Part shown: in pieces, positions 1 to 64,000 of the stretch
Layout of the letters: every line of letters begins with the position of its first letter
How positions within the stretch are numbered: position 1 is the first letter of the stretch
From: an uncultured archaeon
GTDB lineage: Archaea > Thermoplasmatota > Penumbrarchaeia > JASLWR01
NCBI GenBank assembly: GCA_964430885.1
Contig: CAYSHM010000005.1
Coordinates: forward strand, 82,948-146,947
Length of the DNA: 64,000 nt
Direction: 5' to 3'
Notes under the pieces: model-generated
Told to the model about the DNA's origin: nothing
The model's database searches: none
The model's input: the letters and a program-made list of their open reading frames with translations, nothing else
Translations under genes and position numbers: made by a program

Positions 1-157
1 ATGCGATGTGGCAAAATTATATTTAAACAATGCTCTTCTTTTTGGCACCCTTCAAATAATCTCGGGAAAAATGATAAAAAGAACTCCTATTATGGTGTCG
101 ATTGAACGCATTTATTTAATTTTACTTAGTATGTGATTCGTCGGGAACGTGATTATT

Positions 158-1462
158 ATGACTTGTAAAGCAGATGGAAAATACTGGGATCCAAAACTGG
201 AAACATTGCCTGCCAGTAAATTGCAGGAGCTTCAATTGAAAAGATTGAGATGGACAATCAAACACTCCTATGATAACAATGAGTTCTACAGAAAAAAGCT
301 AAAAGGAGCAAATGTAGCACCGGATGACATTAAAAGCCTTGATGATATTCAGAAAATACCATTCCTGACCAAAGACGAGCTTAGAATTTACTATCCCTTT
401 GGACTTTCCTGCGTTCCCATGGATGACATTATGGAGCTTCATGCTTCTTCAGGTACCACTGGGAAACCTGTTGTAGGAATATACAACGATAATGATCTCG
501 ACGTTTGGACGGAGATCATGGCAAGGGGGCTTTACACCAATGGAATGAGAAAGAAGGACCGAATGCAGAACGCCTACGGGTACGGCCTTTTCACGGGTGC
601 TCACGGCTTTGAAAAAGGCGCTCACCGTATAGGCACCCTGGTCGCACCTCTCAGCAGTGGCAATACAAGAAGACAGGTTACCCTCATGAAGGATTTCGAA
701 ACTACTGCATTGGCTGCTACCCCCAGTTTCTGTCTCTATCTAGCCGAGGTGGCAAAGGAGATGGGATTGGAGCCCAAAGACGATTTGAAACTCAAGAGCG
801 GTCACTTCGGTGCCGAAGCATGGTCGGAGGAAATGAGGGATCTGATCCAGGACACCTGGGACATTGAAGCATTTGACCATTACGGACTTACCGAGCTTAT
901 CGGGCCTGGAGTATCTACCGAGTGTGAGATGCATGACGGACTTCACATCAATGCAGATCATTTCTACCCTGAAGTTATCGATTCTAAGACCGGCGAGGTG
1001 TTGGGACCGAATGAGAAAGGGGAACTGGTATTCACCTCCCTCACAAAACAGGCTTTCCCGGCCATACGTTTCAGGACAAAAGATCTATCCATGCTTATTA
1101 CCGAAACATGTGAATGCGGAAGGACCTCTCCCAGACATGCTAGGATAATGGGAAGGGCCGATGATATGATGAAGGTCAAAGGTGTTATCGTTTTCCCCTC
1201 CCAGATAGAGGAAGCGGTGATGAGTGTCGATGGTGTTAGTGGAAATTATGTTATTGTAAAATCCAAAAAGGGCGTTCTGACCCAACTAAAAGTGAGGGCC
1301 GAACCCGTCGCTGGAACGCCAAAAGAGCGGTTTGATAAGCTGGCCAATGAGGTTCAGCAGGAATTGTACAGCATACTCAACATGAACGTCCCTGTGGAGA
1401 TCGTAGAGGTAGGTGCCATACCCCGGAGCATAGGTAAAGCAGTCAGAGTAATAAACGAATAG
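158..1462 (+). CDS. paaK: Phenylacetate/aryl-acid CoA ligase (PaaK / coenzyme F390 synthetase family)
   Basis: 437-aa ORF. Whole-length similarity to PaaK-type adenylate-forming ligases (SSGTTGKP AMP-binding motif, C-terminal KVKGV..P region). The ORF-track start at 149 is GTG; first ATG is at 158. Lies just upstream of iorAB. Confidence 0.8.
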   Translation: MTCKADGKYWDPKLETLPASKLQELQLKRLRWTIKHSYDNNEFYRKKLKGANVAPDDIKSLDDIQKIPFLTKDELRIYYPFGLSCVPMDDIMELHASSGTTGKPVVGIYNDNDLDVWTEIMARGLYTNGMRKKDRMQNAYGYGLFTGAHGFEKGAHRIGTLVAPLSSGNTRRQVTLMKDFETTALAATPSFCLYLAEVAKEMGLEPKDDLKLKSGHFGAEAWSEEMRDLIQDTWDIEAFDHYGLTELIGPGVSTECEMHDGLHINADHFYPEVIDSKTGEVLGPNEKGELVFTSLTKQAFPAIRFRTKDLSMLITETCECGRTSPRHARIMGRADDMMKVKGVIVFPSQIEEAVMSVDGVSGNYVIVKSKKGVLTQLKVRAEPVAGTPKERFDKLANEVQQELYSILNMNVPVEIVEVGAIPRSIGKAVRVINE

Positions 1463-1578
1463 ATAGGAGCTTCGCCGATCTAACATGGAACATTAGATTA
1501 TGAATCCCTGATTGATAACAGAGAATGCTGGAATATATTCACTTTTGGAAAATTTTCTCGAAAATTACTGGTGATAGA

Positions 1579-3480
1579 ATGGATCTCCTGAGCGATGAGA
1601 TAGGTAAGAAGGAACTGTTGCTAGGCAATGAAGCCATTGTCAGAGGCGCTATTGAAGGGGGATGTGCACTGGCGGCTACATATCCTGGTACTCCCTCCTC
1701 TGAAATCGGAAATACCCTGCATAAAATAGCAAAGGATGCTGGAATGTTCTTTGAGTTCTCAGCCAACGAGGCAGTGGCTCTTGAAGTGGCTGCAGGTGCA
1801 GCTGTTGCTGGAGTAAGGTCCTTTGCATTCATGAAACATGTGGGTTTGAACGTGGCTGCTGATGCATTCATGACAATTGCATATACTGGAGTCAGGGGCG
1901 GTCTGGTGGTACTCAGTGCAGACGACCCGCAATGCCATTCATCCCAGAATGAGCAGGATAATAGATATTATGCCAAGATATCCGGCGTGCCCATGATAGA
2001 GCCATCTACACCGGCTGAAGCAAAGGAGATGATGATCTTCGCCTTTGATCTATCTGATAGATTGGAGGTCCCAGTATTATTCCGAACTACTACCCGATTG
2101 AATCACGTGAAAGGAATTGTTGAGTACGGCGAAAAGAAAGAGGTCGTTGGAAAGGTTAAATTCGAGAAGGACCCACATAGGTTCGTTACGGTCCCGGCAA
2201 ATGCAAGAAAGGGACATCTAAGGCTCCTGGCGGCCATGGAAAAGATGAAGGAAGAAACCGAAATATGTTCTCTAAACTATACTGTAAAACCCAAATACGG
2301 GAATAATGAAAACGGGACCAAGGTAGGTATAATTACCTCAGGAGTTACCTACAATTATATCATGGAACTGCTGGAGAACGTTGATCTGGATATTGACGCT
2401 TCAGTATTGAAGCTTGGAATGACAAATCCACTTCCTGAAAGTATGATACTGGATTTCGCTGATGAACATGAACTGCTGATCATCATAGAAGAGCTGGAAC
2501 CATTTCTTGAAGATAGCTTGCTGGCACTGCTGAAGCATAACCGTCGAGATATTGATTTGAAAGGAAAAAGAGATGGACACTTCCCCAGGGCCTTCGAGTT
2601 CAACCCGGATATCGTTTACAAGGGAATGCTTTCTGCCCTGGATAGTGACGCTGGCATGGTGAATGATGAGGAAGAAGGCATCTTAGAATGGAAAAAACTT
2701 CCCGAACCTCCCAGGCCTCCGGTACTCTGCCCCGGTTGTCCCCACAGGGGAGCATATTTTGCTGTGAAAAAAGCTACAAGAGGTAAAGCGATACATCCAA
2801 TGGACATAGGATGCTACACCCTTGGAATCATGCCACCTCAATCCATAGGAGACATCTTGGTCTGCATGGGTAGTTCTGCAGGGTCTGCCGGAGGAATATC
2901 CCGTGTAATTGACGAACCCGTTATCGCGCATATGGGAGACTCTACATTTTTCCATACTGGAATTCCCGCTCTCGTCAATGCGGTCCATAATCGCCACAAC
3001 ATTGTGTTGAATATAATGGACAACTCTACCACTGCAATGACTGGCCATCAGCCCCATCCGGGCCTTCCGATAGACGGTATGGGTGATCCCGCAGTAGCAT
3101 TGGATGTGACAAAGGTATGTGAAGGTTTAGGTGTGGAGTTCATAAGGACGGTGGACCCGCTCAAAGTTAAGGAAACAACTCAGGCGTTCAAAGAGGCTTT
3201 GGAGTTCCAGGGAGCTGCAGTGGTCATTACAAAATCCCCATGTGCCCTTCTCATCGACAGGGCTTACAGGAAAAAAGGGAAAGTCCGGACAAAATATACA
3301 GTTGACCAGGAAAAATGCCGGCACTGCAATCTATGTACAAGACAGTTTGCTTGTCCTGCCTTCTATGTGAAGGACAACGATCACTTTATAGACCCTGCAA
3401 TATGCCTTGGATGCGGCGTATGTGCACAGGTATGCCCGTTCGGTGCCATGGTCCCAATGAAAGAGGAGGTGAAAGAATGA
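1579..3480 (+). CDS. iorA: Indolepyruvate:ferredoxin oxidoreductase alpha subunit (TPP-binding, C-terminal 2x[4Fe-4S] ferredoxin domain)
   Basis: N-terminal POR-like domain, TPP-binding region (GCYTLG, GDSTFFHTG), C-terminal CxxCxxC...CP plus CxxCxxCxxxCP cluster motifs. Likely start is the ATG at 1579 (MDLLSD), preceded by GGTGA; the track ORF begins at 1525. Confidence 0.85.
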   Translation: MDLLSDEIGKKELLLGNEAIVRGAIEGGCALAATYPGTPSSEIGNTLHKIAKDAGMFFEFSANEAVALEVAAGAAVAGVRSFAFMKHVGLNVAADAFMTIAYTGVRGGLVVLSADDPQCHSSQNEQDNRYYAKISGVPMIEPSTPAEAKEMMIFAFDLSDRLEVPVLFRTTTRLNHVKGIVEYGEKKEVVGKVKFEKDPHRFVTVPANARKGHLRLLAAMEKMKEETEICSLNYTVKPKYGNNENGTKVGIITSGVTYNYIMELLENVDLDIDASVLKLGMTNPLPESMILDFADEHELLIIIEELEPFLEDSLLALLKHNRRDIDLKGKRDGHFPRAFEFNPDIVYKGMLSALDSDAGMVNDEEEGILEWKKLPEPPRPPVLCPGCPHRGAYFAVKKATRGKAIHPMDIGCYTLGIMPPQSIGDILVCMGSSAGSAGGISRVIDEPVIAHMGDSTFFHTGIPALVNAVHNRHNIVLNIMDNSTTAMTGHQPHPGLPIDGMGDPAVALDVTKVCEGLGVEFIRTVDPLKVKETTQAFKEALEFQGAAVVITKSPCALLIDRAYRKKGKVRTKYTVDQEKCRHCNLCTRQFACPAFYVKDNDHFIDPAICLGCGVCAQVCPFGAMVPMKEEVKE

Positions 3481-4076
3481 TTGTGAAGAATAATGAAGCA
3501 GTCACCATTCACATCGTGGGAGTCGGGGGGCAGGGCGCACTGACGCTTGCCAAGGTCATCGGAAAAGCAGCATTGGATAAAGATGTCAACATAGTTATTA
3601 CCGAAGTACACGGCATGGCACAGAGAGGAGGAGTGGTTCAGACCACCATAAGACTTGGAAAAGTGAACTCGCCGTTGCCATTCAATTCGGATATAAACCT
3701 CCTTCTGGGATTCGAACCCCTTGAAGTATACAGAGCAAGGGATAAAATAACTCCTCTCACCCATGTAATATGCAATACCGATCCAATTTATCCGACGACC
3801 GTATCTTCCGGCGGAAAGGAATATCCGAAAACCGAGGATATAATTCACGAGTTGAAACAACATGCAAAGGGTTTGACGATACTCTCGGCCAATGAGAAGG
3901 CAGCAGAAACAGGTAATCCAAGGGTTGCAAACATAGTTCTCCTCGGTGCATTGGCAGCGACATCCATCCTACCCTTCACCAAGAACGAACTGGAAAACGC
4001 TATCAGAAAGACAGTACCAAATAGAGCCCTAGAACCGAATATTAGGGGTTTCGAACTGGGATACGAAACTGCTTAA
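3477..4076 (+). CDS. iorB: Indolepyruvate:ferredoxin oxidoreductase beta subunit
   Basis: Starts MIVKNNEAVTIHIVGVGGQG (POR gamma-like glycine motif). The ATG overlaps the iorA TGA as ATGA (3477-3480), consistent with translational coupling. Confidence 0.8.
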   Translation: MIVKNNEAVTIHIVGVGGQGALTLAKVIGKAALDKDVNIVITEVHGMAQRGGVVQTTIRLGKVNSPLPFNSDINLLLGFEPLEVYRARDKITPLTHVICNTDPIYPTTVSSGGKEYPKTEDIIHELKQHAKGLTILSANEKAAETGNPRVANIVLLGALAATSILPFTKNELENAIRKTVPNRALEPNIRGFELGYETA

Positions 4077-4122
4077 GATATCTAATTCTGGAAAATGAAG
4101 TTTGCAGTTTTTCATTTGAAAA

Positions 4123-5958
4123 TCAAATTTCCACCTTGAACACCTCCGCCCACTGCTCATCAATGCCATCATTGTTCTTATCCGTGGCATTCCTATATAA
4201 TAAATTGAACGGGTACTGGCTGAATTTGGCATAGGAAGCGGGTGTCATCGGCTCGGGCACTACACCCACTTTTTCTTGAACTCCAACATCCAGCATGATG
4301 TGGTCAATTACGATAAAAGATACAGGGGGCAGTCGGGTCTGATTTGTGGTGTTCAATTCATTTAGGCAGTCCCTCCAATCTTCAGCAAACCAGAGCCAAT
4401 GTACATCATCTTCATAGGTCAGGTTCCTGAACTCACCCTTGCCGTAGATTACTTGGGCCAGACGGTGATCGGCAGCAACCGTGAGATTCTTATCAAGGTT
4501 GGAGAACATCCAATCTAGAACCGACATGAACTCATGTGAATAATCCTCATTGTACCCGCCCACCGATTCACGCATGGGATAGGACGAGATACCGCTGGAA
4601 ATAATGACCAGAATAACAGTGACTGATATGAATCCTTTGAAAGCTGAAGAAGACCTGATAAATGGCTGGCGGAATGATAAAATGGGGCCCTTTAGCTTGG
4701 ACCTATCTTCTACTACTTTCCCCATTCTATCCCTGTACTCCAATCCCTTTCGGTAATAGCTATACACTCCCAATCCCGCTACAATGCTCAGGGGTTCCAT
4801 TAAGTATTCAAAATGTCTATCAGGGAAAAGAACGCGGTTCCCGGTAATAAGCGCTATTGAAGCTGAAAGAGTGATGGCTATCAACCAGCCCAATATATAG
4901 GCTCGTGCCTCGGATATCCAGATGTACTTCAGACCTAGAACCGTAAAGGCCAAAATGATAACCAGAGGCAGGGAGATAAAAACAACCTTCCAATTCAATT
5001 TTGCCGTTGTGCCGGGAATTGTGATGAAATGAGCTCCTGCCACCATCACTATAACCATCAATAAAACGCAAACCGACAATATCTGAGAATCATTATTGCC
5101 AGTGTATTCAGGCTTTTTTATTTTTGAAAGATATTTTCGCAGATTATCGGACATAAGAAGCATGAACATCAGGGCTACATAGAACGCTATTACAACCGCC
5201 AATGGGAGCATTTGGGTCCCTGATTTCATGAAGGAACTGAAATATCTCCCTGCCACAATAAGCCAATAGGAAAAGGCGGTTATGGTGAATCCCAATAGGT
5301 AGAGCATCTGATTTTTCAGATCCTCATTACCTTTGGGATTGAAGGCATTTCTGAAAAGGATCATCCCTCCTAGCGATATTATGTACATGTATGTGGTCAG
5401 ATGATGGCTCATTATGAGAAGGGCAGAGGTGAGGACCAAAGGTATCAAGAAGCGTTTTTTCCGTGAATATCTCAAGAAAAAATACAGGCTAGATAGCATA
5501 AAGAAATGACCTATAGTGAGGGGCGCGGCATGGGAGGTTTGATAGAGATGTATGGGATTTACAGCCACAAAAGCTGCAGAGATAAGTGCCAATCTCCTAT
5601 TGGCAAACAGATCATTTACAATAAAATAAATAAGTAAGGCTGTAAGGGCTCCAAAAACAGGTGCGGTATAGGTTAATGACTTCATTATCGATAAACCTGT
5701 GAGTATGTGAACAACACCCCCCAATATGTAAAGTATTGGGAAATATTCGTATGATCCGCCCCATCCTTCGTATGTATTGAAAATTGTCCCGTATTTTACA
5801 AAAGAATTGGTCAACCCATAGTACACTCCAATATCATTACCCCATGCCGCATTTGTCCACGCTGGAATAGAGCGCAGAAGAAAAGCAAATACAATTACTA
5901 TAAAAAGAGTAAGACGGATTCTCCTATTCATAAATCCTAAAAAATTATCAATTCTCAT
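4123..5958 (-). CDS. Polytopic membrane protein with C-terminal soluble domain; GT-C-fold glycosyltransferase-like (PMT/ArnT-like), family uncertain
   Basis: 611 aa, about 12 predicted TM helices in the N-terminal two thirds, then a ~200-aa hydrophilic C-terminal domain. No WWDYG motif, so not called AglB. Confidence 0.4.
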   Translation of the reverse strand: MRIDNFLGFMNRRIRLTLFIVIVFAFLLRSIPAWTNAAWGNDIGVYYGLTNSFVKYGTIFNTYEGWGGSYEYFPILYILGGVVHILTGLSIMKSLTYTAPVFGALTALLIYFIVNDLFANRRLALISAAFVAVNPIHLYQTSHAAPLTIGHFFMLSSLYFFLRYSRKKRFLIPLVLTSALLIMSHHLTTYMYIISLGGMILFRNAFNPKGNEDLKNQMLYLLGFTITAFSYWLIVAGRYFSSFMKSGTQMLPLAVVIAFYVALMFMLLMSDNLRKYLSKIKKPEYTGNNDSQILSVCVLLMVIVMVAGAHFITIPGTTAKLNWKVVFISLPLVIILAFTVLGLKYIWISEARAYILGWLIAITLSASIALITGNRVLFPDRHFEYLMEPLSIVAGLGVYSYYRKGLEYRDRMGKVVEDRSKLKGPILSFRQPFIRSSSAFKGFISVTVILVIISSGISSYPMRESVGGYNEDYSHEFMSVLDWMFSNLDKNLTVAADHRLAQVIYGKGEFRNLTYEDDVHWLWFAEDWRDCLNELNTTNQTRLPPVSFIVIDHIMLDVGVQEKVGVVPEPMTPASYAKFSQYPFNLLYRNATDKNNDGIDEQWAEVFKVEI

Positions 5959-6075
5959 GTTCGATTCCCCTAATCTACTCTGTCGTCTGCAAGCCTCATA
6001 TCAATGAAATGGACATCACAGACGAATATCCCGTTGTAAATGATATTGGAGCTATTTGAATGATTTCAGTTCCGA

Positions 6076-9000
6076 TCATGCGGAGAATCTAGGCGGGCGC
6101 GGAACGTAATTCGGGAAAGTGGCGTTCTCTTCTGTTAGTTCAGCCGGTCCTTCTTCCATCAATGTTCCTGAGGGATATTGATCTCCATCTCTAGGATCCA
6201 AGGGTTCCAGTTGAGGGATATATTGAGCATCATCGTCATTATCTTCGGCTGGTACTATCCTGGGAGGAGGAGGGCGCGGGGTCGAAATTGCGACATTAAC
6301 AGCATATAGCCCCCTATCCTGCATTTCATTGCTGTTCATACCATTGTTATAAATGTCATTTTGTTGAAAAGGGCTGCTGCCAGTTTGATATGCGGTATCA
6401 TTTCTAGAGTTAGAGAAAGGCCCAACAGTATAGTGATTACCAGAGCCTTCCCACGGAGATGAATCAGGGGTGATCATAAAATCGCCGACTTCATCACCAT
6501 CATCATCTGTATCACTTCCCTTCTTTATCTTTACCAGGACAAAAATGACCACTGCGAGAATAATCAATAATACCAGCACTAGCACAACAATAATTACAGC
6601 ATTTGAGGATGAACCGTCGTCTGAATTTTCCTGAATGTACCCATTGTTGCCACCATCATCATCCAAATCATCATCGCCGATCCCGCCACCGGGTGAGTTC
6701 GGATCAGAATCCGTGGTCAATGTGAAGTTCCAGACTGGCGAGGACCAATCAGCTATTTCTCCATCCAAAAAGGGCTGAACGGACCAGTAATAAGTAGTGT
6801 CATTCCCACCATTCTCTGGTAACTGATCGAGTATGAAGGTATGATTTGATTGTATCAGTTCATCCGCATATTCTGAACGGGGAGGATTGACCGTTCCCAC
6901 AAGCACAGAATATGTTACCTGCCTTTTTCCAGGATAATCAAGTTCCCATTTAAGATCCGCCTTTTCGCCCTCTATGTTAGCTCCATTACTCGGTTCCTTT
7001 AAGGTAATAATTCCGGTCATTTCAACTGTGAATATCCATTGCTCTGATATATGAGGTGACTCGATACCGTCAAGGACAGGTACAACACGCCAATAATAGC
7101 TCATCATATCCTGAAGGCCTTCAAGTAGGGTATAATTTGAAGACACTCCATTGATTACAGTTCCGTTAATGCCCGGTGAATCACCTATGATAACAATGAA
7201 CTGGAGGGTGGAACTGCCGTTATAGGTGTAGTTCCATTCCAATCCAACCTCCTGACCTGATACCAATCCATTAAGGGATGGGAACAATAAGCCTATTGAG
7301 ACGGGATAACTTACGGAAAAATGGAAAATCTCGGACTGGGGTCCTCGGGATATCCAGTTCAATCGAGCCTTAATACACCAGTAATAGGTGGCCCCATCCT
7401 CCAGGTCCCATAAATTGACCAAACTGCCGGAATTATTAAGTAAATACGGTTCAAGCTCATCTTGCTCGACACCCATAAATATATCGAAGGTCAGCTTTTG
7501 ATTCCCAATATATTCAAAGTCCCAGGCCAACTCTGCATTGTAACCATATACCCAAGAGCGATTGGATGGTTGGGTAAGAGTAATAAGAACATCCAGTTCC
7601 ACAGTAAAATCAAAGACCGCAGAGCTCCAAACCGCCAGGTCTCCGTCAACATAAGGAATCACCTTCCAGTAATATGTCTCACCGTCCTTGAGACCCGTTA
7701 CCATGGTAGTGGTATCCGAAATAAAAGAAGCTACAATCCCCGATGGAGGTGTTTCGGCCCCTAAGAGAACATCAAATCGAACCCCACCCGATCCAGAGTA
7801 ATCCAGGTCCCACTGTAGTTCTATGGAAGTAGTATTGATAATATCTCCCTTATCCGGAAAAGTTGGTTCAACAGAGCCTTGAGGGAGCAGAATGTCAAAG
7901 GAAAATGATATCTCTTGCTCAGTGAAATCTTCATCGTACAGATCGTCATATATCACGGTAACCTCGTCCCCTCCCATCACCTTGATTTCGGAATCCGGTT
8001 TCGATGATGAAGAGGATAGCGTCACCTGACCCTGAAAAATGCCCGTATCATCACCGCTTTCCGTCAAAGAAAAGGTAATGCCTTCATTGTCGCTGTCAGA
8101 ATATATGCTCAGTTGAAGTTCTTCAATTTTTGTGGAATTCCCATTGGCATCCTTATCATTCACAATGACCGTTACTGCCTCACCGGTATAGAAATCTGTG
8201 CCCTGATCCCCGATACCTCCGGAAATCTCAAGGGTTCCAGTTGCAGTACCGTAAATATCCCATAGACTGGAAAAGTAATCGGAAGCTTGATCTGCAAAAC
8301 TGCTGTTGCTTACAAGCAGATTTGTATTAAGCTGATCATAGAGAGCCTCATATGCCCAATTGGTACTCCCCAAAAGGACCTTATCATCGCATAAAATAAG
8401 TTTTGCATGTGTATTCTTGTCAACACTGTCCACCACAGAGGGAATTCTGCTCTCTCTCAATAAATCCAGGGCGTTCAAGTTGTCAGCGCTCACATAATCC
8501 ATATAAGTGGTTTGCTCGAGAATAACCTTCACATCAACTCCTCTGTTGTATGCATTCTCTATTTTGCTTAACAGGATCTGTGCAGCCTGAGATTCGCTTA
8601 TATGATACATAATTAGACGGATTTCATCAGACGCTCCATCAATAATAACCGCAGCCTCATCGTAATATTCATCGCAAACAACGGTTTTTATACCGTTATG
8701 ATCGACTGCTGATAACGTAGGACAAGTGGTCTGGTCCGCCCAAATGCTCTCGTAATAGGATTTGAAAAAAGTTCCAACCGCGGTTGAGTTGACCAATACA
8801 TTCGCCTCATGATTTTCGAAGGTTGATTTCAGATCCCAATTGGTACTGCCTAAAAGCACTTTGTCATCAGCCACAACCATCTTGGAATGAAGTTTAATAT
8901 CATTACCATCCATCTTCACCTCCACACCATTTCCAATCAAATGGTCCTTGGTATCGTTGTTTTCCGGAGGCGTATTATCCATTAGAAATCTGACATCCGC

Positions 9001-9735
9001 ACCCCTTCCGTGAGCATCAATAAGAGACTGGTAAAGCTGGGATACAGAGTACTCCGGATGTGACGGATACAGGATGGAAAGGTACTGAAGAACATAGACA
9101 TAGTCATCTGCTTCCTCTATGAGACCTATGGCTTCTGAGGCGTAATTATTATCGGTAACCAGTTTCCCACCACCACCTTGGACAATGGGTGAATTGAGTT
9201 CGCCCGGAGTCGGAACATTGATGGATTCCCAATTGTCAACTCCGTCAGGAATCCTAGCTATCGAAATATCATCGGCTGTGCTGTCGAATTGAAAAAAATC
9301 CACGATTCCGCTCTGATCATCAAGTAGATTCACCCAGTCTCCTGCGTTATTGAGGCCTACGCCTGTCTGGGAGCCGTAGAATACCATAACCTCGCCGGGA
9401 CCTATACTCGTTCCACCAGGTATGGAATAAGGAGATGTACCACCAGCGGAAACGTCATCCAGCTGCCATCCCGATATGTCAACAGAGGCATCCCCTTTAT
9501 TGTAAAGCTCGATCCATTCGTCATCACCGTAATCCAAGGCGCCTGAACCGTCCCAATCATAGTTCGGATCGGCCAGGAATTCGTTGATAACTATCGGCCC
9601 AGCACGGGTATTTTTTTTTAAAAAATGGCCTAGCTGAAACTTCACCTCAATGTCAGAGTCAGAAGGAAACAAAAAGGCTGATAAGAGTGAAAAGGATATT
9701 AATAACGACAAAATGAAAATAACTGAACTTTTCAT
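6076..9735 (-). CDS. Secreted type-I membrane-anchored surface protein: lamin-tail domain + PLD-family (2x HKD) catalytic domain + 4 Fn3-like (YYW) repeats + TM + Pro-rich cytoplasmic tail
   Basis: Signal peptide MKSSVIFILSLLISFSLLSAF (ATG at 9735 with GGTGA SD; the track start 9759 is TTG). LTD signature PIVINEF..DP..DWD...DEWIELYN...DISGWQL. Two HKD motifs: HSKMVVADDKVLLGSTNW and HAKLILCDDKVLLGSTNW. Four ~100-aa repeats with YYW.V.P..DG....WS..W.F.. Single TM AVIIVVLVLVLLIILAVVIFVLV, then a ~150-aa tail containing PRPPPPR. Confidence 0.7.
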   Translation of the reverse strand: MKSSVIFILSLLISFSLLSAFLFPSDSDIEVKFQLGHFLKKNTRAGPIVINEFLADPNYDWDGSGALDYGDDEWIELYNKGDASVDISGWQLDDVSAGGTSPYSIPGGTSIGPGEVMVFYGSQTGVGLNNAGDWVNLLDDQSGIVDFFQFDSTADDISIARIPDGVDNWESINVPTPGELNSPIVQGGGGKLVTDNNYASEAIGLIEEADDYVYVLQYLSILYPSHPEYSVSQLYQSLIDAHGRGADVRFLMDNTPPENNDTKDHLIGNGVEVKMDGNDIKLHSKMVVADDKVLLGSTNWDLKSTFENHEANVLVNSTAVGTFFKSYYESIWADQTTCPTLSAVDHNGIKTVVCDEYYDEAAVIIDGASDEIRLIMYHISESQAAQILLSKIENAYNRGVDVKVILEQTTYMDYVSADNLNALDLLRESRIPSVVDSVDKNTHAKLILCDDKVLLGSTNWAYEALYDQLNTNLLVSNSSFADQASDYFSSLWDIYGTATGTLEISGGIGDQGTDFYTGEAVTVIVNDKDANGNSTKIEELQLSIYSDSDNEGITFSLTESGDDTGIFQGQVTLSSSSSKPDSEIKVMGGDEVTVIYDDLYDEDFTEQEISFSFDILLPQGSVEPTFPDKGDIINTTSIELQWDLDYSGSGGVRFDVLLGAETPPSGIVASFISDTTTMVTGLKDGETYYWKVIPYVDGDLAVWSSAVFDFTVELDVLITLTQPSNRSWVYGYNAELAWDFEYIGNQKLTFDIFMGVEQDELEPYLLNNSGSLVNLWDLEDGATYYWCIKARLNWISRGPQSEIFHFSVSYPVSIGLLFPSLNGLVSGQEVGLEWNYTYNGSSTLQFIVIIGDSPGINGTVINGVSSNYTLLEGLQDMMSYYWRVVPVLDGIESPHISEQWIFTVEMTGIITLKEPSNGANIEGEKADLKWELDYPGKRQVTYSVLVGTVNPPRSEYADELIQSNHTFILDQLPENGGNDTTYYWSVQPFLDGEIADWSSPVWNFTLTTDSDPNSPGGGIGDDDLDDDGGNNGYIQENSDDGSSSNAVIIVVLVLVLLIILAVVIFVLVKIKKGSDTDDDGDEVGDFMITPDSSPWEGSGNHYTVGPFSNSRNDTAYQTGSSPFQQNDIYNNGMNSNEMQDRGLYAVNVAISTPRPPPPRIVPAEDNDDDAQYIPQLEPLDPRDGDQYPSGTLMEEGPAELTEENATFPNYVPRPPRFSA

Positions 9736-9759
9736 AGATTCACCTATTCCTGTCTGCAA

Positions 9760-10087
9760 CTGGCCATATGCAGCCTATAAATTCCAAAAGAAAATCCGAA
9801 CGCTTTGTCAGTAAGTGTTCTGTAAAATAAATTGCTGTCCTATATTAATCTGTTTCTCAGAATTGGACATATCTTGCAAATGGGGCCATTCTAAAAAACA
9901 TTTCATATCTAAATATACTTTGCAGACCGTCATTTCGAGCTTCATACCAAAACAAATATATTGATACAAATAAATTATTAAGAAACAAGTCGTTTACAAT
10001 ATAGATTAAACTAAGTGTTTTAATTATTAAAAATTCAGGCAATATAAGAAGCGGGCAACTTTGAACAAAAATGCAAGAGGTAATAAC
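9760..10087. promoter_or_regulatory. AT-rich divergent intergenic region between two surface-protein genes; candidate bidirectional promoter (TATA-like ttaattattaaaaatt near 10018-10035)
   Basis: 328-bp non-coding, very AT-rich segment flanked by divergently oriented starts. An SD aagagg lies 7 nt before the ATG at 10088. Confidence 0.3.
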
Positions 10088-12655
10088 ATGGTTAAAAATA
10101 ATTACAAACATTTCTTAATAAAAAGCTCTGCGGCGGCATTGACCCTTCTATTTCTGCTAAGTGCCCTGTCGGCGGTCAATTCATCCACTTTGAAGGAAAC
10201 CTTTGATGGCGGTGAGTCAACAGCAGTATACGATTCCGATGACAAACCCACCTTGACCATGCCTGCTGGTGCGGTCATATTCAACACTTCACTTGACATA
10301 AGCGGGAGTATATCCAATCCTGATGAGTTCACGGAACTGATACCCTCTGATCAGGGAAGCGGAGGGTGGTACGGTGCATCGGCGGAAGATCCTCCTGTAT
10401 CCAATCCTGCCAACCTCAAAACAAATGGTTTTTCAGCCGGACAGAAGAACGATATGTCCGCACCCAATGGCATCTACGTACGCACAAAAGCGAACATGGA
10501 AAACCAGGGCCCATACCATCATTTCTCATTTACAGTCCCCTATCCCGAAGCGGATATCGGCAATATGGAACTTAAATGGAGGGGGAAAGGAGAGGAGCCT
10601 CTCGTGGATATGCTTGACCGATACAAAGCAACAATATACGTTTGGAACCATCAGGGTACAAACTGGGTGCAGCTGGATTCCTATGGACTTTCCCCTTCAT
10701 CGTCTTTAATGTGGCTCAGCGGCAATATATCTTCCCACATATCCAATTACATTGATAACAATGATGAGGTCCACCTCCTTGTCAGATCTTGGATCTTCGG
10801 AACAACTGAAGCCTACATCGATACTGATTATGCAGTCCTGAACATTTCCTACCGAGGTGGAGGTCAATATCCAGAAGGACTATCGCTGAAACTCAAAGAG
10901 GGAGGAGTGAATGTTTGGGACTATCCCGGCGTCCTCCAGGGTATAACAACCCTAGGTAATTCCAAACTGAAGGCGACCATTCAGGAGATGTCAAATGAGG
11001 CATATGAGCTCGGTTCGGAAACATTGACCCTGACCTTTATTATCGGTAATTCCGGGGGAGGGATAATTCAGCTATCCAATCTATCGGTGGAATACGGACT
11101 TGAACCCTGGGTGGATACAGATGCGATAAGCGCATCATTCCAGGAAGACCTAGATCCCATGGGACTCATTGATCTGCATGACCATTTCAGGGACGACGAA
11201 GCCCTGGAGGATCTGACCTTTGAGATAATATACCAATCACAACCCTCGAAGGTCTCAGCTGAACTGGGTGCTAACGGCCATACCCTTGACTTCACATCTG
11301 AGGCCGATGATTGGAACGGAGAAGTGTCAATGGGAATACGAGCTACGGATACGGATGGACTTTTCTGCGAGTTCTTCAACATTACCGTAACTGTCATTCC
11401 AGTGAACGATGAGCCCTTCACACTAGGCATTCCACATCAGATATGGTACGAAGATAAAACCTGCCCGGAGGATTTTCTGGACCTATGGAACTATTTCGGG
11501 GACGGCGGATGGAAGGAGGATCTAGTAAGCAATATGACCTTCACCTTGCCTCCTGATAAGAATCCGCTTTTAGCAGATAAAACCGCTTTGGGATCCATTA
11601 CTGACAACCGATATTTTCATGTGATACCCTGGTATAACTACAACGGCAATGTTGCATTCGTGGTCAGAGCTGAGGACCGCGGCGGAGATATTATTGAAGC
11701 AAATCTTACTATGGAAATAATGCCCACTAACGACCCGCCCCAGTTCAATTCGACCCCCCCTGAGATAATTGATGAAGGAAAAAATTATACTTATACCCCC
11801 CAGACCTGGGATCTTGACGGTGATGCTCTCACCCTCACAGTGGAGTCGGGGCCGGAGGGTTTGATATCAAATGGAACTGGAATAATCTGGATGCCCGAAG
11901 ACAAGGATGTAGGTATACACAACATTTCTCTTCTACTTAGTGATAGTGAGAACTATACTTATCAGAATTTTACGCTAACCGTTCGGAATGCAAATGACGC
12001 TCCAGTCCTAGATGAGATTGACCCGATTACACTTGAAGTTGGAGATATTCTTAATCTCACAATTACAGCGGACGATCCAGATATGATGATCGACCCATTT
12101 GAAATGCTGACATTTACCGACGATTGCAGTCTTTTCGACGTAGGTTATGATACAGGGAAAATATGGTTCAAACCCTCATGGATGCATATAGGAATACATA
12201 ATTTTACACTGAGTGTTTCAGATGGAAAGGGGCTGGCCGATCAAATAGATGTTACATTGAGAATTACCCTCCCTAACGGAACATCATTGCCGGAGATCAA
12301 AGTTCTGAAACCGGAAAATAGAACTGACCTTGTAGCAGGGGAAATGAACGATTATGAAATTGAGATACTTAATCACGAAATAGGAGTGAACTGGAATATA
12401 ACCTGGTACTATGAAGGAAACATCATCGGATATGGATTAGCCATAGACCATATGTTCAAAACTCCTGGAAAGCATACCATAAAGGTGGCTGCAAAGGACG
12501 GAGAAGCTGAGCTGGAGGCTGAATTCGATGTTACGGTTGATGAAGAAAGGAAGAAAAAGAAAGATGATTCTCCAGGTTTTGGAATCATACTACTAACCAC
12601 AGTGCTCAGTTTGTCCCTGGTCGTGTATTCAAGAAGAAGAATTAGAAGTGACTAG
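10088..12655 (+). CDS. Secreted cadherin-like repeat surface protein with C-terminal TM anchor
   Basis: Signal peptide AAALTLLFLLSALSAVNS. Cadherin-type domain-end motifs VNDEPF, TNDPPQF, NANDAPV. C-terminal GFGIILLTTVLSLSLVVY TM, then RRRIRSD. ATG at 10088 after an AGAGG SD; the track start 10061 is TTG. Confidence 0.6.
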   Translation: MVKNNYKHFLIKSSAAALTLLFLLSALSAVNSSTLKETFDGGESTAVYDSDDKPTLTMPAGAVIFNTSLDISGSISNPDEFTELIPSDQGSGGWYGASAEDPPVSNPANLKTNGFSAGQKNDMSAPNGIYVRTKANMENQGPYHHFSFTVPYPEADIGNMELKWRGKGEEPLVDMLDRYKATIYVWNHQGTNWVQLDSYGLSPSSSLMWLSGNISSHISNYIDNNDEVHLLVRSWIFGTTEAYIDTDYAVLNISYRGGGQYPEGLSLKLKEGGVNVWDYPGVLQGITTLGNSKLKATIQEMSNEAYELGSETLTLTFIIGNSGGGIIQLSNLSVEYGLEPWVDTDAISASFQEDLDPMGLIDLHDHFRDDEALEDLTFEIIYQSQPSKVSAELGANGHTLDFTSEADDWNGEVSMGIRATDTDGLFCEFFNITVTVIPVNDEPFTLGIPHQIWYEDKTCPEDFLDLWNYFGDGGWKEDLVSNMTFTLPPDKNPLLADKTALGSITDNRYFHVIPWYNYNGNVAFVVRAEDRGGDIIEANLTMEIMPTNDPPQFNSTPPEIIDEGKNYTYTPQTWDLDGDALTLTVESGPEGLISNGTGIIWMPEDKDVGIHNISLLLSDSENYTYQNFTLTVRNANDAPVLDEIDPITLEVGDILNLTITADDPDMMIDPFEMLTFTDDCSLFDVGYDTGKIWFKPSWMHIGIHNFTLSVSDGKGLADQIDVTLRITLPNGTSLPEIKVLKPENRTDLVAGEMNDYEIEILNHEIGVNWNITWYYEGNIIGYGLAIDHMFKTPGKHTIKVAAKDGEAELEAEFDVTVDEERKKKKDDSPGFGIILLTTVLSLSLVVYSRRRIRSD

Positions 12656-12698
12656 AACTAATACCTGGTAGCATTCAGTAAAAATGAATATATAACCA

Positions 12699-13151
12699 TC
12701 ATTTATTATTGCCTCGGGTAGCCCTGTAGGAGGAAATATAATCCGCCATTGAAGTACTGGCTACTGTTTCACCTATGATATCCATGGGAATGTCCTCTAA
12801 TTTTCGAAACCTTAGACATGATTTCCCCATGTTCAATTTTTTACCAGTCCTCTCGAAGGATTCCTTCAATTCCTTTTCCTTTTTCGGATCGCCGTAGACA
12901 TTCATTAGATATACCGAATAATAATTCTTCTGAGCTGCCAAGGCCGCATACATCAGGGATTGACCGTTATAGGTATCGGACAATACACTTAGAGAGACCT
13001 CGTAACATATCATACCCCAATTCATGTTTTCCTGATATCCCTCTGGAAGATTCTTGATCATCATATCCCTTATTTCCGAGATCACTTTTCTTCTTTCAGG
13101 AAGCAATTCTTCCAAATACCCTTCCACTGTAGCAGCCTTACTGCTCACCAA
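12699..13151 (-). CDS. DUF1801 (YdhG-like) domain protein
   Basis: 150 aa. The TVEGYLEELLPERRKVISEIRDMMIKNLPEGYQENMNWGMICYEV pattern is typical of DUF1801. TTG/GTG start with an upstream GGTGA. Confidence 0.6.
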   Translation of the reverse strand: MVSSKAATVEGYLEELLPERRKVISEIRDMMIKNLPEGYQENMNWGMICYEVSLSVLSDTYNGQSLMYAALAAQKNYYSVYLMNVYGDPKKEKELKESFERTGKKLNMGKSCLRFRKLEDIPMDIIGETVASTSMADYISSYRATRGNNK

Positions 13152-13348
13152 TTCATCACCCTTTTATTATAGGTCAATAAGTTCAGGTCAGATCGATTTG
13201 GACCAAAAAGGTTCCAGCTGCATCTAATACGAACAAATGACATGAGATAATATGCATTACCCTAAATCGAACAAAGCTTATTACCCGGTTATATTATTTC
13301 AATAATATTGCAGACATTTATTTATCGGAAATTATACATTGTTTATGA

Positions 13349-14176
13349 ATGGTAAAAACCATGAAAAAGCCATTCCTTATATCGGGGATTCTGATCATCT
13401 CAATGCTGCTTCTTATTCTATCCCTGATAATGCCATGGTACAACCTGAACCACACTGCAGGAGGAGCTCTTTATTCCGAGAGCAGTTTTAAATTATCCTA
13501 CGGCGATATAAGTAATCTGGAGAGCATGGGCCTTTGGAACGAGAAAAGGGTGCATCAAGCAACATCAAGCCCTCAGATATTCAAAGAACCCCGCAGCGGC
13601 GTAAGTGGGAGTAATTACGAGAAATCGCCCAACATAGACAGTACCATGACCACAACAGCTGTTTTTGTGATAATCGCTTCCCTGCTCAACATTATTTCAT
13701 TGATCGGATCCTTTCTTCTTTTAAAGAGTAAGGGGAGAGGACGCAGGAATGCAAGGCGGATAATGCTCTTGACCATCATTCTGATGTTCGGCTGCACTAT
13801 TTGGACGTCGTTCTACTTCTATACCAATATACCTGTTGCAGTTAACGAAGATATTGATACAACCATCTACCCCGACCTCTATGATCACATAACTGAGGAC
13901 AATCTTACATTCCCCGGGAGTGACGGAAGAAGTGAATTTTGGTCCACACGCAGGGATGTATACGATCAGTTCAGCTCCACTACCGAGCATGAGAGAACAT
14001 TTACTGGTAGCGACACCAGTCAATTCCAGCAGAGTTATTTTGACGGGAAGATCCACCTCAATATTGTCAATGAATTCTCCTGGGGGCCTTCTCCGGGTTT
14101 TTTAATCTTCCTAGGTGTAACTTTCATCTCCTTTGCAGCCATGATCATGGTATTGATAAACAAACCATATCCTTGA
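13349..14176 (+). CDS. Hypothetical integral membrane protein (4 TM segments)
   Basis: 275 aa; hydrophobic helices at the N-terminus, middle (x2) and C-terminus. No recognisable family. Confidence 0.4.
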   Translation: MVKTMKKPFLISGILIISMLLLILSLIMPWYNLNHTAGGALYSESSFKLSYGDISNLESMGLWNEKRVHQATSSPQIFKEPRSGVSGSNYEKSPNIDSTMTTTAVFVIIASLLNIISLIGSFLLLKSKGRGRRNARRIMLLTIILMFGCTIWTSFYFYTNIPVAVNEDIDTTIYPDLYDHITEDNLTFPGSDGRSEFWSTRRDVYDQFSSTTEHERTFTGSDTSQFQQSYFDGKIHLNIVNEFSWGPSPGFLIFLGVTFISFAAMIMVLINKPYP

Positions 14177-14211
14177 AAAAACCAATGTTTCCACCTGAAA
14201 AGTCGCTTAGA

Positions 14212-15348
14212 TCAAATTTCCATGATCCGGGTATTAACAAAATATTCAAAATCGTAGGGGGTCATTTCTCCAGAATGCATTCCTGGAACGGGCATTAGCC
14301 TTGCAGATAATGGTTTCTTCAGTTTATCGGATAGGGAAGCAATATCCAAAAGGAGGGCGTATATTTTCTCAATTGACGCCACACCAGGTAAGGGGATCGT
14401 ATCGAGTCCAGTTCCGCATACGGCTGAAAAAAGAAGAAGGTTCGATATATTGAATGAGCCCTCAATATTCCTAGTTGCCAAACCATGATCCTCCATTACC
14501 GGAAGCATTAGACCTGAATAACCGCATTTCTTGACATCCAATCCATGTAAAACCCCGGTAACCATCTTGGCGACAGCTAAAGTACCGGCCCCCCCGAACT
14601 TCCCTATACCCAATCTTTCAAAAGCATAAGCTACACTCTCATTTTCCTGAATGGAAGGAGCGATGGATACATCTATCCCTCCGTAATTAATATTTTCATC
14701 AACTGCAATTATTTCAGTTATTTCCTGGATGCTCTTCATTTGCCGGTTCATTTTTTCATTCAGTATTAAAGCACCTTCATCCATAGATCCTGCCTGGGAA
14801 AAAGAATCAAAGAGCACATCACTATTTTCTGTTCCTATGGTAATGGAAACAGGGCCTTTGTGATAGGATGCAGGAAAGAAAGGACTACCCGGCCCCACAT
14901 TGAAAAGGGATGCATAACGGAGATTGGCAAATCCACCCGGTTCTGCATCCGCAAGTTTTTTTACCAGCTGTGCACTTGAAACCAAAAGTTCCCTCTTCAT
15001 TCCTCCATGATCGCAGCATATGGATGAAGAGAAGCAGCGGCGGGTTCTCTTGAAAATCTCATAAAGCGTCTCCAGCCCCGACTTATCCGCAGCCGGCCCG
15101 ATGCTAAAATAATCCATGCCCATCTCTTCGGCAATAAGATCCAGCCCCTCCACCAGGTCCAATATCTGCTCTGCAGAGGTGAAATATTCCTGCCAGGGCT
15201 GTGTTGAGAATCTCTTTGTTTGAACTGTGAAACCGCTGTTCTGAAATGATTTTTCGGCTTTATTTAAGATGTGGGCAGTACGGATCATTTGATCCTTGTA
15301 ATAAGTGGGGTCTAGTTCAAATCCTATTGTTATCGTTCGTATCTTCAT
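14212..15348 (-). CDS. UPF0210 / DUF711 family protein
   Basis: 378 aa. The N-terminus MKIRTITIGFEL matches the conserved DIRTITMGISL start of UPF0210 proteins. Confidence 0.55.
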   Translation of the reverse strand: MKIRTITIGFELDPTYYKDQMIRTAHILNKAEKSFQNSGFTVQTKRFSTQPWQEYFTSAEQILDLVEGLDLIAEEMGMDYFSIGPAADKSGLETLYEIFKRTRRCFSSSICCDHGGMKRELLVSSAQLVKKLADAEPGGFANLRYASLFNVGPGSPFFPASYHKGPVSITIGTENSDVLFDSFSQAGSMDEGALILNEKMNRQMKSIQEITEIIAVDENINYGGIDVSIAPSIQENESVAYAFERLGIGKFGGAGTLAVAKMVTGVLHGLDVKKCGYSGLMLPVMEDHGLATRNIEGSFNISNLLLFSAVCGTGLDTIPLPGVASIEKIYALLLDIASLSDKLKKPLSARLMPVPGMHSGEMTPYDFEYFVNTRIMEI

Positions 15349-15401
15349 TGACCGACCTCATGATTTATCCTATAAGCAAAAACAAAATCAAAGGCCCTAT
15401 T

Positions 15402-18400
15402 TCAAGCCATTCTCATAGCGTCCTGCGCCAACTCCAAAGCCTGTCTAAACTCGCCTTTTTCATAATATTTCTTGGCCTTTACAAAGGCTTCCTTGGCCTC
15501 TGGATTGCGGGATTCCTCGATTATCTCCCTTGTGGCCTCAACAATAACTCCCGCTTTGGTCCTCAACAGTCCGTTAAGGATCTGATTGGCCATTTCTATG
15601 CATTCCTTGGTAATATCATAGGATATCTCCACCTCTCCTTGGTTCATGAGGTTGAACGAACGGTCAACCTGAACCTTCAACTCAGATATATCCCCGTTGA
15701 ACGAACTTATTTCGAACATCAATCGTTCACATTCGTTAATATTCTCCTTTATCTTTTTCTTGAATAGACCCTGGCCTGCAACTTCTATGTCCCTTATAAG
15801 AGAAGCCTTCAAATCCATGGCCAATTCAAGATCGCCATTGCCGAGATGCGACAGAATTCTTGAATGCTGGGTGCGGAGTTGATTAGTACCTGCTCCCTGC
15901 AAAGCTAGTGCCCTAATTTTTTCTTCCCATGAAGGAGATTCTTTCTCCATATCGCTGATATTTTTCCATCTAATAAGCTGTTTGGTCACCATTATGCTCT
16001 CGGCCAGCAATTCCTTGGATAGATCCCATTCGCCCCTTTCCATGCACCTCCTGCCCTCAGTTAATAAACTCCAAGCCTGAGATACGTCAATACCTTTATT
16101 ACGGGTTCCCCTCACCAGAGCCTCCCCTCTTTTATATTTTTCCTGAAGCTTCTCGCTCATATACTTGTTCATACTCTGATTGTAATGGTCCATAGCCTTA
16201 TTGGCCAAACTATAGGCATACCTGTAATCTCCTGACGAATATTTTCTTTCGGACCTGTTAAGTTCATTTCTATAATGCTCCTCATCTACCATATCACTTC
16301 TAGAGGAAAGAACCGCATCCAGATCCTGTATTGCATTTCTGGCGGATTCCCTCTCCTTTCTCTTGATCAGCTCTTTGGAAAAATATACCATTTCCTCACA
16401 GCTCGTTCTGACCTGGGAAACATCACCGTCCTTTGCAGCCTGCTTTGTACGGCTGAACATATCCCTCAATGAGGGGGCACGCTCAAGTGAGACTCCAATC
16501 CTCTTCATCTCAGATATAGTGGTCTCCAGTATTGTTCGTGCCTTTTTCCTGTTCTGCATTTTTTTGGCCGCCTTTAGGGATTCATCGGCCTTATCCAGAT
16601 GTTTCTTCGCAGCATGAACATCATTTTCTCCCAAAGCATGGTCCGCTTTATCCAGCCATTTATCCATTTCAACAAACAGGGCTGAATGAAAGCTCAACTT
16701 GGCATATTTCATTTTTAGTTTTTCATGCCTCTGGATAAGCGCTACTTTCATGGCCCTCCTCCCCAGCATGGAGGTCAACTCCTTCAGCGACCTAATAACC
16801 TTTAACCTGGAAACCTGGTTTTCAATTGGTATATTATCCAATTCTCTACTGTAAAACTCAAAAGCCTCTATACCTTCTATACTCATCTGTTTCAGACCCC
16901 TCACTCCACCCATCTGGTCGATTGCTTTGTTGATGGATCTGATATCCCTATTGATCAAGTTCTCAGTCCTTTTGATAATCCGGTCCTTGACATCATCCAT
17001 ATTAACAAGGTTCAGACGGCCCTTACCCTGGAGAGATTTCCCATCTATAAAAGTAATTTTCTCTATCTGCTCATAGATCTCCCTGGCAATATCTCTGGGC
17101 AATAGCGGGGACAGATTGTAGAAGTAATCCTTGACATCCAGCAGTTTTCTATCAAAACGCCATTTTTCCTGACTTTTCTCCTCCACCTCCATGAAGTCCT
17201 GAAAAATCAGCATAATCTTAGTAAGATCGTGTTCATCCGCACTCTCCATGGATTTCAGCAATGCTGATAATTTGACCACTGGTTCCTCACCCCATTTCTG
17301 GGCCTTGGCCTTGTTCAGAACCGCTCTTTCGAGGCCTATCAGTTCCGCCTTAATCTGGCTGCCACGGAGGTTTCGGGTTTTGACTGCATTTTCCAGTGAT
17401 TCCCTAGCAGCCTTCTCGGCGCCCTCTAGATTGCCCTCCTCCAGCATTAATATAGCTTTTTGCAGATAACGGAAGCTTGACGATTGGTCGATACCGCCAG
17501 ACCCCAGTTCCTTCACCTTCCTGCGTGTGGCCTTTATTGTATCGGACACATGCTTTCTACGATGGGCCTCAAATTCTCTCTTAATCTCACGGGAAGTTTC
17601 CTCCAGCTTGATACCAGCTCCTTCAAAATCCCCCTCCTCCATAAGCTTCTCTATATACTCTACTTTCCTCAGATAGCTCTCTTTCCCCTTCTTCATGGTC
17701 AGAAGACGCGTCTTCAGATACTCTATGCGGGATCTGTAATCATGAGCCTTTAAAAGGTCCTGACATATTCCTTTGAGAGAACGCAATTTCAGTGTGCATT
17801 CCTCATACTCCTCGGAATGATACAGCCTTTTTCCTTTTTCAAAAGTGGTTCTCAGGTGGTCAATTTCTCCAGATATCCTGGCGGTTCTATCCATCAGTTC
17901 ATTTAGCTCCCTTATCAGATTCTGGGAATCGGTCTTGAAAAAGGTATCGCTGATATTTTGTGCAGATTTAAGACTCTGAGCTACTAATATCAAACCTCTT
18001 TTTGTATCCTCGTTGTTGAAGCATTCCCAAGCTTTTTTCAGAAGAAGCTGGGGGCCGGTCATATCTATATCTAGGGTCTGATATCTATCAATGAGAGTTT
18101 CGGCCTTTTCCATCTCGATCTCCAAGCGGGACAGACGGAACTGGTGCTCTCTCTCCCGGGCACTGGTCAGAGCATGTTCTATGTTATCCGAAATAGACTC
18201 GAACTCCTCGTCATCGATACCCTCTCTTCCTCTCAGCAGTTCTCTCATATCCTCCAACAAGCGTTTGGCCTTTGCTATCTTGACCCCCTCTCGTTCAATA
18301 TCTATGCATATATAGACCGCAGCTTCAAGCTTCTTATTCAGGGTATCTATGTTGAAAAGATATTTCTGGCTGTCAAGATGCATCTCCGATTCAGCTATCA

Positions 18401-21400
18401 GCTTCTCGCCCATATCCCAATTCTCTTTCTTGATCTCCTCGGTGCACCTTATAAAGTTCTCGGCTGCTCGGTTCAATGAAGATTTGGGTATTCCCAAACC
18501 CACTAATTCGTTGTAATATATCTTGACAGCTGTCATCCGGTTCTTTATCCTGGATTTCAGATAATTTGTCTTTGCCTTGTCCAGCATATTTTGGGCCGAT
18601 TCAAACAGGCTCCTTGCAGATTGAATGTCACCCTGCTGATACAGCTCTCGTACCCTTTTCACTATCTTTTCAGGCTGTTTGACATTTATACCTTTGATGC
18701 TCGCCTTGTCCATCTCTGCACTGAGATTTTCCAAGGATTCCCTGAGATCAATTTTTTCCCGAATGGAAAACGCCGAGTCTATGGCCTTATTATAAGTTTG
18801 AATGGAAGAATCATAGTATTCCTTCTCCAGAAATATATCCGCCCTTTCTTTTAGATCCAGAATATGATCCGCGACCCCATCTTTTTCCTGTAAATAATTT
18901 AGCAGTTCATTCAATTTGGACCGGGAATCGTATGCTTTTTTCTTGATGTAATCCCTATTCAACGACTGTATGTCAGTCTCCAATTTGGACACTTCTTCCA
19001 CGAATATATCATCCATCTTATCATTGGACACTTTTTTAAACTGGTCCAATCTGCCGTAGTAATCCGCAAGATCGACACTGCCCTGAGAATCATCTTTGAT
19101 AAAATCCAAAACCTTTTCTATCCTAAATAGTTGCCTTGCGGCCAATTTGAAATCATATTCTCTTCTGCGTTCTCTTGCTTCTCTGAAAGCGGCACCACAA
19201 TATTCCTTTACTTTATCCAAGCTCCCTTCAGAGAACATTTCCTTTGCATCTTCATAGAATGTCTTCATTAGTGTTGTGTCAAAATCCAATGAAGATATGT
19301 GAGCAATCTCTCGCCTAAGAGATTCCAGTTCCTCTTTGACATTCTTATGCTCCAGGGCTTTGGACAGATCAGAGCAGATCTCATCCATCTGTCCCATAAG
19401 CCATTTGGCATCCTTGATATTGCCTTCCTTGTAATAATCGTCCAATCTTACCAGGGCTTCGGCCAATTGTTCAGTGTCCAAACCTTGTATCTCATAATTA
19501 TTAAGCATTGACCGGGTAGAATCTAGATAATTACAGACCCTCTTGACCTCTAATTCAGTTATCAGATCATCAATATCTGCTCTTCTTCTCTCAATCAAAG
19601 TCTTTGCCTTCTCGAAGGCGCCATCGCCAATTGAGCGCTTGATCTCTAAAAGTTTCATTTCCATATCTAATACGTTCTCCCCCAGCTGGGAAATATCAAA
19701 GAGCTCATCCTCCATATCGTAGAGCTTACCAAGGAGATCATTTGAGATATAATTCTCATATGCCTTCTTTGCTCTCTCCCAGCCCATGGATATACAGCTA
19801 GCGGCATTGTCATGATCATTTTTCTCAAGTCTTGACCTGGCCTTTTCAATGAAAGACCTTAGGGGATCCACATCAATACCCAAGTCAGTAAGCTCATCGA
19901 GTCTTTGCCTGAACTGGTCCAACTCGGTCCAATAGTGACTGACATATTCATTTTCAATATCAACCTCTATATCGAACAAACCCTTCCGCACCTCATCCAG
20001 TCTTCCAGTCTTGAAAATGTCGGTAATGCCTCTCAATCTGCTGTCCAATGTAAGTATGTCTTTCCCTTTTACCCCAAGCTTCCGGCATTTTTCCCTGAGT
20101 GCTTTTAATTTTCTAAATAATTCAAGTATATTCGTTTTGCTCTTAATCATGCTCCTGACCCTATCGGACAGTTCAAAAGCAGCCCGGTATCTTTGAGCTT
20201 CGAAAAGGTCGATTACCCTGTCAAGTTCCTTCTTCATAAGTTCGATGTCCTGACCAGCTTCTAGGAGTTCCGGAAAAATAACCTTGCTTTCAGATATTAA
20301 TTCAAGTATCCTTTCCTGCTGATAGGTTCCCTTTAATCTTTGTGCAATATCCCATGCACGCTTCACATCTTTACTAGCCTTTTCAATATTATCCTTCTCC
20401 ATGGAGGCCCGAGCATCGGATAATAATTCCTCCAGCGTGGAAGTGTCCATTGAAACATTTCGCCATTTTTTAATTTCCGATTCTATGGAGAACATCCTCT
20501 CTTTTAGAACCGGAACTTTCTTTCTCTGCATCTTGATGTCCAAAGAACTATCTATCCTCTTGAGCAAATCTCTGACGCCGTCTAGGTCATCCTCATTTAT
20601 CAACCTCAAGGCATCCTCAACCATCTCATCAACATCTTCGAGATCGAAATCCTCCTTCCTCAGGTCCTCGATCCTTCTCTCGGTGTTATCAAGCATTCCG
20701 GCTATAGAATTCCTTAAATGTACCCTTTTTTTATCTGCAATATCCTTCTCCAAGTTGTCGAATAATGCTTTCAGGGCCTTGAAATCGCCCTCCTCTATCC
20801 TATTCTTGATAGCCATCAATCTCTCCTCCAAAACTGAGGTATCTATTCCCTTTCTTTCCAGCATTTTCAGTGACGAGTGAACTTCCACCAATGTCTTTAA
20901 ATGGTTCCTTTTCATGAACTCATCATCGGCTTCAGTGATGTATTTATAGGCGCGTTTAACAGTACTCAATGCTGATTCTACATCATCACTTCTAAGCTTG
21001 ATCTCCGCAGCTCTCAACAAAATCTCGGCCTTCACGGGCTTCAGCCCTGCCTTTTTGAGTTTGACAAGCCTGCTCTCGGCTTCCTCCCAGAGCTGTTTGG
21101 CTTGGGAAGCGTTTTCCTGAAGCTCCCTAGTCCTGATGATTGCTTCCATTTCACCCAATAATTCTCTGCCGAGAATTACATTTGACCTATCCAAGGCCTC
21201 CTGTATATGCGGGTATTTGGTCTTCAGAAGGGCAACATCCATACCATTGGCAGCCATCGCCCCCACAGATTCCTTCAGAAGTGAGAATCGGCTATGGATC
21301 ATATCGACATTATATTTTTCCAGTTTGGCCTTGGACAATAAAGCCCCTTCTCGGGCAACTTTGGATACAAAGGGATAATCTCCCTGATAGAACGCATTTT

Positions 21401-22346
21401 GAGCTCCTAAGAACATCTCTTTTATATCTTCAATATCCACGCCCATGTTATCAAGCTTCACCAACAATCCCTGGAGGATGGACAACTCGTTTATCGCTTT
21501 TTTCATTCTAATATCATTTGTTCTTTTGGCAACATCATCCGAGAGCCGATTCAATCTGCTTTTGGCATCATGATATTTCCTTTTGATAATCCTTTTTTTA
21601 CATACCTGGAGATGTTCCAATTCCCTCTTAACATCAATACCGTCCTTTTCAAGAGACCTTATGCTCATCTCGACGTCTGATATCCGGAGTTCCAGTTCAT
21701 TTATGTACTCACTATCCCTAACCGACATCATTTCCTCGATCAATATTTCCGAAAGTTCTATCGCCTCGTCAAAATCCCCGTCCTTGAGTGCGGTTTTGGC
21801 ACCTGAATAGCTTATCTTAAAATTCCTAACACTCACACCTTTTTGTTCCAGTGACTTAGAATCCATTTCAGAAAGATCATTCAATATCTGGCGGGCTTTA
21901 GATAATTTCTGCTGGGCATTCTTTATTTTAATACCGTCCTCAAGACGTTTTATGATGGAGCGGCAATTGGAAAGAATCATTTGTGCAGCCTTGAACTTTC
22001 CATCCTTCAAGGCTTTGAACCCATCGTTCAGTCTGATACTGATTGCATTGGTATTGGCACCCTGATCCTTTAAAAACGAGGTCTCTTTGCGGGTTCTCTC
22101 GAACTCCTCCCATACCTTTTCCCTGATAGGTAGGTCCTGTTTACCTTCACCCTCGAATTTGGGACGAGCATTGGATTCCGCAGGCAAATCAACCGCATGG
22201 TTGTCATGATCAGCTGTTTCTTCTGCATGATCCTTTCCTTCACGGGACATGAGCTTGGATGCAAGATCACTCACTTTGCCGGGAGAAACACCTTCACCTG
22301 TCTTCTCCCTCTTTTCAGTGGAATGAATTTTTTTATCACGGTCCAA
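15402..22346 (-). CDS. Giant (2314 aa) cytoplasmic all-helical repeat protein; ~20+ degenerate ~95-aa repeats
   Basis: Uninterrupted 6945-nt ORF. No signal peptide, TM segment or Walker motif. Recurring unit [KLN]G[IV]D....L.....(~20 aa)..G[DN][FWYL]..A..L. Examples: KGIDTSVLEERL...EEGDFKALKALFDNL; QGLDTEQLAEAL...KEGNIKDAKWLMGQM; KGINVKQPEKIV...QQGDIQSARSLFESA; GGIDQSSSFRYL...EEGNLEGAEKAARESL. TTG start at 22346 with a GGAGG SD 6 nt upstream. Confidence 0.7.
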   Translation of the reverse strand: MDRDKKIHSTEKREKTGEGVSPGKVSDLASKLMSREGKDHAEETADHDNHAVDLPAESNARPKFEGEGKQDLPIREKVWEEFERTRKETSFLKDQGANTNAISIRLNDGFKALKDGKFKAAQMILSNCRSIIKRLEDGIKIKNAQQKLSKARQILNDLSEMDSKSLEQKGVSVRNFKISYSGAKTALKDGDFDEAIELSEILIEEMMSVRDSEYINELELRISDVEMSIRSLEKDGIDVKRELEHLQVCKKRIIKRKYHDAKSRLNRLSDDVAKRTNDIRMKKAINELSILQGLLVKLDNMGVDIEDIKEMFLGAQNAFYQGDYPFVSKVAREGALLSKAKLEKYNVDMIHSRFSLLKESVGAMAANGMDVALLKTKYPHIQEALDRSNVILGRELLGEMEAIIRTRELQENASQAKQLWEEAESRLVKLKKAGLKPVKAEILLRAAEIKLRSDDVESALSTVKRAYKYITEADDEFMKRNHLKTLVEVHSSLKMLERKGIDTSVLEERLMAIKNRIEEGDFKALKALFDNLEKDIADKKRVHLRNSIAGMLDNTERRIEDLRKEDFDLEDVDEMVEDALRLINEDDLDGVRDLLKRIDSSLDIKMQRKKVPVLKERMFSIESEIKKWRNVSMDTSTLEELLSDARASMEKDNIEKASKDVKRAWDIAQRLKGTYQQERILELISESKVIFPELLEAGQDIELMKKELDRVIDLFEAQRYRAAFELSDRVRSMIKSKTNILELFRKLKALREKCRKLGVKGKDILTLDSRLRGITDIFKTGRLDEVRKGLFDIEVDIENEYVSHYWTELDQFRQRLDELTDLGIDVDPLRSFIEKARSRLEKNDHDNAASCISMGWERAKKAYENYISNDLLGKLYDMEDELFDISQLGENVLDMEMKLLEIKRSIGDGAFEKAKTLIERRRADIDDLITELEVKRVCNYLDSTRSMLNNYEIQGLDTEQLAEALVRLDDYYKEGNIKDAKWLMGQMDEICSDLSKALEHKNVKEELESLRREIAHISSLDFDTTLMKTFYEDAKEMFSEGSLDKVKEYCGAAFREARERRREYDFKLAARQLFRIEKVLDFIKDDSQGSVDLADYYGRLDQFKKVSNDKMDDIFVEEVSKLETDIQSLNRDYIKKKAYDSRSKLNELLNYLQEKDGVADHILDLKERADIFLEKEYYDSSIQTYNKAIDSAFSIREKIDLRESLENLSAEMDKASIKGINVKQPEKIVKRVRELYQQGDIQSARSLFESAQNMLDKAKTNYLKSRIKNRMTAVKIYYNELVGLGIPKSSLNRAAENFIRCTEEIKKENWDMGEKLIAESEMHLDSQKYLFNIDTLNKKLEAAVYICIDIEREGVKIAKAKRLLEDMRELLRGREGIDDEEFESISDNIEHALTSAREREHQFRLSRLEIEMEKAETLIDRYQTLDIDMTGPQLLLKKAWECFNNEDTKRGLILVAQSLKSAQNISDTFFKTDSQNLIRELNELMDRTARISGEIDHLRTTFEKGKRLYHSEEYEECTLKLRSLKGICQDLLKAHDYRSRIEYLKTRLLTMKKGKESYLRKVEYIEKLMEEGDFEGAGIKLEETSREIKREFEAHRRKHVSDTIKATRRKVKELGSGGIDQSSSFRYLQKAILMLEEGNLEGAEKAARESLENAVKTRNLRGSQIKAELIGLERAVLNKAKAQKWGEEPVVKLSALLKSMESADEHDLTKIMLIFQDFMEVEEKSQEKWRFDRKLLDVKDYFYNLSPLLPRDIAREIYEQIEKITFIDGKSLQGKGRLNLVNMDDVKDRIIKRTENLINRDIRSINKAIDQMGGVRGLKQMSIEGIEAFEFYSRELDNIPIENQVSRLKVIRSLKELTSMLGRRAMKVALIQRHEKLKMKYAKLSFHSALFVEMDKWLDKADHALGENDVHAAKKHLDKADESLKAAKKMQNRKKARTILETTISEMKRIGVSLERAPSLRDMFSRTKQAAKDGDVSQVRTSCEEMVYFSKELIKRKERESARNAIQDLDAVLSSRSDMVDEEHYRNELNRSERKYSSGDYRYAYSLANKAMDHYNQSMNKYMSEKLQEKYKRGEALVRGTRNKGIDVSQAWSLLTEGRRCMERGEWDLSKELLAESIMVTKQLIRWKNISDMEKESPSWEEKIRALALQGAGTNQLRTQHSRILSHLGNGDLELAMDLKASLIRDIEVAGQGLFKKKIKENINECERLMFEISSFNGDISELKVQVDRSFNLMNQGEVEISYDITKECIEMANQILNGLLRTKAGVIVEATREIIEESRNPEAKEAFVKAKKYYEKGEFRQALELAQDAMRMA

Positions 22347-22454
22347 ACTCTTTCCTCCAAATACCTTAAGAATAACTCCTCATGATTGATCATATTCAGA
22401 TCTAAAGCCGAATCCCGGTCATATTAGACCAATTATCTAATCAATACCAATCAA

Positions 22455-25340
22455 TTAGATGCTCAGGAATACTACGGATATTATGGTTGACAGTACAAGC
22501 CATAATACAAATGTGGGCAGCAGTCGTTTTATCAGTATTGACTCCTTGTTCTTGAGACCAACTGCCGTCGCTATCACTACTGCGTTCATTGGTGAAATCA
22601 TCTCACCTGCACTCGAACCAAGTACCTGAGCCGCAGCAGTTCTTACGAGTGGCAACCCCAATGACCCTGCAGCTTCCATATGCAGAGAACCGAAGAGCAC
22701 ATTGGATGTGGTTGTTGAACCAGTAAGTGCTGACCCGCTCATACCTATGGAAGGAATGAAATACTTGTAAGCACCTCCAACAATATCCACTATTGTGGAT
22801 GCTATGGAAAAGGTCATGTCAAAATATCTCATGATATTCGCAATGGCCATAAATGCGGCAATAGTCAGCATTATGGGAAGGACCTCTTTTCCAGTCTGTT
22901 TCAATCCCCGTGCTACCATTCTAGCAGGCTTGATTGAATCAGCCAGACGGCCTATCTTTACCCTTTTACCTTCAGGTTCGGTTTCGAATTCTATTTCATC
23001 ATCGTCATCATCTTCAAATTCCAGCTCGAAATCATCATCGTCATCATCTTCAAATTCCAGCTCGAAATCATCATCGTCATCGTCGTCATCAAATGAAACC
23101 ACAAATTCATCGCCGGCATCTTCAATTATGAATTCTTCATCATTGTCTTCATCATCGTCGTCATCCTTAATGTCTATTGAATGGTCCCCTCCATCATTTA
23201 CCAAAGGCATTCCCATTGACAATGAATGGGTTCTTGTTCTTTTTTTCTTCTTTTTACGCTTGGGCTCGGTAATGCTTTCAACATCATCTTCCTTCTCATC
23301 GACAACTGGTTTTTTCTTCTTCTTTTTCTTTTTCTCTTCATTCTTATCCTGTTCATCTGAATCTTCATCATCACTTTCATCGGCGGCAGGTCTCTTTCTC
23401 TTTTTCTTCTTTGGCTTGACTTCGGCCTCCATATCCCTCTTCTTCACCTTTTTCCTTTCCCCTTCAACTCCATGGTCCTTTTCACCTGCCCTCTTGGAAC
23501 CTTTACTCTTTTCCAGAGCTCTCTTTTTTCCTGGGTGTTTTCTCCCATCCGATCTTTTATCCTTTTGAGAAGCATCTTTTTTCTTCTCTTTTTTATTCTG
23601 CTTATCTTCATCGTCATCAATTGGAGATATCTCATCGGATTCCAGATTTCTTATGAAACTACCGTCGAGATCGCTCTCAGGGGAAAAACTAGCTGCGATT
23701 TTTACAAACAATGGAACTGTGATTGCGACTATAAGAAGAATCGTTCCAGGCGAATAAAGCGGGGAGAACATCATGACCTTCCCTTCCGAAACTGTGTCAA
23801 AGGGAACGCTCAAGGTCATAAAATCTGCCGTGAGAAGACCCTTCAACGGCATTAAAAGACGTGTGACCAGCAGGATGAGGACCATGAAGCCCATTGACCA
23901 GAAATAAGGCCGAGCCAATAAGGTATTCTTGGGTTTGATCGATCCGCTGTCCTTTCCTGATTTCTTCTTCTCATCACCCCATCCAAGTATCCCCTTCTCC
24001 TTTTCGTTTAGCTTCTTCACAGATACTAATTTCTCATAGAGTATAACAAATAACAGGGTCGCGCCACCGGCAATGATTGTTGGAAGTTCGGGGCCAGTGA
24101 AGTAGGCTACCAGGGCCTGTATAGTTCCGTATACCGCCCCCATTCCCATGAGCAGGACTATATCTTCCCTGAGGTCCGGATCCTTGAAGTCTGCAAGGGG
24201 GCCCTGTTTGGTGTATACCAGGCTCATTATCAGAGGGGCAGGGATACAGAGTATTATCATATAGATCCCTATCCATCCTGAAAGGTCCATAAGGGCTAGT
24301 CCAGTAACTTCTTTTAGTGCTATAATGCTTACCCCGAGAAGTCCGAACACTGAAGATATTGAATTACCAAAAAGACAGAGGACTCCAACACCCACTCTGT
24401 TAAATCCCAAAGATACCAGCATGATGGCGGCAATAACAAAATTTGAACCGGCTGGGGCCACTGTTGCCATGATCAGAGCAAAGCAGAAACCTATAAGCAG
24501 GATCTGGTGCTGTTTATCTGTAGATATCGATTTGAAATCCTCCTTCAACTGTTCCATGGCACCTACCTTTTCCAGCATCTTAAGGAAGAAGAAAGCACCA
24601 AATATGGCATAGATGTAATCTAATCCACCCCATAGGGCCGAATATAATATGGTGGCCACTATCTTCTCAAAGGCGGCACCTACCTCCAATTCCTGTCTGA
24701 AAAATACCAATGCCAGTATAATAGTTATTCCCAGAGCGCAGGGGGCCACTATCTTTGAGGAAATCCTAAATACCAGAATCATGAAAAATACAAAAACCAA
24801 AGGAATAATCGCTATCAACGCCAGATACCATTCAAATTCATCATCCTCTTCATCACCGATGAAACCGCTAAGGTCAAGTATTACCTGATTATCGTTCTTA
24901 GAAGGATCTATAATATCTTCATCTGTTTCCGGTGCCAGACTTATCCTTATTCGCATTCGGCTTACTGATGTATTGTCAATTTCAAGGAACACGCCTATGT
25001 TATCCTCAGGTTTATCGCTTTGGAGAGTTTCATTATATATTGTTCTCCAAAGACCTCCGTCATTACCATGGTCCAAATCAACAAAAATGGATATGTCAGT
25101 CCCCATATGGTTCCTGATTGTAACGATAATCTCCAAGGTCTTTTCGGGATCCACATTTTCTGTAACCTTGTTTCCCTTAACTGTCAGGGTCTTCTGATCC
25201 TGCCTCAAGGTCACTTCCTTGATGGCAATGTTATTCTCAAGGGATTCGGATTCTTCCTGACCTAGTACAAAGGGAACGGACGATAATAATATCAGCAGGA
25301 CCAATAAAATTGGAATGTAAATCTTTCTTAAATATACCAT
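22455..25340 (-). CDS. L-lactate permease (LctP) family transporter with N-terminal extracellular domain and a large hyper-charged cytoplasmic insertion
   Basis: LctP signature blocks: DKQHQILLIGFCFALIMATVAPAGSNFVIAAIMLVSLGFNRVGVGVLCLFGNS (cf. E. coli LldP DQRLQMLIVGFCFGAFLEG...[23 protein letters not shown]), and C-terminal LTGSTTTSNVLFGSL...GEMISPMNAVVIATAVGLKNKESILIKRL (cf. LTGSDTSSNALFAAL...[28 protein letters not shown]). Signal peptide plus ~190-aa extracytoplasmic N-domain. ~230-aa K-rich then D/E-rich insertion (KKKKKKKK..., DDDDDDDDFELEFEDDDDDDFELEFEDDDDD). ATG at 25340; the track start 25349 is GTG. Confidence 0.75.
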   Translation of the reverse strand: MVYLRKIYIPILLVLLILLSSVPFVLGQEESESLENNIAIKEVTLRQDQKTLTVKGNKVTENVDPEKTLEIIVTIRNHMGTDISIFVDLDHGNDGGLWRTIYNETLQSDKPEDNIGVFLEIDNTSVSRMRIRISLAPETDEDIIDPSKNDNQVILDLSGFIGDEEDDEFEWYLALIAIIPLVFVFFMILVFRISSKIVAPCALGITIILALVFFRQELEVGAAFEKIVATILYSALWGGLDYIYAIFGAFFFLKMLEKVGAMEQLKEDFKSISTDKQHQILLIGFCFALIMATVAPAGSNFVIAAIMLVSLGFNRVGVGVLCLFGNSISSVFGLLGVSIIALKEVTGLALMDLSGWIGIYMIILCIPAPLIMSLVYTKQGPLADFKDPDLREDIVLLMGMGAVYGTIQALVAYFTGPELPTIIAGGATLLFVILYEKLVSVKKLNEKEKGILGWGDEKKKSGKDSGSIKPKNTLLARPYFWSMGFMVLILLVTRLLMPLKGLLTADFMTLSVPFDTVSEGKVMMFSPLYSPGTILLIVAITVPLFVKIAASFSPESDLDGSFIRNLESDEISPIDDDEDKQNKKEKKKDASQKDKRSDGRKHPGKKRALEKSKGSKRAGEKDHGVEGERKKVKKRDMEAEVKPKKKKRKRPAADESDDEDSDEQDKNEEKKKKKKKKPVVDEKEDDVESITEPKRKKKKKRTRTHSLSMGMPLVNDGGDHSIDIKDDDDDEDNDEEFIIEDAGDEFVVSFDDDDDDDDFELEFEDDDDDDFELEFEDDDDDEIEFETEPEGKRVKIGRLADSIKPARMVARGLKQTGKEVLPIMLTIAAFMAIANIMRYFDMTFSIASTIVDIVGGAYKYFIPSIGMSGSALTGSTTTSNVLFGSLHMEAAGSLGLPLVRTAAAQVLGSSAGEMISPMNAVVIATAVGLKNKESILIKRLLPTFVLWLVLSTIISVVFLSI
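22985..23095 (-). repeat. Perfect 36-bp tandem repeat (2 full copies + partial) encoding the DDDDDDFELEFE units inside the transporter's acidic insertion
   Basis: tcatcatcttcaaattccagctcgaaatcatcatcg at 23005-23040 is repeated exactly at 23041-23076. A degenerate copy lies at ~22985-23004 and GAT/GAC-rich tails follow. Confidence 0.85.
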
Positions 25341-25925
25341 CAAATACACCGGGATTAGTTTTTAGAAGGTTATATAATACCAAAATCTGTACAGTTTTGG
25401 ATTTATAAGGTTATCTCACTGAAATAATTATTGGTTTTATTAAAGTTTTTCCAGATATATTCCCTACTAAATACTCCTCTTGATAAAATAAGCATCATGC
25501 CGTTTGCGATAATTGATACGGCATATTGGAATATTTAATCAAACTCAAGGATCCTTTCGGGACTCCCACGGAAGCCCCCTAATCTAGACTAAATATGCAT
25601 CATACTATATACCAGCCCAATCTATAATATACAATAATTATATAGTATGAAATATTAACTACCTCGGCCCAAAGGCTTAATATTGATTTGAATGGAATAT
25701 GTTAATTATTGAAGATATTATTAGATCAAGAATGATGAAAGAAAATAATGCCAGTTGAATTGGTTTTTCGACCAAATAGAGAAACAAATTCCTTCCCTGG
25801 ATCATGAAGTAATAATTAAAAGCATTTTAAATGTCATAATATTGCCTCGAATATTTGAACAAAAACGTTAAGGAATTCATGTGATAAGCTCTTAATCAAA
25901 GCTGGAAGCGGCCAAGGTGTTGAAA

Positions 25926-28900
25926 ATGGGTAAGAAGAACAGAAAGGATATTGAAAAGGAGGTCCTGTCAATAGTAAGCGAGAAAACAGGATACCCCATC
26001 GATATGATTGATATCGAACATGATATGGAAGCCGACTTGGGTATAGATACTGTCAAACAGGTAGAGCTTTTTGGTGCTGTCAGAGAAAATTACAATCTTC
26101 AAGAGGAAGAAGGCGTCAATCTTTCCGAATATGCTTCTATTAAGGATGTAGTCCAGTTCATTGTGGATAAACTCGGCATTCCCGAGATGTCTGAGGTAGA
26201 TGCAGGTGAGGAAGAAGGTGCGGAATCGGAAGCAATGACCTCAGAGGAAGTGAAAAAAGATGAGGGTGAGGGTAGCAAAAGCGCACCAGTTCAAAAACAT
26301 ACAGTAAACATCATTGAAACTGAACGGGATAGGGATGAAATAACTTCCTATATCCATAGCTCCTTGGAACCCATAGCCGTAGTAGGCTTGGGCGGAATTT
26401 TTCCCGATTCAAACAGCATAACTGAATTTTGGCAAAATATAATTGAGGGGAAGGATTCCATTGACGAAATACCTGAAGATAGATGGGACATCTCAACCTT
26501 CTATGATCCCGACTCTAAAACCTCTAAGAACAAGAGTTATACAAAAATAGGGGCTTTCGTAAAGGATTTTGAGTTCAATTCCATAGATTTCCGTATTCCT
26601 CCAAATATTATCAAGCACATCGATCCCGTTCAGCTCTGGACCCTTGCAGCTACAAAGGAAGCTTGGGAGGATGCAGGTCTACATAAGAAGGATGTGGCCC
26701 GGGATAGGGTCAGTGTTATTCTAGCCAATGCCCAGGGTGGAGAACATCGAGACACGAACAGCAGTTTGGTATATCTGTACGACTTCATCAGGGCAATGGA
26801 AAAAAGCTCGGTCTTCAGTAACATGAAAAAGGCAGAGCGGAAAATCAAGGTGGAAGCCATAGAAAAGGAATTCATGAAGAACATGCCCGAGATAAATGAG
26901 GACACAATGCCTGGTGAATTATCGAACATTGTTGCATCTCGAGTTGCAAATAGATTTGATTTCTTCGGCCCTTCATTCACCTGTGATGCAGCATGTGCTT
27001 CCTCCTTTGCCGCCATAGACACAGCAGTGAAATATTTGAGGGAAGGTGATGCGGACATTCTTATTACTGGAGGAGCTGACCGGAGCATGAATCCATCCAC
27101 CTATGTGAAATTCTGCAAGATAGGAGTCCTGTCAAAGACCGGCAGCCGCCCCTTCGATGCAAAGGCCGACGGTTTCGTCATGGGTGAAGGAGCAGGTATT
27201 TTAGTACTGAAAAGGCTTTCAGATGCTATAAAGGACCTGGATAAGGTCTATGCGGTAATCAGAGGTATTGGTGCTTCCAGCGATGGCAAATCCAAAGGTA
27301 TCACCGCTCCAAATCCCCTTGGGCAGAAGAAGGCGATAGAGAGAGCTTATGAAAAAGCAGGATATGACCTCAGCACTGTTTCCCTTATCGAAGCTCACGG
27401 TACCTCCACAGTAGTAGGTGATGCTACCGAGCTGAAGACATTGGCAGACATTTGGAGCGGAAAGGGATTCCAGAAACAGAGTGTTGGAATAGGATCCATC
27501 AAGTCGCAGATAGGTCATCTGAAAAGCGCGGCTGGGGCCGCAGGACTTATCAAAATGATATTGGCCCTTCATCACAATACCTTGGCACCTACTATTAACT
27601 ATAAGGAAGCCAATCCTAATGTCAATCTTGATGAAACTCCATTCTTCGTAGTAACCGAACCTCGAAAATGGGAAAGACCAAGAATTAAAGGGGAATTGAT
27701 TCCCAGGAGAGCCGGCGTAAGTGCTTTCGGTTTTGGCGGGTCCAATTTCCATGTGACATTGGAGGAATTTACTGGCAATTATCCGGATCTGACTGCTGGA
27801 ATTGAGAGTACAAAACCAACCCATAGCCCTGAAAAAGTAATTGATCCTGAGCTTTATCTTAAGGAACACTCGGATATGGAGGGTGATGTCATAAGCATAT
27901 CCGCGGATTCTCTTGATGAACTTAAGGCTCAGGCCCAAACCCTATCATCAGACTTGAAGAAAGCCCTTAAGGATGAAGGAGAATACTTCCGATTGGCATC
28001 ATTTGCATATGATATCAATCGGATATTGGATTCCGATAAAATACGGACTTTTAGACTAGCGGTTTCTGCTCAGAAAGGGAAAGAGATGGCGGATCTGTTC
28101 CTGCTGGCAGCTGAGAACGTGCACAGCACGGAAAGGATGGCAATGCTGGAAAACAAGGGTATATTTTTCAGCAATCCTGACATATTGACTGAACTCGGAC
28201 ATTTAAAAGATGGTGTTGTCCATCCTCCGAAAACAGGCTTCGTTTTCCCTGGCCAGGGATCGCAGTATATCAATATGCTGAGGGATGTGAGCAATAAGTT
28301 TAGAGCTGTAGAAGACACCTTCATTGAATCTGATGAAATAATGACTGATATTATCGGCGAACCCCTTACAAATATAATCTTTTCAGATGAACATGATTCA
28401 GAACAAGATGTTAAAAGAAAACAGAACAGGATGACTGATACGGAAATTACCCAGCCTGCAATGATTACTGGTGATATTGCACTGTACCGATTATTCAAAA
28501 TGTACGATCTGGAACCTGCTGCGGTAGCCGGGCATTCCCTTGGAGAATACGGTGCATTAGTGGCTTCTGAGGTCATGGATTTCAAAAACGCGCTTTTGGC
28601 CTCATCGGCAAGGGGAAGGGAGATGGCGAACATCGAGATCGAAGACAAGGGCAAGATGGCCTCGGTGGCTGCCGGAGAAAAGGAAGTTCAGGAAATTTTG
28701 GATTCCATCGACGGCTATGTAATAGTAGCTAATAAGAATTCCTACAGCGAGAGTGTGATTTCAGGAGCTTCCAAAGCCGTGGAAGAAGCTGTGGAGAAAC
28801 TCAATAAAAAAGGCATCAATACGATTTGGCTGCCCGTGTCCCATGCATTCCATTCTGAAATCGTTGCTCCGGCCAAGGTTCCGCTGAGAAATTTCCTTGA

Positions 28901-31900
28901 GAATCGGGAATTTCATTCGCCTTCAATCCCTGTTCTTACAAATGTGGACGGCAGCTTCTACCCCACAGGTAGAAATGTCAAGGGCAGGGTAATCGACATT
29001 CTAGTTGATCAGATCGCAGGAGCTGTGGAATGGGTTAAGGAAATGGAAGCATTCTATAATGAATTGGACATACGATTCTTTGTGGAAGTTGGAACAAAAA
29101 GGGCTCTGACTACAACCATCAATCACATATTCCATAACAGACCGCATAAGGCTGTCCTGACCAACCATCCTAAAAAGGGGGGACTGAGGACCTTCAATGA
29201 AGCTTTGGCGCATCTTAGTGCCTGCGGTGTGAAGATCAAATGGCCGGCCCCTGATAACCGCACAGTCTATACCGATCTATTTGTGGATGCAGGAATGGAG
29301 TTGAAAAAGAAGGTTCAGGTGCAAAAAAGGGCAGTCATATCACCTCCGGTGAGTCAAAGGAGAGAAGGAAACTATACAGAAGAGATCCAAACTGTAGTGC
29401 CGGTAGATACTACTATATCCGCTCCATCTTCGATGGATATATTGTTGGACATCAAACCCAAGAACCATATAGCTGGTATTGATGAAACTGCCTATAAGGA
29501 TTTCATTCAAACCGAAGGCCAGGAACTATTGGAAATAATCAATGACAGATTCAGGAAATTCCAGGCAAGCAGGGGTGGAGAACTTCTCAACCGCATTAGA
29601 TCTTTAGGTCTCTATCTTGGGTCGGTTTCCATCTCAGGTACTGGAATAGGGCTGCCAGGAAAAGGAAAAAGGGTTTTCTCGACCTCAAATGTGGATAAAA
29701 TCCTTCAGGGCGGAAATTTTATAGATAGACTATCTGAAGAACAGATGAAAAAGATGTGCGATAAGAACATCATCCGGCTCCTCAAGATGCCTGACGGCGA
29801 TGCAAAAATGATACCTATAGATAATATTGACCAGGTCATCAAGTTTGCCGGGCTTAGGGGTGATTTCGATGTGGTCGAGGAATACGGTGTTGAAGTGAGT
29901 ATTGCCGGAGCCCTTGACATTACCTCCAAATTGGCCATTGCCGCCGGAATTGAGGCTTTAAGGGATGCTGGGATACCCTTGGTCAAGGAATATTATACCA
30001 CTTCAACGGGAACATATCTTCCCAACAAATGGGTGCTGCCCGAACCCCTTCAGGAAGGGACTGGTGTAATATTCGCTTCAGCTTTCCCAGGATATGATAA
30101 TCTGATAGATGAGATATCCCGTTATCTAGCCCACAAATTCACCTCAAGATCAGCTATTGAAAAAGAGGGACTCTATGAAGATATCCTTGAGCAGATAAAT
30201 GATAAGAAAATCAAAGAGCAATTGAGGGATTGGATAAGCAAAAATAGAATTAGGCAGGAGGATGAATACAGGGAAGAGGAAGAATATAAGTTCAACCGGA
30301 AATTCCTATGGAGGGTCCTCTCAATGGGTCATTCCCAATTCGCCCAGTTCATAAAGGCAAAGGGACCCAATACACAGGTGAACGCCGCCTGCTCATCCAC
30401 AACCCAAACCTTCAGCATCGCCGAGGATTGGATCAGAACAGGCAGGGCTGAGAGAGTGATAATAATTGCTGCTGATGATGCTACCTCTGAAAATATGCTC
30501 CAGTATGTAGGCAGCGGATTTATAGCAATCGGAGCTGCAACTGTAAAGGACAAACTTGAGGAAGCGGCACTGCCCTTTGACAGAAGGAGGAACGGCCTTA
30601 TAGTCGGGATGGGTGCTGCGGGATTCGTAGTAGAAAGAAAAGAGGACATTCTTAGAAGAGGAATGAAACCCGCAGTGGATCTCCTAGGAACATACCTTTC
30701 CAACAGCGCTTATCATGGTTCAAGTCTCGATGTTGAACATATTACTTCTGAACTTGAGAACTTCATCAGAAGGGTGGAAAGAGCTAACAATCTCAACAGG
30801 AACGACATAACAAAAAATATGCTATTCATGTCCCATGAAACCTTCACTCCTGCCAGGGGCGGAAGCGCAGATGCGGAGATGGACAGCTTGCGACGTGTGT
30901 TCCCTGACACCTACAGAAATATCATTGTAACCAATACCAAGGGCTATACGGGACATGCACAGGGCGCAGGTATAGAGGACGCAATAGCCATAAAGGCCCT
31001 TCAGCACGGCAGAACCCCGCCTATCGCAAATCTCATGGAACCCGATCCTAATCTGGGGGACATCAAGCTGTCCAAGGGAGGAAAACATCCATTCGAATAC
31101 GCCTTAAGGCTGGCTGCCGGGTTCGGCTCTCAGGTTGCTTTCAATCTGCTGAAACTTCAATCAAGAGAAGGAGAAAGGATGGCCGATGAAATAACCTATC
31201 AGAACTGGCTTAAGGAGATATCCGGACTTGAACAGGTGGAAACCGAGGTTGCCCATAATACCCTTAGAATAAAGGACGTAGGGCCTGGAAGGATCGTCAG
31301 TAAAAGACCGGTATCCAAGGTAAAAAATCTTTCAAGGGACGATTCTATTTCTTCGGAACAGAGAAGTCAAAAGAGCAGTATTCCGGAAGGAGAGGAAATA
31401 ATAACCGCTAAAAGCAATGATGAGAGGGGGCAAATAACCGAAGAAGTTATGGAGATGGTTGCCGAAAAAACAGGTTATCCCGTGGATATGCTGGAACCGG
31501 ATCTGGATATGGAAGCAGACCTGGGTATCGACACTGTAAAACAAGTGGAGCTCTTCGGTGCTATCAGGGAAAATTATAACCTGGAACAGGAGGAAGGGGT
31601 CAATCTCTCGGACTACGATACTCTGGACGGCATCGTTGAATACATTTATTCCAGATTGCTGAAGGAAGGGAAAATTGTTGAGGAGGCAATTCCAAAAGGG
31701 GAAGAGTTAGCCGTTCAAACGGAATCAGGGGAATCAAAGCTGCATTTAAAAGTGGAGCGGAAGGTTCTTGAGATAGTAGCTGAAAAAACAGGATACCCTG
31801 TTGATATGCTGGAACCAGATCTGGATATGGAAGCAGACCTGGGTATCGACACTGTAAAACAAGTGGAGCTCTTCGGTGCCATTAGGGAAAACTATAAGCT

Positions 31901-34900
31901 GGAACAGGAAGAGGGAGTAAACCTTTCCGAATACGGCACTCTTCGAAGCGTAATGGATTATATTCTATCCCGATTGGATATTCCAATTGGTCCCAATGAA
32001 GGCTCTGCAGGAGACATTGATGCCACTGAGAATACAACCGGGACCGGCGAAGATGAAAAAACTGATTCAGGGAGAAGCAGACCTGACGAGATAATGGAAA
32101 AAGTACTCGACATGGTGGCAGAAATGACCGGTTATCCCGTGGATATGCTGGAAGCAGACCTGGATATGGAAGCAGACCTGGGTATCGATACTGTTAAGCA
32201 GGTGGAGCTCTTCGCCGCTATCAGGGAGCATTACGGTCTTGAAAGGGATGAAGGCGTTAACCTGTCCGAGTTCAACACCCTTAGGAGTATCGGCGATTAT
32301 ATCGATTCAAGGGTCGGTGATACTGAACCTGCATCAGAGGGCGTTGGAGCAAAGACATTACAAGACGAATTGACCGAGGACACCGAAGGCGATGAGGTAA
32401 TGGATCCTGAAGCAAAGGAGCTAAGACGTTACCTGACACGCTATATACCAAAGGAGCTGGGGAAGGATGAATGGTTTGATCTTAAGAAGAAGAATGTTAT
32501 TGTCGTCATGGATAAGGAAGGAATAGGGAAAGAGTTAATGAAAACTCTGGCCTACAAGGGAGCAAATGTCATTCAGTTCATCTATAACAGGAAGAAGAAA
32601 GAACATAACAACGATCAATACAAGGCTGACCTGGGAGATATTGAAATGCTGGGGGAGATAAAAGAAAAAGTACTGAAGAATCACGGAGATATTTTCGGTA
32701 TACTTTATCTGCAGTCTATGGACAAGGAAAATGAATTGAAAAAAATAGATTTCGGGGAGTGGAAGGAACTTAACAGAAAAAAAATCCGGACCCTTTTCAA
32801 TCTCGGAAAAGTTTTCATTGCTGACCTGAAAATGGGCTCCGAGGACAGCGAAAAGAGAAAGAACAAGTTCCTAGTATCGGCCGTAGAAATGGGCGGATCA
32901 TTTGGAATTGAAGGTGACGGTAAATTTTCCACCCCTGTTCAGGGCGGGGTATGCGGACTTACCAAAGCGTTAGGTAAAGAAATGCCGGAAGTTTTGGTCA
33001 AATGTATCGACCTGGGGAAAATATCCCGTAAGAAGAAAGCAGCAGACCTGATTCTAAATGAACTTCTTTTTGGAGATGAACGACTGGAAGTGTGCTATAA
33101 GAAGGGCAAACGGAGAATTGCCCAGATGTACCATTCCGAATTGGACAAAACCAAAAAGGCCAATTTGAAAATCAACCAAGAATGGGTCTTCATAGTACCG
33201 GGCGGAGGGTTTGGGATAACTGGTGAAATTACCAAGGACATTGTCAGACAATTCAAACCCCGGATAATCGTCATGGACATAGCCGAACTTCCGGAAAACA
33301 TAGAGGAATTGGCGGGATATGATGAAAAACAGCTTGATGATTTCAAGAAAGAGCTTTTCCAAAAGCTGAAAAAAGAGAAGGACAGGGTCACTCCAGTAAT
33401 GCTTGAAAGGAAATTCGGAAGTTATACCAAAGCCATTACAATATTTAGAAATCTTCAGAAAATGAGAGAGATGGGATCCAAGGTGGATTATTTCCTATGT
33501 GATGTAACTGACCAGAAAAGGGTAAATGAGGTTCTGGACGAGGTTCGTAAGAAATACAAACGCATAGATTGTATTATTCATGCCGCTGGACTTGAGATAT
33601 CGAAGCTGATCACCCAAAAACCTCCAGAACAATTCGATCTTGTTTACGGGGTCAAGGTGAACGGCGCCTTTAATTTATTCCAAGGAACCAAGGACGATAA
33701 GGTCAAGGCCTACGTGACCTTTTCCTCAGTGGCCGGCCGGTTCGGAAATATCGGTCAGACTGATTATTCCTCGGCTAACGATCTTCTAAATAAATATATG
33801 GCATTGATAAGCAGAGAGAGAAAAGGTAAGGCAAAGGCCATATCATTGAATTGGACAGGATGGAGAGGGGTTGGAATGGCAACAAGGGGCTCGCTATTGA
33901 AGATATTTGATGAGGCAGGCGTCACCCTTATACCCTTGGATTTCGGCAAGAAGAAGGTTAGGTTGGAGCTGCTCTATTCAGGAGACGAATCCGAGGTTAC
34001 AGTTGCCGGAAATGTAGGTTTTCTTGATGCAGATGGTATAATCATACCCAATGGCCAGGATATTGAGAGTTGGGATATGGAGAGATCAATGAAAATGGAA
34101 CCCGAAAACTATCCCTTTGTGGATAGGGTCTTGGAATACGAGAAGGGAGATAAAGTAGTTGTTGACAAATTACTCCATACGGAAAAGGATCGGTATTTGA
34201 AGGACCATTCCATCTCCGGAACGCCTTATCTTCCCGGTGTCATGGGATTGGAAACATTCGCTGAAGCTAGCTCCCTGCTGTTCCCTGAAAAAAACATTAT
34301 TGAGTTCAAAGATGTGGTCTTCAAGAGGCCGGTCAAACTCCTTAGGGGTAAGGAGGTTACTATTCGTACTATCTGCAGTGTATCAAGCACGAAGAAAGAC
34401 AAGGTAGAACTTGATCTCCGTATTGAAAGCGATTTCATCAATCCGAAGGGCGTGAAGATGGGGGAACCAAGGATCCATTTTACTGGAAAATGCCTAATGG
34501 ATAAAAAAGGACCGGGTAAGAAGAAGATTAAAATACCGAAGAACATCACCACAGATGTGGATCCAGTTATTGGCAATTCTGAGATATACAAAAGATTCTT
34601 CCATGGGCCGGCATTCCAGATCCTCGGGGGAATAATAGAGACAGGGGATAAAATGAAAAAGGGCGAAAAGGCCTGGGGAGTATTTAAAGAACCTAAAGGA
34701 GATTTCTATTCGGATCTTGACGATTTCCGATTCAGTTTCACACCCATGCTAGCCGAGTTCGGCTTCCAGACCTGCGGGATTTTTGATATGTTCCATAGGA
34801 GCAATATGTCGCTGCCGGACGGTATTGAGAAAGTATCCTTCTTTTCATCTGCAAAGGATCGAAGAAAAATAAAGCAGAACATTGGTCAAAAGGGAACGCT

Positions 34901-35060
34901 ATGCAGAATAACCTTTAAAGGGGACCGGGAAGGAGACCTCTCGCCATACAGTATTTATGATGTGGAAATTATGGATCCAAAGGGAAATATCATTCTTAAA
35001 ATGAAGGACTATCGGATGATCAAGACCGGGGAGTTGGAAGAGGAAAAAAGATGGAAATGA
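25926..35060 (+). CDS. Type-I PKS / PUFA-synthase (PfaA)-like megasynthase: carrier-like(N-term)-KS-AT-KS-carrier-like x3-KR-DH(PS-DH)
   Basis: 3044 aa from ATG 25926 (AGGTG SD 6 nt upstream; the track ORF starts at GTG 25917). KS1: TCDAACASS active Cys, EAHGTSTVVGD and KSQIGHLKSAAG His motifs. AT: GFVFPGQGSQ, GHSLGEY, HAFHS. KS2: NAACSS Cys, YHGSS, KGYTGHAQGAG. Carrier domains: DMEADLGIDTVKQVELF (x4; N-terminal plus three tandem). KR: GIGKE and GGGFGITG Rossmann motifs, YSSAN. DH: HSISGTPYLPG (HxxxGxxxxP). Confidence 0.9.
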   Translation: MGKKNRKDIEKEVLSIVSEKTGYPIDMIDIEHDMEADLGIDTVKQVELFGAVRENYNLQEEEGVNLSEYASIKDVVQFIVDKLGIPEMSEVDAGEEEGAESEAMTSEEVKKDEGEGSKSAPVQKHTVNIIETERDRDEITSYIHSSLEPIAVVGLGGIFPDSNSITEFWQNIIEGKDSIDEIPEDRWDISTFYDPDSKTSKNKSYTKIGAFVKDFEFNSIDFRIPPNIIKHIDPVQLWTLAATKEAWEDAGLHKKDVARDRVSVILANAQGGEHRDTNSSLVYLYDFIRAMEKSSVFSNMKKAERKIKVEAIEKEFMKNMPEINEDTMPGELSNIVASRVANRFDFFGPSFTCDAACASSFAAIDTAVKYLREGDADILITGGADRSMNPSTYVKFCKIGVLSKTGSRPFDAKADGFVMGEGAGILVLKRLSDAIKDLDKVYAVIRGIGASSDGKSKGITAPNPLGQKKAIERAYEKAGYDLSTVSLIEAHGTSTVVGDATELKTLADIWSGKGFQKQSVGIGSIKSQIGHLKSAAGAAGLIKMILALHHNTLAPTINYKEANPNVNLDETPFFVVTEPRKWERPRIKGELIPRRAGVSAFGFGGSNFHVTLEEFTGNYPDLTAGIESTKPTHSPEKVIDPELYLKEHSDMEGDVISISADSLDELKAQAQTLSSDLKKALKDEGEYFRLASFAYDINRILDSDKIRTFRLAVSAQKGKEMADLFLLAAENVHSTERMAMLENKGIFFSNPDILTELGHLKDGVVHPPKTGFVFPGQGSQYINMLRDVSNKFRAVEDTFIESDEIMTDIIGEPLTNIIFSDEHDSEQDVKRKQNRMTDTEITQPAMITGDIALYRLFKMYDLEPAAVAGHSLGEYGALVASEVMDFKNALLASSARGREMANIEIEDKGKMASVAAGEKEVQEILDSIDGYVIVANKNSYSESVISGASKAVEEAVEKLNKKGINTIWLPVSHAFHSEIVAPAKVPLRNFLENREFHSPSIPVLTNVDGSFYPTGRNVKGRVIDILVDQIAGAVEWVKEMEAFYNELDIRFFVEVGTKRALTTTINHIFHNRPHKAVLTNHPKKGGLRTFNEALAHLSACGVKIKWPAPDNRTVYTDLFVDAGMELKKKVQVQKRAVISPPVSQRREGNYTEEIQTVVPVDTTISAPSSMDILLDIKPKNHIAGIDETAYKDFIQTEGQELLEIINDRFRKFQASRGGELLNRIRSLGLYLGSVSISGTGIGLPGKGKRVFSTSNVDKILQGGNFIDRLSEEQMKKMCDKNIIRLLKMPDGDAKMIPIDNIDQVIKFAGLRGDFDVVEEYGVEVSIAGALDITSKLAIAAGIEALRDAGIPLVKEYYTTSTGTYLPNKWVLPEPLQEGTGVIFASAFPGYDNLIDEISRYLAHKFTSRSAIEKEGLYEDILEQINDKKIKEQLRDWISKNRIRQEDEYREEEEYKFNRKFLWRVLSMGHSQFAQFIKAKGPNTQVNAACSSTTQTFSIAEDWIRTGRAERVIIIAADDATSENMLQYVGSGFIAIGAATVKDKLEEAALPFDRRRNGLIVGMGAAGFVVERKEDILRRGMKPAVDLLGTYLSNSAYHGSSLDVEHITSELENFIRRVERANNLNRNDITKNMLFMSHETFTPARGGSADAEMDSLRRVFPDTYRNIIVTNTKGYTGHAQGAGIEDAIAIKALQHGRTPPIANLMEPDPNLGDIKLSKGGKHPFEYALRLAAGFGSQVAFNLLKLQSREGERMADEITYQNWLKEISGLEQVETEVAHNTLRIKDVGPGRIVSKRPVSKVKNLSRDDSISSEQRSQKSSIPEGEEIITAKSNDERGQITEEVMEMVAEKTGYPVDMLEPDLDMEADLGIDTVKQVELFGAIRENYNLEQEEGVNLSDYDTLDGIVEYIYSRLLKEGKIVEEAIPKGEELAVQTESGESKLHLKVERKVLEIVAEKTGYPVDMLEPDLDMEADLGIDTVKQVELFGAIRENYKLEQEEGVNLSEYGTLRSVMDYILSRLDIPIGPNEGSAGDIDATENTTGTGEDEKTDSGRSRPDEIMEKVLDMVAEMTGYPVDMLEADLDMEADLGIDTVKQVELFAAIREHYGLERDEGVNLSEFNTLRSIGDYIDSRVGDTEPASEGVGAKTLQDELTEDTEGDEVMDPEAKELRRYLTRYIPKELGKDEWFDLKKKNVIVVMDKEGIGKELMKTLAYKGANVIQFIYNRKKKEHNNDQYKADLGDIEMLGEIKEKVLKNHGDIFGILYLQSMDKENELKKIDFGEWKELNRKKIRTLFNLGKVFIADLKMGSEDSEKRKNKFLVSAVEMGGSFGIEGDGKFSTPVQGGVCGLTKALGKEMPEVLVKCIDLGKISRKKKAADLILNELLFGDERLEVCYKKGKRRIAQMYHSELDKTKKANLKINQEWVFIVPGGGFGITGEITKDIVRQFKPRIIVMDIAELPENIEELAGYDEKQLDDFKKELFQKLKKEKDRVTPVMLERKFGSYTKAITIFRNLQKMREMGSKVDYFLCDVTDQKRVNEVLDEVRKKYKRIDCIIHAAGLEISKLITQKPPEQFDLVYGVKVNGAFNLFQGTKDDKVKAYVTFSSVAGRFGNIGQTDYSSANDLLNKYMALISRERKGKAKAISLNWTGWRGVGMATRGSLLKIFDEAGVTLIPLDFGKKKVRLELLYSGDESEVTVAGNVGFLDADGIIIPNGQDIESWDMERSMKMEPENYPFVDRVLEYEKGDKVVVDKLLHTEKDRYLKDHSISGTPYLPGVMGLETFAEASSLLFPEKNIIEFKDVVFKRPVKLLRGKEVTIRTICSVSSTKKDKVELDLRIESDFINPKGVKMGEPRIHFTGKCLMDKKGPGKKKIKIPKNITTDVDPVIGNSEIYKRFFHGPAFQILGGIIETGDKMKKGEKAWGVFKEPKGDFYSDLDDFRFSFTPMLAEFGFQTCGIFDMFHRSNMSLPDGIEKVSFFSSAKDRRKIKQNIGQKGTLCRITFKGDREGDLSPYSIYDVEIMDPKGNIILKMKDYRMIKTGELEEEKRWK
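31430..32300 (+). repeat. Three tandem ~315-bp repeats encoding the carrier (ACP-like) domains; copies 1 and 2 share a 62-nt identical core
   Basis: atctggatatggaagcagacctgggtatcgacactgtaaaacaagtggagctcttcggtgc occurs identically at 31501-31562 and 31818-31879. A third diverged copy lies at ~32153-32215. Confidence 0.85.
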
Positions 35061-35107
35061 TTAATGAGGCAAGGATTGTTGAGTATTTTAGATGTATAGG
35101 TGGTTGA

Positions 35108-35470
35108 ATGGCAAAGGATTCATGTCCCCATAGGATTGAGGAATTTCAAAGGGAAAGAGAGAGAATGAACAAATTGATAATGGAATACGGCGGGAAGGAT
35201 ATCAAGAGGTTCTTCAGCATTGATTCCTCTGTTTACAGGAATGGAGCTCTTTCGAAAAAAACCAAAGAACTTCTCGGTCTGGTATCCTCCCTGGTCCTGA
35301 GATGTGAGGACTGTGTGAACTACCATCTTATTCATTGTAAAAAGGAAGGATACAGCACGGAGGAATTGATGGAAGGATTAACTGTTGGATTGATCATAGG
35401 AGGGTCTATCACAATTCCACATATCAGAAGAGCCCTGGATGCTTGGGTTGAACTTCAGGAAAAGGATTGA
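35108..35470 (+). CDS. Carboxymuconolactone decarboxylase (AhpD-like) family protein
   Basis: 120 aa. The RCEDCVNYH motif is typical of CMD/AhpD-core proteins. Confidence 0.6.
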   Translation: MAKDSCPHRIEEFQRERERMNKLIMEYGGKDIKRFFSIDSSVYRNGALSKKTKELLGLVSSLVLRCEDCVNYHLIHCKKEGYSTEELMEGLTVGLIIGGSITIPHIRRALDAWVELQEKD

Positions 35471-35728
35471 TATTAATAAATCAAGATGCATCCGATTTAA
35501 TAATCTAATTCGTTTTAACTATTCTTATCCGTGACCCTTTCAGAAAAACCTTAATCAATGTTTAAATAATTCATAGTCCTTGCAACTTGTGCATCGTACA
35601 GGTGCGGTAGCTTCCGTTACTAATTCGCCACTTATAGGCAATATTATAATCTCAATTATAGCCATAGACAATACATCCCGATTTATGTGAAATAGATTTG
35701 AATGATGAACTGAAAAAAGGTGATAAAA

Positions 35729-37003
35729 ATGGTCGAAATACCACAAATACCCATTGATGTGGATTCTATATCCCTGAGATTCCTGAATCTGCTTGGAAAA
35801 CCCTGTGAGATAAGGGTCCCAAAGAATATGATGGAAACCTGTATCAATGACGGGATCAGTTTTGATTCCTCAAACCTTGGTTACACTGATATATCCAGAA
35901 GTGATATGATAGCCATACCGGATGTGTCAACTATGAAGATACTCAGGTACGAGAAGGATCATATAGCAGCTTTCCTTTGCGACATTCACCAACCGGACGG
36001 GGGCAGATTCAAAGGCGACCCAAGATACCTTCTGAAAAGCACTCTTGAACATTACAGAGTGAAAGGATTCACCTTCCACGTAAAACCGGAGTATGAATTC
36101 TATTTGCTGGATCGAGAAACCAAAAGACCGGTAGATACTGGAAAATATATTGATGGAAGAGTGGACAACACCAAATTGGTTGGCGTTCTTACAAAGCTTC
36201 TGCAGAACTATGATTTCGGAATTGAAAAAGTTCACCACGAAGTCGGGCCCGGCCAGTATGAAATTGAAACTCTGCCATATTCGGAACCGATTAAAATGGC
36301 TGACGATTTCATAATAATCAAGGAACTCATAAAAAAGGAAGCACTTAATAGAGGAATACTTGCCACCTTCATGCCGAAGCCAATTGCTTATACTGCTGGC
36401 AGCGGCTTTCATATTCATATTTCCCTTTTCAAAGATGGGGAGTTCAGATTAACCACCGGTGATCTGAACAGCTACACCAAGGGATTCATTGGAGGCCTTC
36501 TCAAACATGCGAAAGCATTATCTGCACTATGTTTACCAACCATCAATTCCTACAAGAGGATCATTCCAGGATATGAAGCGCCTGTTTACATATCATGGGG
36601 CTCCAGCAACAGAAGCACCCTCGTGAGGATCCCCGCCTATAGTAGCTCAAGAGAATCAAAGGGCAGGATCGAGTACCGGGGAATAGATGCCACTGTTAAT
36701 GTCTATCTGATGATGAACTCTCTGATATGCGCCGGCATGGATGGTATCGAGAAAGGGATGGAACCTGGAAAAGAGATGACCGAGAACCTTTTCGATATAA
36801 AGGACCATGCATTGGAAGGGGGGTTGATAGATCACCTGCCGACCAACCTAAACGAATCCCTGGTGGAATTGGCCAAAGATGAGGTCATAAAGGAATCCTT
36901 AGGTGAGATTTTCGAACCCTATGTGGAGATGAAAAGAAAAGAGATGTCTGCTTTTACAAAGTTCGTTACTGACTGGGAACTCGACAACTATTTGGATTAC
37001 TGA
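35729..37003 (+). CDS. Glutamine synthetase family protein (GlnA-like catalytic domain)
   Basis: GS beta-grasp and catalytic-domain pattern (KPEYEFYL, HHEVGPGQYEI, SNRSTLVRIP, EYRGIDATVNVYL). ATG at 35729 with a GGTGA SD; the track start 35720 is GTG. Confidence 0.75.
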   Translation: MVEIPQIPIDVDSISLRFLNLLGKPCEIRVPKNMMETCINDGISFDSSNLGYTDISRSDMIAIPDVSTMKILRYEKDHIAAFLCDIHQPDGGRFKGDPRYLLKSTLEHYRVKGFTFHVKPEYEFYLLDRETKRPVDTGKYIDGRVDNTKLVGVLTKLLQNYDFGIEKVHHEVGPGQYEIETLPYSEPIKMADDFIIIKELIKKEALNRGILATFMPKPIAYTAGSGFHIHISLFKDGEFRLTTGDLNSYTKGFIGGLLKHAKALSALCLPTINSYKRIIPGYEAPVYISWGSSNRSTLVRIPAYSSSRESKGRIEYRGIDATVNVYLMMNSLICAGMDGIEKGMEPGKEMTENLFDIKDHALEGGLIDHLPTNLNESLVELAKDEVIKESLGEIFEPYVEMKRKEMSAFTKFVTDWELDNYLDY

Positions 37004-37179
37004 AGAGGATCAATTTGACCTGAAGGGGGCTTCATCTATAAACCGCTCGGTCAAATAAAGGATAGATATAATCAATAATGCAATATGCAATGATCCCTCT
37101 AGGTCATTGAATAATAAATCATTTAGGTATTTATTATTATTATTGATATCATTACTAGTTGTAAAAATTGCTGGATCGT

Positions 37180-38169
37180 ATGGTGATCAATTTGGAAAAC
37201 CCGGTTCTGACAAGCGTCAAATGGTTTGTGGATAACAGCCGCCACGTAAAGATCAATTATGAAAATATTTCTAAGGTGGCAGAAGAGAACGCCGGGTCTG
37301 ATTTCCCCTATCCCTCTTGGGACTTTGACTGTCTCCCCAAAGAGAGAAATGATGCTGCACTTGAATTCTTTTTTCTGATGAACTGCCTTAATTTCAAATT
37401 CTGGCATACGGACACAAAGGAGCGATTTTCAGCTATTGTGAATGGCGATAAGTATATAGGCGCTTTTGCAATGTTCGGTCTGTTCAATAAATGGCAGAAG
37501 AAAAACCCAAACCTGTTGACAGGCCAGTATCTCAAGAACATGACCATAGAAATTGCCAGGAAGAACCTATCGGGTATCAGAGGTCCAATTCCAATGCTGA
37601 GAAGAAGGGTTGAAATAATGAAGGAAGCCGGGAACATCCTGACTAGCAAATATTCAGATTTCAACGATCTTGTGGAGAGGTCGGAATATCTCTGTTTCAA
37701 TAATGGAAGAGGTATTGTGGAAAGATTGATAGAGGATTTCCCTTCCTTCAGGGATGAGTACCAATTTCACGGACGCAGAATAATCCTTAACAAGAGAGCA
37801 CAGTTAGCACCAGCAATGGTCTATGCCAAGTTTAGGGGAACCGGTAACTTTGACCTCAAGGACATAGATAAACTCACCGCTTTTGCAGATTATCAGCTTC
37901 CAAAGGGACTGCTGGGATACGGCATTCTGGAGTACTCTTCCGAAATGGAAAAAATAATAAAAAAACGGGAATTTATCCCCAAGGGGAGCAGATTGGAACT
38001 TGAGATAAGAGCGAATACGGTATTAGCAGTCCACATTCTGCTAGGGGCTTTGAATGAACGGAGAAATGGCCTGGGGCTAGTGAATGCTGTTCAGATGGAC
38101 TATCATCTTTGGAAAAGGGGAAGAGAGGAGAATACACCTTACCATCTCACTGAAACATCAGCCTATTGA
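37180..38169 (+). CDS. DUF2419 / Qng1-like (queuosine-salvage family) protein
   Basis: N-terminal SVKWFVDNSRHVKINYENISKVAE...AALEFFFLMNCLNFKFWH resembles the conserved block of DUF2419 proteins. Assignment made from memory of the family, not a search. Confidence 0.4.
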   Translation: MVINLENPVLTSVKWFVDNSRHVKINYENISKVAEENAGSDFPYPSWDFDCLPKERNDAALEFFFLMNCLNFKFWHTDTKERFSAIVNGDKYIGAFAMFGLFNKWQKKNPNLLTGQYLKNMTIEIARKNLSGIRGPIPMLRRRVEIMKEAGNILTSKYSDFNDLVERSEYLCFNNGRGIVERLIEDFPSFRDEYQFHGRRIILNKRAQLAPAMVYAKFRGTGNFDLKDIDKLTAFADYQLPKGLLGYGILEYSSEMEKIIKKREFIPKGSRLELEIRANTVLAVHILLGALNERRNGLGLVNAVQMDYHLWKRGREENTPYHLTETSAY

Positions 38170-38203
38170 ATGATATATAACAATATAAGGAAAGGAACTC
38201 TGC

Positions 38204-39964
38204 ATGAAAGAGGGAAAAAATACTGGCGAAGACAAGCATTGGCCAACGGCCTACAGGGAGATAAAAAGACAATACAAGAAAGGAAAGCCCCTTTCAGGAC
38301 TCCTGAAGGATGCTGAGGCTATAGCGGACCCATACTATTCCGCTCTTGGAACATTCTATCTAATTATCAAGGGTAATATGGACCCTTCTTCTTACGCTCC
38401 GCTCTTGGAAGGAACAATAACCAAAGCTAGAAGTGTTAAAAAAAACTGGCGAAGAGCTGAACTCCTGGGCAAACTTTGCAGGATGAGCCAGGACCTGGAG
38501 GGGGAGGGAGATAGAAGAACAATGATACAGGTCCAGAAAGAGATTTTATCAGTCACGGATAATATTCAAAAAGGAAAGGATCTTTCAGATGTGTTAAAAA
38601 GCTGCGCTAGGGACGTTAAGGGAGAAGCATTTGGTCTCCTTATTGATCTAGCACTATCCAATGGAGATTTTTCTAACAATGATGTGAAAACAATAATAAG
38701 GTACTGGGCAAGCGAAACTGGTGATAAAATTCCACCTGAGAAAATGATTGAAAAAATCCTCGATTCAGGCAGACCCTTTCTTGCCTCCAAATCTCTAGGA
38801 TATATGCATCTCCAGTTCAGGAAGAATAATACTGCAGTAAACAGCAATCCGTTTTCAAGGGCTCGTGATGTATTGAAAAGCTGTTCTGAAGCTGAGAAGG
38901 TGGAAGCGATCCGATATTTGATCCAGATTTCCAATAATAAAAATGAATTGCGGGAATTGGAAAATAGTCTGAACATTATAGATGATGAAATTGAAAGGAT
39001 CAGAATGAACATTTCCATTGCAGGTCAGTACGACCGAGCTGGTTTTACCAAGGAAGCTATCAGAAGATTTTATGAATGCCGGAGATTATGTGAAAAAATT
39101 AGAGAATCAGCTGAACGTAAAAAAATTGTCACCTGTATGATTAATACTGCCAAGGGCTTGGTGAAATGTGATGACCTTAAGGGGGCTGAAAAAACCTACT
39201 TGACCGCTGTAGATTTAGTAAAAGGGCATCCTATGGAACTGCTGCTGATAAATAAAATAGGCAGTGAAATGGTCAAAGACAATATCACCGTTCCAAAAAG
39301 TATCAGTGAAGTTTGGAATAATTCAGGTAAAGAAATGGTAAAAAACAGCATTAATAAGGACCCAATAAAAACCCGATCTACAGTCCACGATTCGAACTCC
39401 TCCATAATTGATCACGGCTCCAATATCCTGGGGTTGTTCAACACCTATAAAGGAAAACTCGGAGAGGTTCATTACCGATCATTAGGCCGAGCCGTTCCAC
39501 TCTGCAAGGGATATGGACTTGAACTAGCGCTCATTGATTTTCCAGCAGAAAACGTCGAGGAACTCATAAGCAAGGCAAATAACCATTCGAATATTCAGGG
39601 AATAAATTATTTGTCCGAGTTGTTTAAAACTGGTAAACTGCACATAGTAACAAGCCATGCTGAAATTAAGGGCAAAGGAAAAATGGATATTGGTAAAAAA
39701 AATTACATGGAATTGGGTACTCCAATAGCCACAACTCCTGATCCTGTAAAAAATAAGAAAAAGTATCTACTAAACCTTTTGAAAAAATCTATTATAGATG
39801 AAGTTAAAGAACCATTCTTAGTTATTATCGGGCTAGGCAGAAGCGGCCTCCCTTCAAGAATACTCAATGAGGCAAAATATCATTGCGAAATCACTGGCCG
39901 GAATGTATCCTTGGAGACATGCACTGCTATGGGAATAATCGCCTATATAATGGGCCAGGCATAG
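38204..39964 (+). CDS. Hypothetical cytoplasmic protein (586 aa), largely helical, no recognised domain
   Basis: Clean ORF with an AGGAAAGG SD upstream. No TM or signal peptide. No motif I can assign. Confidence 0.5.
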   Translation: MKEGKNTGEDKHWPTAYREIKRQYKKGKPLSGLLKDAEAIADPYYSALGTFYLIIKGNMDPSSYAPLLEGTITKARSVKKNWRRAELLGKLCRMSQDLEGEGDRRTMIQVQKEILSVTDNIQKGKDLSDVLKSCARDVKGEAFGLLIDLALSNGDFSNNDVKTIIRYWASETGDKIPPEKMIEKILDSGRPFLASKSLGYMHLQFRKNNTAVNSNPFSRARDVLKSCSEAEKVEAIRYLIQISNNKNELRELENSLNIIDDEIERIRMNISIAGQYDRAGFTKEAIRRFYECRRLCEKIRESAERKKIVTCMINTAKGLVKCDDLKGAEKTYLTAVDLVKGHPMELLLINKIGSEMVKDNITVPKSISEVWNNSGKEMVKNSINKDPIKTRSTVHDSNSSIIDHGSNILGLFNTYKGKLGEVHYRSLGRAVPLCKGYGLELALIDFPAENVEELISKANNHSNIQGINYLSELFKTGKLHIVTSHAEIKGKGKMDIGKKNYMELGTPIATTPDPVKNKKKYLLNLLKKSIIDEVKEPFLVIIGLGRSGLPSRILNEAKYHCEITGRNVSLETCTAMGIIAYIMGQA

Positions 39965-40136
39965 CTGGAATCAGCCTTTGGAGGCTTCTAAATACCCATC
40001 CTGACCTATCATATCATTTTTAGGATAAAGTAGATATAACAATTTAAAAATGACATGTATACTTAGCCTATTGGAGCCTTTAAGAAGGTTTTACTAGCAA
40101 AAAATAACTAACAGTTCATAATGAAATTGAAATCCG

Positions 40137-42188
40137 GTGATTGCATTGCTTTTAAATTCATTTGACGATGATACAAGGGAGAAAAGACTTCGGTTCACCT
40201 CGAACGGGGCCAGAACATTAGTCATGAATCTTCCCAAGGATGCCATTATTAAAGAGGCCACACTACAGCTTGAGGCACAGGAACTTCCAGATGCTTCCAT
40301 AATAAGAATAGGTGTTGTTAAAAACTGCACTTTGGAAGATTTCAACATGCTGGAAGAACGTCTGGAGATTACTTCATGGGGTAAGAACACAGTTCAGCCT
40401 GGCTGGGGGACCACTGAAACCACATCGTTCCTTGCAGGAGAATCGGGAAGATACCGGGTCATACCTATCGACCCTGCAGATATAATGGGTGCACACCCTT
40501 CATATTATCGAAGAGAATTTGATGTGATATTCATACCCAACGGACCTATGCATGCCGACCTTACCAACATGCTGAATTCCAGAATACCTATTGTCACCAC
40601 CAACCCCCAGGTAGCACTGAAAATAGGCCTTTGCGAGAAGGAATCACTCCATGGAGCCATAACAAATGTTCATATCAGAGATAGAATGCACTATATCTGC
40701 GAACAGTTCAGGTCCGATGATATAAGAATAGGCGGCAGGGAAGATGAGCAGGCCGAACATATCCTCATTGATGCCATTGAACCCCTTAATGAGAGTGTTA
40801 AAGGAATACTTGACACAGGAATATCATCCCAGTCAGTTCTTGTCACCAGCATGGATTATAAGTATGCGTACATCGGATTTTCCCGAATAGATCAATTACT
40901 GGAAGAAGATGACCTTTTCACAATCCTCAGGAGAACAACTGAATGGTGCGGGATTGGAGGATATATCACCAATATAGGCATGGAAATCAAGGGAACTACC
41001 GGAGGGTTCAAGAAAGCTGGAAGGCTCAGTGACATCGTTGACACCCCTGATTTTTCCCAATCTCTAAACGAGATAATAAGTTCGAATGAACCCAATGAAG
41101 AGGGAATGTATCCTACGGTAATAACATTCTATTCAGACTCTCCCGGACTATTGATCGTCGGTAATATAAGAATCGACTGTGTATTTCTTGCTACCATAAC
41201 GAAGTTTGCCGATGAAAAGAGCGAGGTGGTACTAGAATTTGACTCCATCAACAAGGTAGGGTATGCCTATGTAGATATCCCCAAGAAAGCAGATATCAAG
41301 AGTGCCACTCTGCGGATCGAGGGAAACCTTTCTGACGAGAGGATAGGAATCATATCCGGAGATGAGGAGGATGTATACGGGGTTACGGTTTCCACTCAGT
41401 ATACTGTCGCACAGCAGATCAAGACTGAGCGAGTCATGAGCGTATCTAGAATCGCACTTCATCTATCCAAACCTGATAAAAATGCGGAGCTGGAAGTGGA
41501 GATAAGGGAAGACTACATGGATACACCCTCCCTTGATATCGTCGATAAGGCCAGTGTGGACGGAGGAGATATCAAGAAGGAGTATTCCTGGGTGGAGATT
41601 GAGTTCGAGAATCTGGTATTGAAACCCGATTCATCCTACTGGATATTGGTAAAGGCGAAGAAAGGAAAAGTACATTGGCATGCGGACAGAAAATGCCCTA
41701 TGGGTGGCTCCCTTTACTTCACCAAGGATGACGGAAAAACCTGGGCTGAACATGAGATGGACGCACTGTTCAAGGTATTCTATAAAATGGAATCATATGA
41801 TGATTCGCCTACTATGCGCCTGTTACCCTCAAGCAATCAGATATGGGCCTATTCCGGCAAGTTCCAGGAGGTCAGGACAATCCCGGATTTCTGCCAATCC
41901 ATAATCGATCATATCACCACTCATTCAAAGGAATTCCAGGGGAAAGATGTGGCACGTGTCCCATTGACATTCTCCGCTCAATCCATTGGAACACTGACAC
42001 TGTTCGACCTGAAGATCAAGTGTGAACTCCCCACATTGGAGATGAAGGAGGAAGTGGAGACCGCAACAATTGCCAAGGAGCTCCAGGCGATACTTGAACT
42101 GCTAGCCAAGGTAAAAAAGCGGGTTACCAACCTCATGGACGGATTGCCTCCCGATGTACTTGAGGGCCTGGAATTTGAAAAAGTATAG
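40137..42188 (+). CDS. Hypothetical protein (683 aa) with internally recurring ATLQLEAQ / ATLRIEGN / TLTLFDLKIK beta-like segments; no recognised family
   Basis: Long ORF. GTG at 40137 or ATG at 40224 as start. No TM or signal peptide. Confidence 0.45.
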   Translation: MIALLLNSFDDDTREKRLRFTSNGARTLVMNLPKDAIIKEATLQLEAQELPDASIIRIGVVKNCTLEDFNMLEERLEITSWGKNTVQPGWGTTETTSFLAGESGRYRVIPIDPADIMGAHPSYYRREFDVIFIPNGPMHADLTNMLNSRIPIVTTNPQVALKIGLCEKESLHGAITNVHIRDRMHYICEQFRSDDIRIGGREDEQAEHILIDAIEPLNESVKGILDTGISSQSVLVTSMDYKYAYIGFSRIDQLLEEDDLFTILRRTTEWCGIGGYITNIGMEIKGTTGGFKKAGRLSDIVDTPDFSQSLNEIISSNEPNEEGMYPTVITFYSDSPGLLIVGNIRIDCVFLATITKFADEKSEVVLEFDSINKVGYAYVDIPKKADIKSATLRIEGNLSDERIGIISGDEEDVYGVTVSTQYTVAQQIKTERVMSVSRIALHLSKPDKNAELEVEIREDYMDTPSLDIVDKASVDGGDIKKEYSWVEIEFENLVLKPDSSYWILVKAKKGKVHWHADRKCPMGGSLYFTKDDGKTWAEHEMDALFKVFYKMESYDDSPTMRLLPSSNQIWAYSGKFQEVRTIPDFCQSIIDHITTHSKEFQGKDVARVPLTFSAQSIGTLTLFDLKIKCELPTLEMKEEVETATIAKELQAILELLAKVKKRVTNLMDGLPPDVLEGLEFEKV

Positions 42189-42274
42189 GGGCATACCTGA
42201 TATGTTCCCATGATCGTGATACCTATACACTGCCATAGCTATTCAAAAATTATCCTACTTATCGGGGTTGGAGC

Positions 42275-43123
42275 ATGTACAGCATCACACCTATTCTGAA
42301 GAGCTACTTGGAAGAAGATATTCGCACCGGTGACATTACTGGAAATCTCATTCCGAAAAATATTACTGCTGAAGCAAGTATTTTTGCAAGAGAGGGAGGA
42401 ATGATTGCGGGAATTAATGTTATTGAGCAGCTGTTCAGTCTTCTGGAATGCAGATTGGTCACAAAGGTCCATGACGGGGATGCAGTTGATAAAGATCAAT
42501 TGATCGGCAGAGTCAGCGGAAGCTGTACTGATATATTGAAGGGGGAAAGGGTCGCGCTGAATATATTAGGCAGGATGAGCGGTATCGCCACCTTAACTGG
42601 CAGATTTGTGAAAAAAGTAACGGAAATCAGCCCTCGTACCCGGATAGCTGCTACAAGAAAGACGACGCCGGGATTCAGGATTTTTGAAAAAATGGCTGTA
42701 AACATCGGCGGAGGGGACACACATAGATTTGCACTGGACGATATGGTTCTGATAAAGGAAAACCATATCCGACTGGCAGGAGGTATTGAAAGCATAATGT
42801 CCACTGTCAGGCAGAGGATTTCCTTTTCCAAGAAGATTGATATCGAAGTGGAGAGCATATCTGAATTCAAGACCGCCCTTGAATATGATCCCGACATAAT
42901 ACTGTTGGATAACATGAAGCCTGATGAATGCAAAGCATGCAGACAGATGCTTCAGAAGAAGCAGAGTTCAGGCGGAATCAAAACTCTTTTGGAGGTGTCG
43001 GGAAATATTGATTTGGATAATGTGGCGGATTACGCAGTCTTTGCAGATATTATATCCATTGGATCCCTTACTCATTCATACAGGATACTGGACCTATCCA
43101 TGCTGATGGAGGACCTGAAATAG
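42275..43123 (+). CDS. nadC: Nicotinate-nucleotide pyrophosphorylase [carboxylating] (quinolinate phosphoribosyltransferase)
   Basis: 282 aa. EDIRTGDIT, GERVALNILGRMSGIATLT, RIAATRKTTPGFRIFEK, GGGDTHRFALDDMVLIKENH and ILLDNM motifs characteristic of NadC. Confidence 0.85.
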   Translation: MYSITPILKSYLEEDIRTGDITGNLIPKNITAEASIFAREGGMIAGINVIEQLFSLLECRLVTKVHDGDAVDKDQLIGRVSGSCTDILKGERVALNILGRMSGIATLTGRFVKKVTEISPRTRIAATRKTTPGFRIFEKMAVNIGGGDTHRFALDDMVLIKENHIRLAGGIESIMSTVRQRISFSKKIDIEVESISEFKTALEYDPDIILLDNMKPDECKACRQMLQKKQSSGGIKTLLEVSGNIDLDNVADYAVFADIISIGSLTHSYRILDLSMLMEDLK

Positions 43124-43146
43124 ATCTAATTGATAATGTGGTTTAG

Positions 43147-43680
43147 ATGACGTTTACATTTCAGCTTATGCAGTTTGCATTCGGATTATTATTAATCATG
43201 ATACCCTTTGGATTGGTCATGTTCTTTCTTAGAAAAGCCAGATCAAAAATCAGGGTAGCATCAGCGTTATTGATATCTATTCTGTTCTTCATTTCGGGAA
43301 TTGGATTATTTCACGGCTTATACCCTGAAATTGTCATGGGAGATAATATCAAGGATAACAATGGTAATCTGATTAGGGGATATTATTATAACCGAACTGC
43401 TTTCGAAAAGGAAAAGAAGTATGATGAAATCGATAAGGAAACCCGGTTGGCCTGGGACAATGTTTTTGAGACCAGTAATCCCCTGTACCATGAATTTTAT
43501 AAGGATTATCGAGTACTACAAGAAGATAGATTTATCAGCTCAATTATAGGTTTAGGGACCGGATTCATCTTCACCGTGGGATATATTGCAATTCTGGGAA
43601 TCAGCCATAGAAGAAAAGGATTTTCAGAGCAGAGGATAAGCTATCGAGGTGGCATAGACCTTCTAGACGATGACATGTGA
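43147..43680 (+). CDS. Hypothetical small membrane protein (3 TM)
   Basis: 177 aa; hydrophobic helices at the N-terminus and near residue 140. Confidence 0.4.
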   Translation: MTFTFQLMQFAFGLLLIMIPFGLVMFFLRKARSKIRVASALLISILFFISGIGLFHGLYPEIVMGDNIKDNNGNLIRGYYYNRTAFEKEKKYDEIDKETRLAWDNVFETSNPLYHEFYKDYRVLQEDRFISSIIGLGTGFIFTVGYIAILGISHRRKGFSEQRISYRGGIDLLDDDM

Positions 43681-43708
43681 CAGGGAAGTTTTAATTGTAA
43701 ATAATTGA

Positions 43709-45304
43709 TCAGAATATCAATTCCTTCTCCTTCATCATATGGGCAATGATCTTCTGGCTCCCCAGCTTCTCGGGCCAGATATAATAATCTATAAGGTTCT
43801 CAGTTTCCAGTCTTTTCAAAAGATCGAATGTGTGGACCTTGACAATCACGTAACTCTCAGGATTCAATTCCTTGACAATCTTTACCGAAAGATACAGCTC
43901 ATGTTCATCAGGGATGGTCACAATTACCGCTTTGGCATGTTTCACATCGGCACATTCCAGAACATCGGATTCAACACCGTTGCCCAGGTAGGCCTTTATT
44001 CCATGCCGGCAAAGATAATCCACCTTGGACATATCCCTATCGATTACAGCAATATCCCTGTTGAAATGGTCTAGTACATGGGTCAGTTTGGCTGATGTCC
44101 TTCCGTAACCTATAATAACAGTGTGGTCAAAGAGTATAGCCCTTTCTTTTCTTTCAAAGTGGAAAGACCTAACAAGTATAGGTGCACCAATAGCGGTGAT
44201 AATTGTGAGCATGATTATGCTGTTAAAAAGGTCTTCCCCGATTATTCCGTTATCAAAACCCAAAGTAGCGGTAGCAATAGCTGCGCTTACCTTGGGCAGC
44301 AGGAGGGCGCCGATGACCAATCCATCCTTGGAAACGAACTTGTTGGTAGTACCTGAAAATAAAATCGCTCCAACCAATCTCGCAAGTATCAGCACTACTA
44401 ACAGCATTATGGTAATAAGAATAACCTCATAACCTCCCTTGTAGAAGACAGATATGTCCATCTTTATTCCCAGTATGATGAAGAACATGGGTATGAAGAA
44501 CCCATGGGCCACACCCTGCAATTTATGATACACCTGCTCATTCGGAATATGCTGACCTACACTCATTCCCACAAGAAAGGCTATCAGTATGCCATGTATT
44601 CCCAAGAGTTCCCCGAGGGCTATAATGGTCAGTAAAGTGAATACCATGAATTTGAAATCCGCTTCCCTCTGTTTCTGGGTTTCTCTGGTAAAAAAAAGCG
44701 ATGCTAGTTTTGGAAGCAGTATTAAAATGAACAAGATTATTAAGGGAGTTGCGATAAGGAATATTACGAATCCGAACATACCTTTTTCCCACTGAATCAG
44801 ACAGGAGACAAAGAATAGGGTTATAGCATCCAGTATTACTATAGCGGGTATTAGAAAACTGGCAAAACGTTCCCTTAGGTAAAGGGATGATTTTATCATG
44901 GGGATAATCTCCCCTACTGAAGCGGATAGCATCACCGTGCCAACAAGTAACGAAGGGAGCAGACCGTAACCCAAGGTAAACATAAGGAAAAATCCCAAGG
45001 AAAAGGAACATAGGGAGGAAATTACTGAAAGAGACATGGAGCGCCTAAAACTCAAGTTCGGATACTCGTGTATCTCCATCCCTGCCTCAAAAACAAGAAA
45101 ATAAATACCAATATTGGCCAAGAAAGTCAGGAATGTTTGGTCAGGTTCTATTCCTAAAAAGGTAGGACCCAGTATTATCCCACCTACGATGTATGCTGGG
45201 ACAATCATTATCTTGGCTTTGCGGATAACTTCAGGCACCAGAAAGGAAACCGCTATCAGTATAGCGAAAATAAAGATAGGAAAGAAAGTACCTTCTGCCA
45301 CCAT
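43709..45304 (-). CDS. Monovalent cation:proton antiporter-2 (CPA2, Kef-type) with C-terminal RCK/TrkA-N domain
   Basis: 531 aa. About 12 TM helices, then a Rossmann-type HTVIIGYGRTSAKLTHVLDHFNRDIAVIDRD NAD-binding (RCK) domain. Confidence 0.8.
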   Translation of the reverse strand: MVAEGTFFPIFIFAILIAVSFLVPEVIRKAKIMIVPAYIVGGIILGPTFLGIEPDQTFLTFLANIGIYFLVFEAGMEIHEYPNLSFRRSMSLSVISSLCSFSLGFFLMFTLGYGLLPSLLVGTVMLSASVGEIIPMIKSSLYLRERFASFLIPAIVILDAITLFFVSCLIQWEKGMFGFVIFLIATPLIILFILILLPKLASLFFTRETQKQREADFKFMVFTLLTIIALGELLGIHGILIAFLVGMSVGQHIPNEQVYHKLQGVAHGFFIPMFFIILGIKMDISVFYKGGYEVILITIMLLVVLILARLVGAILFSGTTNKFVSKDGLVIGALLLPKVSAAIATATLGFDNGIIGEDLFNSIIMLTIITAIGAPILVRSFHFERKERAILFDHTVIIGYGRTSAKLTHVLDHFNRDIAVIDRDMSKVDYLCRHGIKAYLGNGVESDVLECADVKHAKAVIVTIPDEHELYLSVKIVKELNPESYVIVKVHTFDLLKRLETENLIDYYIWPEKLGSQKIIAHMMKEKELIF

Positions 45305-45549
45305 TTTATTACCCGTACTTTCATTTCAATAGATTCCTAAACATTTACCAAATGACAAAAAGATTATCGATTTTCATACCTGATCAAGTTATATTATACA
45401 TCCTATTGTCTAATTACATTCTTTCATTATGGAGTGAAATCAGAAACATATAGACATTGATGCTTATATAATAATATGTTCAAATTGTATCTTTTTCACG
45501 ATTTGTGGAGATAGGTTATAAAAAAGAATGACTCCAAAGCTAATAATTG

Positions 45550-46821
45550 CTATTCAGTATAGAGACCTAGTACTCTTGCAACCATCTGTTTTGATGAGAA
45601 ATGGCCATTAATTCTTTTGAGGGAATTTTTTGATAATGTATCAAATACTTCCGACTCATCAAAGGCCTTGGTCAATAAGCGGCAAACTTCTTCAGCAAAA
45701 GGTTCAATCGGAATTTTCTTCAACTTCGAATTCGGCAGCTTCATGCTGCGGTATATGTTATTGAATTTCAATAGATAACCATTACATCCATTAATGACAA
45801 GTTCAGGATTCCCGCCCAGATCGCTGGTCATCAAAGGCTTCCCCATTGCCATGGCTTCCAATATGGCCATTGAACAATTTTCAGGCCAAAGTGAGGGGAC
45901 TAGGATCAAGCTGGCATCCCTTTGAAGCTCTTTCAATCGTTCCTCGGATACGAAACCAAGATAATTTATTTCCTTATGCTTAACTGAGTATTCCCTAACC
46001 AACTTTTCCTGCGGACCTTTCCCGGTAATGAACAATTTGATATTCTCCCTTCCGTCGGCATCAATATTTAATAGGAATTTCTCGAAACCTTTCAACAGTA
46101 CATCAATTCCTTTTTCTGGATATAAACGTCCTGTGAACAGAAGCCAAAATTTGTTATTCTTTCGAATTTGTGACTGAATGGTTTTTGGAGATGAATTAGT
46201 CGGGACTCCATTATAGATGAGTGATACCTGGCCTATTTGATTTCCTTCCATTATTGCCTTCATGAACCTTGAAGGAGCGATGTAATTGACCCTATCAAGA
46301 TATTCGGCCCAATGTTTCTTCTTTATTTTGTGATAAATATATTTACTGGTTCCCTGACATTTTAAGAGATCACAGCTGATCATATTGCACATATCTTCAC
46401 TGTTGTTTAAACAGATGGATCGGTTATTCCGTCGATAGATAATGGTCTTGGGACATATGACATGATAATCATGAAGGGTCATGAAACTGGGCAAACCGAT
46501 CCCTTTGATCTTTTTAAAGAAATAAGGGCTGATCCCTGAAAAGACATTATGGGCATGTATTACATCAATTTGTCTATCCTTGATAAGCTCCATGATCTCC
46601 CTGGCTGCACCTCGGTTCTTTATCCTATGCATGGGTGATGGTTTAGTCTTCGATAAAACTGTATTTGATATAGGTAATATATGTCCGGCGATGGGGTCGG
46701 ACATTATGGAAAATAGATGTATTTCATGACCCATTCTCTTCATCTCTTCATAAAGAACCTTGATGTGGGTCTCTGCACCTCCGACCAGCGTGGAATTATC
46801 ATTAACGAACAGTATCTTCAA
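45550..46821 (-). CDS. Glycosyltransferase family 4 (GT-B, retaining)
   Basis: 423 aa. MKILFVNDNSTLVGGAE N-terminus and EAMAMGKPLMTSDLGGNPELV (E-x7-E) C-terminal motif. TTG start. Confidence 0.75.
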   Translation of the reverse strand: MKILFVNDNSTLVGGAETHIKVLYEEMKRMGHEIHLFSIMSDPIAGHILPISNTVLSKTKPSPMHRIKNRGAAREIMELIKDRQIDVIHAHNVFSGISPYFFKKIKGIGLPSFMTLHDYHVICPKTIIYRRNNRSICLNNSEDMCNMISCDLLKCQGTSKYIYHKIKKKHWAEYLDRVNYIAPSRFMKAIMEGNQIGQVSLIYNGVPTNSSPKTIQSQIRKNNKFWLLFTGRLYPEKGIDVLLKGFEKFLLNIDADGRENIKLFITGKGPQEKLVREYSVKHKEINYLGFVSEERLKELQRDASLILVPSLWPENCSMAILEAMAMGKPLMTSDLGGNPELVINGCNGYLLKFNNIYRSMKLPNSKLKKIPIEPFAEEVCRLLTKAFDESEVFDTLSKNSLKRINGHFSSKQMVARVLGLYTE

Positions 46822-46998
46822 TATGGAACACCCTATACTTCATCATTCAGGAACATCATATTTACCTGTGGCTTAAGGATTATCCCCATTGCAAATCTAT
46901 AATAATAAATTTTACATCACCAGGGTTAAGGTTTTATATGTAGGATGAATTATATGAAAACGAAAGCCTATTGGCTTTTATGAATCAGAGGTGAAAGG

Positions 46999-47637
46999 AT
47001 GGGAGAAGTAGGTTCCGTTGAATGTCCAAGCTGTTCAGCTCCTGTGGAAAGAGTAGCGGGTGTCAGGACGGTTACATGTCCATACTGCAGAACAGCGATT
47101 GTATCTGAGAAGCATAGAAAGGAATTTCAAGCAGAAGAAATCATTCAGAAGACACAGATAACCTACGGACCGGATGACAGAGGGCCATTGGGCATCGACA
47201 CTGCTGGATTCTACGAGAACAGCTCTTTCATCATCAGGGGTACAATAGAATACAGGGACAGCGACGGTTGGACCTGGCAGGAATATTTTATAAAATTTGC
47301 AGACGGTAGGACCGCTTGGCTGGAATATGATGATGGCGATTATTGGATGAACTTCGAGATAGAAAGAGAGTTCAAAAAGGGAATGTTCGGCTACAAGGTA
47401 GGTGATGAGAAAATCAAGGTGAAGGAAAAAGGGAAGGTCAAGATAAATTATCAGAACGGACACCTGCCTTTCAGCTACCCTCCAAATACGACTATAAATT
47501 ATATTGATGCAAAATCGACAAAGGATCCCCGTAAGAGATATTCAATAGAATATACAAAAAATGAGACTGAGGTCTATGAAGGGTACAAGGTAAGGGTTGA
47601 AAAAACAGAGAACCACATCGAAGTTATAAGAATGTAA
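46999..47637 (+). CDS. Hypothetical protein with N-terminal zinc ribbon (CPSC...CPYC) and DUF4178-like C-terminal domain
   Basis: 212 aa. CxxC-x13-CxxC at the N-terminus, and a W.EY.....W.LEYDDGDYW pattern. Confidence 0.4.
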   Translation: MGEVGSVECPSCSAPVERVAGVRTVTCPYCRTAIVSEKHRKEFQAEEIIQKTQITYGPDDRGPLGIDTAGFYENSSFIIRGTIEYRDSDGWTWQEYFIKFADGRTAWLEYDDGDYWMNFEIEREFKKGMFGYKVGDEKIKVKEKGKVKINYQNGHLPFSYPPNTTINYIDAKSTKDPRKRYSIEYTKNETEVYEGYKVRVEKTENHIEVIRM

Positions 47638-47652
47638 ATGGCCATATTCGAA

Positions 47653-47913
47653 TCAATCAGACCTATCACTGCTCATATCGATGATACGTTCAGAAAGACT
47701 CAGGCAGGCCAGAAGGTCATCCAAGGTATTTTTCAATCTGCCGATCTCTGAAAAAGAGCACTTGAATATTATCCTGGAACCAACTCTCTCAACTGACACA
47801 TATCCTTCGTTATCTGCATCGACAGAATCCAAAATGCTAACTGCTTCTTTGGGATCTTTACAGAGGATACTGACCTCAGCAATGAATGATTTTTTCTCAT
47901 TTGTCCGGTCCAT
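47653..47913 (-). CDS. KEOPS complex subunit Pcc1-like (CTAG/Pcc1 family)
   Basis: ~86 aa. KSFIAEVSILCKDPKEAVSIL...RVGSRIIFKCSFSEIGRLKNTLDDLLACLSLSERI resembles the Pcc1 two-helix/three-strand pattern. ATG at 47913; the track start 47919 is TTG. Confidence 0.4.
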   Translation of the reverse strand: MDRTNEKKSFIAEVSILCKDPKEAVSILDSVDADNEGYVSVERVGSRIIFKCSFSEIGRLKNTLDDLLACLSLSERIIDMSSDRSD

Positions 47914-48177
47914 GGGCAACTACCCCCTTTACTGTAAAAATAAGACGATAAGTTGCAACCAATAAATAAACCCGTCCATTTGAACCAAAATTGATAATAA
48001 TAATATTGTCCTTATCCCGAAATTATTATCCGGCAGGATGCTGACGGTGTATTTGAAAAGCTGACATGTATGCCGGACTAAAAACGCTTTCGATCTGCCC
48101 AATAAATCTGCAGATGGAGGTGAGACTTGATTTACATGAAGTTTTAGGTCTAAAAAACTATAGGAAACGGGATAGAA

Positions 48178-48732
48178 ATGGGGGAAAAAGATAAACAATT
48201 AGCAAATTATAACAAAATGTCTAAAAAGGAACTCATCAAAGCATTGAGCGATAAGGATCAAATAATTGATGATTTCAAATGCAAATTTGAAGAGCAGTGC
48301 GGATTAACTGAATCCAGCCTGCAGCAGAATGTCCGATTCCAGGCGGATCTCATTAACCTGAGGAAAAGACACCAGAAAGACAGGCAGAACCTTATGAGCA
48401 GTGTACGTGAGGACATACTTACGGAACTTATCCATATCAAAACAAACATTGATCGGGCCTTCTCCCAGATAGATAGCGCTAAGGATATGGAAGGGATCAA
48501 AAAGGGCATCAAGATGGTATCTATGCTGATGGAGATGTTTCTGAAAAATCAGGGAATGGAGGATATATCTCTGAAGGACATTCCCTTTGACCCCAACATG
48601 CATGATGCCGTTCTCACTATTGAAGATGATGTAAAGGAGGACATGGTGGTGGAAGTAATTGAAAAGGGCTACAGGATGGGCGATAAGGTGATTATACCCA
48701 TGAAAGCCAAGGTAGCAGTTCCTAAAGAATAG
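48178..48732 (+). CDS. grpE: Nucleotide exchange factor GrpE
   Basis: 184 aa. QADLINLRKRHQKDRQ (GrpE FENxRKR motif) and C-terminal FDPNMHDAV...KGYRMGDKVIIPMKAKV beta-domain. Confidence 0.7.
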   Translation: MGEKDKQLANYNKMSKKELIKALSDKDQIIDDFKCKFEEQCGLTESSLQQNVRFQADLINLRKRHQKDRQNLMSSVREDILTELIHIKTNIDRAFSQIDSAKDMEGIKKGIKMVSMLMEMFLKNQGMEDISLKDIPFDPNMHDAVLTIEDDVKEDMVVEVIEKGYRMGDKVIIPMKAKVAVPKE

Positions 48733-48797
48733 ACTAAAATAGCTTCAGTGGTTATAGAATACACCAGTAAAATATTACAACAAATTGGGATGAGCAG

Positions 48798-49964
48798 ATG
48801 GCAAGCAAGGATTACTATGAAATTCTGGGTGTGGAGAGAAATGCCACAGAGAAAGATATCACCCGGGCATATAGAAAGCTTGCAATGAAATATCATCCTG
48901 ACCGAAACCCTGATGATAACGGAGCTATTGAAAAGTTCAAGGAAGCTACCGAAGCCTATGAGGTTCTATCTGACTCGCAGAAAAAGAACCAGTATGATCA
49001 GTATGGGCATGTTAACGGTTTTGACATGGGCGGAGGTATGAGGATGGACAGTGCAATGGATATTTTTGAGCATCTGTTCAAGAATATGGGTTTCGGAGGG
49101 CCTTTTGGCGATATCGGAGGGAGGGCCGGAAATGATTTTTTTTCCGGATTCAGGACTGGAGGAAGTTCCCGTTCCCGGAGATCCGGCAGGATAGATGGAG
49201 AAGACGTCCGATTCGACATAGAAATTGACATATTTCAGGCTGCGGCAGGATATAAGAAGACCATAGAAGTGAAAACCCTTGGTCAATGTCTGGACTGCGA
49301 AGGTACCGGTCTTGGAGCTGAAGGTGAGATGGTGATCTGCCCCGACTGCGGAGGCACAGGCGAGATAAAAGAGGTCAAAAGAGCCGGATTCGCACAGATC
49401 GTCAATATCCAGGCCTGTCCTGAATGCAAGGGGGCGGGAGAGACCATTGAGGGCGAATGTGATAAGTGTAACGGACGCGGAAGAAAGCCCCAGAAAAGGA
49501 AGATAGCTATTGATATCCCGCCAGGTGTATCCGACAGCTCCAGCCTTCTATTGAAAGGGAAAGGGAATGCAGGTATAAAAGGAGGTTTTAATGGAGACCT
49601 ATATGTAATGGTGAACATACCTGAACATGAATTCTTCAAAAGAAGGGGAGACGACATACTTGCTGAACTCCCTATAACCATAGGTCAAGCCCTGCTTGGC
49701 GATACTATAAATGTCCCCACACTTCACGGTGAAAAGAAGGTCAAGATCAAACCTGGTACTGAACCGGATGAGATAATAAGCCTGAAGAACATGGGTATGC
49801 CTCATTTGAACAGGAAGGGAAACGGTGACATGTTCATCAGGATCTTCTTTGTTATGCCTGATAAATTAACACGTCAGCAGAAGAAACTGGCTAAACAATG
49901 GTGGGAATCCGAAAAAAAGGATCGGGGCGCTATCCATAAGGTGCTTAAGGATAAATCCGAATAA
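48798..49964 (+). CDS. dnaJ: Chaperone DnaJ (type I: J-domain, G/F region, 4x CxxCxGxG zinc finger, C-terminal domains)
   Basis: DYYEILGV...[14 protein letters not shown] with HPD. Gly/Phe-rich linker. [32 protein letters not shown] zinc-finger repeats. Confidence 0.9.
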
Positions 49965-49979
49965 TAAAATTAAATTCAC

Positions 49980-50000
49980 TTAATTTATTTTTTTTATTAT
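49980..50000 (+). terminator. Oligo-T tract downstream of dnaJ (archaeal-type intrinsic terminator candidate)
   Basis: tttatttttttttatta begins ~20 nt after the dnaJ stop codon. Confidence 0.35.
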
Positions 50001-50166
50001 ATTATTAATAATCATATCCACCAATCATTTTTTATTAAAATAGTAAAAAAATTAAATAGCAATTTTTCGATTGGATGCATAAAGTTTATTAAACTTAAAT
50101 ATCATATCAAAAGCTGAATTTATCTAGTATTTTACCTATAATAAATGAATATATTCGGGTGATTAT

Positions 50167-53100
50167 GTGGATCGGAAATGGTTAACAATTACAATAACTA
50201 CCATAATTTTCCTTCTTCTGGGTTCAAATCTCGGAGGTATAAGGACTGATAATGGCACGGAAAAAAAAAATATTGAAATTTTGAACTCATCTTTACAAAT
50301 TTCTAATGCCTTTTCTGAAGGACAAGATAAATCAGATCAAATGTACCGAGATGCACCTGGTGACAATTACGGGGGAGAATGGTTTCAAACTGATGAAGCT
50401 GATTTTGATTCAGGAATATTTAATGGAATATCCTTCAATGACAGCAAAGGCAATTCCAGATTGGAATTGGAACAAAATTCTAGCAAATGGAAAAATATGA
50501 ATCCAGCAAATCGACCTGGAGCTAGGCAGGGAACTTCAATGGTATATGACCCCATCAATGATCGGGTTGTTCTTTTCGGTGGATTCAACGGTAATTATCT
50601 TGATGATACTTGGGAATATGACCTAGTAAACAACACTTGGATTAACATCAATCCCAATCCTGCACCGACACCTCGAAGGCAGCATTCCATGGTATATGAT
50701 AGTGTCAACCGGAAAATTGTCCTATTCGGTGGGTGGAGATATCCCGATAATAAATATGATACCTGGGTGTATGATGTAGGGACAAAAATTTGGACTCCTA
50801 AAAACCCTGACCCCCATCCCGAGGGAAGAAGATCATTCTCAATGGCTTTTGATGATACTTCAGGAAAAACAGTACTTTACGGGGGTGAAAAAGGCGGAAC
50901 GCGAACTGGAAACAAATTAAATGATACCTGGACTTATGATTTGACTACAAATACTTGGTTGGAAAAGCATCCTGGAAATCCACCTGAAGGCCGTGGAGGG
51001 GCAATAGCTGCTTTTGATCCCAATAACAGTAAAACCACTATCTTTTCCGGAACTGTTGGATACGATGCCCAAGTAGGTGATCTTGTGGATGAATTGTGGA
51101 CGTATGATCTAAATCAAAACCAGTGGGCGGAGAAAATTTTGTCTTCGGGACCAATAGGTATGCACAGTCCAAGAATGATATATGATGAATGGAATGACGG
51201 AATACTGTTATTCGGCGGATATAATGGAACCTTTTTTGATGATACCTGGATATATAATTGCAGCAGTGAGGAATGGCTCAGAGTATTTACCGATAATGCA
51301 CCCAGTGCGAGAAACTCATTCGGATTCACATACAATAACAATGCAAATCTAGGAATATTATTCGGAGGAAATAATAATAATTACTTAAGAGATACTTGGG
51401 TTTTCCGATCAGCCCAGTATGAAACAAATGGTAATTATACTTCTGAAATTATAGATATATCATCTCACTACAAATGGAGTAAATTCAGCATCCAAAAAAA
51501 GGAGTATGATAATAATAGGATCAATGTTTCTATTTATGATGCAGATACAGGGATGGCATTTGAAGGATTGGATGATATCACTGATGATGAGGCTGATTTA
51601 ACATTATTAAATGAAATGGACGTTTCCTCCATCTATTTGAAAGCCTTTTTTAAGGGAGACGGAAAAAATTCGCCTCTTTTGGAATCGTGGGGTGTTGATT
51701 GGAGTATTAAAGAAGGTTGGTGGGACGGTTTCATAGGGGATAGCAAGATAGATTCCATTAATAGCTCTTTACCAAAGAAATTTGTCGCCGATCAAGATAC
51801 ATTCGGGCTCTGGCATTTCAATGAGGTTGATGGTGATAATGCATTTGATTCAAGCAATAATGGTAATACTATTTCCCTACAAAATACTGATGATGACATA
51901 TGGCAATATGGTCGTTTTTCAAATGGGATTTGGACCGATGGAGTTAATGATTATGGCAAACTCAGTTCTAATAATTTCAAGGTTCAGCCTTTCTCAATTG
52001 GAGTTTGGATAAAAACTTTCGGTAAAGACCAGCAATTAGTTTCTTATGCAAATGCCAATAGTTACTATGGATGGAGAGTCAGGCTGACAAGTGATGGTAA
52101 GATCAGTTTTCATCTAGCTAACAGCGTTGGAACGGCAATTGCATATGTTGAATCGCTCTCCCAAGTAAATGATGGTGAATGGCATCAACTGTTCTGTGTG
52201 GACGATGGAAATGACCTGAAAATATATATTGATGGCAAAATTGAAGGAACCTCCAGTTCCACCAATGCTGCTTGGGGATCCAATATGAGATTATATTTAG
52301 GAGCTTCAAGACCTGAAAGTCCCTTGGCCAATAAATGGTGGAAAGGTGCCATAGATGAGCTTTGGCTTATCAGCAGGGCTCTAACATACAACGATATTGT
52401 TGGTCACTATTACCCCGGTTTAACCAATTACGATTATAAAATCATTATGTTAAGGAAAGATTTCGGACCCATGATGGACTGCAGCTGCTACTGGGGATTT
52501 GATGAAGGAGTTGGCGATACATTAACGGATTCGACCCCTGATCAAATAAACGGGTCGTGCATAAACATGGACCAAAACAATTGGGTCCAAAGTATTCAGG
52601 ATACTGGGCTATCTTTCGATGGTACTGAAGAATATGTTGATCTCCCTGAAGGGGACAACATTTTCAATATTCAAAGGGATTTTACAATAAATACAATAAT
52701 AAAACCCAACAGGTTAAATCATCCAACAACCCAGGAAATAATTGATATTAATTACTGGAATTCGGACGCTCATATAGGTAATGGGATATCAATCCAGATT
52801 GGCGGCAATCAAAATCAGTTAACTGCCAATTTATTTCTTCAGGATGATGGAGATGGGGAACGATATGGGCTGACTTCCAACCTTGCCCTCCAAGTAGGGG
52901 AAATTTATTTTGTCACATTGAAAAGGGATAATGACATATTAAGTTTTTACTTCAATGGAATATTAGATAATTCAGTGATGATTTCATCTAATGATGTTAT
53001 GTTTACGGTGAACCGTGCTGATATCACTGGTGATTATAATACCATCGGCATGTTTCACAGACAGGACGGGAATATTTATTGGCATTTTCAAGGTATGTTA

Positions 53101-55494
53101 GATGAAATGTCCATCTATAATAGGCCTCTATCCAATCAAGAGATTATCCGAGAATCTAGATTGTATCGGCTTACTTCACAAGTAAGATCTGAAACTATCA
53201 CTCTACCAGAAAACAGTACTTGGAATTCCTTCTACTGCAATAGAGACATCCCTCAGGATAGTTTTTTGAACATATCCGTATTAAATGCCAGCAATGATGA
53301 GGTCATTTATGTGAATGAACAAAGCTCAGGAGAATTCATTTGGGATATGACAACATTACCCTCTCCAGGACCAAAGGAGATTTACCTTATTGCAGACCTG
53401 CGATCTACATTATGGGATACCCCCATTCTTCATTCGTGGGGAGTCAACTGGACTGTGGAAGAAGTTAATAACACACCTGATAAACCAGTTTTACTTCTAA
53501 ATATACCAAATATCCTTGTCGATGAAGATTCACATGATCAAAACCTAATGGACCTTTCACTATTCTACAATGACTCCTATGCTGGTATTCAGCCATCTGC
53601 CTACGATATCTCAAATGTATCTGACAATGATCATATCCGGCTACTAGTCAATGGTAGTTATCTCCATTTACTATGGCTGGCAGACAATTGGACTGGAAAT
53701 GTATCTGTTATTGTTAACTGTACCAATTACTTCAATATTTCCACTCCCAGCAACACATTCATTATTCAAATAACGAATGTTAACGATCCACCAACATGGT
53801 TATCCCAGCCTCAAAGAATAGAGGTGGATGAAGATAATAGCACAAGCACTATTTATTCCCTGGATGAATATGCTCTAGACGTTGATTCCTCAACCTTATC
53901 TTTCTCAATAGAATCTTTCGATGAAAATATCAGTGCTACCCTTACCAACGATAATCGAGTTGAAATAACCTCAATGAATAATTTTACTGGTAATACATCC
54001 ATTACAGCAGGCGTAAGGGATAATGAATACAATAAAACCATCCTTGTTGAAATACCAGTAGTAGTCAATCCTGTAAATGATAAACCAATCTGCACTTTGA
54101 ATTATCCTGTGGATGGTGCAATTATAAACGGGCCGTTGATCACACTCACATGGAATACTGAGGATGTGGATGATCCGTTAGAGGATATATTATATGACCT
54201 TTACTTAGGTGTAGATCCAAATCCTCCTTTATATCAAAGCAGCATCACCAAGACCAATTTTACATTTACAGAATTAAAGAGTAATACCACATATTATTGG
54301 AAAGTAATCCCCTTCGACAGTGAAAGTGTTGGCATATGCAGGAATGGTACGAACTCATTCAGGATAAGCATGGAAGATAATATCCCGTACACTGAATTGA
54401 TCTATCCTGAAAACAACACCAATCTACAAACAAATTATGTAACCCTTCGATGGGAAAAACTAGATTGGGATCTAAATATATACTACAACATATATCTGGG
54501 AAACTCCAAAGAAGAATTATTTGAAATAATTACAATAAAAGAAAACCATTTCAATCTTTCTGGAATTGAGGAAAACAAGATATATTACTGGCAAGTTATA
54601 CCTGAAATCAGGTTCAATCAAACAAATGTGTTAGAAGGGATCTGTCAAAGCGGTGTATGGCAGTTCTCAACTATCAGGGAAAGTGAGGTCACATACTCCT
54701 TGACGCTTGCCCGAAATGAAATTCAAATCGCCCCTGGAGGAATAACAACAATAAATATAACTCTGACTAATACCTGCCCTATTGACCTATTAATAAATAT
54801 CAGCGTTTCCGGGGAACTTTCAGATAGTTTTAATTTTCCCAAAAATATTCCTCTTGACGAAGATGCGGTGAAAATTGTAACAATTACTGTAAACATCAGC
54901 AGTTCAGCTCTTGAAAAAGAATACCCTCATATTATCATGACTGAAAGCCGAAATGTTAAACATTCGGAATTGTTCACTTTAACTGTGAAACAAGAGAATC
55001 AGGATATTGACGAAGAAAACAAGAAATCCGACGATCAAGGCTTCAAAGTATGGATAATTATTTTGATCATATGCATCCTTCTTTTGATAATTGCCGGAAT
55101 TGTCATTTTTTTATTATTAAGAAATAAAAAGCAAAAGGAAGTGGAAACCCCTGATCATGCTGAAAATTATGATAACATAGACCCTATAGATCATGGGACC
55201 AATGAGGGACATATGCCAGGAAATGATGGAGGAGTATTTAATCATCCAATCGATCATGAGGTTCATTCTGAAGAACCAGGATCAAACCAGAAACAAGTGC
55301 TGCCTCTACCCCCTCCCCCAGCCGGTCCAAATAATAGCAATATTAATAAATCTGCTGGTTCTGAAACCGCCCCAACTGAATTGAACCTTCAATGCCATGG
55401 ATGCGGAAGTGATTACAGCACTTTAACCACCGAATTTCCGGTCATAGTCACTTGCCCCCACTGCGGAGTCAAAGGAGAGATTGATTCCTATTAA
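50167..55494 (+). CDS. Secreted type-I surface protein: Kelch beta-propeller + 2 LamG/ConA-like lectin domains + Fn3-like (YYW) repeats + TM + Pro-rich cytoplasmic tail ending in a zinc ribbon
   Basis: GTG start with a GGGTGA SD. Signal peptide TITITTIIFLLLGSNLGG. Six or more Kelch units (VLFGGFNGNYLDDTWEYD, VLFGGWRY...DTWVYD, VLYGGEKGG...DTWTYD, LLFGGYNGTFFDDTWIYN, ILFGGNNNNYLRDTWVF). LamG-like GEWHQLFCVDDGNDLKIYIDG and WKGAIDELWLISRAL blocks. TTYYWKVIPFD and KIYYWQVIPEI repeats. TM VWIIILIICILLLIIAGIVIFLLL. Tail LPLPPPPAGP ... CHGCGSDY...CPHCG. Confidence 0.7.
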   Translation: MDRKWLTITITTIIFLLLGSNLGGIRTDNGTEKKNIEILNSSLQISNAFSEGQDKSDQMYRDAPGDNYGGEWFQTDEADFDSGIFNGISFNDSKGNSRLELEQNSSKWKNMNPANRPGARQGTSMVYDPINDRVVLFGGFNGNYLDDTWEYDLVNNTWININPNPAPTPRRQHSMVYDSVNRKIVLFGGWRYPDNKYDTWVYDVGTKIWTPKNPDPHPEGRRSFSMAFDDTSGKTVLYGGEKGGTRTGNKLNDTWTYDLTTNTWLEKHPGNPPEGRGGAIAAFDPNNSKTTIFSGTVGYDAQVGDLVDELWTYDLNQNQWAEKILSSGPIGMHSPRMIYDEWNDGILLFGGYNGTFFDDTWIYNCSSEEWLRVFTDNAPSARNSFGFTYNNNANLGILFGGNNNNYLRDTWVFRSAQYETNGNYTSEIIDISSHYKWSKFSIQKKEYDNNRINVSIYDADTGMAFEGLDDITDDEADLTLLNEMDVSSIYLKAFFKGDGKNSPLLESWGVDWSIKEGWWDGFIGDSKIDSINSSLPKKFVADQDTFGLWHFNEVDGDNAFDSSNNGNTISLQNTDDDIWQYGRFSNGIWTDGVNDYGKLSSNNFKVQPFSIGVWIKTFGKDQQLVSYANANSYYGWRVRLTSDGKISFHLANSVGTAIAYVESLSQVNDGEWHQLFCVDDGNDLKIYIDGKIEGTSSSTNAAWGSNMRLYLGASRPESPLANKWWKGAIDELWLISRALTYNDIVGHYYPGLTNYDYKIIMLRKDFGPMMDCSCYWGFDEGVGDTLTDSTPDQINGSCINMDQNNWVQSIQDTGLSFDGTEEYVDLPEGDNIFNIQRDFTINTIIKPNRLNHPTTQEIIDINYWNSDAHIGNGISIQIGGNQNQLTANLFLQDDGDGERYGLTSNLALQVGEIYFVTLKRDNDILSFYFNGILDNSVMISSNDVMFTVNRADITGDYNTIGMFHRQDGNIYWHFQGMLDEMSIYNRPLSNQEIIRESRLYRLTSQVRSETITLPENSTWNSFYCNRDIPQDSFLNISVLNASNDEVIYVNEQSSGEFIWDMTTLPSPGPKEIYLIADLRSTLWDTPILHSWGVNWTVEEVNNTPDKPVLLLNIPNILVDEDSHDQNLMDLSLFYNDSYAGIQPSAYDISNVSDNDHIRLLVNGSYLHLLWLADNWTGNVSVIVNCTNYFNISTPSNTFIIQITNVNDPPTWLSQPQRIEVDEDNSTSTIYSLDEYALDVDSSTLSFSIESFDENISATLTNDNRVEITSMNNFTGNTSITAGVRDNEYNKTILVEIPVVVNPVNDKPICTLNYPVDGAIINGPLITLTWNTEDVDDPLEDILYDLYLGVDPNPPLYQSSITKTNFTFTELKSNTTYYWKVIPFDSESVGICRNGTNSFRISMEDNIPYTELIYPENNTNLQTNYVTLRWEKLDWDLNIYYNIYLGNSKEELFEIITIKENHFNLSGIEENKIYYWQVIPEIRFNQTNVLEGICQSGVWQFSTIRESEVTYSLTLARNEIQIAPGGITTINITLTNTCPIDLLINISVSGELSDSFNFPKNIPLDEDAVKIVTITVNISSSALEKEYPHIIMTESRNVKHSELFTLTVKQENQDIDEENKKSDDQGFKVWIIILIICILLLIIAGIVIFLLLRNKKQKEVETPDHAENYDNIDPIDHGTNEGHMPGNDGGVFNHPIDHEVHSEEPGSNQKQVLPLPPPPAGPNNSNINKSAGSETAPTELNLQCHGCGSDYSTLTTEFPVIVTCPHCGVKGEIDSY

Positions 55495-55587
55495 TTATCG
55501 AAATATTTCTTGGTTATGGGTTAAGGCTTGATCATTTTGCCAACCTAACAGTGATAGTGCGATTCTAAAAAAGTTCATCATTTTCAT

Positions 55588-56829
55588 ATGATAAAACAAT
55601 TTTTCCCCTATCAAAACATCAAAAATCTTAACAATACTGGAATAAATACATTTATAGTTCATAGTGGCTCATTAAGTATTACACACCAGACTTCAGATTT
55701 CAGCAGCATGAAACAGGTGAATATGGATATGAAAAAGGATATCAAGGTATTATTTATGCAGAATAATATCTGTACGAGGGCCTGGAAAGAAGCAAAGGCC
55801 TTGACCCAAAAGGGAATATCCGTATCTCTGGTAGAGCTCGATGAAAGCACAGATAATATGGATTATTCCATTTTCCATAAGCATTTCCATATTCCTCTAA
55901 AGAAAAAATACACTGTGACCCGGTTACCCTATGCAAAATATGTATTTATAAAACACCTGAAAAAGATCCTGAAGGAACATGAATTCGACCTTATACATTC
56001 TCACAACAGTCCGGATGTTTATGCAGTATGGATCAAAAGGAGTTCCAATCTGCCAGTTGTTCATGATATTCACGATATTGCCAGTTTGGTCACATATGAA
56101 TTCTTTTCCAATAATGCAGCTAACCAATTGTTCAGACTAGCAAGACTTTACTGGGAGCTTATTGCTTGTAATATTTGCGATGCAATTCTATCGCCTACTC
56201 AGGAAACAAAAGATTATCTGGATAAAAAATACAACATCAGGAGGTCGGCTTTTGTAAATAACAAACCAATAAAACAGGATGTTATTGTGAAAGAAAAACT
56301 ATCAAAAAGAGATGGCCAGGTACATCTTGTTTACGAAGGCGGGCTCAGTGAGATCGAGAAGACCGAACGTAATATGATGCCAATATTCAATGAGATAGGA
56401 AGCTGGGAAGGCTATCAGGTACATATCTATTCAAAACCTGTGGGGAGAATTGGATTAGAGAAGATCGAAGAGCAGATAAAGTATCCTAATAAAATACACA
56501 TGCACCAACCACTCCCATTGGATAAATTACTGACAGAAATGACACAGTATGATTACGGATTATGCTTATTTCCCATAATGACAGGGAATCTCAGGCGGGC
56601 TTCAGCAAATAAAACATACGAATACCAGATATCCGGCCTGCCAATTATCAATAATCTGGAGGGGCACACCTGGAAATATATAAAGGAAAAGGGCTGCGGA
56701 AGGAATATCCATAAAATCAAAGATATTAAAAAAATCGTCAAGGAGAAAAATGAATATAATTTGGATACCGGTGACTGTTTTATTAATATAGATACGGTAT
56801 TGGAATTGTATGAAAAGGTACTGGAATAA
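55588..56829 (+). CDS. Glycosyltransferase, GT4-like (GT-B fold); start codon uncertain (alternatives 55708-55729)
   Basis: C-terminal NKTYEYQISGLPII block resembles the GT4 sugar-donor-binding region (cf. nKlfEYmaaGlPvi). Confidence 0.5.
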   Translation: MIKQFFPYQNIKNLNNTGINTFIVHSGSLSITHQTSDFSSMKQVNMDMKKDIKVLFMQNNICTRAWKEAKALTQKGISVSLVELDESTDNMDYSIFHKHFHIPLKKKYTVTRLPYAKYVFIKHLKKILKEHEFDLIHSHNSPDVYAVWIKRSSNLPVVHDIHDIASLVTYEFFSNNAANQLFRLARLYWELIACNICDAILSPTQETKDYLDKKYNIRRSAFVNNKPIKQDVIVKEKLSKRDGQVHLVYEGGLSEIEKTERNMMPIFNEIGSWEGYQVHIYSKPVGRIGLEKIEEQIKYPNKIHMHQPLPLDKLLTEMTQYDYGLCLFPIMTGNLRRASANKTYEYQISGLPIINNLEGHTWKYIKEKGCGRNIHKIKDIKKIVKEKNEYNLDTGDCFINIDTVLELYEKVLE

Positions 56830-56876
56830 ACCCTAAATGGATCCAGCTGGAAAAAAGATATTAAAATGGTGAAAAA

Positions 56877-57635
56877 ATGGCGCTACCATTGATAGAGATC
56901 TACAACAAATTCCCAAATTTTATCAAATGGCCCATTATCAAGCTGGCACTGTCCTCCAAAAAGGTTAAGATCAAATGGTCAAAGAAGATCAATTTATTCA
57001 GAAAAATCAATGGAAAAATGCAGGTTTCCATTACCGGAAAAAAAGGCTGCAGGATAAGAAGGAACTGCGAGATAAAAGCTCAATTATCCATGGAAGAAGA
57101 TGTCCTGATCGATGAGGGGTGCCGCATCATTGGGGGACCGATACTTATTGGAAAGGGAACAAACCTATTGAAAGAGTCAGAGGTTATGGGACAAGTAAAG
57201 ATAGGCAGGTACTGCGCGATTGCACGCAAGAACGTATTTCAGGCATTGAATCATCCTACAAATATGGCTTCAATGCAGAGGGGTTTCTATACAAAACAAT
57301 TCAAAAAGGCCATTCCTACAATAACCAAGGGAGGGATCGTGATCGGGAATGATGTGTGGCTGGGCACACAATGCATCATACTGCCGGGAGTAAAGATAGG
57401 GGATGGAGCTGTAATAGGGGCCGGATCAATAGTGACCAAAGATGTCGAGCCCTATTCAGTTGTTGCAGGGATCCCTGCAAAAAAAATCAAATACCGGTTT
57501 GATAAAAATAAGATAAAGCAGTTATTGAGAATTAAATGGTGGAACTGGAGCGACAATAAGATCAAGAAAAATAAAAAATTCTTCTTTGAAAATCTTGAGA
57601 TGGTTGAAGACTTGTCATCCATAATAAAAAAATAA
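56877..57635 (+). CDS. Left-handed beta-helix (hexapeptide-repeat) acyl/acetyltransferase
   Basis: [47 protein letters not shown] hexapeptide repeats typical of sugar O-/N-acetyltransferases. Confidence 0.75.
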
Positions 57636-57680
57636 ATACTGAAAAGTCATCTGTGAACTAAAATATTACTTAAGAGAAGG

Positions 57681-58577
57681 ATGAAAATGAAACTGAAGAA
57701 TATTGCTGGCTTTATTAAGAAGATCATATCCGTAAACATTCAGGTCTTCAAGGATCTGAAGTCTCAAAAAAAGTTGCCTGAATCCAGGAAGATCAATTAT
57801 AGAAATTTTTACAATGATCTGCATGAAGAATATTCTCCGGCTTTCCTTCTCTCAACAGGCAGATGCGGAACAAAACTATTAACAAATATGATGGAAGAAA
57901 AACCACGGATAATTGTGGAACATACCCCTCGGCCAGAACTAATATATTATTCCAAATTTGCCTATGAGAACAAAGAGGACAATAAGACCTTGGAACATAT
58001 ACTTGATGCTTCAAGATTTGATGTGTTCCATCACGGTTATCTTTATAATAAAAAATATTTCGAGACAAATAACAGAATAACTTTTTTTGCTCCAGCGATC
58101 AGCACACTTTATCCAAAATCCAAATTCATACATCTGGTTAGGCATCCAGGTGTTTTTGTCCGGAGCGGGATACGCAGGAAATGGTACATGGGTGCCTCTA
58201 ATCATGATATGGGCCGGATAGTCCCTGTAGATGGGAATATTCCATGGAAAAAAATGAACGATATTGAGAAGATAGGCTGGCTCTGGAACGAAACAAACCA
58301 GTTTGTTGAGGATTTCAAAGAGAAGCTTCAGGACAAGAGTAGATGCATCACGGTTAAAGCTGAGGATATGTTCACAAATCCAGATACAATTATAGAAATA
58401 TTCAAACACCTAGGTCTAAAAGCACCTCCTAAAAAAGAAATAGTCCTAAATATTTCAAAACCTGTCAATGTTCAGAGAAGCGGGGATTTTCCAGAATATG
58501 AAAAATGGTCCACGGATAAAAAGAGACAACTGAAGAAATGGGCTCCCTTAGCGGGCAAGTATAACTATGAGCTGTGA
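57681..58577 (+). CDS. Sulfotransferase-family-like protein (putative PAPS-dependent)
   Basis: LSTGRCGTKLL resembles the 5'-phosphosulfate-binding loop (K/R-x-G-T/S-T/S). LVRHPGVFVRSG resembles the 3'-phosphate-binding R...S motif. Confidence 0.45.
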   Translation: MKMKLKNIAGFIKKIISVNIQVFKDLKSQKKLPESRKINYRNFYNDLHEEYSPAFLLSTGRCGTKLLTNMMEEKPRIIVEHTPRPELIYYSKFAYENKEDNKTLEHILDASRFDVFHHGYLYNKKYFETNNRITFFAPAISTLYPKSKFIHLVRHPGVFVRSGIRRKWYMGASNHDMGRIVPVDGNIPWKKMNDIEKIGWLWNETNQFVEDFKEKLQDKSRCITVKAEDMFTNPDTIIEIFKHLGLKAPPKKEIVLNISKPVNVQRSGDFPEYEKWSTDKKRQLKKWAPLAGKYNYEL

Positions 58578-58580
58578 CAC

Positions 58581-59849
58581 ATGTACAAATCAATTATACC
58601 CGAAAGATTCAAGAAAAGGGCCGATTATGCTTTGGATCATCTATTCTCCTACTTCGAAATACCCTATGAAAATTTCGAATTCATATACGGCTCAAAGGGT
58701 AAATACCCAATATCATTCATGGAGTACCATGAAGAAGAATACGAACTTCTGGAAAAAGGTGTTGCTCCGAAGATAGTATGGTATGAAAAGATGCCGTTTT
58801 TTTTCCTTAAAGACCCATCCAGTAAGGATATTGTCCTCTCGACCTTCATTCTGCTGTCAGGTTATCAGGAACATACCACTGATAAAAGGGATAAACATGG
58901 ACGCTACCCCTATTCCGAAAGCCTGCAATCCAGGGGTGATTTCGTTTTAAGGCCTATCATTCAGGAATATGCCGTTCACATCCTAGAACAATTAGAAATA
59001 ATGGGACTCAAAGGCATTAGGATCAATGATGAATATAAGAAAAATAACATCATTTTGAGCCATGATATAGATACTCTGAATCAGTGGAAGAACAATAAGG
59101 ATGCCCTGGGAAGAATATGGGACCTTATCACCAGACGGGTGAAATACAACTGGGGCGCCTTCAGGCAGGTTTTGATATACCTTCTCAGGAAGCGGGATCC
59201 AAACGATACCATCAATAGAATTATGAAAATGGAAAAAAAGTATTATAAAAATTCCATATTTTTCTTCCTGACAGAGTTCAGGAGCAAATACGATGGTGAT
59301 TATGAAGGGAATTATCCCAAACTGTACTCAAGAATGAAAGGGATCATGAAGGACGGGTTTCAGATAGGTCTTCACGGATCTTATAACTCATGGAAGAACG
59401 GAGGCATGCTGAAAAAGGAAAGATTAAGATTGGGGAAAAATATCGCAAGGGATATCACATCCATAAGGCAGCATTATCTAAGGGTGCACCGGTCCACCAC
59501 TGGAAATCAGGCTGAAGCAGGATTCAAATTCGATTATTCACATGGATTCCCTGAGATGAGCGGTTTCCGAAATGGGACGTGCAGGCCATTCCATGCTTGG
59601 GACTGGGCGGCTGATTCTGCATCCAGTATTACTGCTATTCCTTTGATAGTAATGGACCGAACGTTCATAGGATATCAGAATAAGATGAAAGAAGAAGCTT
59701 TTCCAATCATAACCAAGCTTATTGACACGGTAAAGGGGCACAAAGGACAGTGTTCCATCCTTTGGCATAATGATGTTTTCAACAGAGTAAAGCATCCTGG
59801 CTGGGATAAATTGTATGAGAAAGTCCTCAAATATATTAGAGAATATTGA
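58581..59849 (+). CDS. Hypothetical protein, possibly polysaccharide deacetylase-like (ILSHDIDT / GLHGSY candidate metal-binding motifs)
   Basis: 422 aa. Starts 4 nt after the previous stop. No confident family call. Confidence 0.35.
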   Translation: MYKSIIPERFKKRADYALDHLFSYFEIPYENFEFIYGSKGKYPISFMEYHEEEYELLEKGVAPKIVWYEKMPFFFLKDPSSKDIVLSTFILLSGYQEHTTDKRDKHGRYPYSESLQSRGDFVLRPIIQEYAVHILEQLEIMGLKGIRINDEYKKNNIILSHDIDTLNQWKNNKDALGRIWDLITRRVKYNWGAFRQVLIYLLRKRDPNDTINRIMKMEKKYYKNSIFFFLTEFRSKYDGDYEGNYPKLYSRMKGIMKDGFQIGLHGSYNSWKNGGMLKKERLRLGKNIARDITSIRQHYLRVHRSTTGNQAEAGFKFDYSHGFPEMSGFRNGTCRPFHAWDWAADSASSITAIPLIVMDRTFIGYQNKMKEEAFPIITKLIDTVKGHKGQCSILWHNDVFNRVKHPGWDKLYEKVLKYIREY

Positions 59850-59875
59850 TATTCAAACTGTTTAATTCCCGGTTT

Positions 59876-61408
59876 TCATCTCAGTTCCTTTTTAATATAA
59901 CGGGTCATCTCCCTGGGGTTTATTATTCCCCAGATATATTTCACCTCGTTCTTACCGAATTCCCTGAAGATGAACATCAAGGCGAAATATATGACCGCTC
60001 CCACAATAGAATATCCTATCAGATCATAGAAACGGTCGATAGCCCAGTAGGGAGCCAGGGCATATTTCATAACTACAGCCATTATGAATGCCCCCAGTGC
60101 ATTCAGAACTATCCTCCAGCTCCCTTTAGAACCGGATATGAACTTATAAACAACAATTCGGAGAGCAATGTAATAGATTACCGTCGACAAAAGTGTGCCA
60201 ATGGCCGCTCCTTTTGCTCCCCAACCTAAAAGCGTGATACCCATAACGCTAGGGGCTATGAAGATCAGATTGAACAATATGTTCAAACCAAACCGGGGGA
60301 TTCCCAGTGCCGCAGTGAGCTTGGGTCTGTTAGTACCAGACAACTGAGGGCCGTATGGTATACTTAGAACCTGGAACATAACAAATATCCCGAATATGGC
60401 CAAAATGGGAGCGGAATCCATTGCTTTGGGCCCCAGCATTATCTTGACAACTCCCTCGGGAAAGAATACCACAAACATACAAATTGGCAGGATGAAGAGG
60501 GAAATGTATTTCTCCGCCATTTTGGTTAGGAACTGGATCTGTTTATAGTTCTTCTCTTTATGGAATTTTGAGATCGTGGGTAGTACAAGGGTTCTAACTG
60601 CCACTCCGAAGGTGGTGATAAATACTGTTATCTGGTAGGCTGCAAAATAGATACCCACATCTTCCGAGGACCAGAATAACTGGATCATGACCCTGTCAGT
60701 GGTTACCGCCAACATTCCGGCCAGAGTAAAGAATAATAAAGGCAGTGAGAATTTGATATAGTCCTTTGACATTGCCCAGGTAGGTCTTTTCACCTTATAA
60801 TCCTTGAAAAAAAGAACTGCGCAACTGATGATATAAGCAATATTGCTCATATTCCACGCCATCGCCAGGGCCATTGGGCCCATATTCAATCCCACAATGA
60901 CGAGAACAGTGGCAAGTTTTGCAATTGTCGAGAGAAGCATGCAAAGCTGAACCTTAGCTATCTCCTTTTTACCCTGAAAGGTAGAAATGAATACGCTGAT
61001 GTAGGAACCCAATACAAAATTCAGCAATAGGAGATAAATTACATATTTGTGCTGTGGCGATTCAAAACCGTATCCTAGGAGGAATTCCCAGCCGAAGAGC
61101 ACTGAAATAACCACCACCAGATACAGAGGCGTTAATACGCTTTTAATTGCTAGATAGGTTCCAACGCATTTTCCAATGTCCCGGCCTTCAGAAATCCTTT
61201 TAATATGTACAGTATTGGTTCCAGGAGTTAGAATTATCATGAACATGCCTAAAAAACCCAGGGCGAAGGAAACAATACCGTAGTCATGAGCCGGATTTTC
61301 CATATTTTGAAATATCAAATAGAGTATGAACCACCCCATTGCACCCCCTAGAAAATTATTGGCTACTATTAGTAAAGTTTTCCTGCCTAATGAGTTCTTA
61401 TCCGCCAA
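59876..61408 (-). CDS. Wzx-like oligo/polysaccharide flippase (MOP/MATE-like superfamily)
   Basis: 510 aa, about 12-14 TM helices in an arrangement typical of polysaccharide biosynthesis / flippase proteins. TTG start. Confidence 0.65.
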   Translation of the reverse strand: MADKNSLGRKTLLIVANNFLGGAMGWFILYLIFQNMENPAHDYGIVSFALGFLGMFMIILTPGTNTVHIKRISEGRDIGKCVGTYLAIKSVLTPLYLVVVISVLFGWEFLLGYGFESPQHKYVIYLLLLNFVLGSYISVFISTFQGKKEIAKVQLCMLLSTIAKLATVLVIVGLNMGPMALAMAWNMSNIAYIISCAVLFFKDYKVKRPTWAMSKDYIKFSLPLLFFTLAGMLAVTTDRVMIQLFWSSEDVGIYFAAYQITVFITTFGVAVRTLVLPTISKFHKEKNYKQIQFLTKMAEKYISLFILPICMFVVFFPEGVVKIMLGPKAMDSAPILAIFGIFVMFQVLSIPYGPQLSGTNRPKLTAALGIPRFGLNILFNLIFIAPSVMGITLLGWGAKGAAIGTLLSTVIYYIALRIVVYKFISGSKGSWRIVLNALGAFIMAVVMKYALAPYWAIDRFYDLIGYSIVGAVIYFALMFIFREFGKNEVKYIWGIINPREMTRYIKKELR

Positions 61409-61719
61409 AAGCGGCCACCGTCCTAATGATTTATTATATTTTCAGTGAATCCATTCATTCATTGTATACTTATCTTCAACCAGAAACGGATGAGTTCCTT
61501 CTTTACAATAAAACAAAGATATAAAATGTACCATTGTAATTTAAACCCCCTTGTAAAAACAATAATCACCAGATTTTACCTGAACTAAATACTGAAAAAT
61601 CATAGATTAACGCTAATATGCAGGAAGAGGTGCTTCTACATAATTTAAATAAATCACCCTAAAAAAGTAATATTCCTATTCACCTTTATGTCTGAAAAAA
61701 TCTTAGAGGTATGCTTCAG

Positions 61720-62820
61720 ATGGGAACCATAAGGGAAGAGATAGATAGACTTGAGGAAGAGGTGCGGGGGACAAAGTACAACAAGGCTACCCAGCACCAC
61801 ATTGGCAAAATTAAAGCCAAAATTGCCAAATTAAGGGAAAAAATGGAGGCATGTTCAGGCGGCGGTGGCGGCGGTGGTGGATACGAGGTTAAGAAAAGCG
61901 GTAATGCTACCGTATCTCTCGTAGGGTTCCCTTCCGTGGGAAAGTCTACCCTTCTTAATAAAATCACAGATGCTGACAGCGAGGTAGGTCAGTACGCGTT
62001 CACCACACTAGAAGTGATTCCAGGTATGATGGAATACAAACAAGCTGAAATACAGATCTTAGATCTGCCGGGATTGATCAAAGGCGCCTCCAGGGGGAAG
62101 GGAAAAGGAAAAAGGGTTATTGCTGCTGCCAGAGCATCCGATCTGGTATGCCTTCTTATAGACGTGTTCTACTCTAAACTTGAGGTTCTATTAAGGGAAC
62201 TTTTCTATTCCAAGATTAGACTGAATGAGAAGCGACCGGATATTCAGATAATCAAGGAGAATTACGGCGGGATCAATGTTGCCTTCACATGCGACCAGAG
62301 TCATGTGAACGAGGAAATGATAAAGGATATGATCCGGTCATACGGTTTCGTGAACGCACATGTTATAATAAGGAGCGACATTCGGCAGTACCAGCTAATT
62401 GATGTCTTAACCCAGGGTGTCAAATACCTGCCTGCGTTTCTAATAATTAACAAGAGCGATCTAGTGAGCAGAGAACATTCACTGAAGATCAAGAGGAAAT
62501 ATGCTCATTTCAATCCAATTATTCTTTCACTAAAGGAAGAAAAAGGTATTGGCAAAGTCAAAGAAGCTATCTTCAACAAACTCCATTTGATCCGAATATA
62601 CATGAAACCCCAGGGCGGAAAAGCTGACATGGATGAACCGCTGGTGATAAAGAACGGATCGGATATCGAAGCTGTTTGCAACACAATTCACCGAGATTTT
62701 GTGGATAAATTCCGCTATGCCAGGATCTGGGGGCCAAGCAGTAAATTCCCAGGACAGAAAGTAGGTCTGGAACATAAGTTAATGGACGAGGATATCGTTA
62801 CAATAATAATTCAAAAATAA
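61720..62820 (+). CDS. Developmentally-regulated GTP-binding protein (DRG; Obg-family GTPase with C-terminal TGS domain), archaeal/eukaryotic type
   Basis: VSLVGFPSVGKSTLLNKIT (G1), FTTLEVIPG, LDLPGLIKGASRGKGKGKRVIAAARASDLVCLLIDV. This closely parallels DRG1 (VGFVGFPSVGKSTLLS...FTTLTTVPG...[26 protein letters not shown]). Carries an N-terminal G8 glycine tract. Confidence 0.8.
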   Translation: MGTIREEIDRLEEEVRGTKYNKATQHHIGKIKAKIAKLREKMEACSGGGGGGGGYEVKKSGNATVSLVGFPSVGKSTLLNKITDADSEVGQYAFTTLEVIPGMMEYKQAEIQILDLPGLIKGASRGKGKGKRVIAAARASDLVCLLIDVFYSKLEVLLRELFYSKIRLNEKRPDIQIIKENYGGINVAFTCDQSHVNEEMIKDMIRSYGFVNAHVIIRSDIRQYQLIDVLTQGVKYLPAFLIINKSDLVSREHSLKIKRKYAHFNPIILSLKEEKGIGKVKEAIFNKLHLIRIYMKPQGGKADMDEPLVIKNGSDIEAVCNTIHRDFVDKFRYARIWGPSSKFPGQKVGLEHKLMDEDIVTIIIQK

Positions 62821-62876
62821 TTTTATTAATAATAAATTTTCAATATGAACAGGATCTAAAGGGAGAACTAGATCAC

Positions 62877-63548
62877 ATGGGTTACGCTGAATTCTTCGAG
62901 AGTACAGTCCTTGATGCTTTCAGATTTTTAATGGAGGATTTCGCATTCAAACATTCAGGGACAAAGAAGTACCAAAGAGAAACCAATGTCAGTTTCAGGA
63001 ACCAATATGCCGAGGTATGCGTGCACGAGGAAGCAGGATGCAGACCGTGGGTTGTTCTGGGACGTATGGAGGATGAAAGAGTAATTGAATCCCATGGACT
63101 TTACTCACTTGTAAGGCTCCGATGTCCAGATAAAAAATCCTATCTCAAGAGTGAATCAGAATACGGGACCCCTGAACGTGAAGAGCTAGTCAAGATTATC
63201 AAGCTCAAGGCAAAACTGCTGAGGGAAAACGGAAAAGATATTATGACTGGTGATTTTTCAGTATTTCCGGAATTGAAACGGATAGAAGCCATTCGTATGA
63301 GAGAAGATAACAAGAAGAATTTCGGCACATCAACAGGCGAAAGTTCACGGTTCGATCATAGACCCAGCCTGAAAGAGCTGTTCCGAGATGTAAAGAATCC
63401 AGGTATCGCGGAAGCTAGGGTCTACCAGGCCTATTGGGATTACGATTACGATATCAAAACCATATCAGAATTTCTGTCAGAAAAACCAAGTGCAGTTAAA
63501 AAAATGCTCGCTCACTGGGACGGATTAGAAGATCCAATTCTTAGATGA
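62877..63548 (+). CDS. Hypothetical protein (223 aa)
   Basis: ORF with an AAGGGAG SD upstream. No recognisable motifs. Confidence 0.4.
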   Translation: MGYAEFFESTVLDAFRFLMEDFAFKHSGTKKYQRETNVSFRNQYAEVCVHEEAGCRPWVVLGRMEDERVIESHGLYSLVRLRCPDKKSYLKSESEYGTPEREELVKIIKLKAKLLRENGKDIMTGDFSVFPELKRIEAIRMREDNKKNFGTSTGESSRFDHRPSLKELFRDVKNPGIAEARVYQAYWDYDYDIKTISEFLSEKPSAVKKMLAHWDGLEDPILR

Positions 63549-63614
63549 CATATTTGAAGAAACAGTTGCAGGTCGAAATCTGTAGTGAAGTTACTATTAG
63601 AGCCATCAAATAGA

Positions 63615-64000
63615 CTATCCGTTCATGAAATGATCTATCCGGGTAAAGGCTTCATCAAGAATATCCTCAGGAGGCAGATAGACAACACGGAAATGGCCCT
63701 TTCCGTACTGGGGGCAAAACCCAGAGCCATGCACAGTCAGGACATGGCAATTCTCAAGGATATCAAGAACAAACCTTTCATCGTCCTGGAACCGCGGGTC
63801 CTCTATCTTCGGGAACATATAGAAAGCTCCACCCGGCAGTCTGGTGGAGAGACCATCGATCTCATTTATTCTTTTATAGGCAAAATCCCTTCTTTTTTTA
63901 AGTTTGGAATTCAATGATCTCAAGTATTCAGTATTGTCATTCTCAAAGGCGGCCTGAAGCCCGTACTGGGTCGGCAGGTTGGAGCACAATCTGGCCCTGG
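63615..64000 (-). CDS. PLP-dependent aminotransferase class I/II, C-terminal part (gene runs off the window end; 5' end missing)
   Basis: C-terminal LPGGAFYMFPKI...HVLTVHGSGFCPQYGKGHFRVVYLPPEDILDEAF pattern typical of aspartate/alanine aminotransferases. ORF remains open to position 64000. Confidence 0.7.
   Translation of the reverse strand, partial: RARLCSNLPTQYGLQAAFENDNTEYLRSLNSKLKKRRDFAYKRINEIDGLSTRLPGGAFYMFPKIEDPRFQDDERFVLDILENCHVLTVHGSGFCPQYGKGHFRVVYLPPEDILDEAFTRIDHFMNG

What the first reader, a model, noticed from the sequence alone, without database searches (positions are those of the whole stretch)
6076..9735. Cell-surface lamin-tail-domain + phospholipase-D (two HKD) + Fn3 protein: candidate anchored extracellular nuclease/phosphodiesterase
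The N-terminal LTD (VINEF...DEWIELYN...DISGWQL) is followed by a complete PLD-superfamily catalytic unit with both HxK(x4)D(x6)GSxN motifs: HSKMVVADDKVLLGSTNW and HAKLILCDDKVLLGSTNW. Four YYW-type Fn3-like spacers and a TM anchor with a Pro-rich cytoplasmic tail follow. LTDs are recurrently fused to extracellular nucleases and phosphatases. The PLD superfamily includes Nuc-type endonucleases. A membrane-tethered extracellular DNA/phosphodiester hydrolase for nucleotide or phosphate scavenging or DNA processing is a reasonable reading. I have not seen this exact combination described.
Basis: partly seen in the sequence, partly recalled or inferred. Interest (0 to 1): 0.6.

Follow-up and report, generated by a model that had tools for sequence, protein, structure and literature searches.

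The report
Archaeal surface-anchored LTD–PLD phosphodiesterase
An uncultured marine archaeon encodes a cell-surface enzyme of the phospholipase-D/Nuc superfamily held on a stalk outside the cell; it most likely cuts phosphodiester bonds in external DNA or RNA to scavenge nutrients, but no tool here could settle its substrate.

Summary
Window 6076-9735 (minus strand) is one 1219-aa gene. In order it encodes a signal peptide, a lamin-tail domain (LTD; Pfam E 3e-19) and two PLDc_2 halves (E 3e-35) that carry both quoted HKD motifs.

Seven full or partial orthologues (41-47% identity) come from marine metagenomes and MAGs labelled "uncultured archaeon". They keep every catalytic residue.

The catalytic unit models confidently (pLDDT 92.6) as a compact two-HKD fold. 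Its nearest solved structures are secreted Serratia SpPLD and the PLD3/PLD4 exonucleases. Per half-domain, the family profile scores the nucleases Nuc, Zucchini and NucT (60-88 bits) above E. coli ClsA/B/C (23-57) and PssA (11-23). A half-domain tree is unresolved, with 2-3% bootstrap.

The whole ectodomain is very acidic, and gene neighbourhoods are not conserved.

LTD plus PLDc_2 also occurs in Alteribacter and in another MAG protein. The closest functional analogues are the LTD-bearing surface nucleases Hvo_1477 and ExeM. Verdict: a new variant of a known kind, of moderate interest.

The parts
6076..9735 (-). Complete coding sequence: 1219 aa plus the stop codon at 6076-6078
   Evidence: the identical 1219-aa protein P0074 is in public collections; orthologues
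9740..9745 (-). AGGTGA, a Shine-Dalgarno-like site 4 nt upstream of the ATG. It supports the ATG at 9735 as the start (inferred).
   Evidence: sequence read directly
9776..9781 (-). TTTATA, a possible archaeal TATA box 40 nt upstream of the ATG (inferred, untested)
   Evidence: sequence read directly
9655..9735 (-). N-terminal signal peptide or hydrophobic segment (residues 1-27, MKSSVIFILSLLISFSLLSAFLFPSDS)
   Evidence: Kyte-Doolittle scan; the orthologues have an equivalent N-terminus
9289..9606 (-). Lamin-tail domain (residues 44-149)
   Evidence: Pfam PF00932, E 3.4e-19, 69.7 bits against cutoff 34.3
8731..9162 (-). N-terminal PLDc_2 half (residues about 192-335)
   Evidence: Pfam; AF2 model; alignment
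8839..8889 (-). First HKD motif, H283-S-K285-(x4)-D290-(x5)-G296-S297-T-N299. It is followed by Glu310 at window 8806-8808.
   Evidence: His, Lys and Asn in 60/60 family members, Glu in 59/60
8251..8685 (-). C-terminal PLDc_2 half (residues about 351-495)
   Evidence: Pfam best stretch 365-492; AF2 model
8359..8409 (-). Second HKD motif, H443-A-K445-(x4)-D450-(x5)-G456-S457-T-N459. The position equivalent to Glu310 is Asn470.
7882..8211 (-). Conserved beta-rich domain of no assigned family (residues 509-618). It carries an invariant D527-x-D529-x-N531-x-N533 and an E-x-G-x-D-x-G motif.
   Evidence: invariant columns; no Pfam hit; sub-threshold NCBIfam match to an anammox S-layer glycoprotein (E 1.7e-9); poorly modelled (pLDDT 33-64)
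6691..7881 (-). Four tandem Fn3-like domains (residues 619-715, 716-812, 813-913, 914-1015), which form the stalk
   Evidence: pLDDT about 90, all-beta; Foldseek top hits are FnIII arrays; repeats homologous to each other, z 6.8-13.9; precomputed fn3 hits on the orthologues
6604..6690 (-). Acidic, Gly/Asp-rich linker next to the membrane (residues 1016-1044)
6532..6603 (-). Single transmembrane helix (residues 1045-1068) followed by KIKK, consistent with positive-inside topology
   Evidence: Kyte-Doolittle maximum 3.97; conserved in the orthologues
6079..6531 (-). Cytoplasmic tail of 151 aa: 12.6% Pro, acidic, poorly conserved apart from a loose C-terminal [YF]P..(P)PP motif

Best explanation
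The gene encodes a type-I membrane-anchored ectoenzyme of an uncultured marine archaeon.

Topology (inferred from sequence): the N-terminal signal sequence exports the protein. The single C-terminal TM helix, with its positive-inside KIKK and a 151-aa cytoplasmic tail, retains it in the membrane. A stalk of five beta-sandwich domains (one unassigned domain plus four Fn3-like) holds the head away from the lipid bilayer. At roughly 4 nm per domain, from my own knowledge, that is some 15-20 nm.

Head: an LTD followed directly by a compact two-HKD PLD-superfamily unit. The modelled fold shows the two halves packing as a pseudo-dimer, as in Nuc dimers and PLD3/4.

Chemistry (inferred from established PLD-superfamily mechanism): His283/Lys285/Asn299 and His443/Lys445/Asn459 form one active site. 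One His attacks the phosphodiester to give a covalent phosphohistidine. The other His protonates the leaving group and then activates water. No metal ion is needed.

Substrate (inferred, not shown): most likely extracellular nucleic acid. The products would feed phosphatases, nucleotidases and salvage pathways, supplying P, N and C. The LTD would act as an accessory substrate- or surface-binding module, as proposed for other LTD-bearing nucleases.
For: - Domain calls and motifs are all present, and the catalytic residues are invariant in seven orthologues.
- The catalytic unit models with high confidence (pLDDT 92.6, pTM 0.90).
- Foldseek matches it to SpPLD 7E0M (E 1.6e-22, TM 0.77-0.79) and to the PLD3/PLD4 ssDNA exonucleases (E about 1e-20 to 1e-21).
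- The family profile scores nuclease-type HKD domains highest per half-domain.
- The compact GSxNW-(x8)-N-x-E-x-N segment after HKD1 aligns with Zucchini, Nuc and NucT. The N-halves of ClsA, ClsB and ClsC lose alignment there.
- Both glycine motifs are GS. PMC8004604 reports a GS first motif in the nucleases and GG in true phospholipid PLDs.
- The unit is about 320 aa, with no room for the gate loops of lipid PLDs.
- Its nearest relatives outside the orthologue group are about 350-aa proteins, most of which begin with signal-peptide- or lipoprotein-like N-termini on visual inspection of about 45 of them. The subfamily is therefore probably extracytoplasmic.
- The most similar LTDs sit in multi-LTD proteins with nucleic-acid-binding OB folds, and one has a PHP phosphoesterase domain.
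- Precedents for surface nucleases with LTD exist: Hvo_1477, important for eDNA metabolism in Haloferax; ExeM, where deleting the LTD lowers in vitro activity; and halophile DNases.
- Weak context support: one orthologue lies next to a purple acid phosphatase, and another lies next to PurA and a phosphoribosyltransferase.
Against: - No direct evidence identifies the substrate.
- The deep nodes of the half-domain NJ tree are unsupported (2-3% bootstrap).
- ClsB scores about as well as SpPLD over the full length (112 against 114 bits).
- No curated NCBIfam cutoff is reached for any family.
- The closest full-length structure is named a phospholipase.
- PLD3-like luminal enzymes may also act on lipids (PMC12242099).
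- The LTD and the catalytic unit are both strongly acidic (net -20 and -28; pI 4.1-4.3), which does not favour binding a polyanion. This holds for all surface proteins of this organism, and seawater would screen the charges.
- No OB-fold or HhH DNA-binding module is present.
- Most LTD partners in the hit list are CotH, not nucleases.
- Gene neighbourhood is not conserved among the orthologues.
Confidence: 0.5

Rival explanations
1. It is an ecto-phospholipase D. The same surface-displayed HKD head hydrolyses head groups from exogenous phospholipids, in membrane vesicles, detritus or the membranes of cells the archaeon touches. It releases choline, ethanolamine, serine or glycerol and phosphatidic acid, either as nutrients or to damage neighbouring cells.
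For: - The best full-length structural and sequence match is secreted Serratia SpPLD, deposited as a phospholipase D.
- The superfamily name-giver acts on lipids.
- Zucchini/MitoPLD and the PLD3-like luminal enzymes have disputed lipid versus nucleic-acid activities.
- The acidic surface is no obstacle for zwitterionic lipids.
- A long stalk could reach foreign membranes.
Against: - SpPLD's own authors found nuclease-like loops, no substrate gate and a positively charged loop in place of the acyl-binding loop. They report no lipid assay in that paper.
- The target lacks the insertions of Streptomyces and eukaryotic PLDs, which score only 37-44 bits.
- The first glycine motif is GS, not the GG of confirmed lipid PLDs.
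- No lipid-binding module (C2, PX/PH or a hydrophobic lid) was detected.
Confidence: 0.22
2. It is a broad or different phosphodiesterase. The head cleaves other environmental phosphodiesters, such as glycerophosphodiesters, teichoic-acid-like or phosphoglycan polymers, or nucleotide-sugar-like compounds. It would be a general scavenger of dissolved organic phosphorus diesters.
For: - The PLD chemistry is generic for phosphodiesters.
- Relatives of the same two-HKD unit are fused to a ConA/LamG lectin-type domain (P0221), which suggests glycan-associated substrates in some members.
- One orthologue is adjacent to a purple acid phosphatase.
- The LTD is a general extracellular module.
Against: No characterised PLD-superfamily member with such a substrate appeared among the nearest matches. 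The nearest characterised domains are nucleases.
Confidence: 0.15
3. It is a lipid synthase or transferase of the cardiolipin or phosphatidylserine synthase type, working on the cell's own membrane.
For: E. coli ClsB scores 112 bits against the family profile over two domains. The NCBIfam ClsB and Cls models give sub-threshold hits. JGI names some relatives 'PS/PGP/cardiolipin synthase-like'.
Against: - The scores are far below the curated cutoffs (42 against 281 bits; 33 against 290 bits).
- The catalytic head is N-terminal, exported, and separated from the only TM helix by about 530 residues of beta-sandwich stalk. It therefore cannot readily reach its own bilayer.
- The N-halves of Cls diverge after the G-S/G-x-N motif, where the target stays Nuc-like.
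- PssA scores only 11-23 bits per half.
Confidence: 0.03
4. It is mainly an adhesin or structural surface protein whose PLD head binds a ligand rather than turning it over.
For: The window encodes several other giant acidic surface proteins with Ig-like, Kelch and LamG modules. The Fn3 stalk plus LTD is adhesin-like.
Against: All catalytic residues of both HKD motifs are invariant across orthologues at only 41-47% overall identity. They are also invariant across 60 wider family members. That argues for retained catalysis.
Confidence: 0.05

Closest known systems
Haloferax volcanii Hvo_1477 (surface lipoprotein with thermonuclease plus LTD; eDNA metabolism), PMC3929857
   Same: It is archaeal, cell-surface attached, and combines a phosphodiester-cleaving catalytic domain with a lamin-tail domain. 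It has been tied experimentally to use of extracellular DNA.
   Different: Its catalytic domain is a Ca-dependent staphylococcal-nuclease fold, not HKD/PLD. It is anchored by an N-terminal lipobox, not a C-terminal TM helix. It has no Fn3 stalk, its LTD is C-terminal to the nuclease, and it is much smaller.
ExeM (Shewanella) / Xds-type extracellular nucleases, PMC6085458
   Same: It has a signal peptide, an N-terminal LTD, a phosphodiesterase domain and a C-terminal hydrophobic anchor. The LTD contributes to activity in vitro but is dispensable for extracellular DNA degradation in vivo.
   Different: It carries OB-fold (YhcR-like) and metal-dependent EEP domains, neither of which is present here. 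It is bacterial.
Nuc (pKM101, 1BYR), NucT (6EHI) and Zucchini/MitoPLD (4GGJ): single-HKD nucleases
   Same: They give the best per-domain sequence scores (60-88 bits). They share the compact domain with HxK(x4)D(x6)GSxN followed by N-x-E-N, and they catalyse without metal ions.
   Different: They carry one HKD per chain and work as homodimers, and they are 155-200 aa soluble, periplasmic or outer-mitochondrial-membrane proteins. The target has both halves in one chain. The curated NucT cutoffs are not reached (67 against 211 bits), and the tree placement is unsupported.
Mammalian PLD3/PLD4 (5'-3' ssDNA/RNA exonucleases)
   Same: They have two HKD motifs in a single chain and are membrane-anchored, with the catalytic domain on the non-cytoplasmic side. 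They are top structural matches (Foldseek E about 1e-20 to 1e-21, TMq 0.74-0.77; 58-65 bits).
   Different: They are type II (N-terminal) anchored, larger (about 420-aa catalytic domain with insertions), lysosomal with an acid optimum, and only 14-17% identical. They have no LTD or Fn3 stalk.
Serratia plymuthica SpPLD (7E0M), PMC8004604
   Same: It is a secreted two-HKD enzyme of similar size. It is the best full-length match by sequence profile (114 bits) and by fold (E 1.6e-22). Its loops and GS first motif are nuclease-like.
   Different: It is a stand-alone soluble protein. Its second motif is GT, and its substrate is not established in the paper. It is 17% identical.
Database LTD plus PLDc_2 proteins (Alteribacter keqinensis WP_183163875.1; MAG protein P0015 with 4 LTD, 4 PLDc_2 and CARDB)
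   Same: They combine the same two Pfam families in predicted secreted proteins.
   Different: They are 22-23% identical in the PLD unit, have different domain order and number, and lack the Fn3 stalk and TM anchor. They are uncharacterised.

Membership tests
PLD (HKD) superfamily, Pfam PLDc_2 PF13091 | Score above the Pfam gathering threshold | tested here: met
   121.5 bits against 27, two stretches
PLD (HKD) superfamily, Pfam PLDc_2 PF13091 | Two HxK(x4)D(x6)G[SG]xN motifs with catalytic His, Lys and Asn | tested here: met
   H283/K285/D290/G296-S297/N299 and H443/K445/D450/G456-S457/N459; invariant in the orthologues and in 60/60 family members for His, Lys and Asn
PLD (HKD) superfamily, Pfam PLDc_2 PF13091 | Bilobal alpha/beta pseudo-dimer fold | tested here: met
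   AF2 pLDDT 92.6; Foldseek probability 1.00 to 7E0M, PLD3/4, F13 and PLD1/2
PLD (HKD) superfamily, Pfam PLDc_2 PF13091 | Catalysis through a covalent phosphohistidine intermediate, independent of metal ions | not testable with these tools
   Needs enzymology
Nuc/NucT nucleases (NCBIfam NF010490-NF010493) | Score at or above the curated equivalog cutoff | tested here: not met
   Best 67.4 bits against cutoff 211; 53.9 bits for the whole protein
Nuc/NucT nucleases (NCBIfam NF010490-NF010493) | Single HKD per chain, active as a homodimer | tested here: not met
   Two HKD halves in one chain
Nuc/NucT nucleases (NCBIfam NF010490-NF010493) | Phylogenetic grouping of the half-domains with Nuc, Zuc and NucT | tested here: inconclusive
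   They are sister to the family in the NJ tree, but with 2% bootstrap. Per-domain profile scores are highest for Nuc and Zuc.
Nuc/NucT nucleases (NCBIfam NF010490-NF010493) | Endonuclease activity on DNA or RNA | not testable with these tools
   Needs an assay
Cardiolipin synthases (TIGR04265, ClsB NF008427) | Score at or above the curated cutoff | tested here: not met
   33 against 290 bits, and 42 against 281 bits
Cardiolipin synthases (TIGR04265, ClsB NF008427) | Catalytic domain positioned at the cell's own membrane | tested here: not met
   The head is N-terminal and is separated from the only TM helix by about 530 residues of beta-sandwich stalk and linker
Lamin-tail domain, Pfam PF00932 | Score above the gathering threshold | tested here: met
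   69.7 bits against 34.3, residues 44-149
Fibronectin type III-like domains | Pfam fn3-type model above threshold in the target | tested here: not met
   Only Pur_ac_phosph_N at 20 bits (cutoff 30) and Ig_Rha78A_N at 19.6 bits. Four orthologues carry precomputed PF00041 hits; three of these are marked faint.
Fibronectin type III-like domains | Seven-strand beta-sandwich fold in tandem | tested here: met
   pLDDT about 90; top Foldseek hits are FnIII arrays, E 8e-15
ExeM/Xds-type LTD nucleases | LTD plus OB-fold plus EEP nuclease domain | tested here: not met
   LTD is present, but no OB-fold or EEP hit
PLD3/PLD4 exonucleases | Two-HKD luminal domain with a type II N-terminal anchor | tested here: not met
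   Two HKD and fold similarity are met, but the anchor is a C-terminal TM helix, type I. Identity is 14-17%.
DISARM DrmC (NF038319; PADLOC DrmC) | Curated cutoff reached and DISARM gene neighbours present | tested here: not met
   56.6 against 133 bits. The neighbours are Ior, a surface protein and a membrane protein, with no drm genes.
Archaeosortase/PGF-CTERM surface proteins | PGF motif plus TM helix plus a short basic tail at the extreme C-terminus | tested here: not met
   The TM helix is followed by a 151-aa tail, and there is no PGF motif

The most novel reading that the evidence does not exclude
The stalked HKD head may not be a nutrient nuclease. It could instead be a contact-dependent phospholipase or phosphodiesterase that a planktonic archaeon uses on the membranes or vesicles of other cells, such as phytoplankton or bacteria it attaches to. 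That would make it an archaeal surface device for feeding or antagonism, analogous in chemistry to bacterial PLD effectors. A milder novel reading is the first metal-independent HKD-type ecto-nuclease of marine archaea, an enzyme class not yet counted in oceanic eDNA and DOP turnover. I put that milder reading at about 0.4 probability.
Probability: 0.1. Interest if true: 0.65.

Novelty: new variant of a known kind. Interest (0 to 1): 0.38.

Why it matters
Extracellular DNA and other phosphodiesters are large pools of labile phosphorus and nitrogen in the sea. The enzymes planktonic archaea use on them are essentially unknown; the one archaeal eDNA gene studied, Hvo_1477, is a metal-dependent SNase.

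If this small family is a nuclease, it adds a metal-independent catalytic type to that process. The family comprises seven orthologues plus two further fragments, from Tara and other marine metagenomes. It would also extend the recurring 'anchor + LTD + phosphodiesterase' design to a fourth catalytic fold.

The gene offers a clean test of what the prokaryotic LTD does. It also offers a test of whether the widespread secreted compact two-HKD proteins are nucleases or lipases; 3050 cluster representatives match at E<1e-3.

It is not a surprise in kind. Both domains, their extracellular setting and even their combination are already visible in databases.

Tried and rejected
1. Half-domain phylogeny. 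The first run timed out. The NJ tree of 72 half-domains puts Nuc, Zuc and NucT as sister to the family, but bootstrap is 2-3%. I rejected it as evidence either way. References were ClsA/B/C and PssA fetched from E. coli K-12, a plasmid Nuc homologue, and Nuc, Zuc, NucT, SpPLD and K4 fragments read from PDB alignments.

3. Lineage assignment failed. Exact look-ups of 10 window proteins returned no names. A homology search with the DUF711 protein gave only about 54%-identical hits of mixed bacterial and archaeal origin. The only labels are 'uncultured archaeon' on orthologue MAGs, plus NurA/HerA and Nop genes on orthologue contigs. A Poseidoniia (MGII/III) origin is my guess only.

4. Conserved gene neighbourhood: none was found across five orthologue contexts. 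The purple acid phosphatase and the PurA/PRTase neighbours are single cases.

5. Domain 509-618 has no Pfam family even at E<=10, and the AF2 model is poor there.

6. The downstream 611-aa membrane protein has no Pfam or PDB sequence hit.

7. A defence-system reading (DrmC/MkoB hits in PADLOC) was rejected. The hits are generic PLDc_2 similarity, the protein is exported, and no partner genes are present.

8. Charge analysis was meant to support DNA binding. It showed the opposite: the head is acidic. That is a property of all exported proteins of this organism, so it does not decide the question.

9. The window contains no second LTD or PLD gene, no tRNA and no Rfam match.

Full report
**What is there**

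Window 6076-9735 on the minus strand is one uninterrupted ORF. The mechanical ORF begins at a TTG at 9759.
- An AGGTGA site lies 4 nt upstream, and a TTTATA lies 40 nt upstream.
- The encoded N-terminus, MKSSVIFILSLLISFSLLSAFLF, is one of only two hydrophobic segments in the protein.
- The orthologues begin the same way.
- A 1219-aa entry identical to this reading is in public collections. A JGI gene residues shorter would lose the signal sequence.

**Domain content**

- Pfam gives LTD at residues 44-149 (E 3.4e-19, 69.7 bits against a cutoff of 34.3). It gives PLDc_2 in two stretches (E 2.7e-35) and the PLDc active-site motif twice.
It has an invariant DxDxNxN pattern and no Pfam family even at E<=10. 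It gives a sub-threshold match to a segment of an anammox S-layer glycoprotein and models poorly.
- Four repeats follow (residues 619-1015). They are homologous to each other (z 6.8-13.9 against shuffles). They model as seven-strand beta domains at pLDDT about 90 and match tandem FnIII arrays best in the PDB.
- An acidic Gly/Asp linker comes next, then a TM helix (residues 1045-1068, followed by KIKK), then a 151-aa tail with 12.6% Pro.
- The tail length excludes a PGF-CTERM/archaeosortase anchor.
- Sixteen N-x-S/T sequons are present, 14 of them in the ectodomain.

**Is it real and conserved**

Seven orthologues at 41-47% identity share the whole architecture. Two further fragments, P0095 and P0213, also belong to the family. 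All come from marine metagenomes, including Tara Oceans.

Two species-representative MAGs that carry the gene are labelled 'uncultured archaeon'. Orthologue contigs also carry NurA/HerA and Nop genes. I could not fix the lineage further.

All HKD, GSTNW and Glu310 positions are invariant in the orthologues. In a 60-member alignment of the wider family, His, Lys and Asn of both motifs are 60/60. The Glu after HKD1 is 59/60, while the equivalent position after HKD2 varies (Glu in 32/60; Asn470 in the target). The active site is therefore intact and, as in the whole family, slightly asymmetric.

**What kind of PLD unit**

An exhaustive search of 1.84 billion cluster representatives found 3050 relatives at E<1e-3. 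Outside the orthologue group the nearest (30-35% identity) are proteins of about 350 aa. On visual inspection of about 45 of them, most begin with signal-peptide- or lipoprotein-like N-termini. The subfamily is therefore probably extracytoplasmic.

The AF2 model of residues 185-515 is confident (pLDDT 92.6, pTM 0.90). Foldseek against the PDB ranks secreted Serratia SpPLD 7E0M first (E 1.6e-22, TM 0.77-0.79). The PLD3/PLD4 ssDNA exonucleases and vaccinia F13 follow. PLD1/2, PPK1 and PS synthase rank lower.

The table gives bit scores against a profile of the family.

| Reference | Bits | Scope |
|---|---|---|
| SpPLD | 114 | full length |
| E. coli ClsB | 112 (57 + 53) | two domains |
| E. coli ClsA | 82 (42 + 38) | two domains |
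| E. coli ClsC | 70 | two domains |
| Nuc | 82 | single domain |
| Klebsiella plasmid Nuc homologue | 79 | single domain |
| Zucchini | 76 | single domain |
| K4 | 73 | |
| PLD3 | 65 | |
| NucT | 62 | single domain |
| PPK1 | 45 | |
| PLD2 | 44 | |
| Streptomyces PLD | 37-41 | |
| PS synthase (PDB) | 31-32 | |
| E. coli PssA | 33 | |

The Klebsiella plasmid protein scores 191 bits against 1BYR, so it is a true Nuc homologue.

A generic half-domain HMM gives this order: Nuc and Nuc-like 86-88, Zuc 75, SpPLD N-half 74, NucT 60, ClsB 44-52, K4 N-half 48, ClsA 42-44, ClsC 23-29, PssA 11-17.

The segment after HKD1 (GSTNWDLKSTFENHEANVLV) aligns residue for residue with Zuc (GSLNWTTQAIQNNRENVLI), Nuc and NucT. 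The N-halves of ClsA, ClsB and ClsC lose alignment there. PMC8004604 notes that nucleases carry GS and true lipid PLDs carry GG in the first glycine motif. The target has GS in both.

A neighbour-joining tree of 72 half-domains puts the single-HKD nucleases as sister to the family, but with 2-3% bootstrap. No NCBIfam curated cutoff is met for NucT, DrmC, Cls or ClsB.

My reading is that this is a nuclease-leaning, unclassified branch of the superfamily. It is clearly not a lipid synthase by placement or topology, but sequence alone does not assign its substrate.

**The LTD**

- ExeM has LTD plus OB folds plus an EEP domain. Deleting the LTD lowers in vitro activity.
- A large nuclease/LTD protein lies in Izemoplasmatales DNA-degradation loci.
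- LTD-bearing secreted DNases occur in halophiles, where LTD is proposed as an accessory DNA-binding domain.
- In archaea, Hvo_1477 is a surface lipoprotein with thermonuclease and LTD, important for eDNA metabolism.

In my own search the most similar LTDs (42-52% identity) are in multi-LTD proteins. Three of the six I scanned carry OB folds (tRNA_anti-codon, and BOF in two), and one of those also has a PHP domain. Against that, by my count 28 of the 73 hits pair LTD with CotH, and others pair it with beta-helix or Ig modules. LTD is thus a general extracellular module and only weak evidence for a nuclease.

LTD plus PLDc_2 is not unique to this family. It occurs in Alteribacter (906 aa) and in a 2064-aa MAG protein with four LTD and four PLDc_2 stretches. 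I found no paper that discusses the combination.

**Points against a nuclease**

- The LTD (net -20) and the PLD unit (net -28, pI 4.3) are strongly acidic in all orthologues. Relatives range from pI 4.1 to 10.2.
- The other exported proteins of this window are equally acidic (pI 4.3-4.4, K+R 5-7%), while cytoplasmic ones are ordinary. The acidity is therefore a trait of the organism's exoproteome. It remains a caveat for polyanion binding.
- There is no OB or HhH module.
- Gene context is not conserved. The target's neighbours are Ior genes, an Ig-repeat surface protein and an unannotated 611-aa polytopic membrane protein. One orthologue abuts a purple acid phosphatase, and another abuts PurA and a phosphoribosyltransferase. 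These are suggestive single cases only.
- PLD3-type luminal enzymes are still debated as possible lipases.

**Mechanism proposed**

- Shown: the domains, the motifs, the fold and the two hydrophobic segments.
- Inferred from topology rules: Sec export, type-I anchoring, and the head displayed on a five-domain stalk too far from the membrane to act on the cell's own lipids.
- Inferred from established PLD-superfamily chemistry: one active site formed by both HKD halves, a covalent phosphohistidine intermediate, and no metal requirement.
- Inferred, roughly even odds: the substrate is extracellular nucleic acid and the role is nutrient scavenging. Ecto-phospholipase D and a generic phosphodiesterase are the live rivals.

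**Comparison and novelty**

The protein works like the known 'anchor + LTD + phosphodiesterase' surface nucleases (Hvo_1477, ExeM/Xds). It uses a different catalytic fold (HKD), a different anchor (C-terminal TM helix with a long tail) and an Fn3 stalk. [quoted passage not shown] It is not a member of the Nuc/NucT, Cls, DrmC, PLD3/4 or ExeM families by their defining features.

I rate it a new variant of a known kind, with interest 0.38. It is a sound and testable candidate, but neither its parts nor their setting would surprise a specialist.

Noticed in passing
window 25917-35060 (+): A 3047-aa ORF with KS, AT, at least three PP-binding (ACP) domains, KR and PKS_DH_N. This is a type I PKS / PfaA-like (PUFA-synthase-like) megasynthase on what appears to be an archaeal contig. 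That would be unusual for archaea.
   Followed up: partly
window 15402-22346 (-): A 2314-aa ORF with no real Pfam hit. It has strongly skewed base composition (GC skew about -0.24, AT skew about -0.17 over 16-24 kb) and is rich in both acidic and basic residues (D+E 18.7%, K+R 18.0%).
   Followed up: no
window 4123-5958 (-): A 611-aa polytopic membrane protein lies 117 nt downstream of the target on the same strand. It has no Pfam or PDB sequence hit. To my eye it resembles a GT-C type glycosyltransferase. The target carries 14 N-x-S/T sequons in its ectodomain. The pairing is not conserved in the orthologue loci.
   Followed up: partly
window-wide (for example 6076-9735, 10061-12655 and 50167-55494, compared with 35720-37003 and 48798-49964): Exported and surface proteins of this organism are extremely acidic and poor in Lys/Arg (pI 4.1-4.4, K+R 4.7-6.7%). 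Cytoplasmic proteins are ordinary (pI 5-9).
   Followed up: yes
window 7882-8211 (-), residues 509-618 of the target: A conserved beta-rich domain with invariant DxDxNxN and ExGxDxG motifs. It belongs to no Pfam family, gives a weak match to a segment of the Kustd1514 anammox S-layer glycoprotein, and models poorly with AF2. It may be a Ca-binding stalk module.
   Followed up: partly
window 6079-6531 (-), the cytoplasmic tail: The tail is poorly conserved, but it ends in a loosely shared [YF]P-x-[YQ]...(P)PP motif across the orthologues: QQxYPYQE..PP in four of them and FPNYVPRPPRF in the target. Its meaning is unknown.
   Followed up: no
window 50167-55494 (+) and 10061-12655 (+): Further large surface proteins: a 1775-aa protein with a Kelch propeller, Laminin_G_3 and Big_9, and an 864-aa protein with Big_9, He_PIG, PKD and AF_1625_C.
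   Followed up: no
window 22455-25349 (-): A 964-aa ORF in which the L-lactate permease domain covers only residues about 177-552. The extra N- and C-terminal regions are unassigned.
   Followed up: no
L015 2948-4423 (-), next to orthologue P0008: A 491-aa purple-acid-phosphatase-type protein (Pur_ac_phosph_N, Metallophos, Metallophos_C) is convergent with the orthologue. This is a possible diesterase plus monoesterase pairing for phosphate scavenging, seen in one genome only.
   Followed up: partly
L016 2693-8887 (+), protein P0015: A 2064-aa MAG protein with four LTD and four PLDc_2 stretches plus CARDB. It is an independent and much more elaborate LTD-PLD fusion.
   Followed up: partly
window 9646-9735 (-): One public gene call (P0001, JGI, 1189 aa) starts 30 codons downstream at a GTG and so drops the signal sequence. 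The 1219-aa call (P0074) agrees with the ATG start.
   Followed up: yes

Follow-up and report, generated by a model that had tools for sequence, protein, structure and literature searches.

A stretch of 64,000 nt from an uncultured archaeon (the window) contains a gene that would encode a giant protein of 2314 aa. The questions raised by this locus are whether such a product is real, how it is built, and with what it may work. The original prediction described a cytoplasmic protein of some 20 or more degenerate helical repeats of about 95 aa, plausibly a giant scaffold, encoded beside an unusual LctP-like transporter and genes of giant surface proteins.

The giant gene and its repeat unit

The open reading frame is intact: the ORF listing and the translation give one uninterrupted frame of the predicted length at the predicted place (all features are listed in Table 1). 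An in-frame TGA is found 11 codons before the TTG codon, and since there is no ATG, GTG or TTG in between, TTG is the first possible start. To call it the only available one, as had been done, goes too far, since GTG in codon 25 and ATG in codon 33 are also in frame. The Shine-Dalgarno-like GGAGG motif, 7 nt upstream, favours TTG over both of them.

The TTG start and the lack of an annotated family could suggest a pseudogene, a mis-assembly or a non-coding artefact. We consider this extremely improbable. The product is identical in four public sources (JGI, ENA, NCBI and Logan), the copies differing only in the translation of the start codon, and at the DNA level the gene contains no tandem or dispersed repeats for an assembly program to collapse; the array must hence be old and not produced by the assembly. 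Moreover, six other lineages have collinear orthologs of full length, and the confidence of the AlphaFold2 (AF2) model of five units is very high (see below). The pseudogene reading was dropped.

Glu, Leu, Lys, Asp and Arg together constitute 48% of the protein, and Pro, Trp and Cys are scarce. No hydrophobic or transmembrane (TM) segment, signal peptide, Walker A motif or CxxC motif was found in the 2314 residues, in agreement with the predicted absence of a signal peptide, TM segments and nucleotide-binding motifs. Judging from the missing signal peptide and TM segments, this is a cytoplasmic protein, and the possibility that it is secreted was dropped. An SMC/Rad50-type coiled coil was rejected as well, as it had been originally, given the absence of Walker A and of any ATPase match in Pfam, and the helices broken every 15-43 aa. 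Pfam and NCBIfam yield zero families at or above the cutoff on the whole protein, consistent with the earlier statement that it matches no family.

The repeat unit turned out to be different from the predicted one. The BLOSUM62 autocorrelation of the protein reaches z=8.9 at shift 66, with harmonics at 132, 198, 264, 330 and 396 (z from 8.3 to 5.5), while shift 95 yields z=-0.9; the highest z among 200 shuffles is 4.4. Thus repeat detection does reveal significant periodicity, but the period of about 95 aa was dropped in favour of 66 aa. When the sequence is written in lines of 66 residues, both motifs, G[IV]D and GD[FY]..A, fall into register nearly all the way from residue 82 to the C-terminus. 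Iteration of a self-trained HMM finds 24-30 units, many of them spaced exactly 66 aa over long stretches, and the number of unit slots in residues 77-2314 is about 34 (27-30 of them detectable by HMM), rather than the predicted 20 or more. The core motif itself had been recognized correctly, as its relaxed form G[IV]D...GD[FWY]..A occurs 13 times, compared to 1.7 +/- 1.3 (maximum 6) in 500 shuffles. The unit HMMs were trained on the giant protein itself, and independent giant proteins were used as support: an HMM trained on this protein only matches two of them, P0002 and P0003 (E ~1e-28), with the 66-aa spacing retained. The 66-aa periodicity is real.

Table 1. Features of the giant gene and its permease partner, in window coordinates.
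Feature	Position	Strand	Remarks
Giant gene, cytoplasmic all-helical repeat protein (P0001)	15402..22346	minus	2314 aa + stop, TTG start
Residues 77-2314, array of ~34 units of 66 aa	15405..22118	minus	HMM, autocorrelation, AF2 models
Residues 1660-1870, motif lost, helix alternation predicted to be kept	16737..17369	minus	length conserved without gaps in orthologs
Residues 283-612, five AF2-modelled units	20511..21500	minus	mean pLDDT 96.2, pTM 0.75; 43-aa and 15-aa helices alternate
Residues 1-76, charged low-complexity N-terminal region, no repeat signal	22119..22346	minus	orthologs have 2-3 extra units here
Spacer, permease stop to giant start	22347..22454	minus	108 bp, no terminator-like site on the minus strand
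GGAGG, Shine-Dalgarno-like motif	22354..22358 (22358-22354)	minus	7 nt upstream of TTG, direct reading
Partner gene, LctP-family permease	22455..25349	minus	964 aa (961 aa by public pipelines)
Permease insert, residues 556-822, K/R-rich then D/E-rich	22884..23684	minus	motif NDGGD[YFH].[VI].[FI] + acidic run

Predicted fold and the wider repeat family

Five consecutive units were modelled with AF2 from an alignment of 32 non-overlapping five-unit windows of the repeat family, and the segment model came out with the confidence given in Table 1. In model numbering, the helices occupy positions 2-18, 24-38, 42-84, 90-104, 108-150, 156-170, 174-216, and so on. A unit is thus predicted to start with a 43-aa helix, which a GxD loop of 5 residues connects to a 15-aa helix, and to end in a GD[FY] turn of 3 residues. 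We read each short helix as forming a small three-helix bundle with the C-terminal half of the long helix before it and the N-terminal half of the one after it; the long helices would run from bundle to bundle, in the manner of spectrin and EzrA. In the motif-poor residues 1660-1870, modelled at lower confidence from a three-row alignment (pLDDT 78), long helices of 36-44 aa again alternate with short ones of 13-17 aa. As this stretch keeps the helix alternation, the whole protein looks, according to the models, like one continuous rod, and there is no distinct C-terminal domain. From helix lengths alone, we estimate that a unit adds about 3 nm, for a total rod length of roughly 100 nm.

Rods of linked three-helix bundles are considered a hallmark of eukaryotic spectrins, EzrA being the sole prokaryotic example (PMC4243239). 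Spectrin repeats (PF00435; spectrin, alpha-actinin, dystrophin) are likewise tandem antiparallel three-helix bundles with a helix continuous between bundles, forming a long rod, as predicted for the giant protein. The spectrin unit is, however, about 106 aa long, compared to 66 aa here, where the middle helix is much shorter; the giant protein has no PF00435 match and no actin-binding or terminal domain, and its host is an archaeon. EzrA, a bacterial regulator of cytokinesis (PF06160; PDB 4uxv, 4uy3), shares serial three-helix bundles joined by continuous helices, but its five repeats, each of about 100 aa, are preceded by an N-terminal TM anchor, and it has a four-helix bundle at the C-terminus. 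The giant protein, in contrast, has about 34 repeats of 66 aa and no TM anchor, so that a link to the membrane would need a separate permease. Given the other unit length, the absence of profile matches, and the lack of a TM anchor and terminal domains, it belongs to neither family. The nearest natural structure to one unit is that of DUF357 (PF04010; AF_1782, PDB 2oo2), an archaeal three-helix bundle whose homology to the unit is unproven; DUF357 proteins, unlike the giant array, are single domains of about 75 aa. Foldseek with the predicted model yields no significant match in PDB.

The original comparison with helical hairpins and TPR-like solenoids needs a more careful treatment. It is correct in that the protein is helical and TPR-like at the level of the motif: the GxD loop can be matched with LDP of consensus TPR proteins, the short helix with helix A, the GD[FY]..A turn with GDY, and the start of the long helix with helix B. 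In particular, positions 18-54 of the unit align with the consensus TPR (each stretch is weak alone, with i-Evalue 0.4-15), the profile search of PDB sequences matches solely consensus or engineered TPR proteins, and one relative is labelled "TPR repeat protein" by JGI. One could therefore suppose that annotation has overlooked a canonical TPR or Sel1-like solenoid adaptor. However, TPRs have a period of 34 aa, while that of the giant family is 62-66 aa, the second helix being longer by about 30 residues in the giant protein; no Pfam TPR model (clan CL0020) passes the threshold; and the prediction is of serial bundles, not of a superhelix. Single units match TPR_1 or TPR_2 in just 4-5 cases out of 64 (best E 4e-4), and weak matches of single units are scattered over TPR_1/2, EzrA, DUF4398, COG4_N and PTS_IIA. 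We regard a canonical solenoid as very improbable. By period and profile the giant protein is not a TPR protein; part of its unit resembles a TPR hairpin, and serial three-helix bundles describe its predicted fold better.

The repeat is not confined to this protein. The unit profile A1 (66 columns, 64 units) was searched against 1.84 billion cluster representatives, matching 3274 of them at E<=1e-3, 1015 at E<=1e-10 and 266 at E<=1e-30; the giant protein itself scores 733 bits in 27 stretches. The largest among the best matches have 7686 aa with 91 stretches and 7274 aa with 85 stretches. The number of units rises with protein length across the matches, a large class within the family having about 1500 aa and about 21 units, and the unit spacings in the best 150 matches cluster at 62, 63, 64 and 66 aa. 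Less exhaustive searches do not retrieve the family: a shared-word search with the whole giant protein returned the protein itself and two distant relatives only, and one with the unit alignment returned no relatives.

According to the record titles, the named organisms are Thermoplasmatota/Thermoplasmata MAGs, with the exception of two short contigs (~1.1-1.2 kb) binned as Planctomycetota. Family members that have names are called "hypothetical" or are obviously mis-named, and no Pfam model covers the 66-aa repeat in any member tested. Many relatives carry inserts missing from the giant protein. In one kind, an Ig-like (CARDB) module precedes a domain that faintly matches longin (Fuz_longin_1, E 1e-3); other kinds are C-terminal TPRs, RING or zinc-ribbon domains. 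The longin/roadblock-like insert domain, common in relatives, is absent from the giant protein. The gene contexts are diverse as well: P0002 is encoded amid genes of KaiC-like ATPases, P0003 adjoins IleRS, and P0022 adjoins heterodisulfide-reductase-like genes. Since these members are not encoded beside permeases, the repeat is a general building block and not a permease-specific one.

The giant protein, with its tandem units of family length, GxD loops and GD[FY]..A turns detected by the unit profile, is a member of a large, uncurated family that is new but has a known kind of architecture; no published description of it was found in a restricted literature search. The family comprises thousands of clusters of linked-bundle-type proteins lacking any description in curated libraries, and a family model for the 66-aa unit would annotate many of the largest "hypothetical" genes of abundant marine archaea.

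A conserved gene pair with an LctP-family permease

Two relatives, P0032 and P0131, share even the motif-poor stretches with the giant protein and are collinear with it, with 25% identity over 2242 and 1817 residues, respectively, and about 2% gaps. Such collinearity means that each unit has its own ortholog and that the number of units is conserved. Collinear orthologs in general are 24-26% identical to the giant protein (over ~2240 aa) and 41-80% identical among themselves, so the protein from the window is an outlier, and it lacks the 2-3 N-terminal units that the others carry. Conservation among orthologs is patchy and unit-specific (e.g. residues 434-453, 684-703, 866-885, 1082-1101 and 1379-1398), which is the pattern expected from distinct binding sites along a rod, while the conserved number of units argues for a constraint on length or scaffold geometry.

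As stated originally, the giant gene directly follows the gene of an LctP-like transporter on the same strand, and the comparison of genomes shows that this arrangement is conserved. The gene of P0032 is located directly downstream of a 945-aa Lactate_perm gene. Downstream of the genes of two permease homologs, P0174 and P0170, there are genes of repeat proteins of 2442 and 2448 aa, respectively. Three further loci, including one titled "Thermoplasmatota archaeon ETNP2_MAG_1", came from a permease-based scan of GTDB genomes; in each of them the permease gene is immediately followed on its strand by a repeat-bearing ORF of 2467-2482 codons (counted from stop to stop). The scan of metagenomes added only one duplicate of locus L008 (99.95% identical), and the scan of genome contigs with the giant protein as the query yielded no locus. 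After removal of duplicates (L006 and L018 duplicate L008), each of the seven distinct loci has an LctP-like gene of 937-989 aa that is directly followed, on the same strand, by the giant ortholog. The spacers between the two genes vary from 108 to 365 bp.

Besides a signal peptide and an extracellular domain of about 140 aa that matches nothing in Pfam, the permease contains an LctP core interrupted by a large charged insert. The TM stretches of the core are nearly identical between orthologs. The insert begins after about residue 555 and has 250-277 aa in the orthologs; the motif given in Table 1, together with its acidic run, is kept in all eight aligned permeases, and so is a second acidic-aromatic motif. 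The K/R-rich segment of the insert abuts the next TM helix, and by the positive-inside rule the insert is probably cytoplasmic.

The insert and the giant gene tend to occur together. The closest other class of permeases (P0177 and P0178; 755-780 aa, ~50% core identity) has at the same site a shorter insert (~100 aa) that contains a CPxC...CPxC zinc ribbon, and there is no giant gene near them; this control comprises two distinct permease lineages. Ordinary LctP proteins (~545 aa, 26-28% identity) have no insert. We propose that the gene pair of the long-insert LctP-like permease and the giant protein, present in every distinct locus and absent beside the short-insert relatives, is a new two-gene module.

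Function, rival explanations and other neighbours

In view of these results the earlier suggestion of a scaffold is plausible, and the pairing with the permease is the strongest functional clue. Our preferred reading, still tentative and a little short of an even chance, is that the giant protein is a rod-shaped cytoplasmic scaffold working with the upstream LctP-family permease. Each of the ~34 tandem units would supply a short antiparallel helix flanked by halves of two successive long helices, and the TPR-like element, from the short helix through the GD[FY] turn into the beginning of the long helix, may provide peptide-binding surfaces repeated along the rod. Most likely, the permease insert of about 260 aa would dock on the rod via its conserved acidic-aromatic motif NDGGD[YF]EV.F-DDDD. 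Such docking would either tether the rod to the membrane or let the rod organize or regulate the permease, resulting in a membrane skeleton analogous to spectrin with band 3. Short peptides of acidic or aromatic character are common ligands of TPR-type hairpins, which makes docking plausible but is no proof of it. The ORF, its 66-aa periodicity, the predicted helix pattern, the large family and the conserved gene pair are shown by the data; how long the rod is, that the insert faces the cytoplasm, and that the two proteins touch, and for what purpose, is what we infer.

Three observations count against coupling to the permease: the spacers of 108-365 bp could hold separate promoters, the control of the insert comprises two lineages, and relatives of the giant protein are encoded in unrelated contexts. 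An alternative is a generic cytoplasmic scaffold or cytoskeleton-like rod unrelated to the permease, the adjacency being the gene order inherited within one clade. The spacers and the use of the same repeat in thousands of proteins in differing contexts (P0002, P0003, P0022) point this way. Still, the pair persists despite the low identity of the giant proteins and although all other neighbours have changed, and the nearest permease class without the long insert is also without the giant; an independent rod is therefore possible but rather unlikely. The rod could also act on the permease without being a skeleton, as a sensor or plug on the charged loop gating the flux of lactate or other anions. 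This shares the evidence of the conserved gene pair with the scaffold reading, and a conserved short motif in a low-complexity loop is typical of regulatory docking sites. However, regulation of one permease has no obvious need for ~34 units, and their conserved number in orthologs points to a constraint on length or scaffold geometry, so we consider gating decidedly improbable.

Extended further, the scaffold reading would give marine Thermoplasmatota a membrane skeleton, in which ~100-nm rods attached to the loop of an anion (lactate-family) permease shape or stiffen the envelope. Spectrin is tied to the membrane via the anion transporter band 3, through ankyrin, and the archaeal pair would be its functional analogue. 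This extension is unlikely as it stands. If it were true, the wider family, whose members reach 91 units and include some with longin/roadblock-like and Ig-like inserts, would represent a major uncharacterized class of cytoskeletal or scaffold proteins in archaea. Should the contact prove real, the pair would be a simple archaeal model for tying a membrane skeleton to a transporter. In any case, one subfamily now has a concrete candidate partner, a permease with a docking-like motif in its 260-aa charged loop.

The supposed link to giant surface-protein genes did not hold. The large neighbour on the plus strand (25917-35060, 3047 aa) is a type I PKS/PUFA-synthase-like enzyme and not a surface protein. 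No window genes other than the pair are conserved in the ortholog loci, and a link to the PKS gene, to the DUF711 gene or to surface-protein genes was dropped, as none of them is conserved beside the orthologs. Surface proteins of the Ig/PKD type are encoded further off in the window.

Inserts and gene neighbours of the repeat-family relatives

Many relatives of the 2314-aa helical-repeat protein (below, the giant) carry a recurrent insert in which an Ig-like (CARDB) module precedes a domain of ~130 aa that matches longin faintly (Fuz_longin_1, E 1e-3). PDB sequences gave no match to it. In addition to its occurrences in the distant relatives P0002 and P0003 (see the table), this insert was observed in ~40 regions of other repeat-family members. 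The giant itself lacks it.

The 3123-aa P0002 (locus L002, GCA_964624865.1 contig CAZUZU010000025.1) is flanked by three to four genes encoding KaiC/RecA-like ATPases, and another repeat protein, of 1441 aa and 11 units, overlaps its start. This arrangement may represent a separate functional module that uses the repeat found in the giant. P0003, which itself ends with a DUF5915 domain, is adjoined by an isoleucyl-tRNA synthetase of 1460 aa that bears fused DUF5915, DUF835 and zinc-ribbon domains (locus L003, 7386-11768).

Coordinates of inserts and of large window proteins
Feature	Position	Strand	Content
CARDB + longin-like insert, P0002	residues ~307-475		
CARDB + longin-like insert, P0003	residues 826-1076 and 1399-1982		
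Charged insert of LctP-like permease	residues 556-822 of gene 22455-25349	-	~260 aa, K/R-rich then D/E-rich
Type I PKS/PUFA-synthase-like gene, 3047 aa	25917-35060	+	KS, AT, three PP-binding stretches (ACP), KR, DH
1227-aa protein	6076-9759	-	lamin-tail domain, two PLD domains
1775-aa protein	50167-55494	+	Kelch propeller, LamG, Big_9 domains
611-aa ORF	4123-5958	-	no Pfam match
683-aa ORF	40137-42188	+	no Pfam match

The LctP-like permease

The permease adjacent to the giant is itself an unusual protein: it combines a signal peptide with an extracellular domain (~140 aa, unmatched in Pfam) and the charged insert, within which the motif NDGGD[YF]EV.F-DDDD is conserved. At the site of this insert, sister permeases (the closest relatives, with no giant neighbour) contain a zinc ribbon instead.

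Other large genes and base composition

The PKS-like gene, divergently oriented with respect to the permease gene, resides in an apparently Thermoplasmatota genome and is not conserved as a neighbour in the compared loci of the giant's orthologs. It was seemingly counted among the "surface proteins" of the original prediction, but it encodes an enzyme rather than a surface protein. The 1227-aa and 1775-aa proteins are probably extracellular.

Across the giant and permease genes (window 16000-24000), GC skew is strongly negative (-0.21 to -0.24), as is AT skew. The skew reflects the purine-rich coding of the minus strand (E/K/D/R codons) rather than a replication feature.

What the first reader, a model, noticed from the sequence alone, without database searches (positions are those of the whole stretch)
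25926..35060. PUFA-synthase / type-I PKS-like megasynthase in an apparently archaeal, ACP-less genomic context
A 9.1-kb single gene encodes carrier-KS-AT-KS-(carrier)x3-KR-DH. All catalytic motifs are intact: KS Cys-His-His, AT GHSLG, two KR Rossmann motifs plus YxxxN, DH HxxxGxxxxP. The surrounding genes (DRG GTPase, Pcc1, UPF0210, iorAB, DnaJ/GrpE) point to an archaeon. Archaea build isoprenoid lipids and generally lack ACP-dependent fatty-acid or polyketide machinery. A complete iterative PfaA-like synthase here would be either a recent bacterial transfer or an undescribed archaeal secondary-lipid or polyketide system. No enoyl reductase (PfaD), FabA-type DH/KS-CLF partner (PfaC) or phosphopantetheinyl transferase is encoded within 10 kb either side.
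Basis: partly seen in the sequence, partly recalled or inferred. Interest (0 to 1): 0.85.

Follow-up and report, generated by a model that had tools for sequence, protein, structure and literature searches.

The report
Archaeal PfaA-like lipid/polyketide megasynthase
A marine Thermoplasmatota archaeon carries an intact 3,044-residue iterative polyketide/fatty-acid-type synthase from a widespread but uncharacterised family, long resident in archaea, whose carrier domains have threonine where every known acyl carrier protein has the cofactor-bearing serine.

Summary
One ORF (25926-35060, +) encodes carrier-KS-AT-KS-carrier x3-KR-DH, and every catalytic motif is intact. The contig is archaeal (Thermoplasmatota). 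Three independent assemblies give the same gene order, and the gene's codon usage matches its host, so neither a chimera nor a recent bacterial transfer is supported.

The gene is not a PUFA synthase subunit. It belongs to the "Type R" secondary-lipid synthase family of Shulse and Allen (2011), defined as KS-MAT-"CLF"-ACPn-KR plus a PPTase, with an unknown product. A scan found this family in at least 596 species genomes. They include many Thermoplasmatota and Heimdallarchaeota, one of them a complete Heimdallarchaeum chromosome. Earlier gene-cluster surveys had already counted type I PKS in Thermoplasmatota.

Three things are new:
- The so-called CLF is a second ketosynthase with a full Cys-His-His triad.
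- This clade has an extra N-terminal carrier and no linked PPTase or ER, whereas other archaeal members fuse both.
- 99% of 807 carrier domains across the family, including all four here, have Thr in place of the phosphopantetheinylated Ser. No paper I could search describes this.

The most likely function is iterative, malonyl-CoA-fed synthesis of a long polyenoyl or hydroxy-enoyl chain. Product, release step and PPTase remain unknown.

The parts
25926..35060 (+). Megasynthase gene: 3,044 aa plus stop. An alternative GTG start lies at 25917.
   Evidence: ORF list and translation. 100% identical to public protein P0001. AGGTG lies 6 nt upstream of the ATG. Scores 1069.9 bits on TIGR02813 against a cutoff of 1010.1.
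25959..26162 (+). N-terminal carrier domain (ACP0, aa 12-79). Thr42 occupies the phosphopantetheine site (LGIDTV).
   Evidence: Pfam PP-binding, E=1.3e-5. Motif position. It is 59-69% identical to the internal carriers. In the motif census, only P0002, P0003 and P0004 (the nearest clade) also carry N-terminal carriers.
26367..27776 (+). KS1: ketoacyl synthase of type I PKS type (Cys357, His491, His531) with its C-terminal linker.
   Evidence: Pfam ketoacyl-synt 7e-76, Ketoacyl-synt_C 7e-44, KAsynt_C_assoc. The best solved relatives are PKS ketosynthases such as 7zma and CurL. The triad is invariant in 122 homologues.
28230..29132 (+). Acyltransferase (GHS871LGE, H973AFH). The motifs are those of malonyl-specific ATs.
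   Evidence: Pfam Acyl_transf_1 1.8e-31. NCBIfam fabD matches aa 769-1069 at 1.3e-52. Motif conservation. Malonyl specificity is inferred from the HAFH motif, which is established knowledge of PKS ATs.
29817..31127 (+). KS2: a second, FabF-like ketoacyl synthase with a complete Cys1489-His1637-His1677 triad. It is called 'CLF' in the 2011 family definition.
   Evidence: phmmer against E. coli FabF 1b3n gives E=4e-21, with Cys, both His and the Lys before the second His aligned. Pfam hits are weak. C200, H348 and H388 are invariant in alignment A1 and in 122 homologues.
31443..31646 (+). Carrier 1 (aa 1840-1907), with Thr1870 at the attachment site.
   Evidence: Pfam PP-binding. Motif. Its Thr aligns with the modified Ser of solved ACPs: PigH 5y08, Aquifex ACP 2ehs and mitochondrial ACP.
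31761..31964 (+). Carrier 2 (aa 1946-2013), with Thr1976.
   Evidence: Pfam counts three PP-binding stretches. Motif. It is 84% identical to carrier 1.
32097..32303 (+). Carrier 3 (aa 2058-2126), with Thr2089.
   Evidence: This is the best-scoring Pfam PP-binding stretch. Motif.
32433..33920 (+). Ketoreductase: a structural pseudo-KR half followed by the catalytic half (GGGFGITG at 2426, Y2614xxxN).
   Evidence: Pfam KR 2e-31 and adh_short 1e-18. The first half gives a weak adh_short/KR signal. Tyr is invariant and Asn present in 119 of 122 homologues.
34113..35057 (+). Polyketide-type double-hotdog dehydratase (H2761xxxGxxxxP; E2944xxxQ in place of DxxxQ).
   Evidence: Pfam PKS_DH_N 8e-10. 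The PS-DH match to the C-terminal half is weak, E=0.019. His is invariant; Glu and Gln are present in 121 of 122 homologues.
25350..25925 (.). A 576-bp AT-rich intergenic region shared with the divergently transcribed permease-like gene. It presumably holds the promoter.
   Evidence: Sequence read directly. No archaeal promoter tool was available, so this is inference only.

Best explanation
**What it is.** The gene is a native, functional member of the Type R PfaA-like iterative type I synthase family, in a Thermoplasmatota archaeon.

**Proposed mechanism** (none of these steps is shown experimentally)
1. A PPTase encoded elsewhere in the genome primes the four carrier domains, most likely on the conserved Thr. 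This is inferred.
2. The AT loads malonyl units from malonyl-CoA. This is inferred from its motifs.
3. The two catalytically complete ketosynthases, KS1 (PKS-type) and KS2 (FabF-type), carry out repeated decarboxylative condensations. They probably divide the work by chain length or initiation versus elongation, as the two KS of PUFA synthases do. They may form a KS1/KS2 pseudo-heterodimer.
4. The KR and the double-hotdog DH process each beta-keto group to an enoyl. Domain function is inferred from intact, invariant catalytic residues.
5. The polypeptide has no ER. The product is therefore most likely a long conjugated polyenoyl or hydroxy-enoyl chain, as shown for the ER-less relative RerA. 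A trans ER would give a more saturated chain.
6. The extra N-terminal carrier probably presents the starter unit to KS1.

Release, final product and cellular role are unknown. A pigment, antioxidant or 'secondary lipid' role is possible.

**Origin.** The gene entered archaea by ancient inter-domain transfer and has since diversified within Thermoplasmatota and Heimdallarchaeota. The direction of that transfer is unresolved.
For: - **Architecture and motifs.** Domains and intact motifs are shown.
- **Family membership.** The gene has the same KS-AT-KS-ACPn-KR-DH layout as more than 7,500 homologues. A KS2-profile scan matched at least 596 of the 185,579 species-representative genomes scanned. 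This fits the published Type R definition.
- **Linked PPTase in the family.** A homologous PPTase is fused or immediately downstream in nearly every locus that has enough flank.
- **Malonyl-CoA supply in relatives.** Acetyl-CoA carboxylase-type genes flank the synthase in a Thermoplasmatota MAG. Carboxyltransferase and biotin-carrier genes flank it in P0005.
- **Native to an archaeon.** Archaeal marker genes surround it. Three assemblies agree. Codon usage matches the host.
- **Archaeal neighbours in trees.** The nearest relatives in both NJ trees are archaeal.
- **Purifying selection.** A 9.1-kb ORF is unbroken, and every catalytic residue is invariant or nearly so across 122 members.
- **Product analogy.** RerA (KS-AT-ACP2-KR-DH, no ER) makes polyenes up to C22 (PMC11563203).
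- **Expression precedent.** PKS transcripts from Thermoplasmatota MAGs have been detected in situ (PMC9902471).
Against: - No PPTase, ER, thioesterase or carboxylase was found in the 64-kb window or 10 kb either side. Activation and release are therefore unexplained here.
- All carriers lack the canonical Ser. Thr phosphopantetheinylation has no precedent that I know of. If Thr cannot be modified, the enzyme could not work as a PKS.
- No member of the family has a known product.
- The trees are NJ only and deep nodes are unresolved. Monophyly of all archaeal sequences has 4% bootstrap support.
- The query's partner differs between trees. It groups with P0002-4 on the full-length alignment, and with Heimdallarchaeum on KS2 (87%).
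Confidence: 0.7

Rival explanations
1. It works as a type I fatty-acid synthase. A trans-acting PfaD/NMO-type enoyl reductase encoded elsewhere would let the enzyme make saturated or monounsaturated acyl chains for membrane or storage lipids. That would give this archaeon ACP-based fatty-acid synthesis.
For: Several archaeal family members fuse an NMO-type ER at the N-terminus and a PPTase at the C-terminus. Examples are P0021, L033, L036, L017 and L046. They form complete ER-KS-AT-KS-ACPn-KR-DH-PPTase units. Carboxylase genes flank relatives.
Against: No ER was found in the window or its flanks. The nearest clade (P0002-4) lacks an ER as well. No acyltransferase or thioesterase is present to hand the chain on to lipid synthesis.
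Confidence: 0.15
2. It is a decaying or repurposed relic. Having lost the linked PPTase and ER, the protein no longer makes a chain and persists by chance or for a non-catalytic role.
For: This clade alone among the loci examined lacks the fused or adjacent PPTase. Close relatives sit beside toxin-antitoxin and transposase genes.
Against: The 3,044-codon ORF is uninterrupted. All 20 or so catalytic residues are intact. The four carriers remain 59-84% identical with the motif preserved. Four members of the clade, only 52-60% identical to each other, keep the same architecture. Codon usage is fully adapted to the host.
Confidence: 0.08
3. It is the PfaA subunit of a canonical omega-3 PUFA (EPA/DHA) synthase, with its partners encoded elsewhere.
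For: The NCBIfam PfaA subfamily model scores just above its cutoff, 1069.9 against 1010.1 bits. The gene has tandem carriers and a KS-AT...KR-DH order.
Against: The HMM match covers mainly KS-AT (aa 149-1105). An extra active KS sits between AT and the carriers. No pfaB/C/D genes and no FabA-type DH are present. Family loci carry only a PPTase partner. Carriers read DT, not the DS of PfaA.
Confidence: 0.03
4. It is bacterial DNA on an archaeal contig, through a chimeric assembly or a very recent transfer.
For: Most family members are bacterial. Archaea are generally described as lacking ACP-based synthases (general knowledge).
Against: Identical gene order is seen in ENA and JGI assemblies from different samples. 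Archaeal genes lie on both sides. RSCU correlation is 0.945 and GC matches the neighbours. The nearest homologues include a named archaeal protein. A complete Heimdallarchaeum chromosome carries the family too (L045).
Confidence: 0.03

Closest known systems
Type R secondary lipid synthase (Shulse and Allen 2011, PLoS One 6:e20146; PMC3098273)
   Same: A single pfaA homologue with KS-MAT-second thiolase-fold domain-tandem ACPs-KR. The phyla that define Type R (Acidobacteria, Elusimicrobia, Chloroflexi) dominate the homologue lists. Association with acetyl-CoA carboxylase genes is noted for Koribacter in the paper and seen here in relatives. The product is unknown.
   Different: The host is archaeal. 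The 'CLF' carries a full Cys-His-His triad. There is an extra N-terminal carrier. No downstream PPTase is present in this locus. A C-terminal DH is present, which the 2011 architecture did not list. The Thr carriers were not noted in that paper (no occurrence of 'threonine').
PfaA of bacterial omega-3 PUFA synthases (pfaABCDE; NCBIfam TIGR02813)
   Same: KS-MAT, tandem carriers with an LGID(S/T)(I/V)K motif, KR and a PS-type DH. The HMM score is above the subfamily cutoff.
   Different: An inserted second KS. No PfaB/C/D partners and no FabA-type DH/isomerase, so methylene-interrupted cis double bonds are not expected. Thr replaces Ser in the carriers.
RerA/RerB iterative PKS of Rhodococcus erythropolis PR4 (Type Q; PMC11563203)
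   Same: A stand-alone PfaA-like KS-AT-tandem ACP-KR-DH without ER, dependent on a dedicated PPTase. It is shown to make conjugated polyenes up to C22. This is the best functional analogy.
   Different: RerA has one KS, and a partner with PPTase plus thioesterase. The window gene has two KS and no linked PPTase or TE. Homology beyond shared domains was not tested here.
Enediyne PKSE (e.g. SgcE, CalE8): KS-AT-ACP-KR-DH-PPTase
   Same: An iterative, ER-less enzyme. The C-terminally fused PPTase is also seen in archaeal members of this family such as P0040 and P0021. The product is a polyene (general knowledge).
   Different: PKSE has a single KS and a single carrier. The window protein has no PPTase domain. 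The relationship is recalled from memory and was not tested phylogenetically.

Membership tests
Type R secondary lipid synthase (Shulse and Allen 2011) | A single pfaA homologue with KS-MAT-CLF-like domain-ACP(3-6)-KR | tested here: met
   Domain order is KS1-AT-KS2-carrier x3-KR(-DH), plus one N-terminal carrier.
Type R secondary lipid synthase (Shulse and Allen 2011) | A PPTase gene immediately downstream | tested here: not met
   No PPTase in the window (phmmer with four PPTase seeds) or 10 kb beyond it. It is present or fused in most other loci.
Type R secondary lipid synthase (Shulse and Allen 2011) | Sequence clustering with members from Acidobacteria, Elusimicrobia and Chloroflexi | tested here: met
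   40-43% full-length identity to proteins of these phyla with the same architecture. The KS2 profile retrieves them. All sit in one NJ tree. The original reference proteins (Koribacter, Solibacter, E. minutum, Roseiflexus) could not be fetched, so the link is by phylum and architecture.
PfaA, omega-3 PUFA synthase subunit (TIGR02813) | HMM score above the curated cutoff | tested here: met
   1069.9 bits against 1010.1. The best stretch covers only aa 149-1105.
PfaA, omega-3 PUFA synthase subunit (TIGR02813) | Clustered with pfaB, pfaC (KS-CLF-FabA DH x2), pfaD (ER) and pfaE | tested here: not met
   None was found in 64 kb plus 20 kb of flanks. The rest of the genome could not be examined.
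PfaA, omega-3 PUFA synthase subunit (TIGR02813) | Tandem ACPs with a phosphopantetheinyl Ser (LGIDSI) | tested here: not met
   All four carriers read LGIDTV. The Thr aligns to the Ser of solved ACPs.
Functional acyl carrier protein domain | Conserved Ser at the start of helix II, modified by a PPTase | tested here: not met
   Thr occupies this position here and in 798 of 807 family carriers. Whether Thr is modified cannot be tested with these tools.
Decarboxylating ketoacyl synthase (KS2 domain), as opposed to a chain-length factor | Cys-His-His catalytic triad (a CLF lacks the Cys) | tested here: met
   Cys1489, His1637 and His1677 align with FabF C163, H303 and H340. They are invariant in 122 members.
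Enediyne PKSE | KS-AT-ACP-KR-DH-PPTase in one chain, with a hotdog thioesterase partner | tested here: not met
   The window protein has an extra KS, four carriers and no PPTase domain. Phylogenetic relation was not tested.

The most novel reading that the evidence does not exclude
The whole Type R family may use a cofactor linkage not described before: 4'-phosphopantetheine on a carrier-domain threonine, installed by its own co-evolved Sfp-like PPTase. Its archaeal branches, in Thermoplasmatota and Heimdallarchaeota, sometimes carry fused ER and PPTase. They would then be self-contained type I acyl-chain synthases, giving these archaea ACP-based fatty-acyl or polyene synthesis independent of any type II FAS. 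That capacity bears on the archaeal-bacterial 'lipid divide' and on lipid metabolism in the closest relatives of eukaryotes.
Probability: 0.35. Interest if true: 0.8.

Novelty: new variant of a known kind. Interest (0 to 1): 0.55.

Why it matters
**Archaeal lipid metabolism.** Archaea are textbook examples of organisms without ACP-dependent fatty-acid or polyketide synthesis. This gene and its relatives show that one complete iterative megasynthase family is resident in Thermoplasmatota and Heimdallarchaeota. It is long established there, codon-adapted and diversified. Some members bring their own carriers, ER and PPTase. The family is a concrete candidate for non-isoprenoid acyl or polyene chains in planktonic and sediment archaea, and it can be tested by heterologous expression.

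**Carrier-protein enzymology.** The near-universal Thr at the cofactor site (99% of 807 carriers in 198 members) challenges the rule that carrier proteins are modified on Ser. This applies to the whole family, bacterial and archaeal, and has not been discussed in any paper I could search.

**Limits.** The family was defined bioinformatically in 2011. Surveys have already counted PKS clusters in Thermoplasmatota. The product is unknown.

Tried and rejected
- **RNA genes for taxonomy.** tRNA and Rfam scans of the window found nothing.
- **Exact-sequence look-ups.** Look-ups of the synthase and eight housekeeping proteins returned no organism names. Taxonomy had to come from named DRG GTPase homologues and archaeal marker domains instead.
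- **Source genome.** The genome-contig scan did not return it.
- **Partner enzymes.** phmmer for PPTase and ER across all window ORFs was negative. One 10-kb step beyond each window end showed none.
- **Literature.** None found a paper on archaeal Type R or PfaA-like synthases, on Thr carriers or the LG[IV]DTV motif, or on a characterised Type R product. The Heimdallarchaeum genome paper does not mention PKS. A hydrocarbon-cycle preprint and a review that matched the search terms were irrelevant.
- **Downstream CMD-family gene (35108-35470).** I considered it as a partner. The P0122 and P0004 loci show no CMD-family gene next to the synthase, so I rejected it.
- **Neighbouring 2,314-aa and 964-aa genes.** I considered them as PfaC-like partners. 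They are a helical-repeat protein with no Pfam match above its curated cutoff and a lactate-permease-like protein, so I rejected them.
- **Direction of inter-domain transfer.** NJ bootstraps do not resolve it.
- **Not run.** Structure prediction and the representative-library HMM search would not have changed the verdict.
Full report
**1. What is in the sequence**

The region holds one uninterrupted ORF on the + strand. It runs from GTG 25917 or ATG 25926 to the stop at 35060. The ATG is preceded by AGGTG at a 6-nt spacing. It is also the start used in public gene calls, which give a 3,044-aa protein identical to P0001.

Pfam, NCBIfam and PDB sequence searches give this order:

| Domain | Residues |
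|---|---|
| Carrier (ACP0) | 12-79 |
| KS1 | ~148-617 |
| AT | 769-1069 |
| KS2 | ~1298-1734 |
| Three carriers | 1840-1907, 1946-2013, 2058-2126 |
| KR, structural and catalytic halves | ~2170-2665 |
| Double-hotdog DH | 2730 to end |

Each is invariant or nearly so in a MAFFT alignment of 122 full-length homologues:
- KS1: Cys357, His491, His531.
- AT: GHS871LG and H973AFH.
- KR: Y2614xxxN.
- DH: H2761xxxGxxxxP, plus an ExxxQ in place of the usual DxxxQ.

The second thiolase-fold domain is not a chain-length factor. Its Cys1489, His1637 and His1677 align with the FabF triad and never vary.

No PPTase or PfaD-type ER is encoded in the window. phmmer with five seeds against all six-frame ORFs was negative. 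Pfam scans of the window's ORFs show no FabA-type DH, PfaC-like partner or thioesterase. The Pfam listings for 10 kb beyond each end show none either.

**2. Is the context archaeal and the assembly sound?**

The context is archaeal.
- Named best hits of the DRG-type GTPase (61711-62820) are Thermoplasmata, Thermoplasmatota or Euryarchaeota, with a single exception labelled [Eubacterium] cellulosolvens. The closest hits, at 61-69% identity, are unnamed, so the lineage is sparsely sampled.
- The window and its flanks also encode DUF531, DUF711, a DUF5591+PUA protein (the pairing I recognise from archaeosine tRNA-modification enzymes), Arc_PepC_II and an archaeal pilin N-terminal domain.

The assembly is sound.
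- The same gene order occurs on a 151-kb and a 410-kb ENA scaffold from two samples and on a 150-kb JGI contig.
- The gene has GC 0.445 and GC3 0.463. Its RSCU correlates with the rest of the window at 0.945, the highest value of any gene there.

I rejected a chimera and a recent transfer on this evidence.

**3. What family is it?**

The protein passes the NCBIfam PfaA subfamily cutoff only narrowly, and mainly through KS-AT.

A search of 5.8 billion proteins found more than 7,500 homologues. The 120 best listed are about 2,600-3,800 aa and share KS-AT-KS-tandem carriers-KR-DH. They include Acidobacteriota, Elusimicrobiota, Chloroflexota, Spirochaetota, Calditrichota and Saprospiraceae, and also several Thermoplasmatota and 'Euryarchaeota' MAGs.

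This matches the Type R secondary lipid synthase of Shulse and Allen (2011). They define it as one pfaA homologue with KS-MAT-CLF-ACP(3-6)-KR and a downstream PPTase. They found it in Acidobacteria, Elusimicrobia and Chloroflexi, sometimes next to acetyl-CoA carboxylase genes, with an unknown product.

Of the best 80, nine are Thermoplasmatota and three are Heimdallarchaeota. One of these is the complete chromosome of Ca. Heimdallarchaeum aukensis (L045).

A PPTase homologue lies immediately downstream in the bacterial loci. It is fused to the C-terminus in most archaeal loci and some deltaproteobacterial and myxococcal ones. Several archaeal proteins also fuse an NMO-type ER at the N-terminus.

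In one Thermoplasmatota MAG the synthase sits among carboxyltransferase, BioY, biotin carboxylase, BCCP and enoyl-CoA hydratase genes. In P0005 it is followed by a PPTase, a carboxyltransferase and a biotin carrier.

**4. Where this gene differs**

The query and its closest full-length relatives are 51-53% identical. These relatives are P0002/P0122 (MDP6156440.1, Thermoplasmatota), P0003 and P0004.
- They carry one or two extra carriers at the N-terminus.
- They have no PPTase or ER in the locus.
- ACP0 is 59-69% identical to the internal carriers, so it arose by duplication of them.

In an NJ tree of five catalytic regions the query joins this clade. P0005 is the next neighbour, then a Spirochaetota group. 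In a KS2-only tree the query pairs instead with Heimdallarchaeum, at 87% bootstrap. P0002-5 form a separate clade with 100% support, and monophyly of all archaeal sequences gets only 4%.

Two points follow. The nearest neighbours are archaeal in both trees. The number and direction of inter-domain transfers remain open.

**5. The unexpected feature**

All four carriers read LGIDTV. The Thr aligns with the phosphopantetheinylated Ser of solved ACPs: PigH, Aquifex ACP and mitochondrial ACP.

This is not a local defect. In 198 family members (120 proteins and 78 loci), 798 of 807 carrier motifs have Thr. Eight have Ser, and seven of those are the first carrier after KS2 in a few, mostly archaeal, proteins. 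One has Glu.

No other hydroxyl residue in the domain is conserved. For example, the NLSDY Ser is replaced in P0040 and P0072 (sequences printed).

Three facts together point to Thr as the functional attachment site:
- the Thr is conserved this strictly;
- a dedicated PPTase is fused or adjacent in nearly every locus, and it is a distant Sfp/AASDHPPT type;
- most members have no Ser carrier at all.

This is inference, not demonstration. None of my literature searches found a description of it.

**6. Most likely mechanism**

No step below is demonstrated by experiment. What is shown here is that every catalytic domain is present, with intact residues that are invariant or nearly so across the family.
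1. Priming of the carriers by a PPTase encoded elsewhere.
2. Malonyl loading by the AT, whose HAFH motif is typical of malonyl-specific ATs.
3. Iterative condensation by two active KS with divided roles, by analogy with the KS of PfaA and PfaC.
4. Reduction by the KR and dehydration by the DH in each cycle.
5. Because there is no ER, a conjugated polyenoyl or hydroxy-enoyl chain as product.

The ER-less, PfaA-like RerA makes carrier-bound and released polyenes up to C22 when given its PPTase. Family members with a fused ER probably make more saturated chains. The window enzyme could do the same with a trans ER, which is rival 1.

Chain release and the biological role are unknown. No thioesterase or acyltransferase is linked in the loci whose neighbours were listed.

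**7. Comparison with what is known, and novelty**

- It works like an iterative PfaA-like or PKSE-like type I PKS.
- It is a member of the Type R family by architecture and sequence clustering. It fails the 'downstream PPTase' criterion.
- It is not a canonical PfaA. It has no pfaBCD partners, it has an inserted KS, and its carriers lack Ser.
- Type I PKS clusters in marine archaea, chiefly Thermoplasmatota, have been counted in surveys, and PKS transcripts from Thermoplasmatota MAGs have been reported. The mere presence of PKS in this phylum is therefore not new.
- I could find no literature that analyses these archaeal genes, links them to Type R, or notes the active second KS or the Thr carriers.

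I rate it a new variant of a known kind, with moderate interest. The family-wide Thr carrier is the part most likely to surprise a specialist.

**8. Caveats**

- Only 84 kb of a genome could be inspected.
- The trees are distance-based.
- The original Type R reference proteins could not be retrieved.
- The literature library covers open-access papers only.

Noticed in passing
window 15402-22346 (-): A 2,314-aa, Lys/Glu-rich, apparently all-helical repeat protein with no Pfam match above its curated cutoff (only sub-threshold YfdX and COG4_N hits). It is conserved next to the synthase locus in all assemblies. Function unknown.
   Followed up: partly
window 22455-25349 (-): A 964-aa protein whose lactate-permease domain covers only about aa 177-552. 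It therefore has long unexplained N- and C-terminal extensions. It is transcribed divergently from the synthase across a 576-bp AT-rich spacer.
   Followed up: no
window 50167-58577 (+): A low-GC block (0.36-0.40, against about 0.43 elsewhere). It encodes a 1,775-aa Kelch/LamG/Big_9 surface-type protein, a GT4 glycosyltransferase, a hexapeptide acyltransferase and a sulfotransferase. It looks like a variable cell-surface or glycosylation island.
   Followed up: partly
window 6076-9759 (-): A 1,227-aa protein combining a lamin-tail domain with two PLD-like phosphodiesterase domains.
   Followed up: no
proteins P0005, P0008, P0022, P0042, P0097; loci L045, L056: In a minority of family members, mostly archaeal, the first carrier after KS2 has the canonical Ser while the following tandem carriers have Thr. 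This suggests two functionally distinct carrier classes within one protein.
   Followed up: partly
L045 (Ca. Heimdallarchaeum aukensis CP084166.1, 479983-502403): In this complete Asgard chromosome the family member is split across two overlapping stop-to-stop frames. One (locus 3004-7533) carries the N-terminal ER. The other (7367-15553) carries KS2, the carriers and a C-terminal PPTase. A second PPTase ORF lies at 17626-18249. I did not determine whether the split is real or a frameshift.
   Followed up: no
L006/L010 (Thermoplasmatota GCA_049602735.1) and L087 (P0005): Family synthases are embedded in operon-like groups with carboxyltransferase, biotin carboxylase or BCCP, BioY, OAD beta/gamma-type subunits, enoyl-CoA hydratase and acyl-CoA dehydrogenase. 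This points to a dedicated malonyl-CoA supply.
   Followed up: partly
window 34755-34775 (aa 2944-2948 of the synthase) and family alignment: The second catalytic motif of the DH is ExxxQ, not the DxxxQ/H usual in PKS dehydratases. Glu and Gln are each present in 121 of 122 family members.
   Followed up: partly
L003/L004 and L005 (closest relatives P0122, P0004): The closest homologues of the window gene sit beside toxin-antitoxin pairs (ParE/RHH, PIN, DUF433/DUF5615) and a DDE transposase. In those genomes the gene therefore lies in a mobile or variable region.
   Followed up: no

What the first reader, a model, noticed from the sequence alone, without database searches (positions are those of the whole stretch)
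31430..32300. All four carrier domains carry Thr in place of the phosphopantetheine-attachment Ser (DLGIDT, not DLGIDS)
The N-terminal carrier-like domain (about 25956-26181) and the three tandem internal ones all read EADLGIDTVKQVELFGAIRE. The codon is ACT/ACA in each copy. The rest of the motif matches PUFA-synthase tandem ACPs (LGIDSIKRVEIL) almost exactly. Phosphopantetheinylation is only established on Ser. A conserved Thr in every copy is not a random lesion, since four independent copies keep it. It implies either a carrier modified in a non-canonical way, carrier-like domains working without the prosthetic arm, or an inactivated synthase kept for another role. This matters in a lineage that typically lacks PPTases.
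Basis: seen in the sequence. Interest (0 to 1): 0.8.

Follow-up and report, generated by a model that had tools for sequence, protein, structure and literature searches.

The report
Carrier domains with threonine, family-wide
All four carrier domains of this archaeal fatty-acid/polyketide-type megasynthase carry threonine where every characterised carrier protein has the cofactor-bearing serine; the same swap runs through a large, uncharacterised enzyme family that usually travels with its own cofactor-attaching enzyme, so threonine is probably a working attachment site, which appears not to have been reported.

Summary
ORF 25917-35060 (+) encodes ACP-KS-AT-KS-ACPx3-KR-DH. All four carrier domains pass PF00550 and read DLGIDTVKQVEL. 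The Thr (codon ACT in each copy) aligns on the Ser of solved ACPs and is the first residue of helix II in an AlphaFold model.

It is not a lesion of this lineage. Thr fills this position in 569 of 584 carrier domains in the 120 best homologues and in 78 of 79 loci from species-representative genomes. These span Actinomycetota, Chloroflexota, Elusimicrobiota, Acidobacteriota, Myxococcota and Thermoplasmata. No other Ser is conserved in 951 Thr-type domains.

The family matches the "Type R secondary lipid synthase" of Shulse & Allen (2011), whose product is unknown and whose text never mentions the Thr. An Sfp-type PPTase is fused to or lies near the synthase in 60 of 68 assessable genome loci. 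Catalytic triads are intact throughout. Orthologous first carrier domains swap Ser and Thr between close archaeal relatives.

Best reading (0.6): Thr is the phosphopantetheine acceptor. This is inference; no mass spectrometry exists. No PPTase was found in the window or next to its three closest relatives. E. coli ACP S36T cannot be modified, so this would be a departure from the Ser rule. I found no prior report.

The parts
25917..35060 (+). PfaA-like iterative megasynthase gene (probable true start ATG 25926): ACP-KS-AT-KS-ACPx3-KR-DH
   Evidence: ORF list and translation. Pfam domains. TIGR02813 omega_3_PfaA 1070.3 bits against cut-off 1010.1. Identical protein P0001 in public assemblies.
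25947..26183 (+). N-terminal carrier domain, Thr codon ACT at 26049-26051 (residue 45 of the ORF)
   Evidence: PF00550 28.3 bits. Motif site. One or two such N-terminal domains also occur in the closest relatives P0002-P0004.
26367..27776 (+). Ketosynthase 1 (Cys at DAACASS, His at EAHGTST and QIGHLKS)
   Evidence: Pfam PF00109/PF02801 residues 151-562 and extension to 620. Motif positions.
28239..29216 (+). Acyltransferase (GHSLGEY active-site Ser; HAFH motif typical of malonyl-specific ATs)
   Evidence: PF00698 residues 775-1003 and TIGR00128 fabD 772-1072. Motifs read in the translation.
29367..31406 (+). Second ketosynthase-like domain with an intact Cys-His-His triad (called 'CLF' in the literature on this family)
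   Evidence: Second PF00109 stretch and PF08545 hit at 1488-1523. Cys, His, His conserved in 121/121 relatives.
31431..31667 (+). Internal carrier domain 1, Thr codon ACT at 31533-31535
   Evidence: PF00550 30.9 bits. Motif site.
31749..31985 (+). Internal carrier domain 2, Thr codon ACT at 31851-31853
   Evidence: PF00550 32.3 bits. Motif site.
32088..32324 (+). Internal carrier domain 3, Thr codon ACT at 32190-32192
   Evidence: PF00550 34.8 bits. Alignment to solved ACPs. AlphaFold2 model and Foldseek matches.
33450..33866 (+). Ketoreductase (Pfam-matched core; catalytic Tyr in TDYSSAN)
   Evidence: PF08659 residues 2512-2650. Motif position.
34113..35057 (+). PKS-type dehydratase (HxxxGxxxxP at LKDHSISGTPYLP)
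   Evidence: PF21089 residues 2733-2826. Motif.

Best explanation
The four domains are genuine acyl carrier domains of an iterative PfaA-like synthase. The synthase belongs to a large, uncharacterised family that matches the 'Type R secondary lipid synthase' group. In this family Thr has replaced Ser as the acceptor of 4'-phosphopantetheine.

Proposed mechanism: an Sfp-type PPTase that co-occurs with the family, fused at the C-terminus or encoded next to the synthase, transfers phosphopantetheine from CoA to the Thr hydroxyl at the N-terminus of helix II. The holo-carriers then shuttle malonyl and acyl thioesters between AT, the two KS domains, KR and DH, as in PUFA synthases.

Shown here:
- the position of the Thr;
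- its family-wide conservation;
- intact catalytic motifs;
- the PPTase linkage;
- Ser/Thr interchange at orthologous domains.

Inferred: that Thr is actually modified. In this particular organism the PPTase must be encoded outside the 64-kb window, if it exists.
For: 1. Position. The Thr aligns with the modified Ser of solved ACPs and starts helix II in a confident model.

2. Conservation.
- Thr in 569/584 carrier domains of the 120 best homologues.
- 92 of 143 top representatives are all-Thr.
- 78 of 79 loci from species-representative genomes, across at least 8 phyla.
- 2915 representative proteins match one domain at E <= 1e-10, a count that also includes Ser-type PfaA.

3. No alternative site. 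No column reaches 50% Ser in 951 Thr-type domains. The only hydroxyl difference from canonical PfaA carriers is Ser to Thr at the canonical column.

4. The synthases look active.
- The KS2 Cys-His-His triad is conserved in 121/121 relatives. In KS1, Cys is kept in 103/103 aligned segments and both His in 95/103, the rest being gaps.
- AT, KR and DH motifs are intact in the window protein.
- dN/dS is 0.12-0.19 between carrier copies.

5. PPTase linkage.
- In Elusimicrobium minutum the gene after the synthase is a PF01648/AASDHPPT_N PPTase, followed by a carboxyltransferase.
- Of 79 genome loci, 5 have the PPTase fused and 55 have it within about 8 kb; 11 cannot be judged because the contig ends; 8 show none.
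- 35 of the 267 proteins held carry a C-terminal PPTase domain.
- That domain aligns to Sfp with the GKP, SISH, GxDxE and WSxKE..K motifs present.

6. All-Thr proteins with a fused PPTase. Archaeal proteins P0021 (ER-KS-AT-KS-ACPx6-KR-DH-PPTase) and P0029 carry only Thr carriers.

7. Ser/Thr interchange. The first carrier domain is Ser in P0022 and P0042 but Thr in their closest counterparts P0029, P0139 and P0021, at 76-80% identity outside that residue.

8. The synthase-plus-downstream-PPTase arrangement of this family was described independently (PMC3098273).
Against: - There is no biochemical evidence for any member: no mass spectrum, no product.
- E. coli ACP S36T cannot be phosphopantetheinylated and is non-functional (PMC3340395). 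The canonical AcpS enzyme therefore rejects Thr, and a PPTase that accepts it is hypothetical.
- No PPTase was found in the 64-kb window, by six-frame HMM scan, Pfam scans of all 32 ORFs of at least 150 aa lying outside larger ORFs except 3315-4076 and 12699-13151, or inspection of leftover ORFs.
- None lies beside the closest relatives P0002 and P0004.
- The window protein has no ER domain, and no pfaB/C/D partners lie nearby, so its product cannot be predicted.
- Adjacent PPTases could in principle serve other carrier proteins.
Confidence: 0.6

Rival explanations
1. The Thr carrier domains are never modified. They act as arm-less scaffold, spacer or docking domains, and the synthase has another role or is inactive.
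For: E. coli ACP S36T is not modified. No PPTase was found in the window or next to the closest relatives. The product is unknown for the whole family.
Against: All catalytic motifs that need a thiol-tethered substrate are conserved family-wide. A PPTase with intact catalytic motifs is fused or adjacent in 60 of 68 assessable loci. In all-Thr proteins with a fused PPTase there is no other carrier for it to act on. The D-T motif and helix II are as conserved as in working PfaA carriers.
Confidence: 0.12
2. In this organism's sub-clade (P0001-P0004: extra N-terminal carrier domains, no fused or adjacent PPTase) the synthase has been separated from its PPTase. It is a non-functional or repurposed relic, even if the wider family is active.
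For: No PPTase in 64 kb, none next to P0002 or P0004, and no same-contig hit in a profile search. Archaea as a rule lack ACP-processing enzymes (established knowledge).
Against: Catalytic motifs are intact over a 9.1-kb open frame. Carrier copies are under purifying selection (dN/dS 0.12-0.19) with synonymous sites near saturation. The sub-clade is conserved at 51-53% identity across several assemblies. Only 64 kb of a 410-kb contig was visible, and the profile search has limited reach.
Confidence: 0.12
3. Thr carries something other than phosphopantetheine. Possibilities are direct O-acylation (oxoester tethering), phosphorylation, or another prosthetic group such as the ribosyl-dephospho-CoA used by citrate lyase and malonate decarboxylase carriers.
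For: Nothing direct. It is only that no Thr-linked phosphopantetheine has been reported.
Against: The linked enzyme is an Sfp-type PPTase, not a CitX/MdcG-type transferase. Without a roughly 2-nm arm a carrier could not reach the KS, KR and DH pockets (established knowledge of ACP function). Ser and Thr interchange at orthologous domains, which argues for the same chemistry on both.
Confidence: 0.06

Closest known systems
PfaA subunit of bacterial PUFA synthases (Shewanella/Moritella type; TIGR02813)
   Same: The window protein passes the TIGR02813 cut-off. It has KS, malonyl-type AT, tandem carrier domains, KR and a PKS-type DH. The carrier consensus is nearly identical: VAEKTGYP..ML.LD.DLEADLGID[S/T].
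   Different: Thr replaces the Ser, and the motif reads TVKQ(V/A)E rather than SIKRVE. A second, catalytically intact KS lies between AT and the carriers. An extra N-terminal carrier domain is present. No pfaB/C/D/E genes are nearby, and the host is an archaeon.
'Type R' secondary lipid synthase cluster (Shulse & Allen 2011, PMC3098273)
   Same: A single pfaA homologue with KS-MAT-second KS-like-ACP(3-6)-KR. It occurs in Acidobacteria, Elusimicrobium minutum and Chloroflexi, sometimes with acetyl-CoA carboxylase genes alongside. The E. minutum locus retrieved here is a Thr-type relative with the same layout.
   Different: The defining downstream PPTase is absent from the window. The paper's main text does not mention Ser, Thr or archaea, and it calls the second KS a CLF, whereas the triad is intact. 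The window's sub-clade adds N-terminal carrier domains.
Enediyne PKSE (KS-AT-ACP-KR-DH-PPTase), from my own knowledge and not tested here
   Same: An iterative type I synthase with an Sfp-type PPTase fused at the C-terminus after DH, as in the archaeal relatives P0008, P0021 and P0029.
   Different: PKSE has a single Ser-bearing ACP and no second KS. The window protein itself has no fused PPTase.
E. coli AcpP S36T mutant
   Same: The same Ser-to-Thr change at the same position of the same fold.
   Different: There it is an engineered dead allele that AcpS cannot modify (PMC3340395). Here it is the conserved natural state of a whole family that usually travels with its own PPTase.

Membership tests
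Acyl carrier / PP-binding domain (PF00550) | Sequence match above the curated Pfam threshold | tested here: met
   All four domains score 28.3-34.8 bits against the 20.8 cut-off.
Acyl carrier / PP-binding domain (PF00550) | Small helical ACP fold with the attachment residue at the N-terminus of helix II | tested here: met
   AlphaFold2 model with pLDDT 88.6; helix II starts at residue 38, the Thr. Foldseek TM 0.8-0.9 to bacterial ACPs.
Acyl carrier / PP-binding domain (PF00550) | Conserved Ser (D-S-L/I/V) as the phosphopantetheine attachment site | tested here: not met
   Thr in all four copies. No other conserved Ser in 951 related domains.
Acyl carrier / PP-binding domain (PF00550) | Post-translational phosphopantetheinylation (holo form) | not testable with these tools
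   Needs mass spectrometry. Indirect support comes from PPTase fusion or adjacency in relatives.
PfaA-type PUFA synthase subunit (TIGR02813) | Whole-protein HMM score above the curated cut-off | tested here: met
   1070.3 bits against 1010.1.
PfaA-type PUFA synthase subunit (TIGR02813) | Encoded in a pfaABCD(E) cluster with AT, KS-CLF-DH/I and ER partners | tested here: not met
   Neighbours are lactate permease, a CMD-family protein, glutamine synthetase, queuosine salvage and DUF531. No pfa partners in 64 kb.
Type R secondary lipid synthase (Shulse & Allen 2011) | Single pfaA homologue with KS-MAT-second KS-like-ACP(3-6)-KR | tested here: met
   Domain order from Pfam. Three internal tandem carriers, plus one N-terminal carrier not in the published scheme.
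Type R secondary lipid synthase (Shulse & Allen 2011) | PPTase gene immediately downstream | tested here: not met
   None in the window. Fused or within about 8 kb in 60 of 68 assessable relatives, including E. minutum.
Type R secondary lipid synthase (Shulse & Allen 2011) | Closest sequence relatives include the published Type R organisms | tested here: inconclusive
   Relatives include E. minutum and members of Acidobacteriota and Chloroflexota at about 40-43% identity. The published Koribacter, Solibacter and Roseiflexus proteins themselves were not retrieved, and no tree was built.

The most novel reading that the evidence does not exclude
A widespread family of PfaA-like synthases attaches 4'-phosphopantetheine to Thr rather than Ser, served by a co-evolving Sfp-type PPTase that accepts Thr. 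The family comprises thousands of proteins across at least eight bacterial phyla and Thermoplasmatota archaea. This would be the first natural exception to the Ser-only rule for carrier proteins. It would also define a PPTase/carrier pair that may be orthogonal to AcpS and resistant to beta-elimination or AcpH-type removal.
Probability: 0.55. Interest if true: 0.85.

Novelty: new variant of a known kind. Interest (0 to 1): 0.72.

Why it matters
Every characterised carrier protein in fatty-acid, polyketide and non-ribosomal peptide synthesis bears its phosphopantetheine arm on Ser. Annotation patterns and engineering rules assume this, and a Ser-to-Thr change is used as a null allele in E. coli (PMC3340395).

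A large natural family with Thr at that site, intact catalytic domains and its own PPTase would mean either that the Ser rule is incomplete or that these synthases work in an unknown way.

It is directly testable. Cultured carriers exist (Elusimicrobium minutum, Nonomuraea rosea, Planobispora takensis; Roseiflexus according to the literature), and the test is a co-expression plus a mass measurement.

A Thr-specific PPTase/carrier pair could serve as an orthogonal labelling tool. A Thr-linked phosphodiester may be chemically more stable than a Ser-linked one.

The family's product, and its role in archaea that otherwise build isoprenoid lipids, remain unknown.

Tried and rejected
1. A different conserved Ser as the true site. 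Rejected: no column reaches 50% Ser in 951 Thr-type domains. The 'NLS' Ser seen in the window's four copies is only 55% conserved even in the VKQVE sub-type and is Arg in the bacterial majority.

2. Recent duplication or gene conversion as the reason all copies agree. Rejected: synonymous sites between copies are near saturation.

3. A decayed pseudogene. Rejected: a 9.1-kb open frame with all catalytic motifs.

4. Recent horizontal transfer visible in composition. No signal: GC is 0.42-0.45 across the gene against 0.37-0.46 in the flanks.

5. A PPTase in the window. None found by six-frame HMM scan, Pfam on all but two of the 32 main ORFs of at least 150 aa, an inventory of leftover ORFs, or reading the two unannotated ORFs of PPTase-like size.

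6. A PPTase elsewhere in the same organism.
- The metagenome scan with an archaeal PPTase profile returned mostly generic Sfp-type PPTases on unrelated contigs. Only 5 of 45 long loci had Thr carriers within the 6-kb flanks, and no contig came from the window's sample. This was uninformative because the search pattern was generic and the flank was short.
- The question stays unresolved.

7. Literature. There were no hits for DLGIDT, for related peptide strings in a relevant context, or for phrases meaning phosphopantetheinylated threonine. General searches on PPTase plus threonine, PUFA synthase plus tandem ACP, and Thermoplasmatota plus PKS found nothing on the point. A 2026 survey of PUFA-like synthases still refers to 'the conserved Ser'. 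The library covers open-access papers and bioRxiv only, so a report in a subscription journal cannot be excluded.

8. tRNA and Rfam scans of the window found nothing.


Full report
**What is in the window**

ORF 25917..35060 (+) is the longest gene in the window. An identical protein, P0001 (3044 aa from the ATG at 25926), is on record from NCBI, JGI and ENA assemblies on contigs up to 410 kb.

Pfam gives this order:
- a carrier domain at the N-terminus;
- a ketosynthase (residues 151-620);
- an acyltransferase (775-1003);
- a second ketosynthase-like region (about 1150-1830);
- three tandem carrier domains;
- a ketoreductase (2512-2650);
- a PKS-type dehydratase (from 2733).

The protein passes NCBIfam TIGR02813, the PfaA subunit of PUFA synthases, at 1070.3 bits against a cut-off of 1010.1.

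The neighbours are housekeeping genes: lactate permease, a CMD-family protein, glutamine synthetase, queuosine salvage, DUF531, quinolinate phosphoribosyltransferase, GrpE/DnaJ and a DRG-type GTPase. There are no pfaB/C/D partners. The 90%-identity cluster of P0002, the next-closest relative (52% identical), includes members that NCBI names Candidatus Thermoplasmatota archaeon. GC content across the gene matches the flanks.

- Each of the four carrier domains passes PF00550 on its own.
- The DNA pattern for DLGIDTVKQVE occurs four times, against none expected. The codon is ACT each time.
- phmmer alignments to solved structures put the Thr on the modified Ser of PigH, Aquifex ACP and the other carrier proteins whose alignments were printed.
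- An AlphaFold2 model of the last internal domain is confident (pLDDT 88.6) and starts helix II at the Thr. Foldseek finds bacterial ACPs with TM 0.8-0.9.
- The four copies differ at most synonymous sites (pS 0.53-0.81), with dN/dS about 0.12-0.19 where computable. They are old paralogues, each kept by selection.

**It is a family trait, not a local lesion**

- Among the 120 best full-length homologues (37-53% identity), 569 of 584 carrier domains have Thr and 7 have Ser.
- A phmmer search with one domain against 1.84 billion representatives found 2915 proteins at E <= 1e-10. Of the top 143, 92 are all-Thr, 41 are all-Ser canonical PfaA (DLGIDSIKRVEI) and 10 are mixed or have gaps.
- A scan of one genome per GTDB species found at least 573 matching stretches. 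Of the 79 loci kept, 78 have Thr-type arrays. They come from Actinomycetota (including cultured Nonomuraea rosea, Planobispora takensis and an Amycolatopsis), Chloroflexota, Elusimicrobiota (including Elusimicrobium minutum), Acidobacteriota, Myxococcota, Gemmatimonadota, Rhodothermales and Thermoplasmata.
- In 951 Thr-type domains no other column reaches 50% Ser. The consensus differs from canonical PfaA carriers, in hydroxyl residues, only by Ser to Thr at the canonical column.

**Which family this is**

Shulse & Allen (2011, PMC3098273) defined a 'Type R' secondary lipid synthase cluster. It is one pfaA homologue with KS-MAT-CLF-ACP(3-6)-KR followed by a PPTase gene. They found it in Koribacter, Solibacter, Elusimicrobium minutum and Roseiflexus, sometimes with an acetyl-CoA carboxylase gene, and the product is unknown.

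The E. minutum locus retrieved here has exactly that layout: a Thr-type synthase, then a PF01648/AASDHPPT_N PPTase 17 bases later, then a carboxyltransferase. The main text of that paper contains no occurrence of 'threonine', 'serine' or 'archaea'.

One correction to the published scheme: the second KS-like domain keeps Cys-His-His in 121 of 121 relatives. It is a real ketosynthase rather than a chain-length factor.

**Evidence that the Thr carriers are used**

1. Catalytic residues that only make sense with thiol-tethered substrates are conserved across the family and in the window protein.

2. An Sfp-type PPTase is genetically tied to the synthase.
   - An HMM built from the E. minutum enzyme finds a C-terminal fused domain in 35 of the 267 proteins held.
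   - In the 79 genome loci it finds a fused domain in 5 and a separate gene within about 8 kb in 55. Eleven loci end too early to judge, and 8 show none.
   - In many actinomycete loci (for example Planobispora L047 and Amycolatopsis L073) a PPTase gene lies about 5.3-5.6 kb after the synthase. That spacing fits one intervening single-chain acetyl-CoA carboxylase, as annotated in Nonomuraea L023 (acyl-CoA dehydrogenase-like gene, synthase, carboxylase).
   - The fused archaeal domain aligns to B. subtilis Sfp with the GKP, SISH, GxDxE and WSxKE..K motifs.

3. Archaeal relatives such as P0021 (N-terminal FabK/PfaD-like reductase, KS, AT, KS, six carriers, KR, DH, PPTase) and P0029 have only Thr carriers in the same chain as the PPTase.

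4. Ser and Thr interchange at orthologous positions. The first carrier domain is Ser in P0022 and P0042 but Thr in their nearest counterparts in P0029, P0139 and P0021, at 76-80% identity outside that residue. Whole Ser-type arrays also exist in the same sequence context, DSVKQ(A/G)E.

These points together make the best reading that Thr is the phosphopantetheine acceptor.

**Evidence against, and what is not known**

- No member has been studied biochemically as far as I could find.
- E. coli ACP S36T cannot be modified and does not complement (PMC3340395). A PPTase that accepts Thr is therefore an inference.
- For this organism specifically, I found no PPTase. There is none in the window, none beside the closest relatives P0002 and P0004, and none on a contig of matching length in a profile search. 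A metagenome scan was uninformative.
- The window's sub-clade (P0001-P0004) differs from other archaeal relatives. It has one or two extra N-terminal carrier domains and lacks both the fused reductase and the fused PPTase.
- Only 64 kb of a 410-kb contig was visible, so absence cannot be concluded.
- The protein has no enoyl reductase, and the product cannot be predicted.

**Novelty**

The synthase family and its PPTase linkage are known. The systematic Thr at the attachment site appears not to be.

Ten literature searches found nothing on the point, using motif strings, phrases for Thr phosphopantetheinylation, and combinations of PPTase, threonine, PUFA synthase and Thermoplasmatota. [quoted passage not shown] The library holds open-access papers and bioRxiv only, so a report elsewhere cannot be excluded. 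From memory, protein-modification catalogues list only the Ser-linked form; I could not check this.

**Verdict**

The Thr is conserved and non-random, and non-canonical modification is the favoured option. It is a property of a large, mainly bacterial family rather than of this archaeal gene. The 'inactive' and 'arm-less' options are disfavoured.
- I rate it a new variant of a known kind, with interest 0.72. The question is sharp, surprising to specialists and cheap to test in cultured bacteria.
- The key step, Thr actually bearing the arm, remains inferred.

Noticed in passing
window 29367-31406; relatives P0002-P0120: The second KS-like domain, labelled 'CLF' for this family in Shulse & Allen 2011, keeps the full Cys-His-His triad in 121 of 121 relatives. 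These synthases therefore carry two potentially active ketosynthases in one chain.
   Followed up: partly
window 25947-26183; P0002, P0003, P0004: The window's archaeal sub-clade has one or two extra carrier domains in front of KS1, also Thr-type. Other archaeal relatives (P0021) have a FabK/PfaD-like reductase at the N-terminus and a PPTase at the C-terminus instead. The role of an N-terminal carrier (a loading function?) is unknown.
   Followed up: partly
L023 (Nonomuraea rosea) 2298-18527; L047, L073 and other actinomycete loci: In Nonomuraea rosea (L023) the Thr-type synthase sits between a 969-aa acyl-CoA-dehydrogenase-like protein and a single-chain, eukaryote-style acetyl-CoA carboxylase of 1819 aa. 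In many other actinomycete loci (for example L047, L073) a PPTase gene lies about 5.4 kb after the synthase, a spacing that fits one such carboxylase gene. This looks like a self-contained malonyl-CoA supply plus synthase operon.
   Followed up: partly
window 15402-22346 (-): A 2314-aa ORF directly upstream, on the opposite strand, has no Pfam match above the curated thresholds: only sub-threshold YfdX (25.3 against 26.6 bits) and COG4_N hits. It is a giant protein of unknown function.
   Followed up: no
window 22455-25349 (-): A 964-aa protein in which the L-lactate permease domain covers only residues 177-552. The remaining roughly 400 C-terminal residues have no family match.
   Followed up: no
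window 35108-35470 (+): A 120-aa carboxymuconolactone-decarboxylase/AhpD-family gene starts 48 bases after the synthase stop codon on the same strand. It is absent next to the relatives P0002 and P0004, so any link to the synthase is unproven.
   Followed up: partly
window 50167-55494 (+) and 6076-9759 (-): Two large multidomain proteins of surface-protein type. One has Kelch propeller, LamG and Ig-like domains (1775 aa). The other has a lamin-tail domain fused to two phospholipase-D-like domains (1227 aa).
   Followed up: no
window 26049, 31533, 31851, 32190: All four Thr codons are ACT, although synonymous sites between the copies are otherwise close to saturation. This may be codon preference or chance.
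   Followed up: no
L043 (Clostridium sp. DSM 8431); P0169, P0217, P0253: A minority of relatives have all-Ser arrays in the Thr-family sequence context (DLGIDSVKQ[A/G]E, DSVKVAE), and P0169 has the same type of fused PPTase. These are natural Ser controls for any experiment on the Thr forms.
   Followed up: partly
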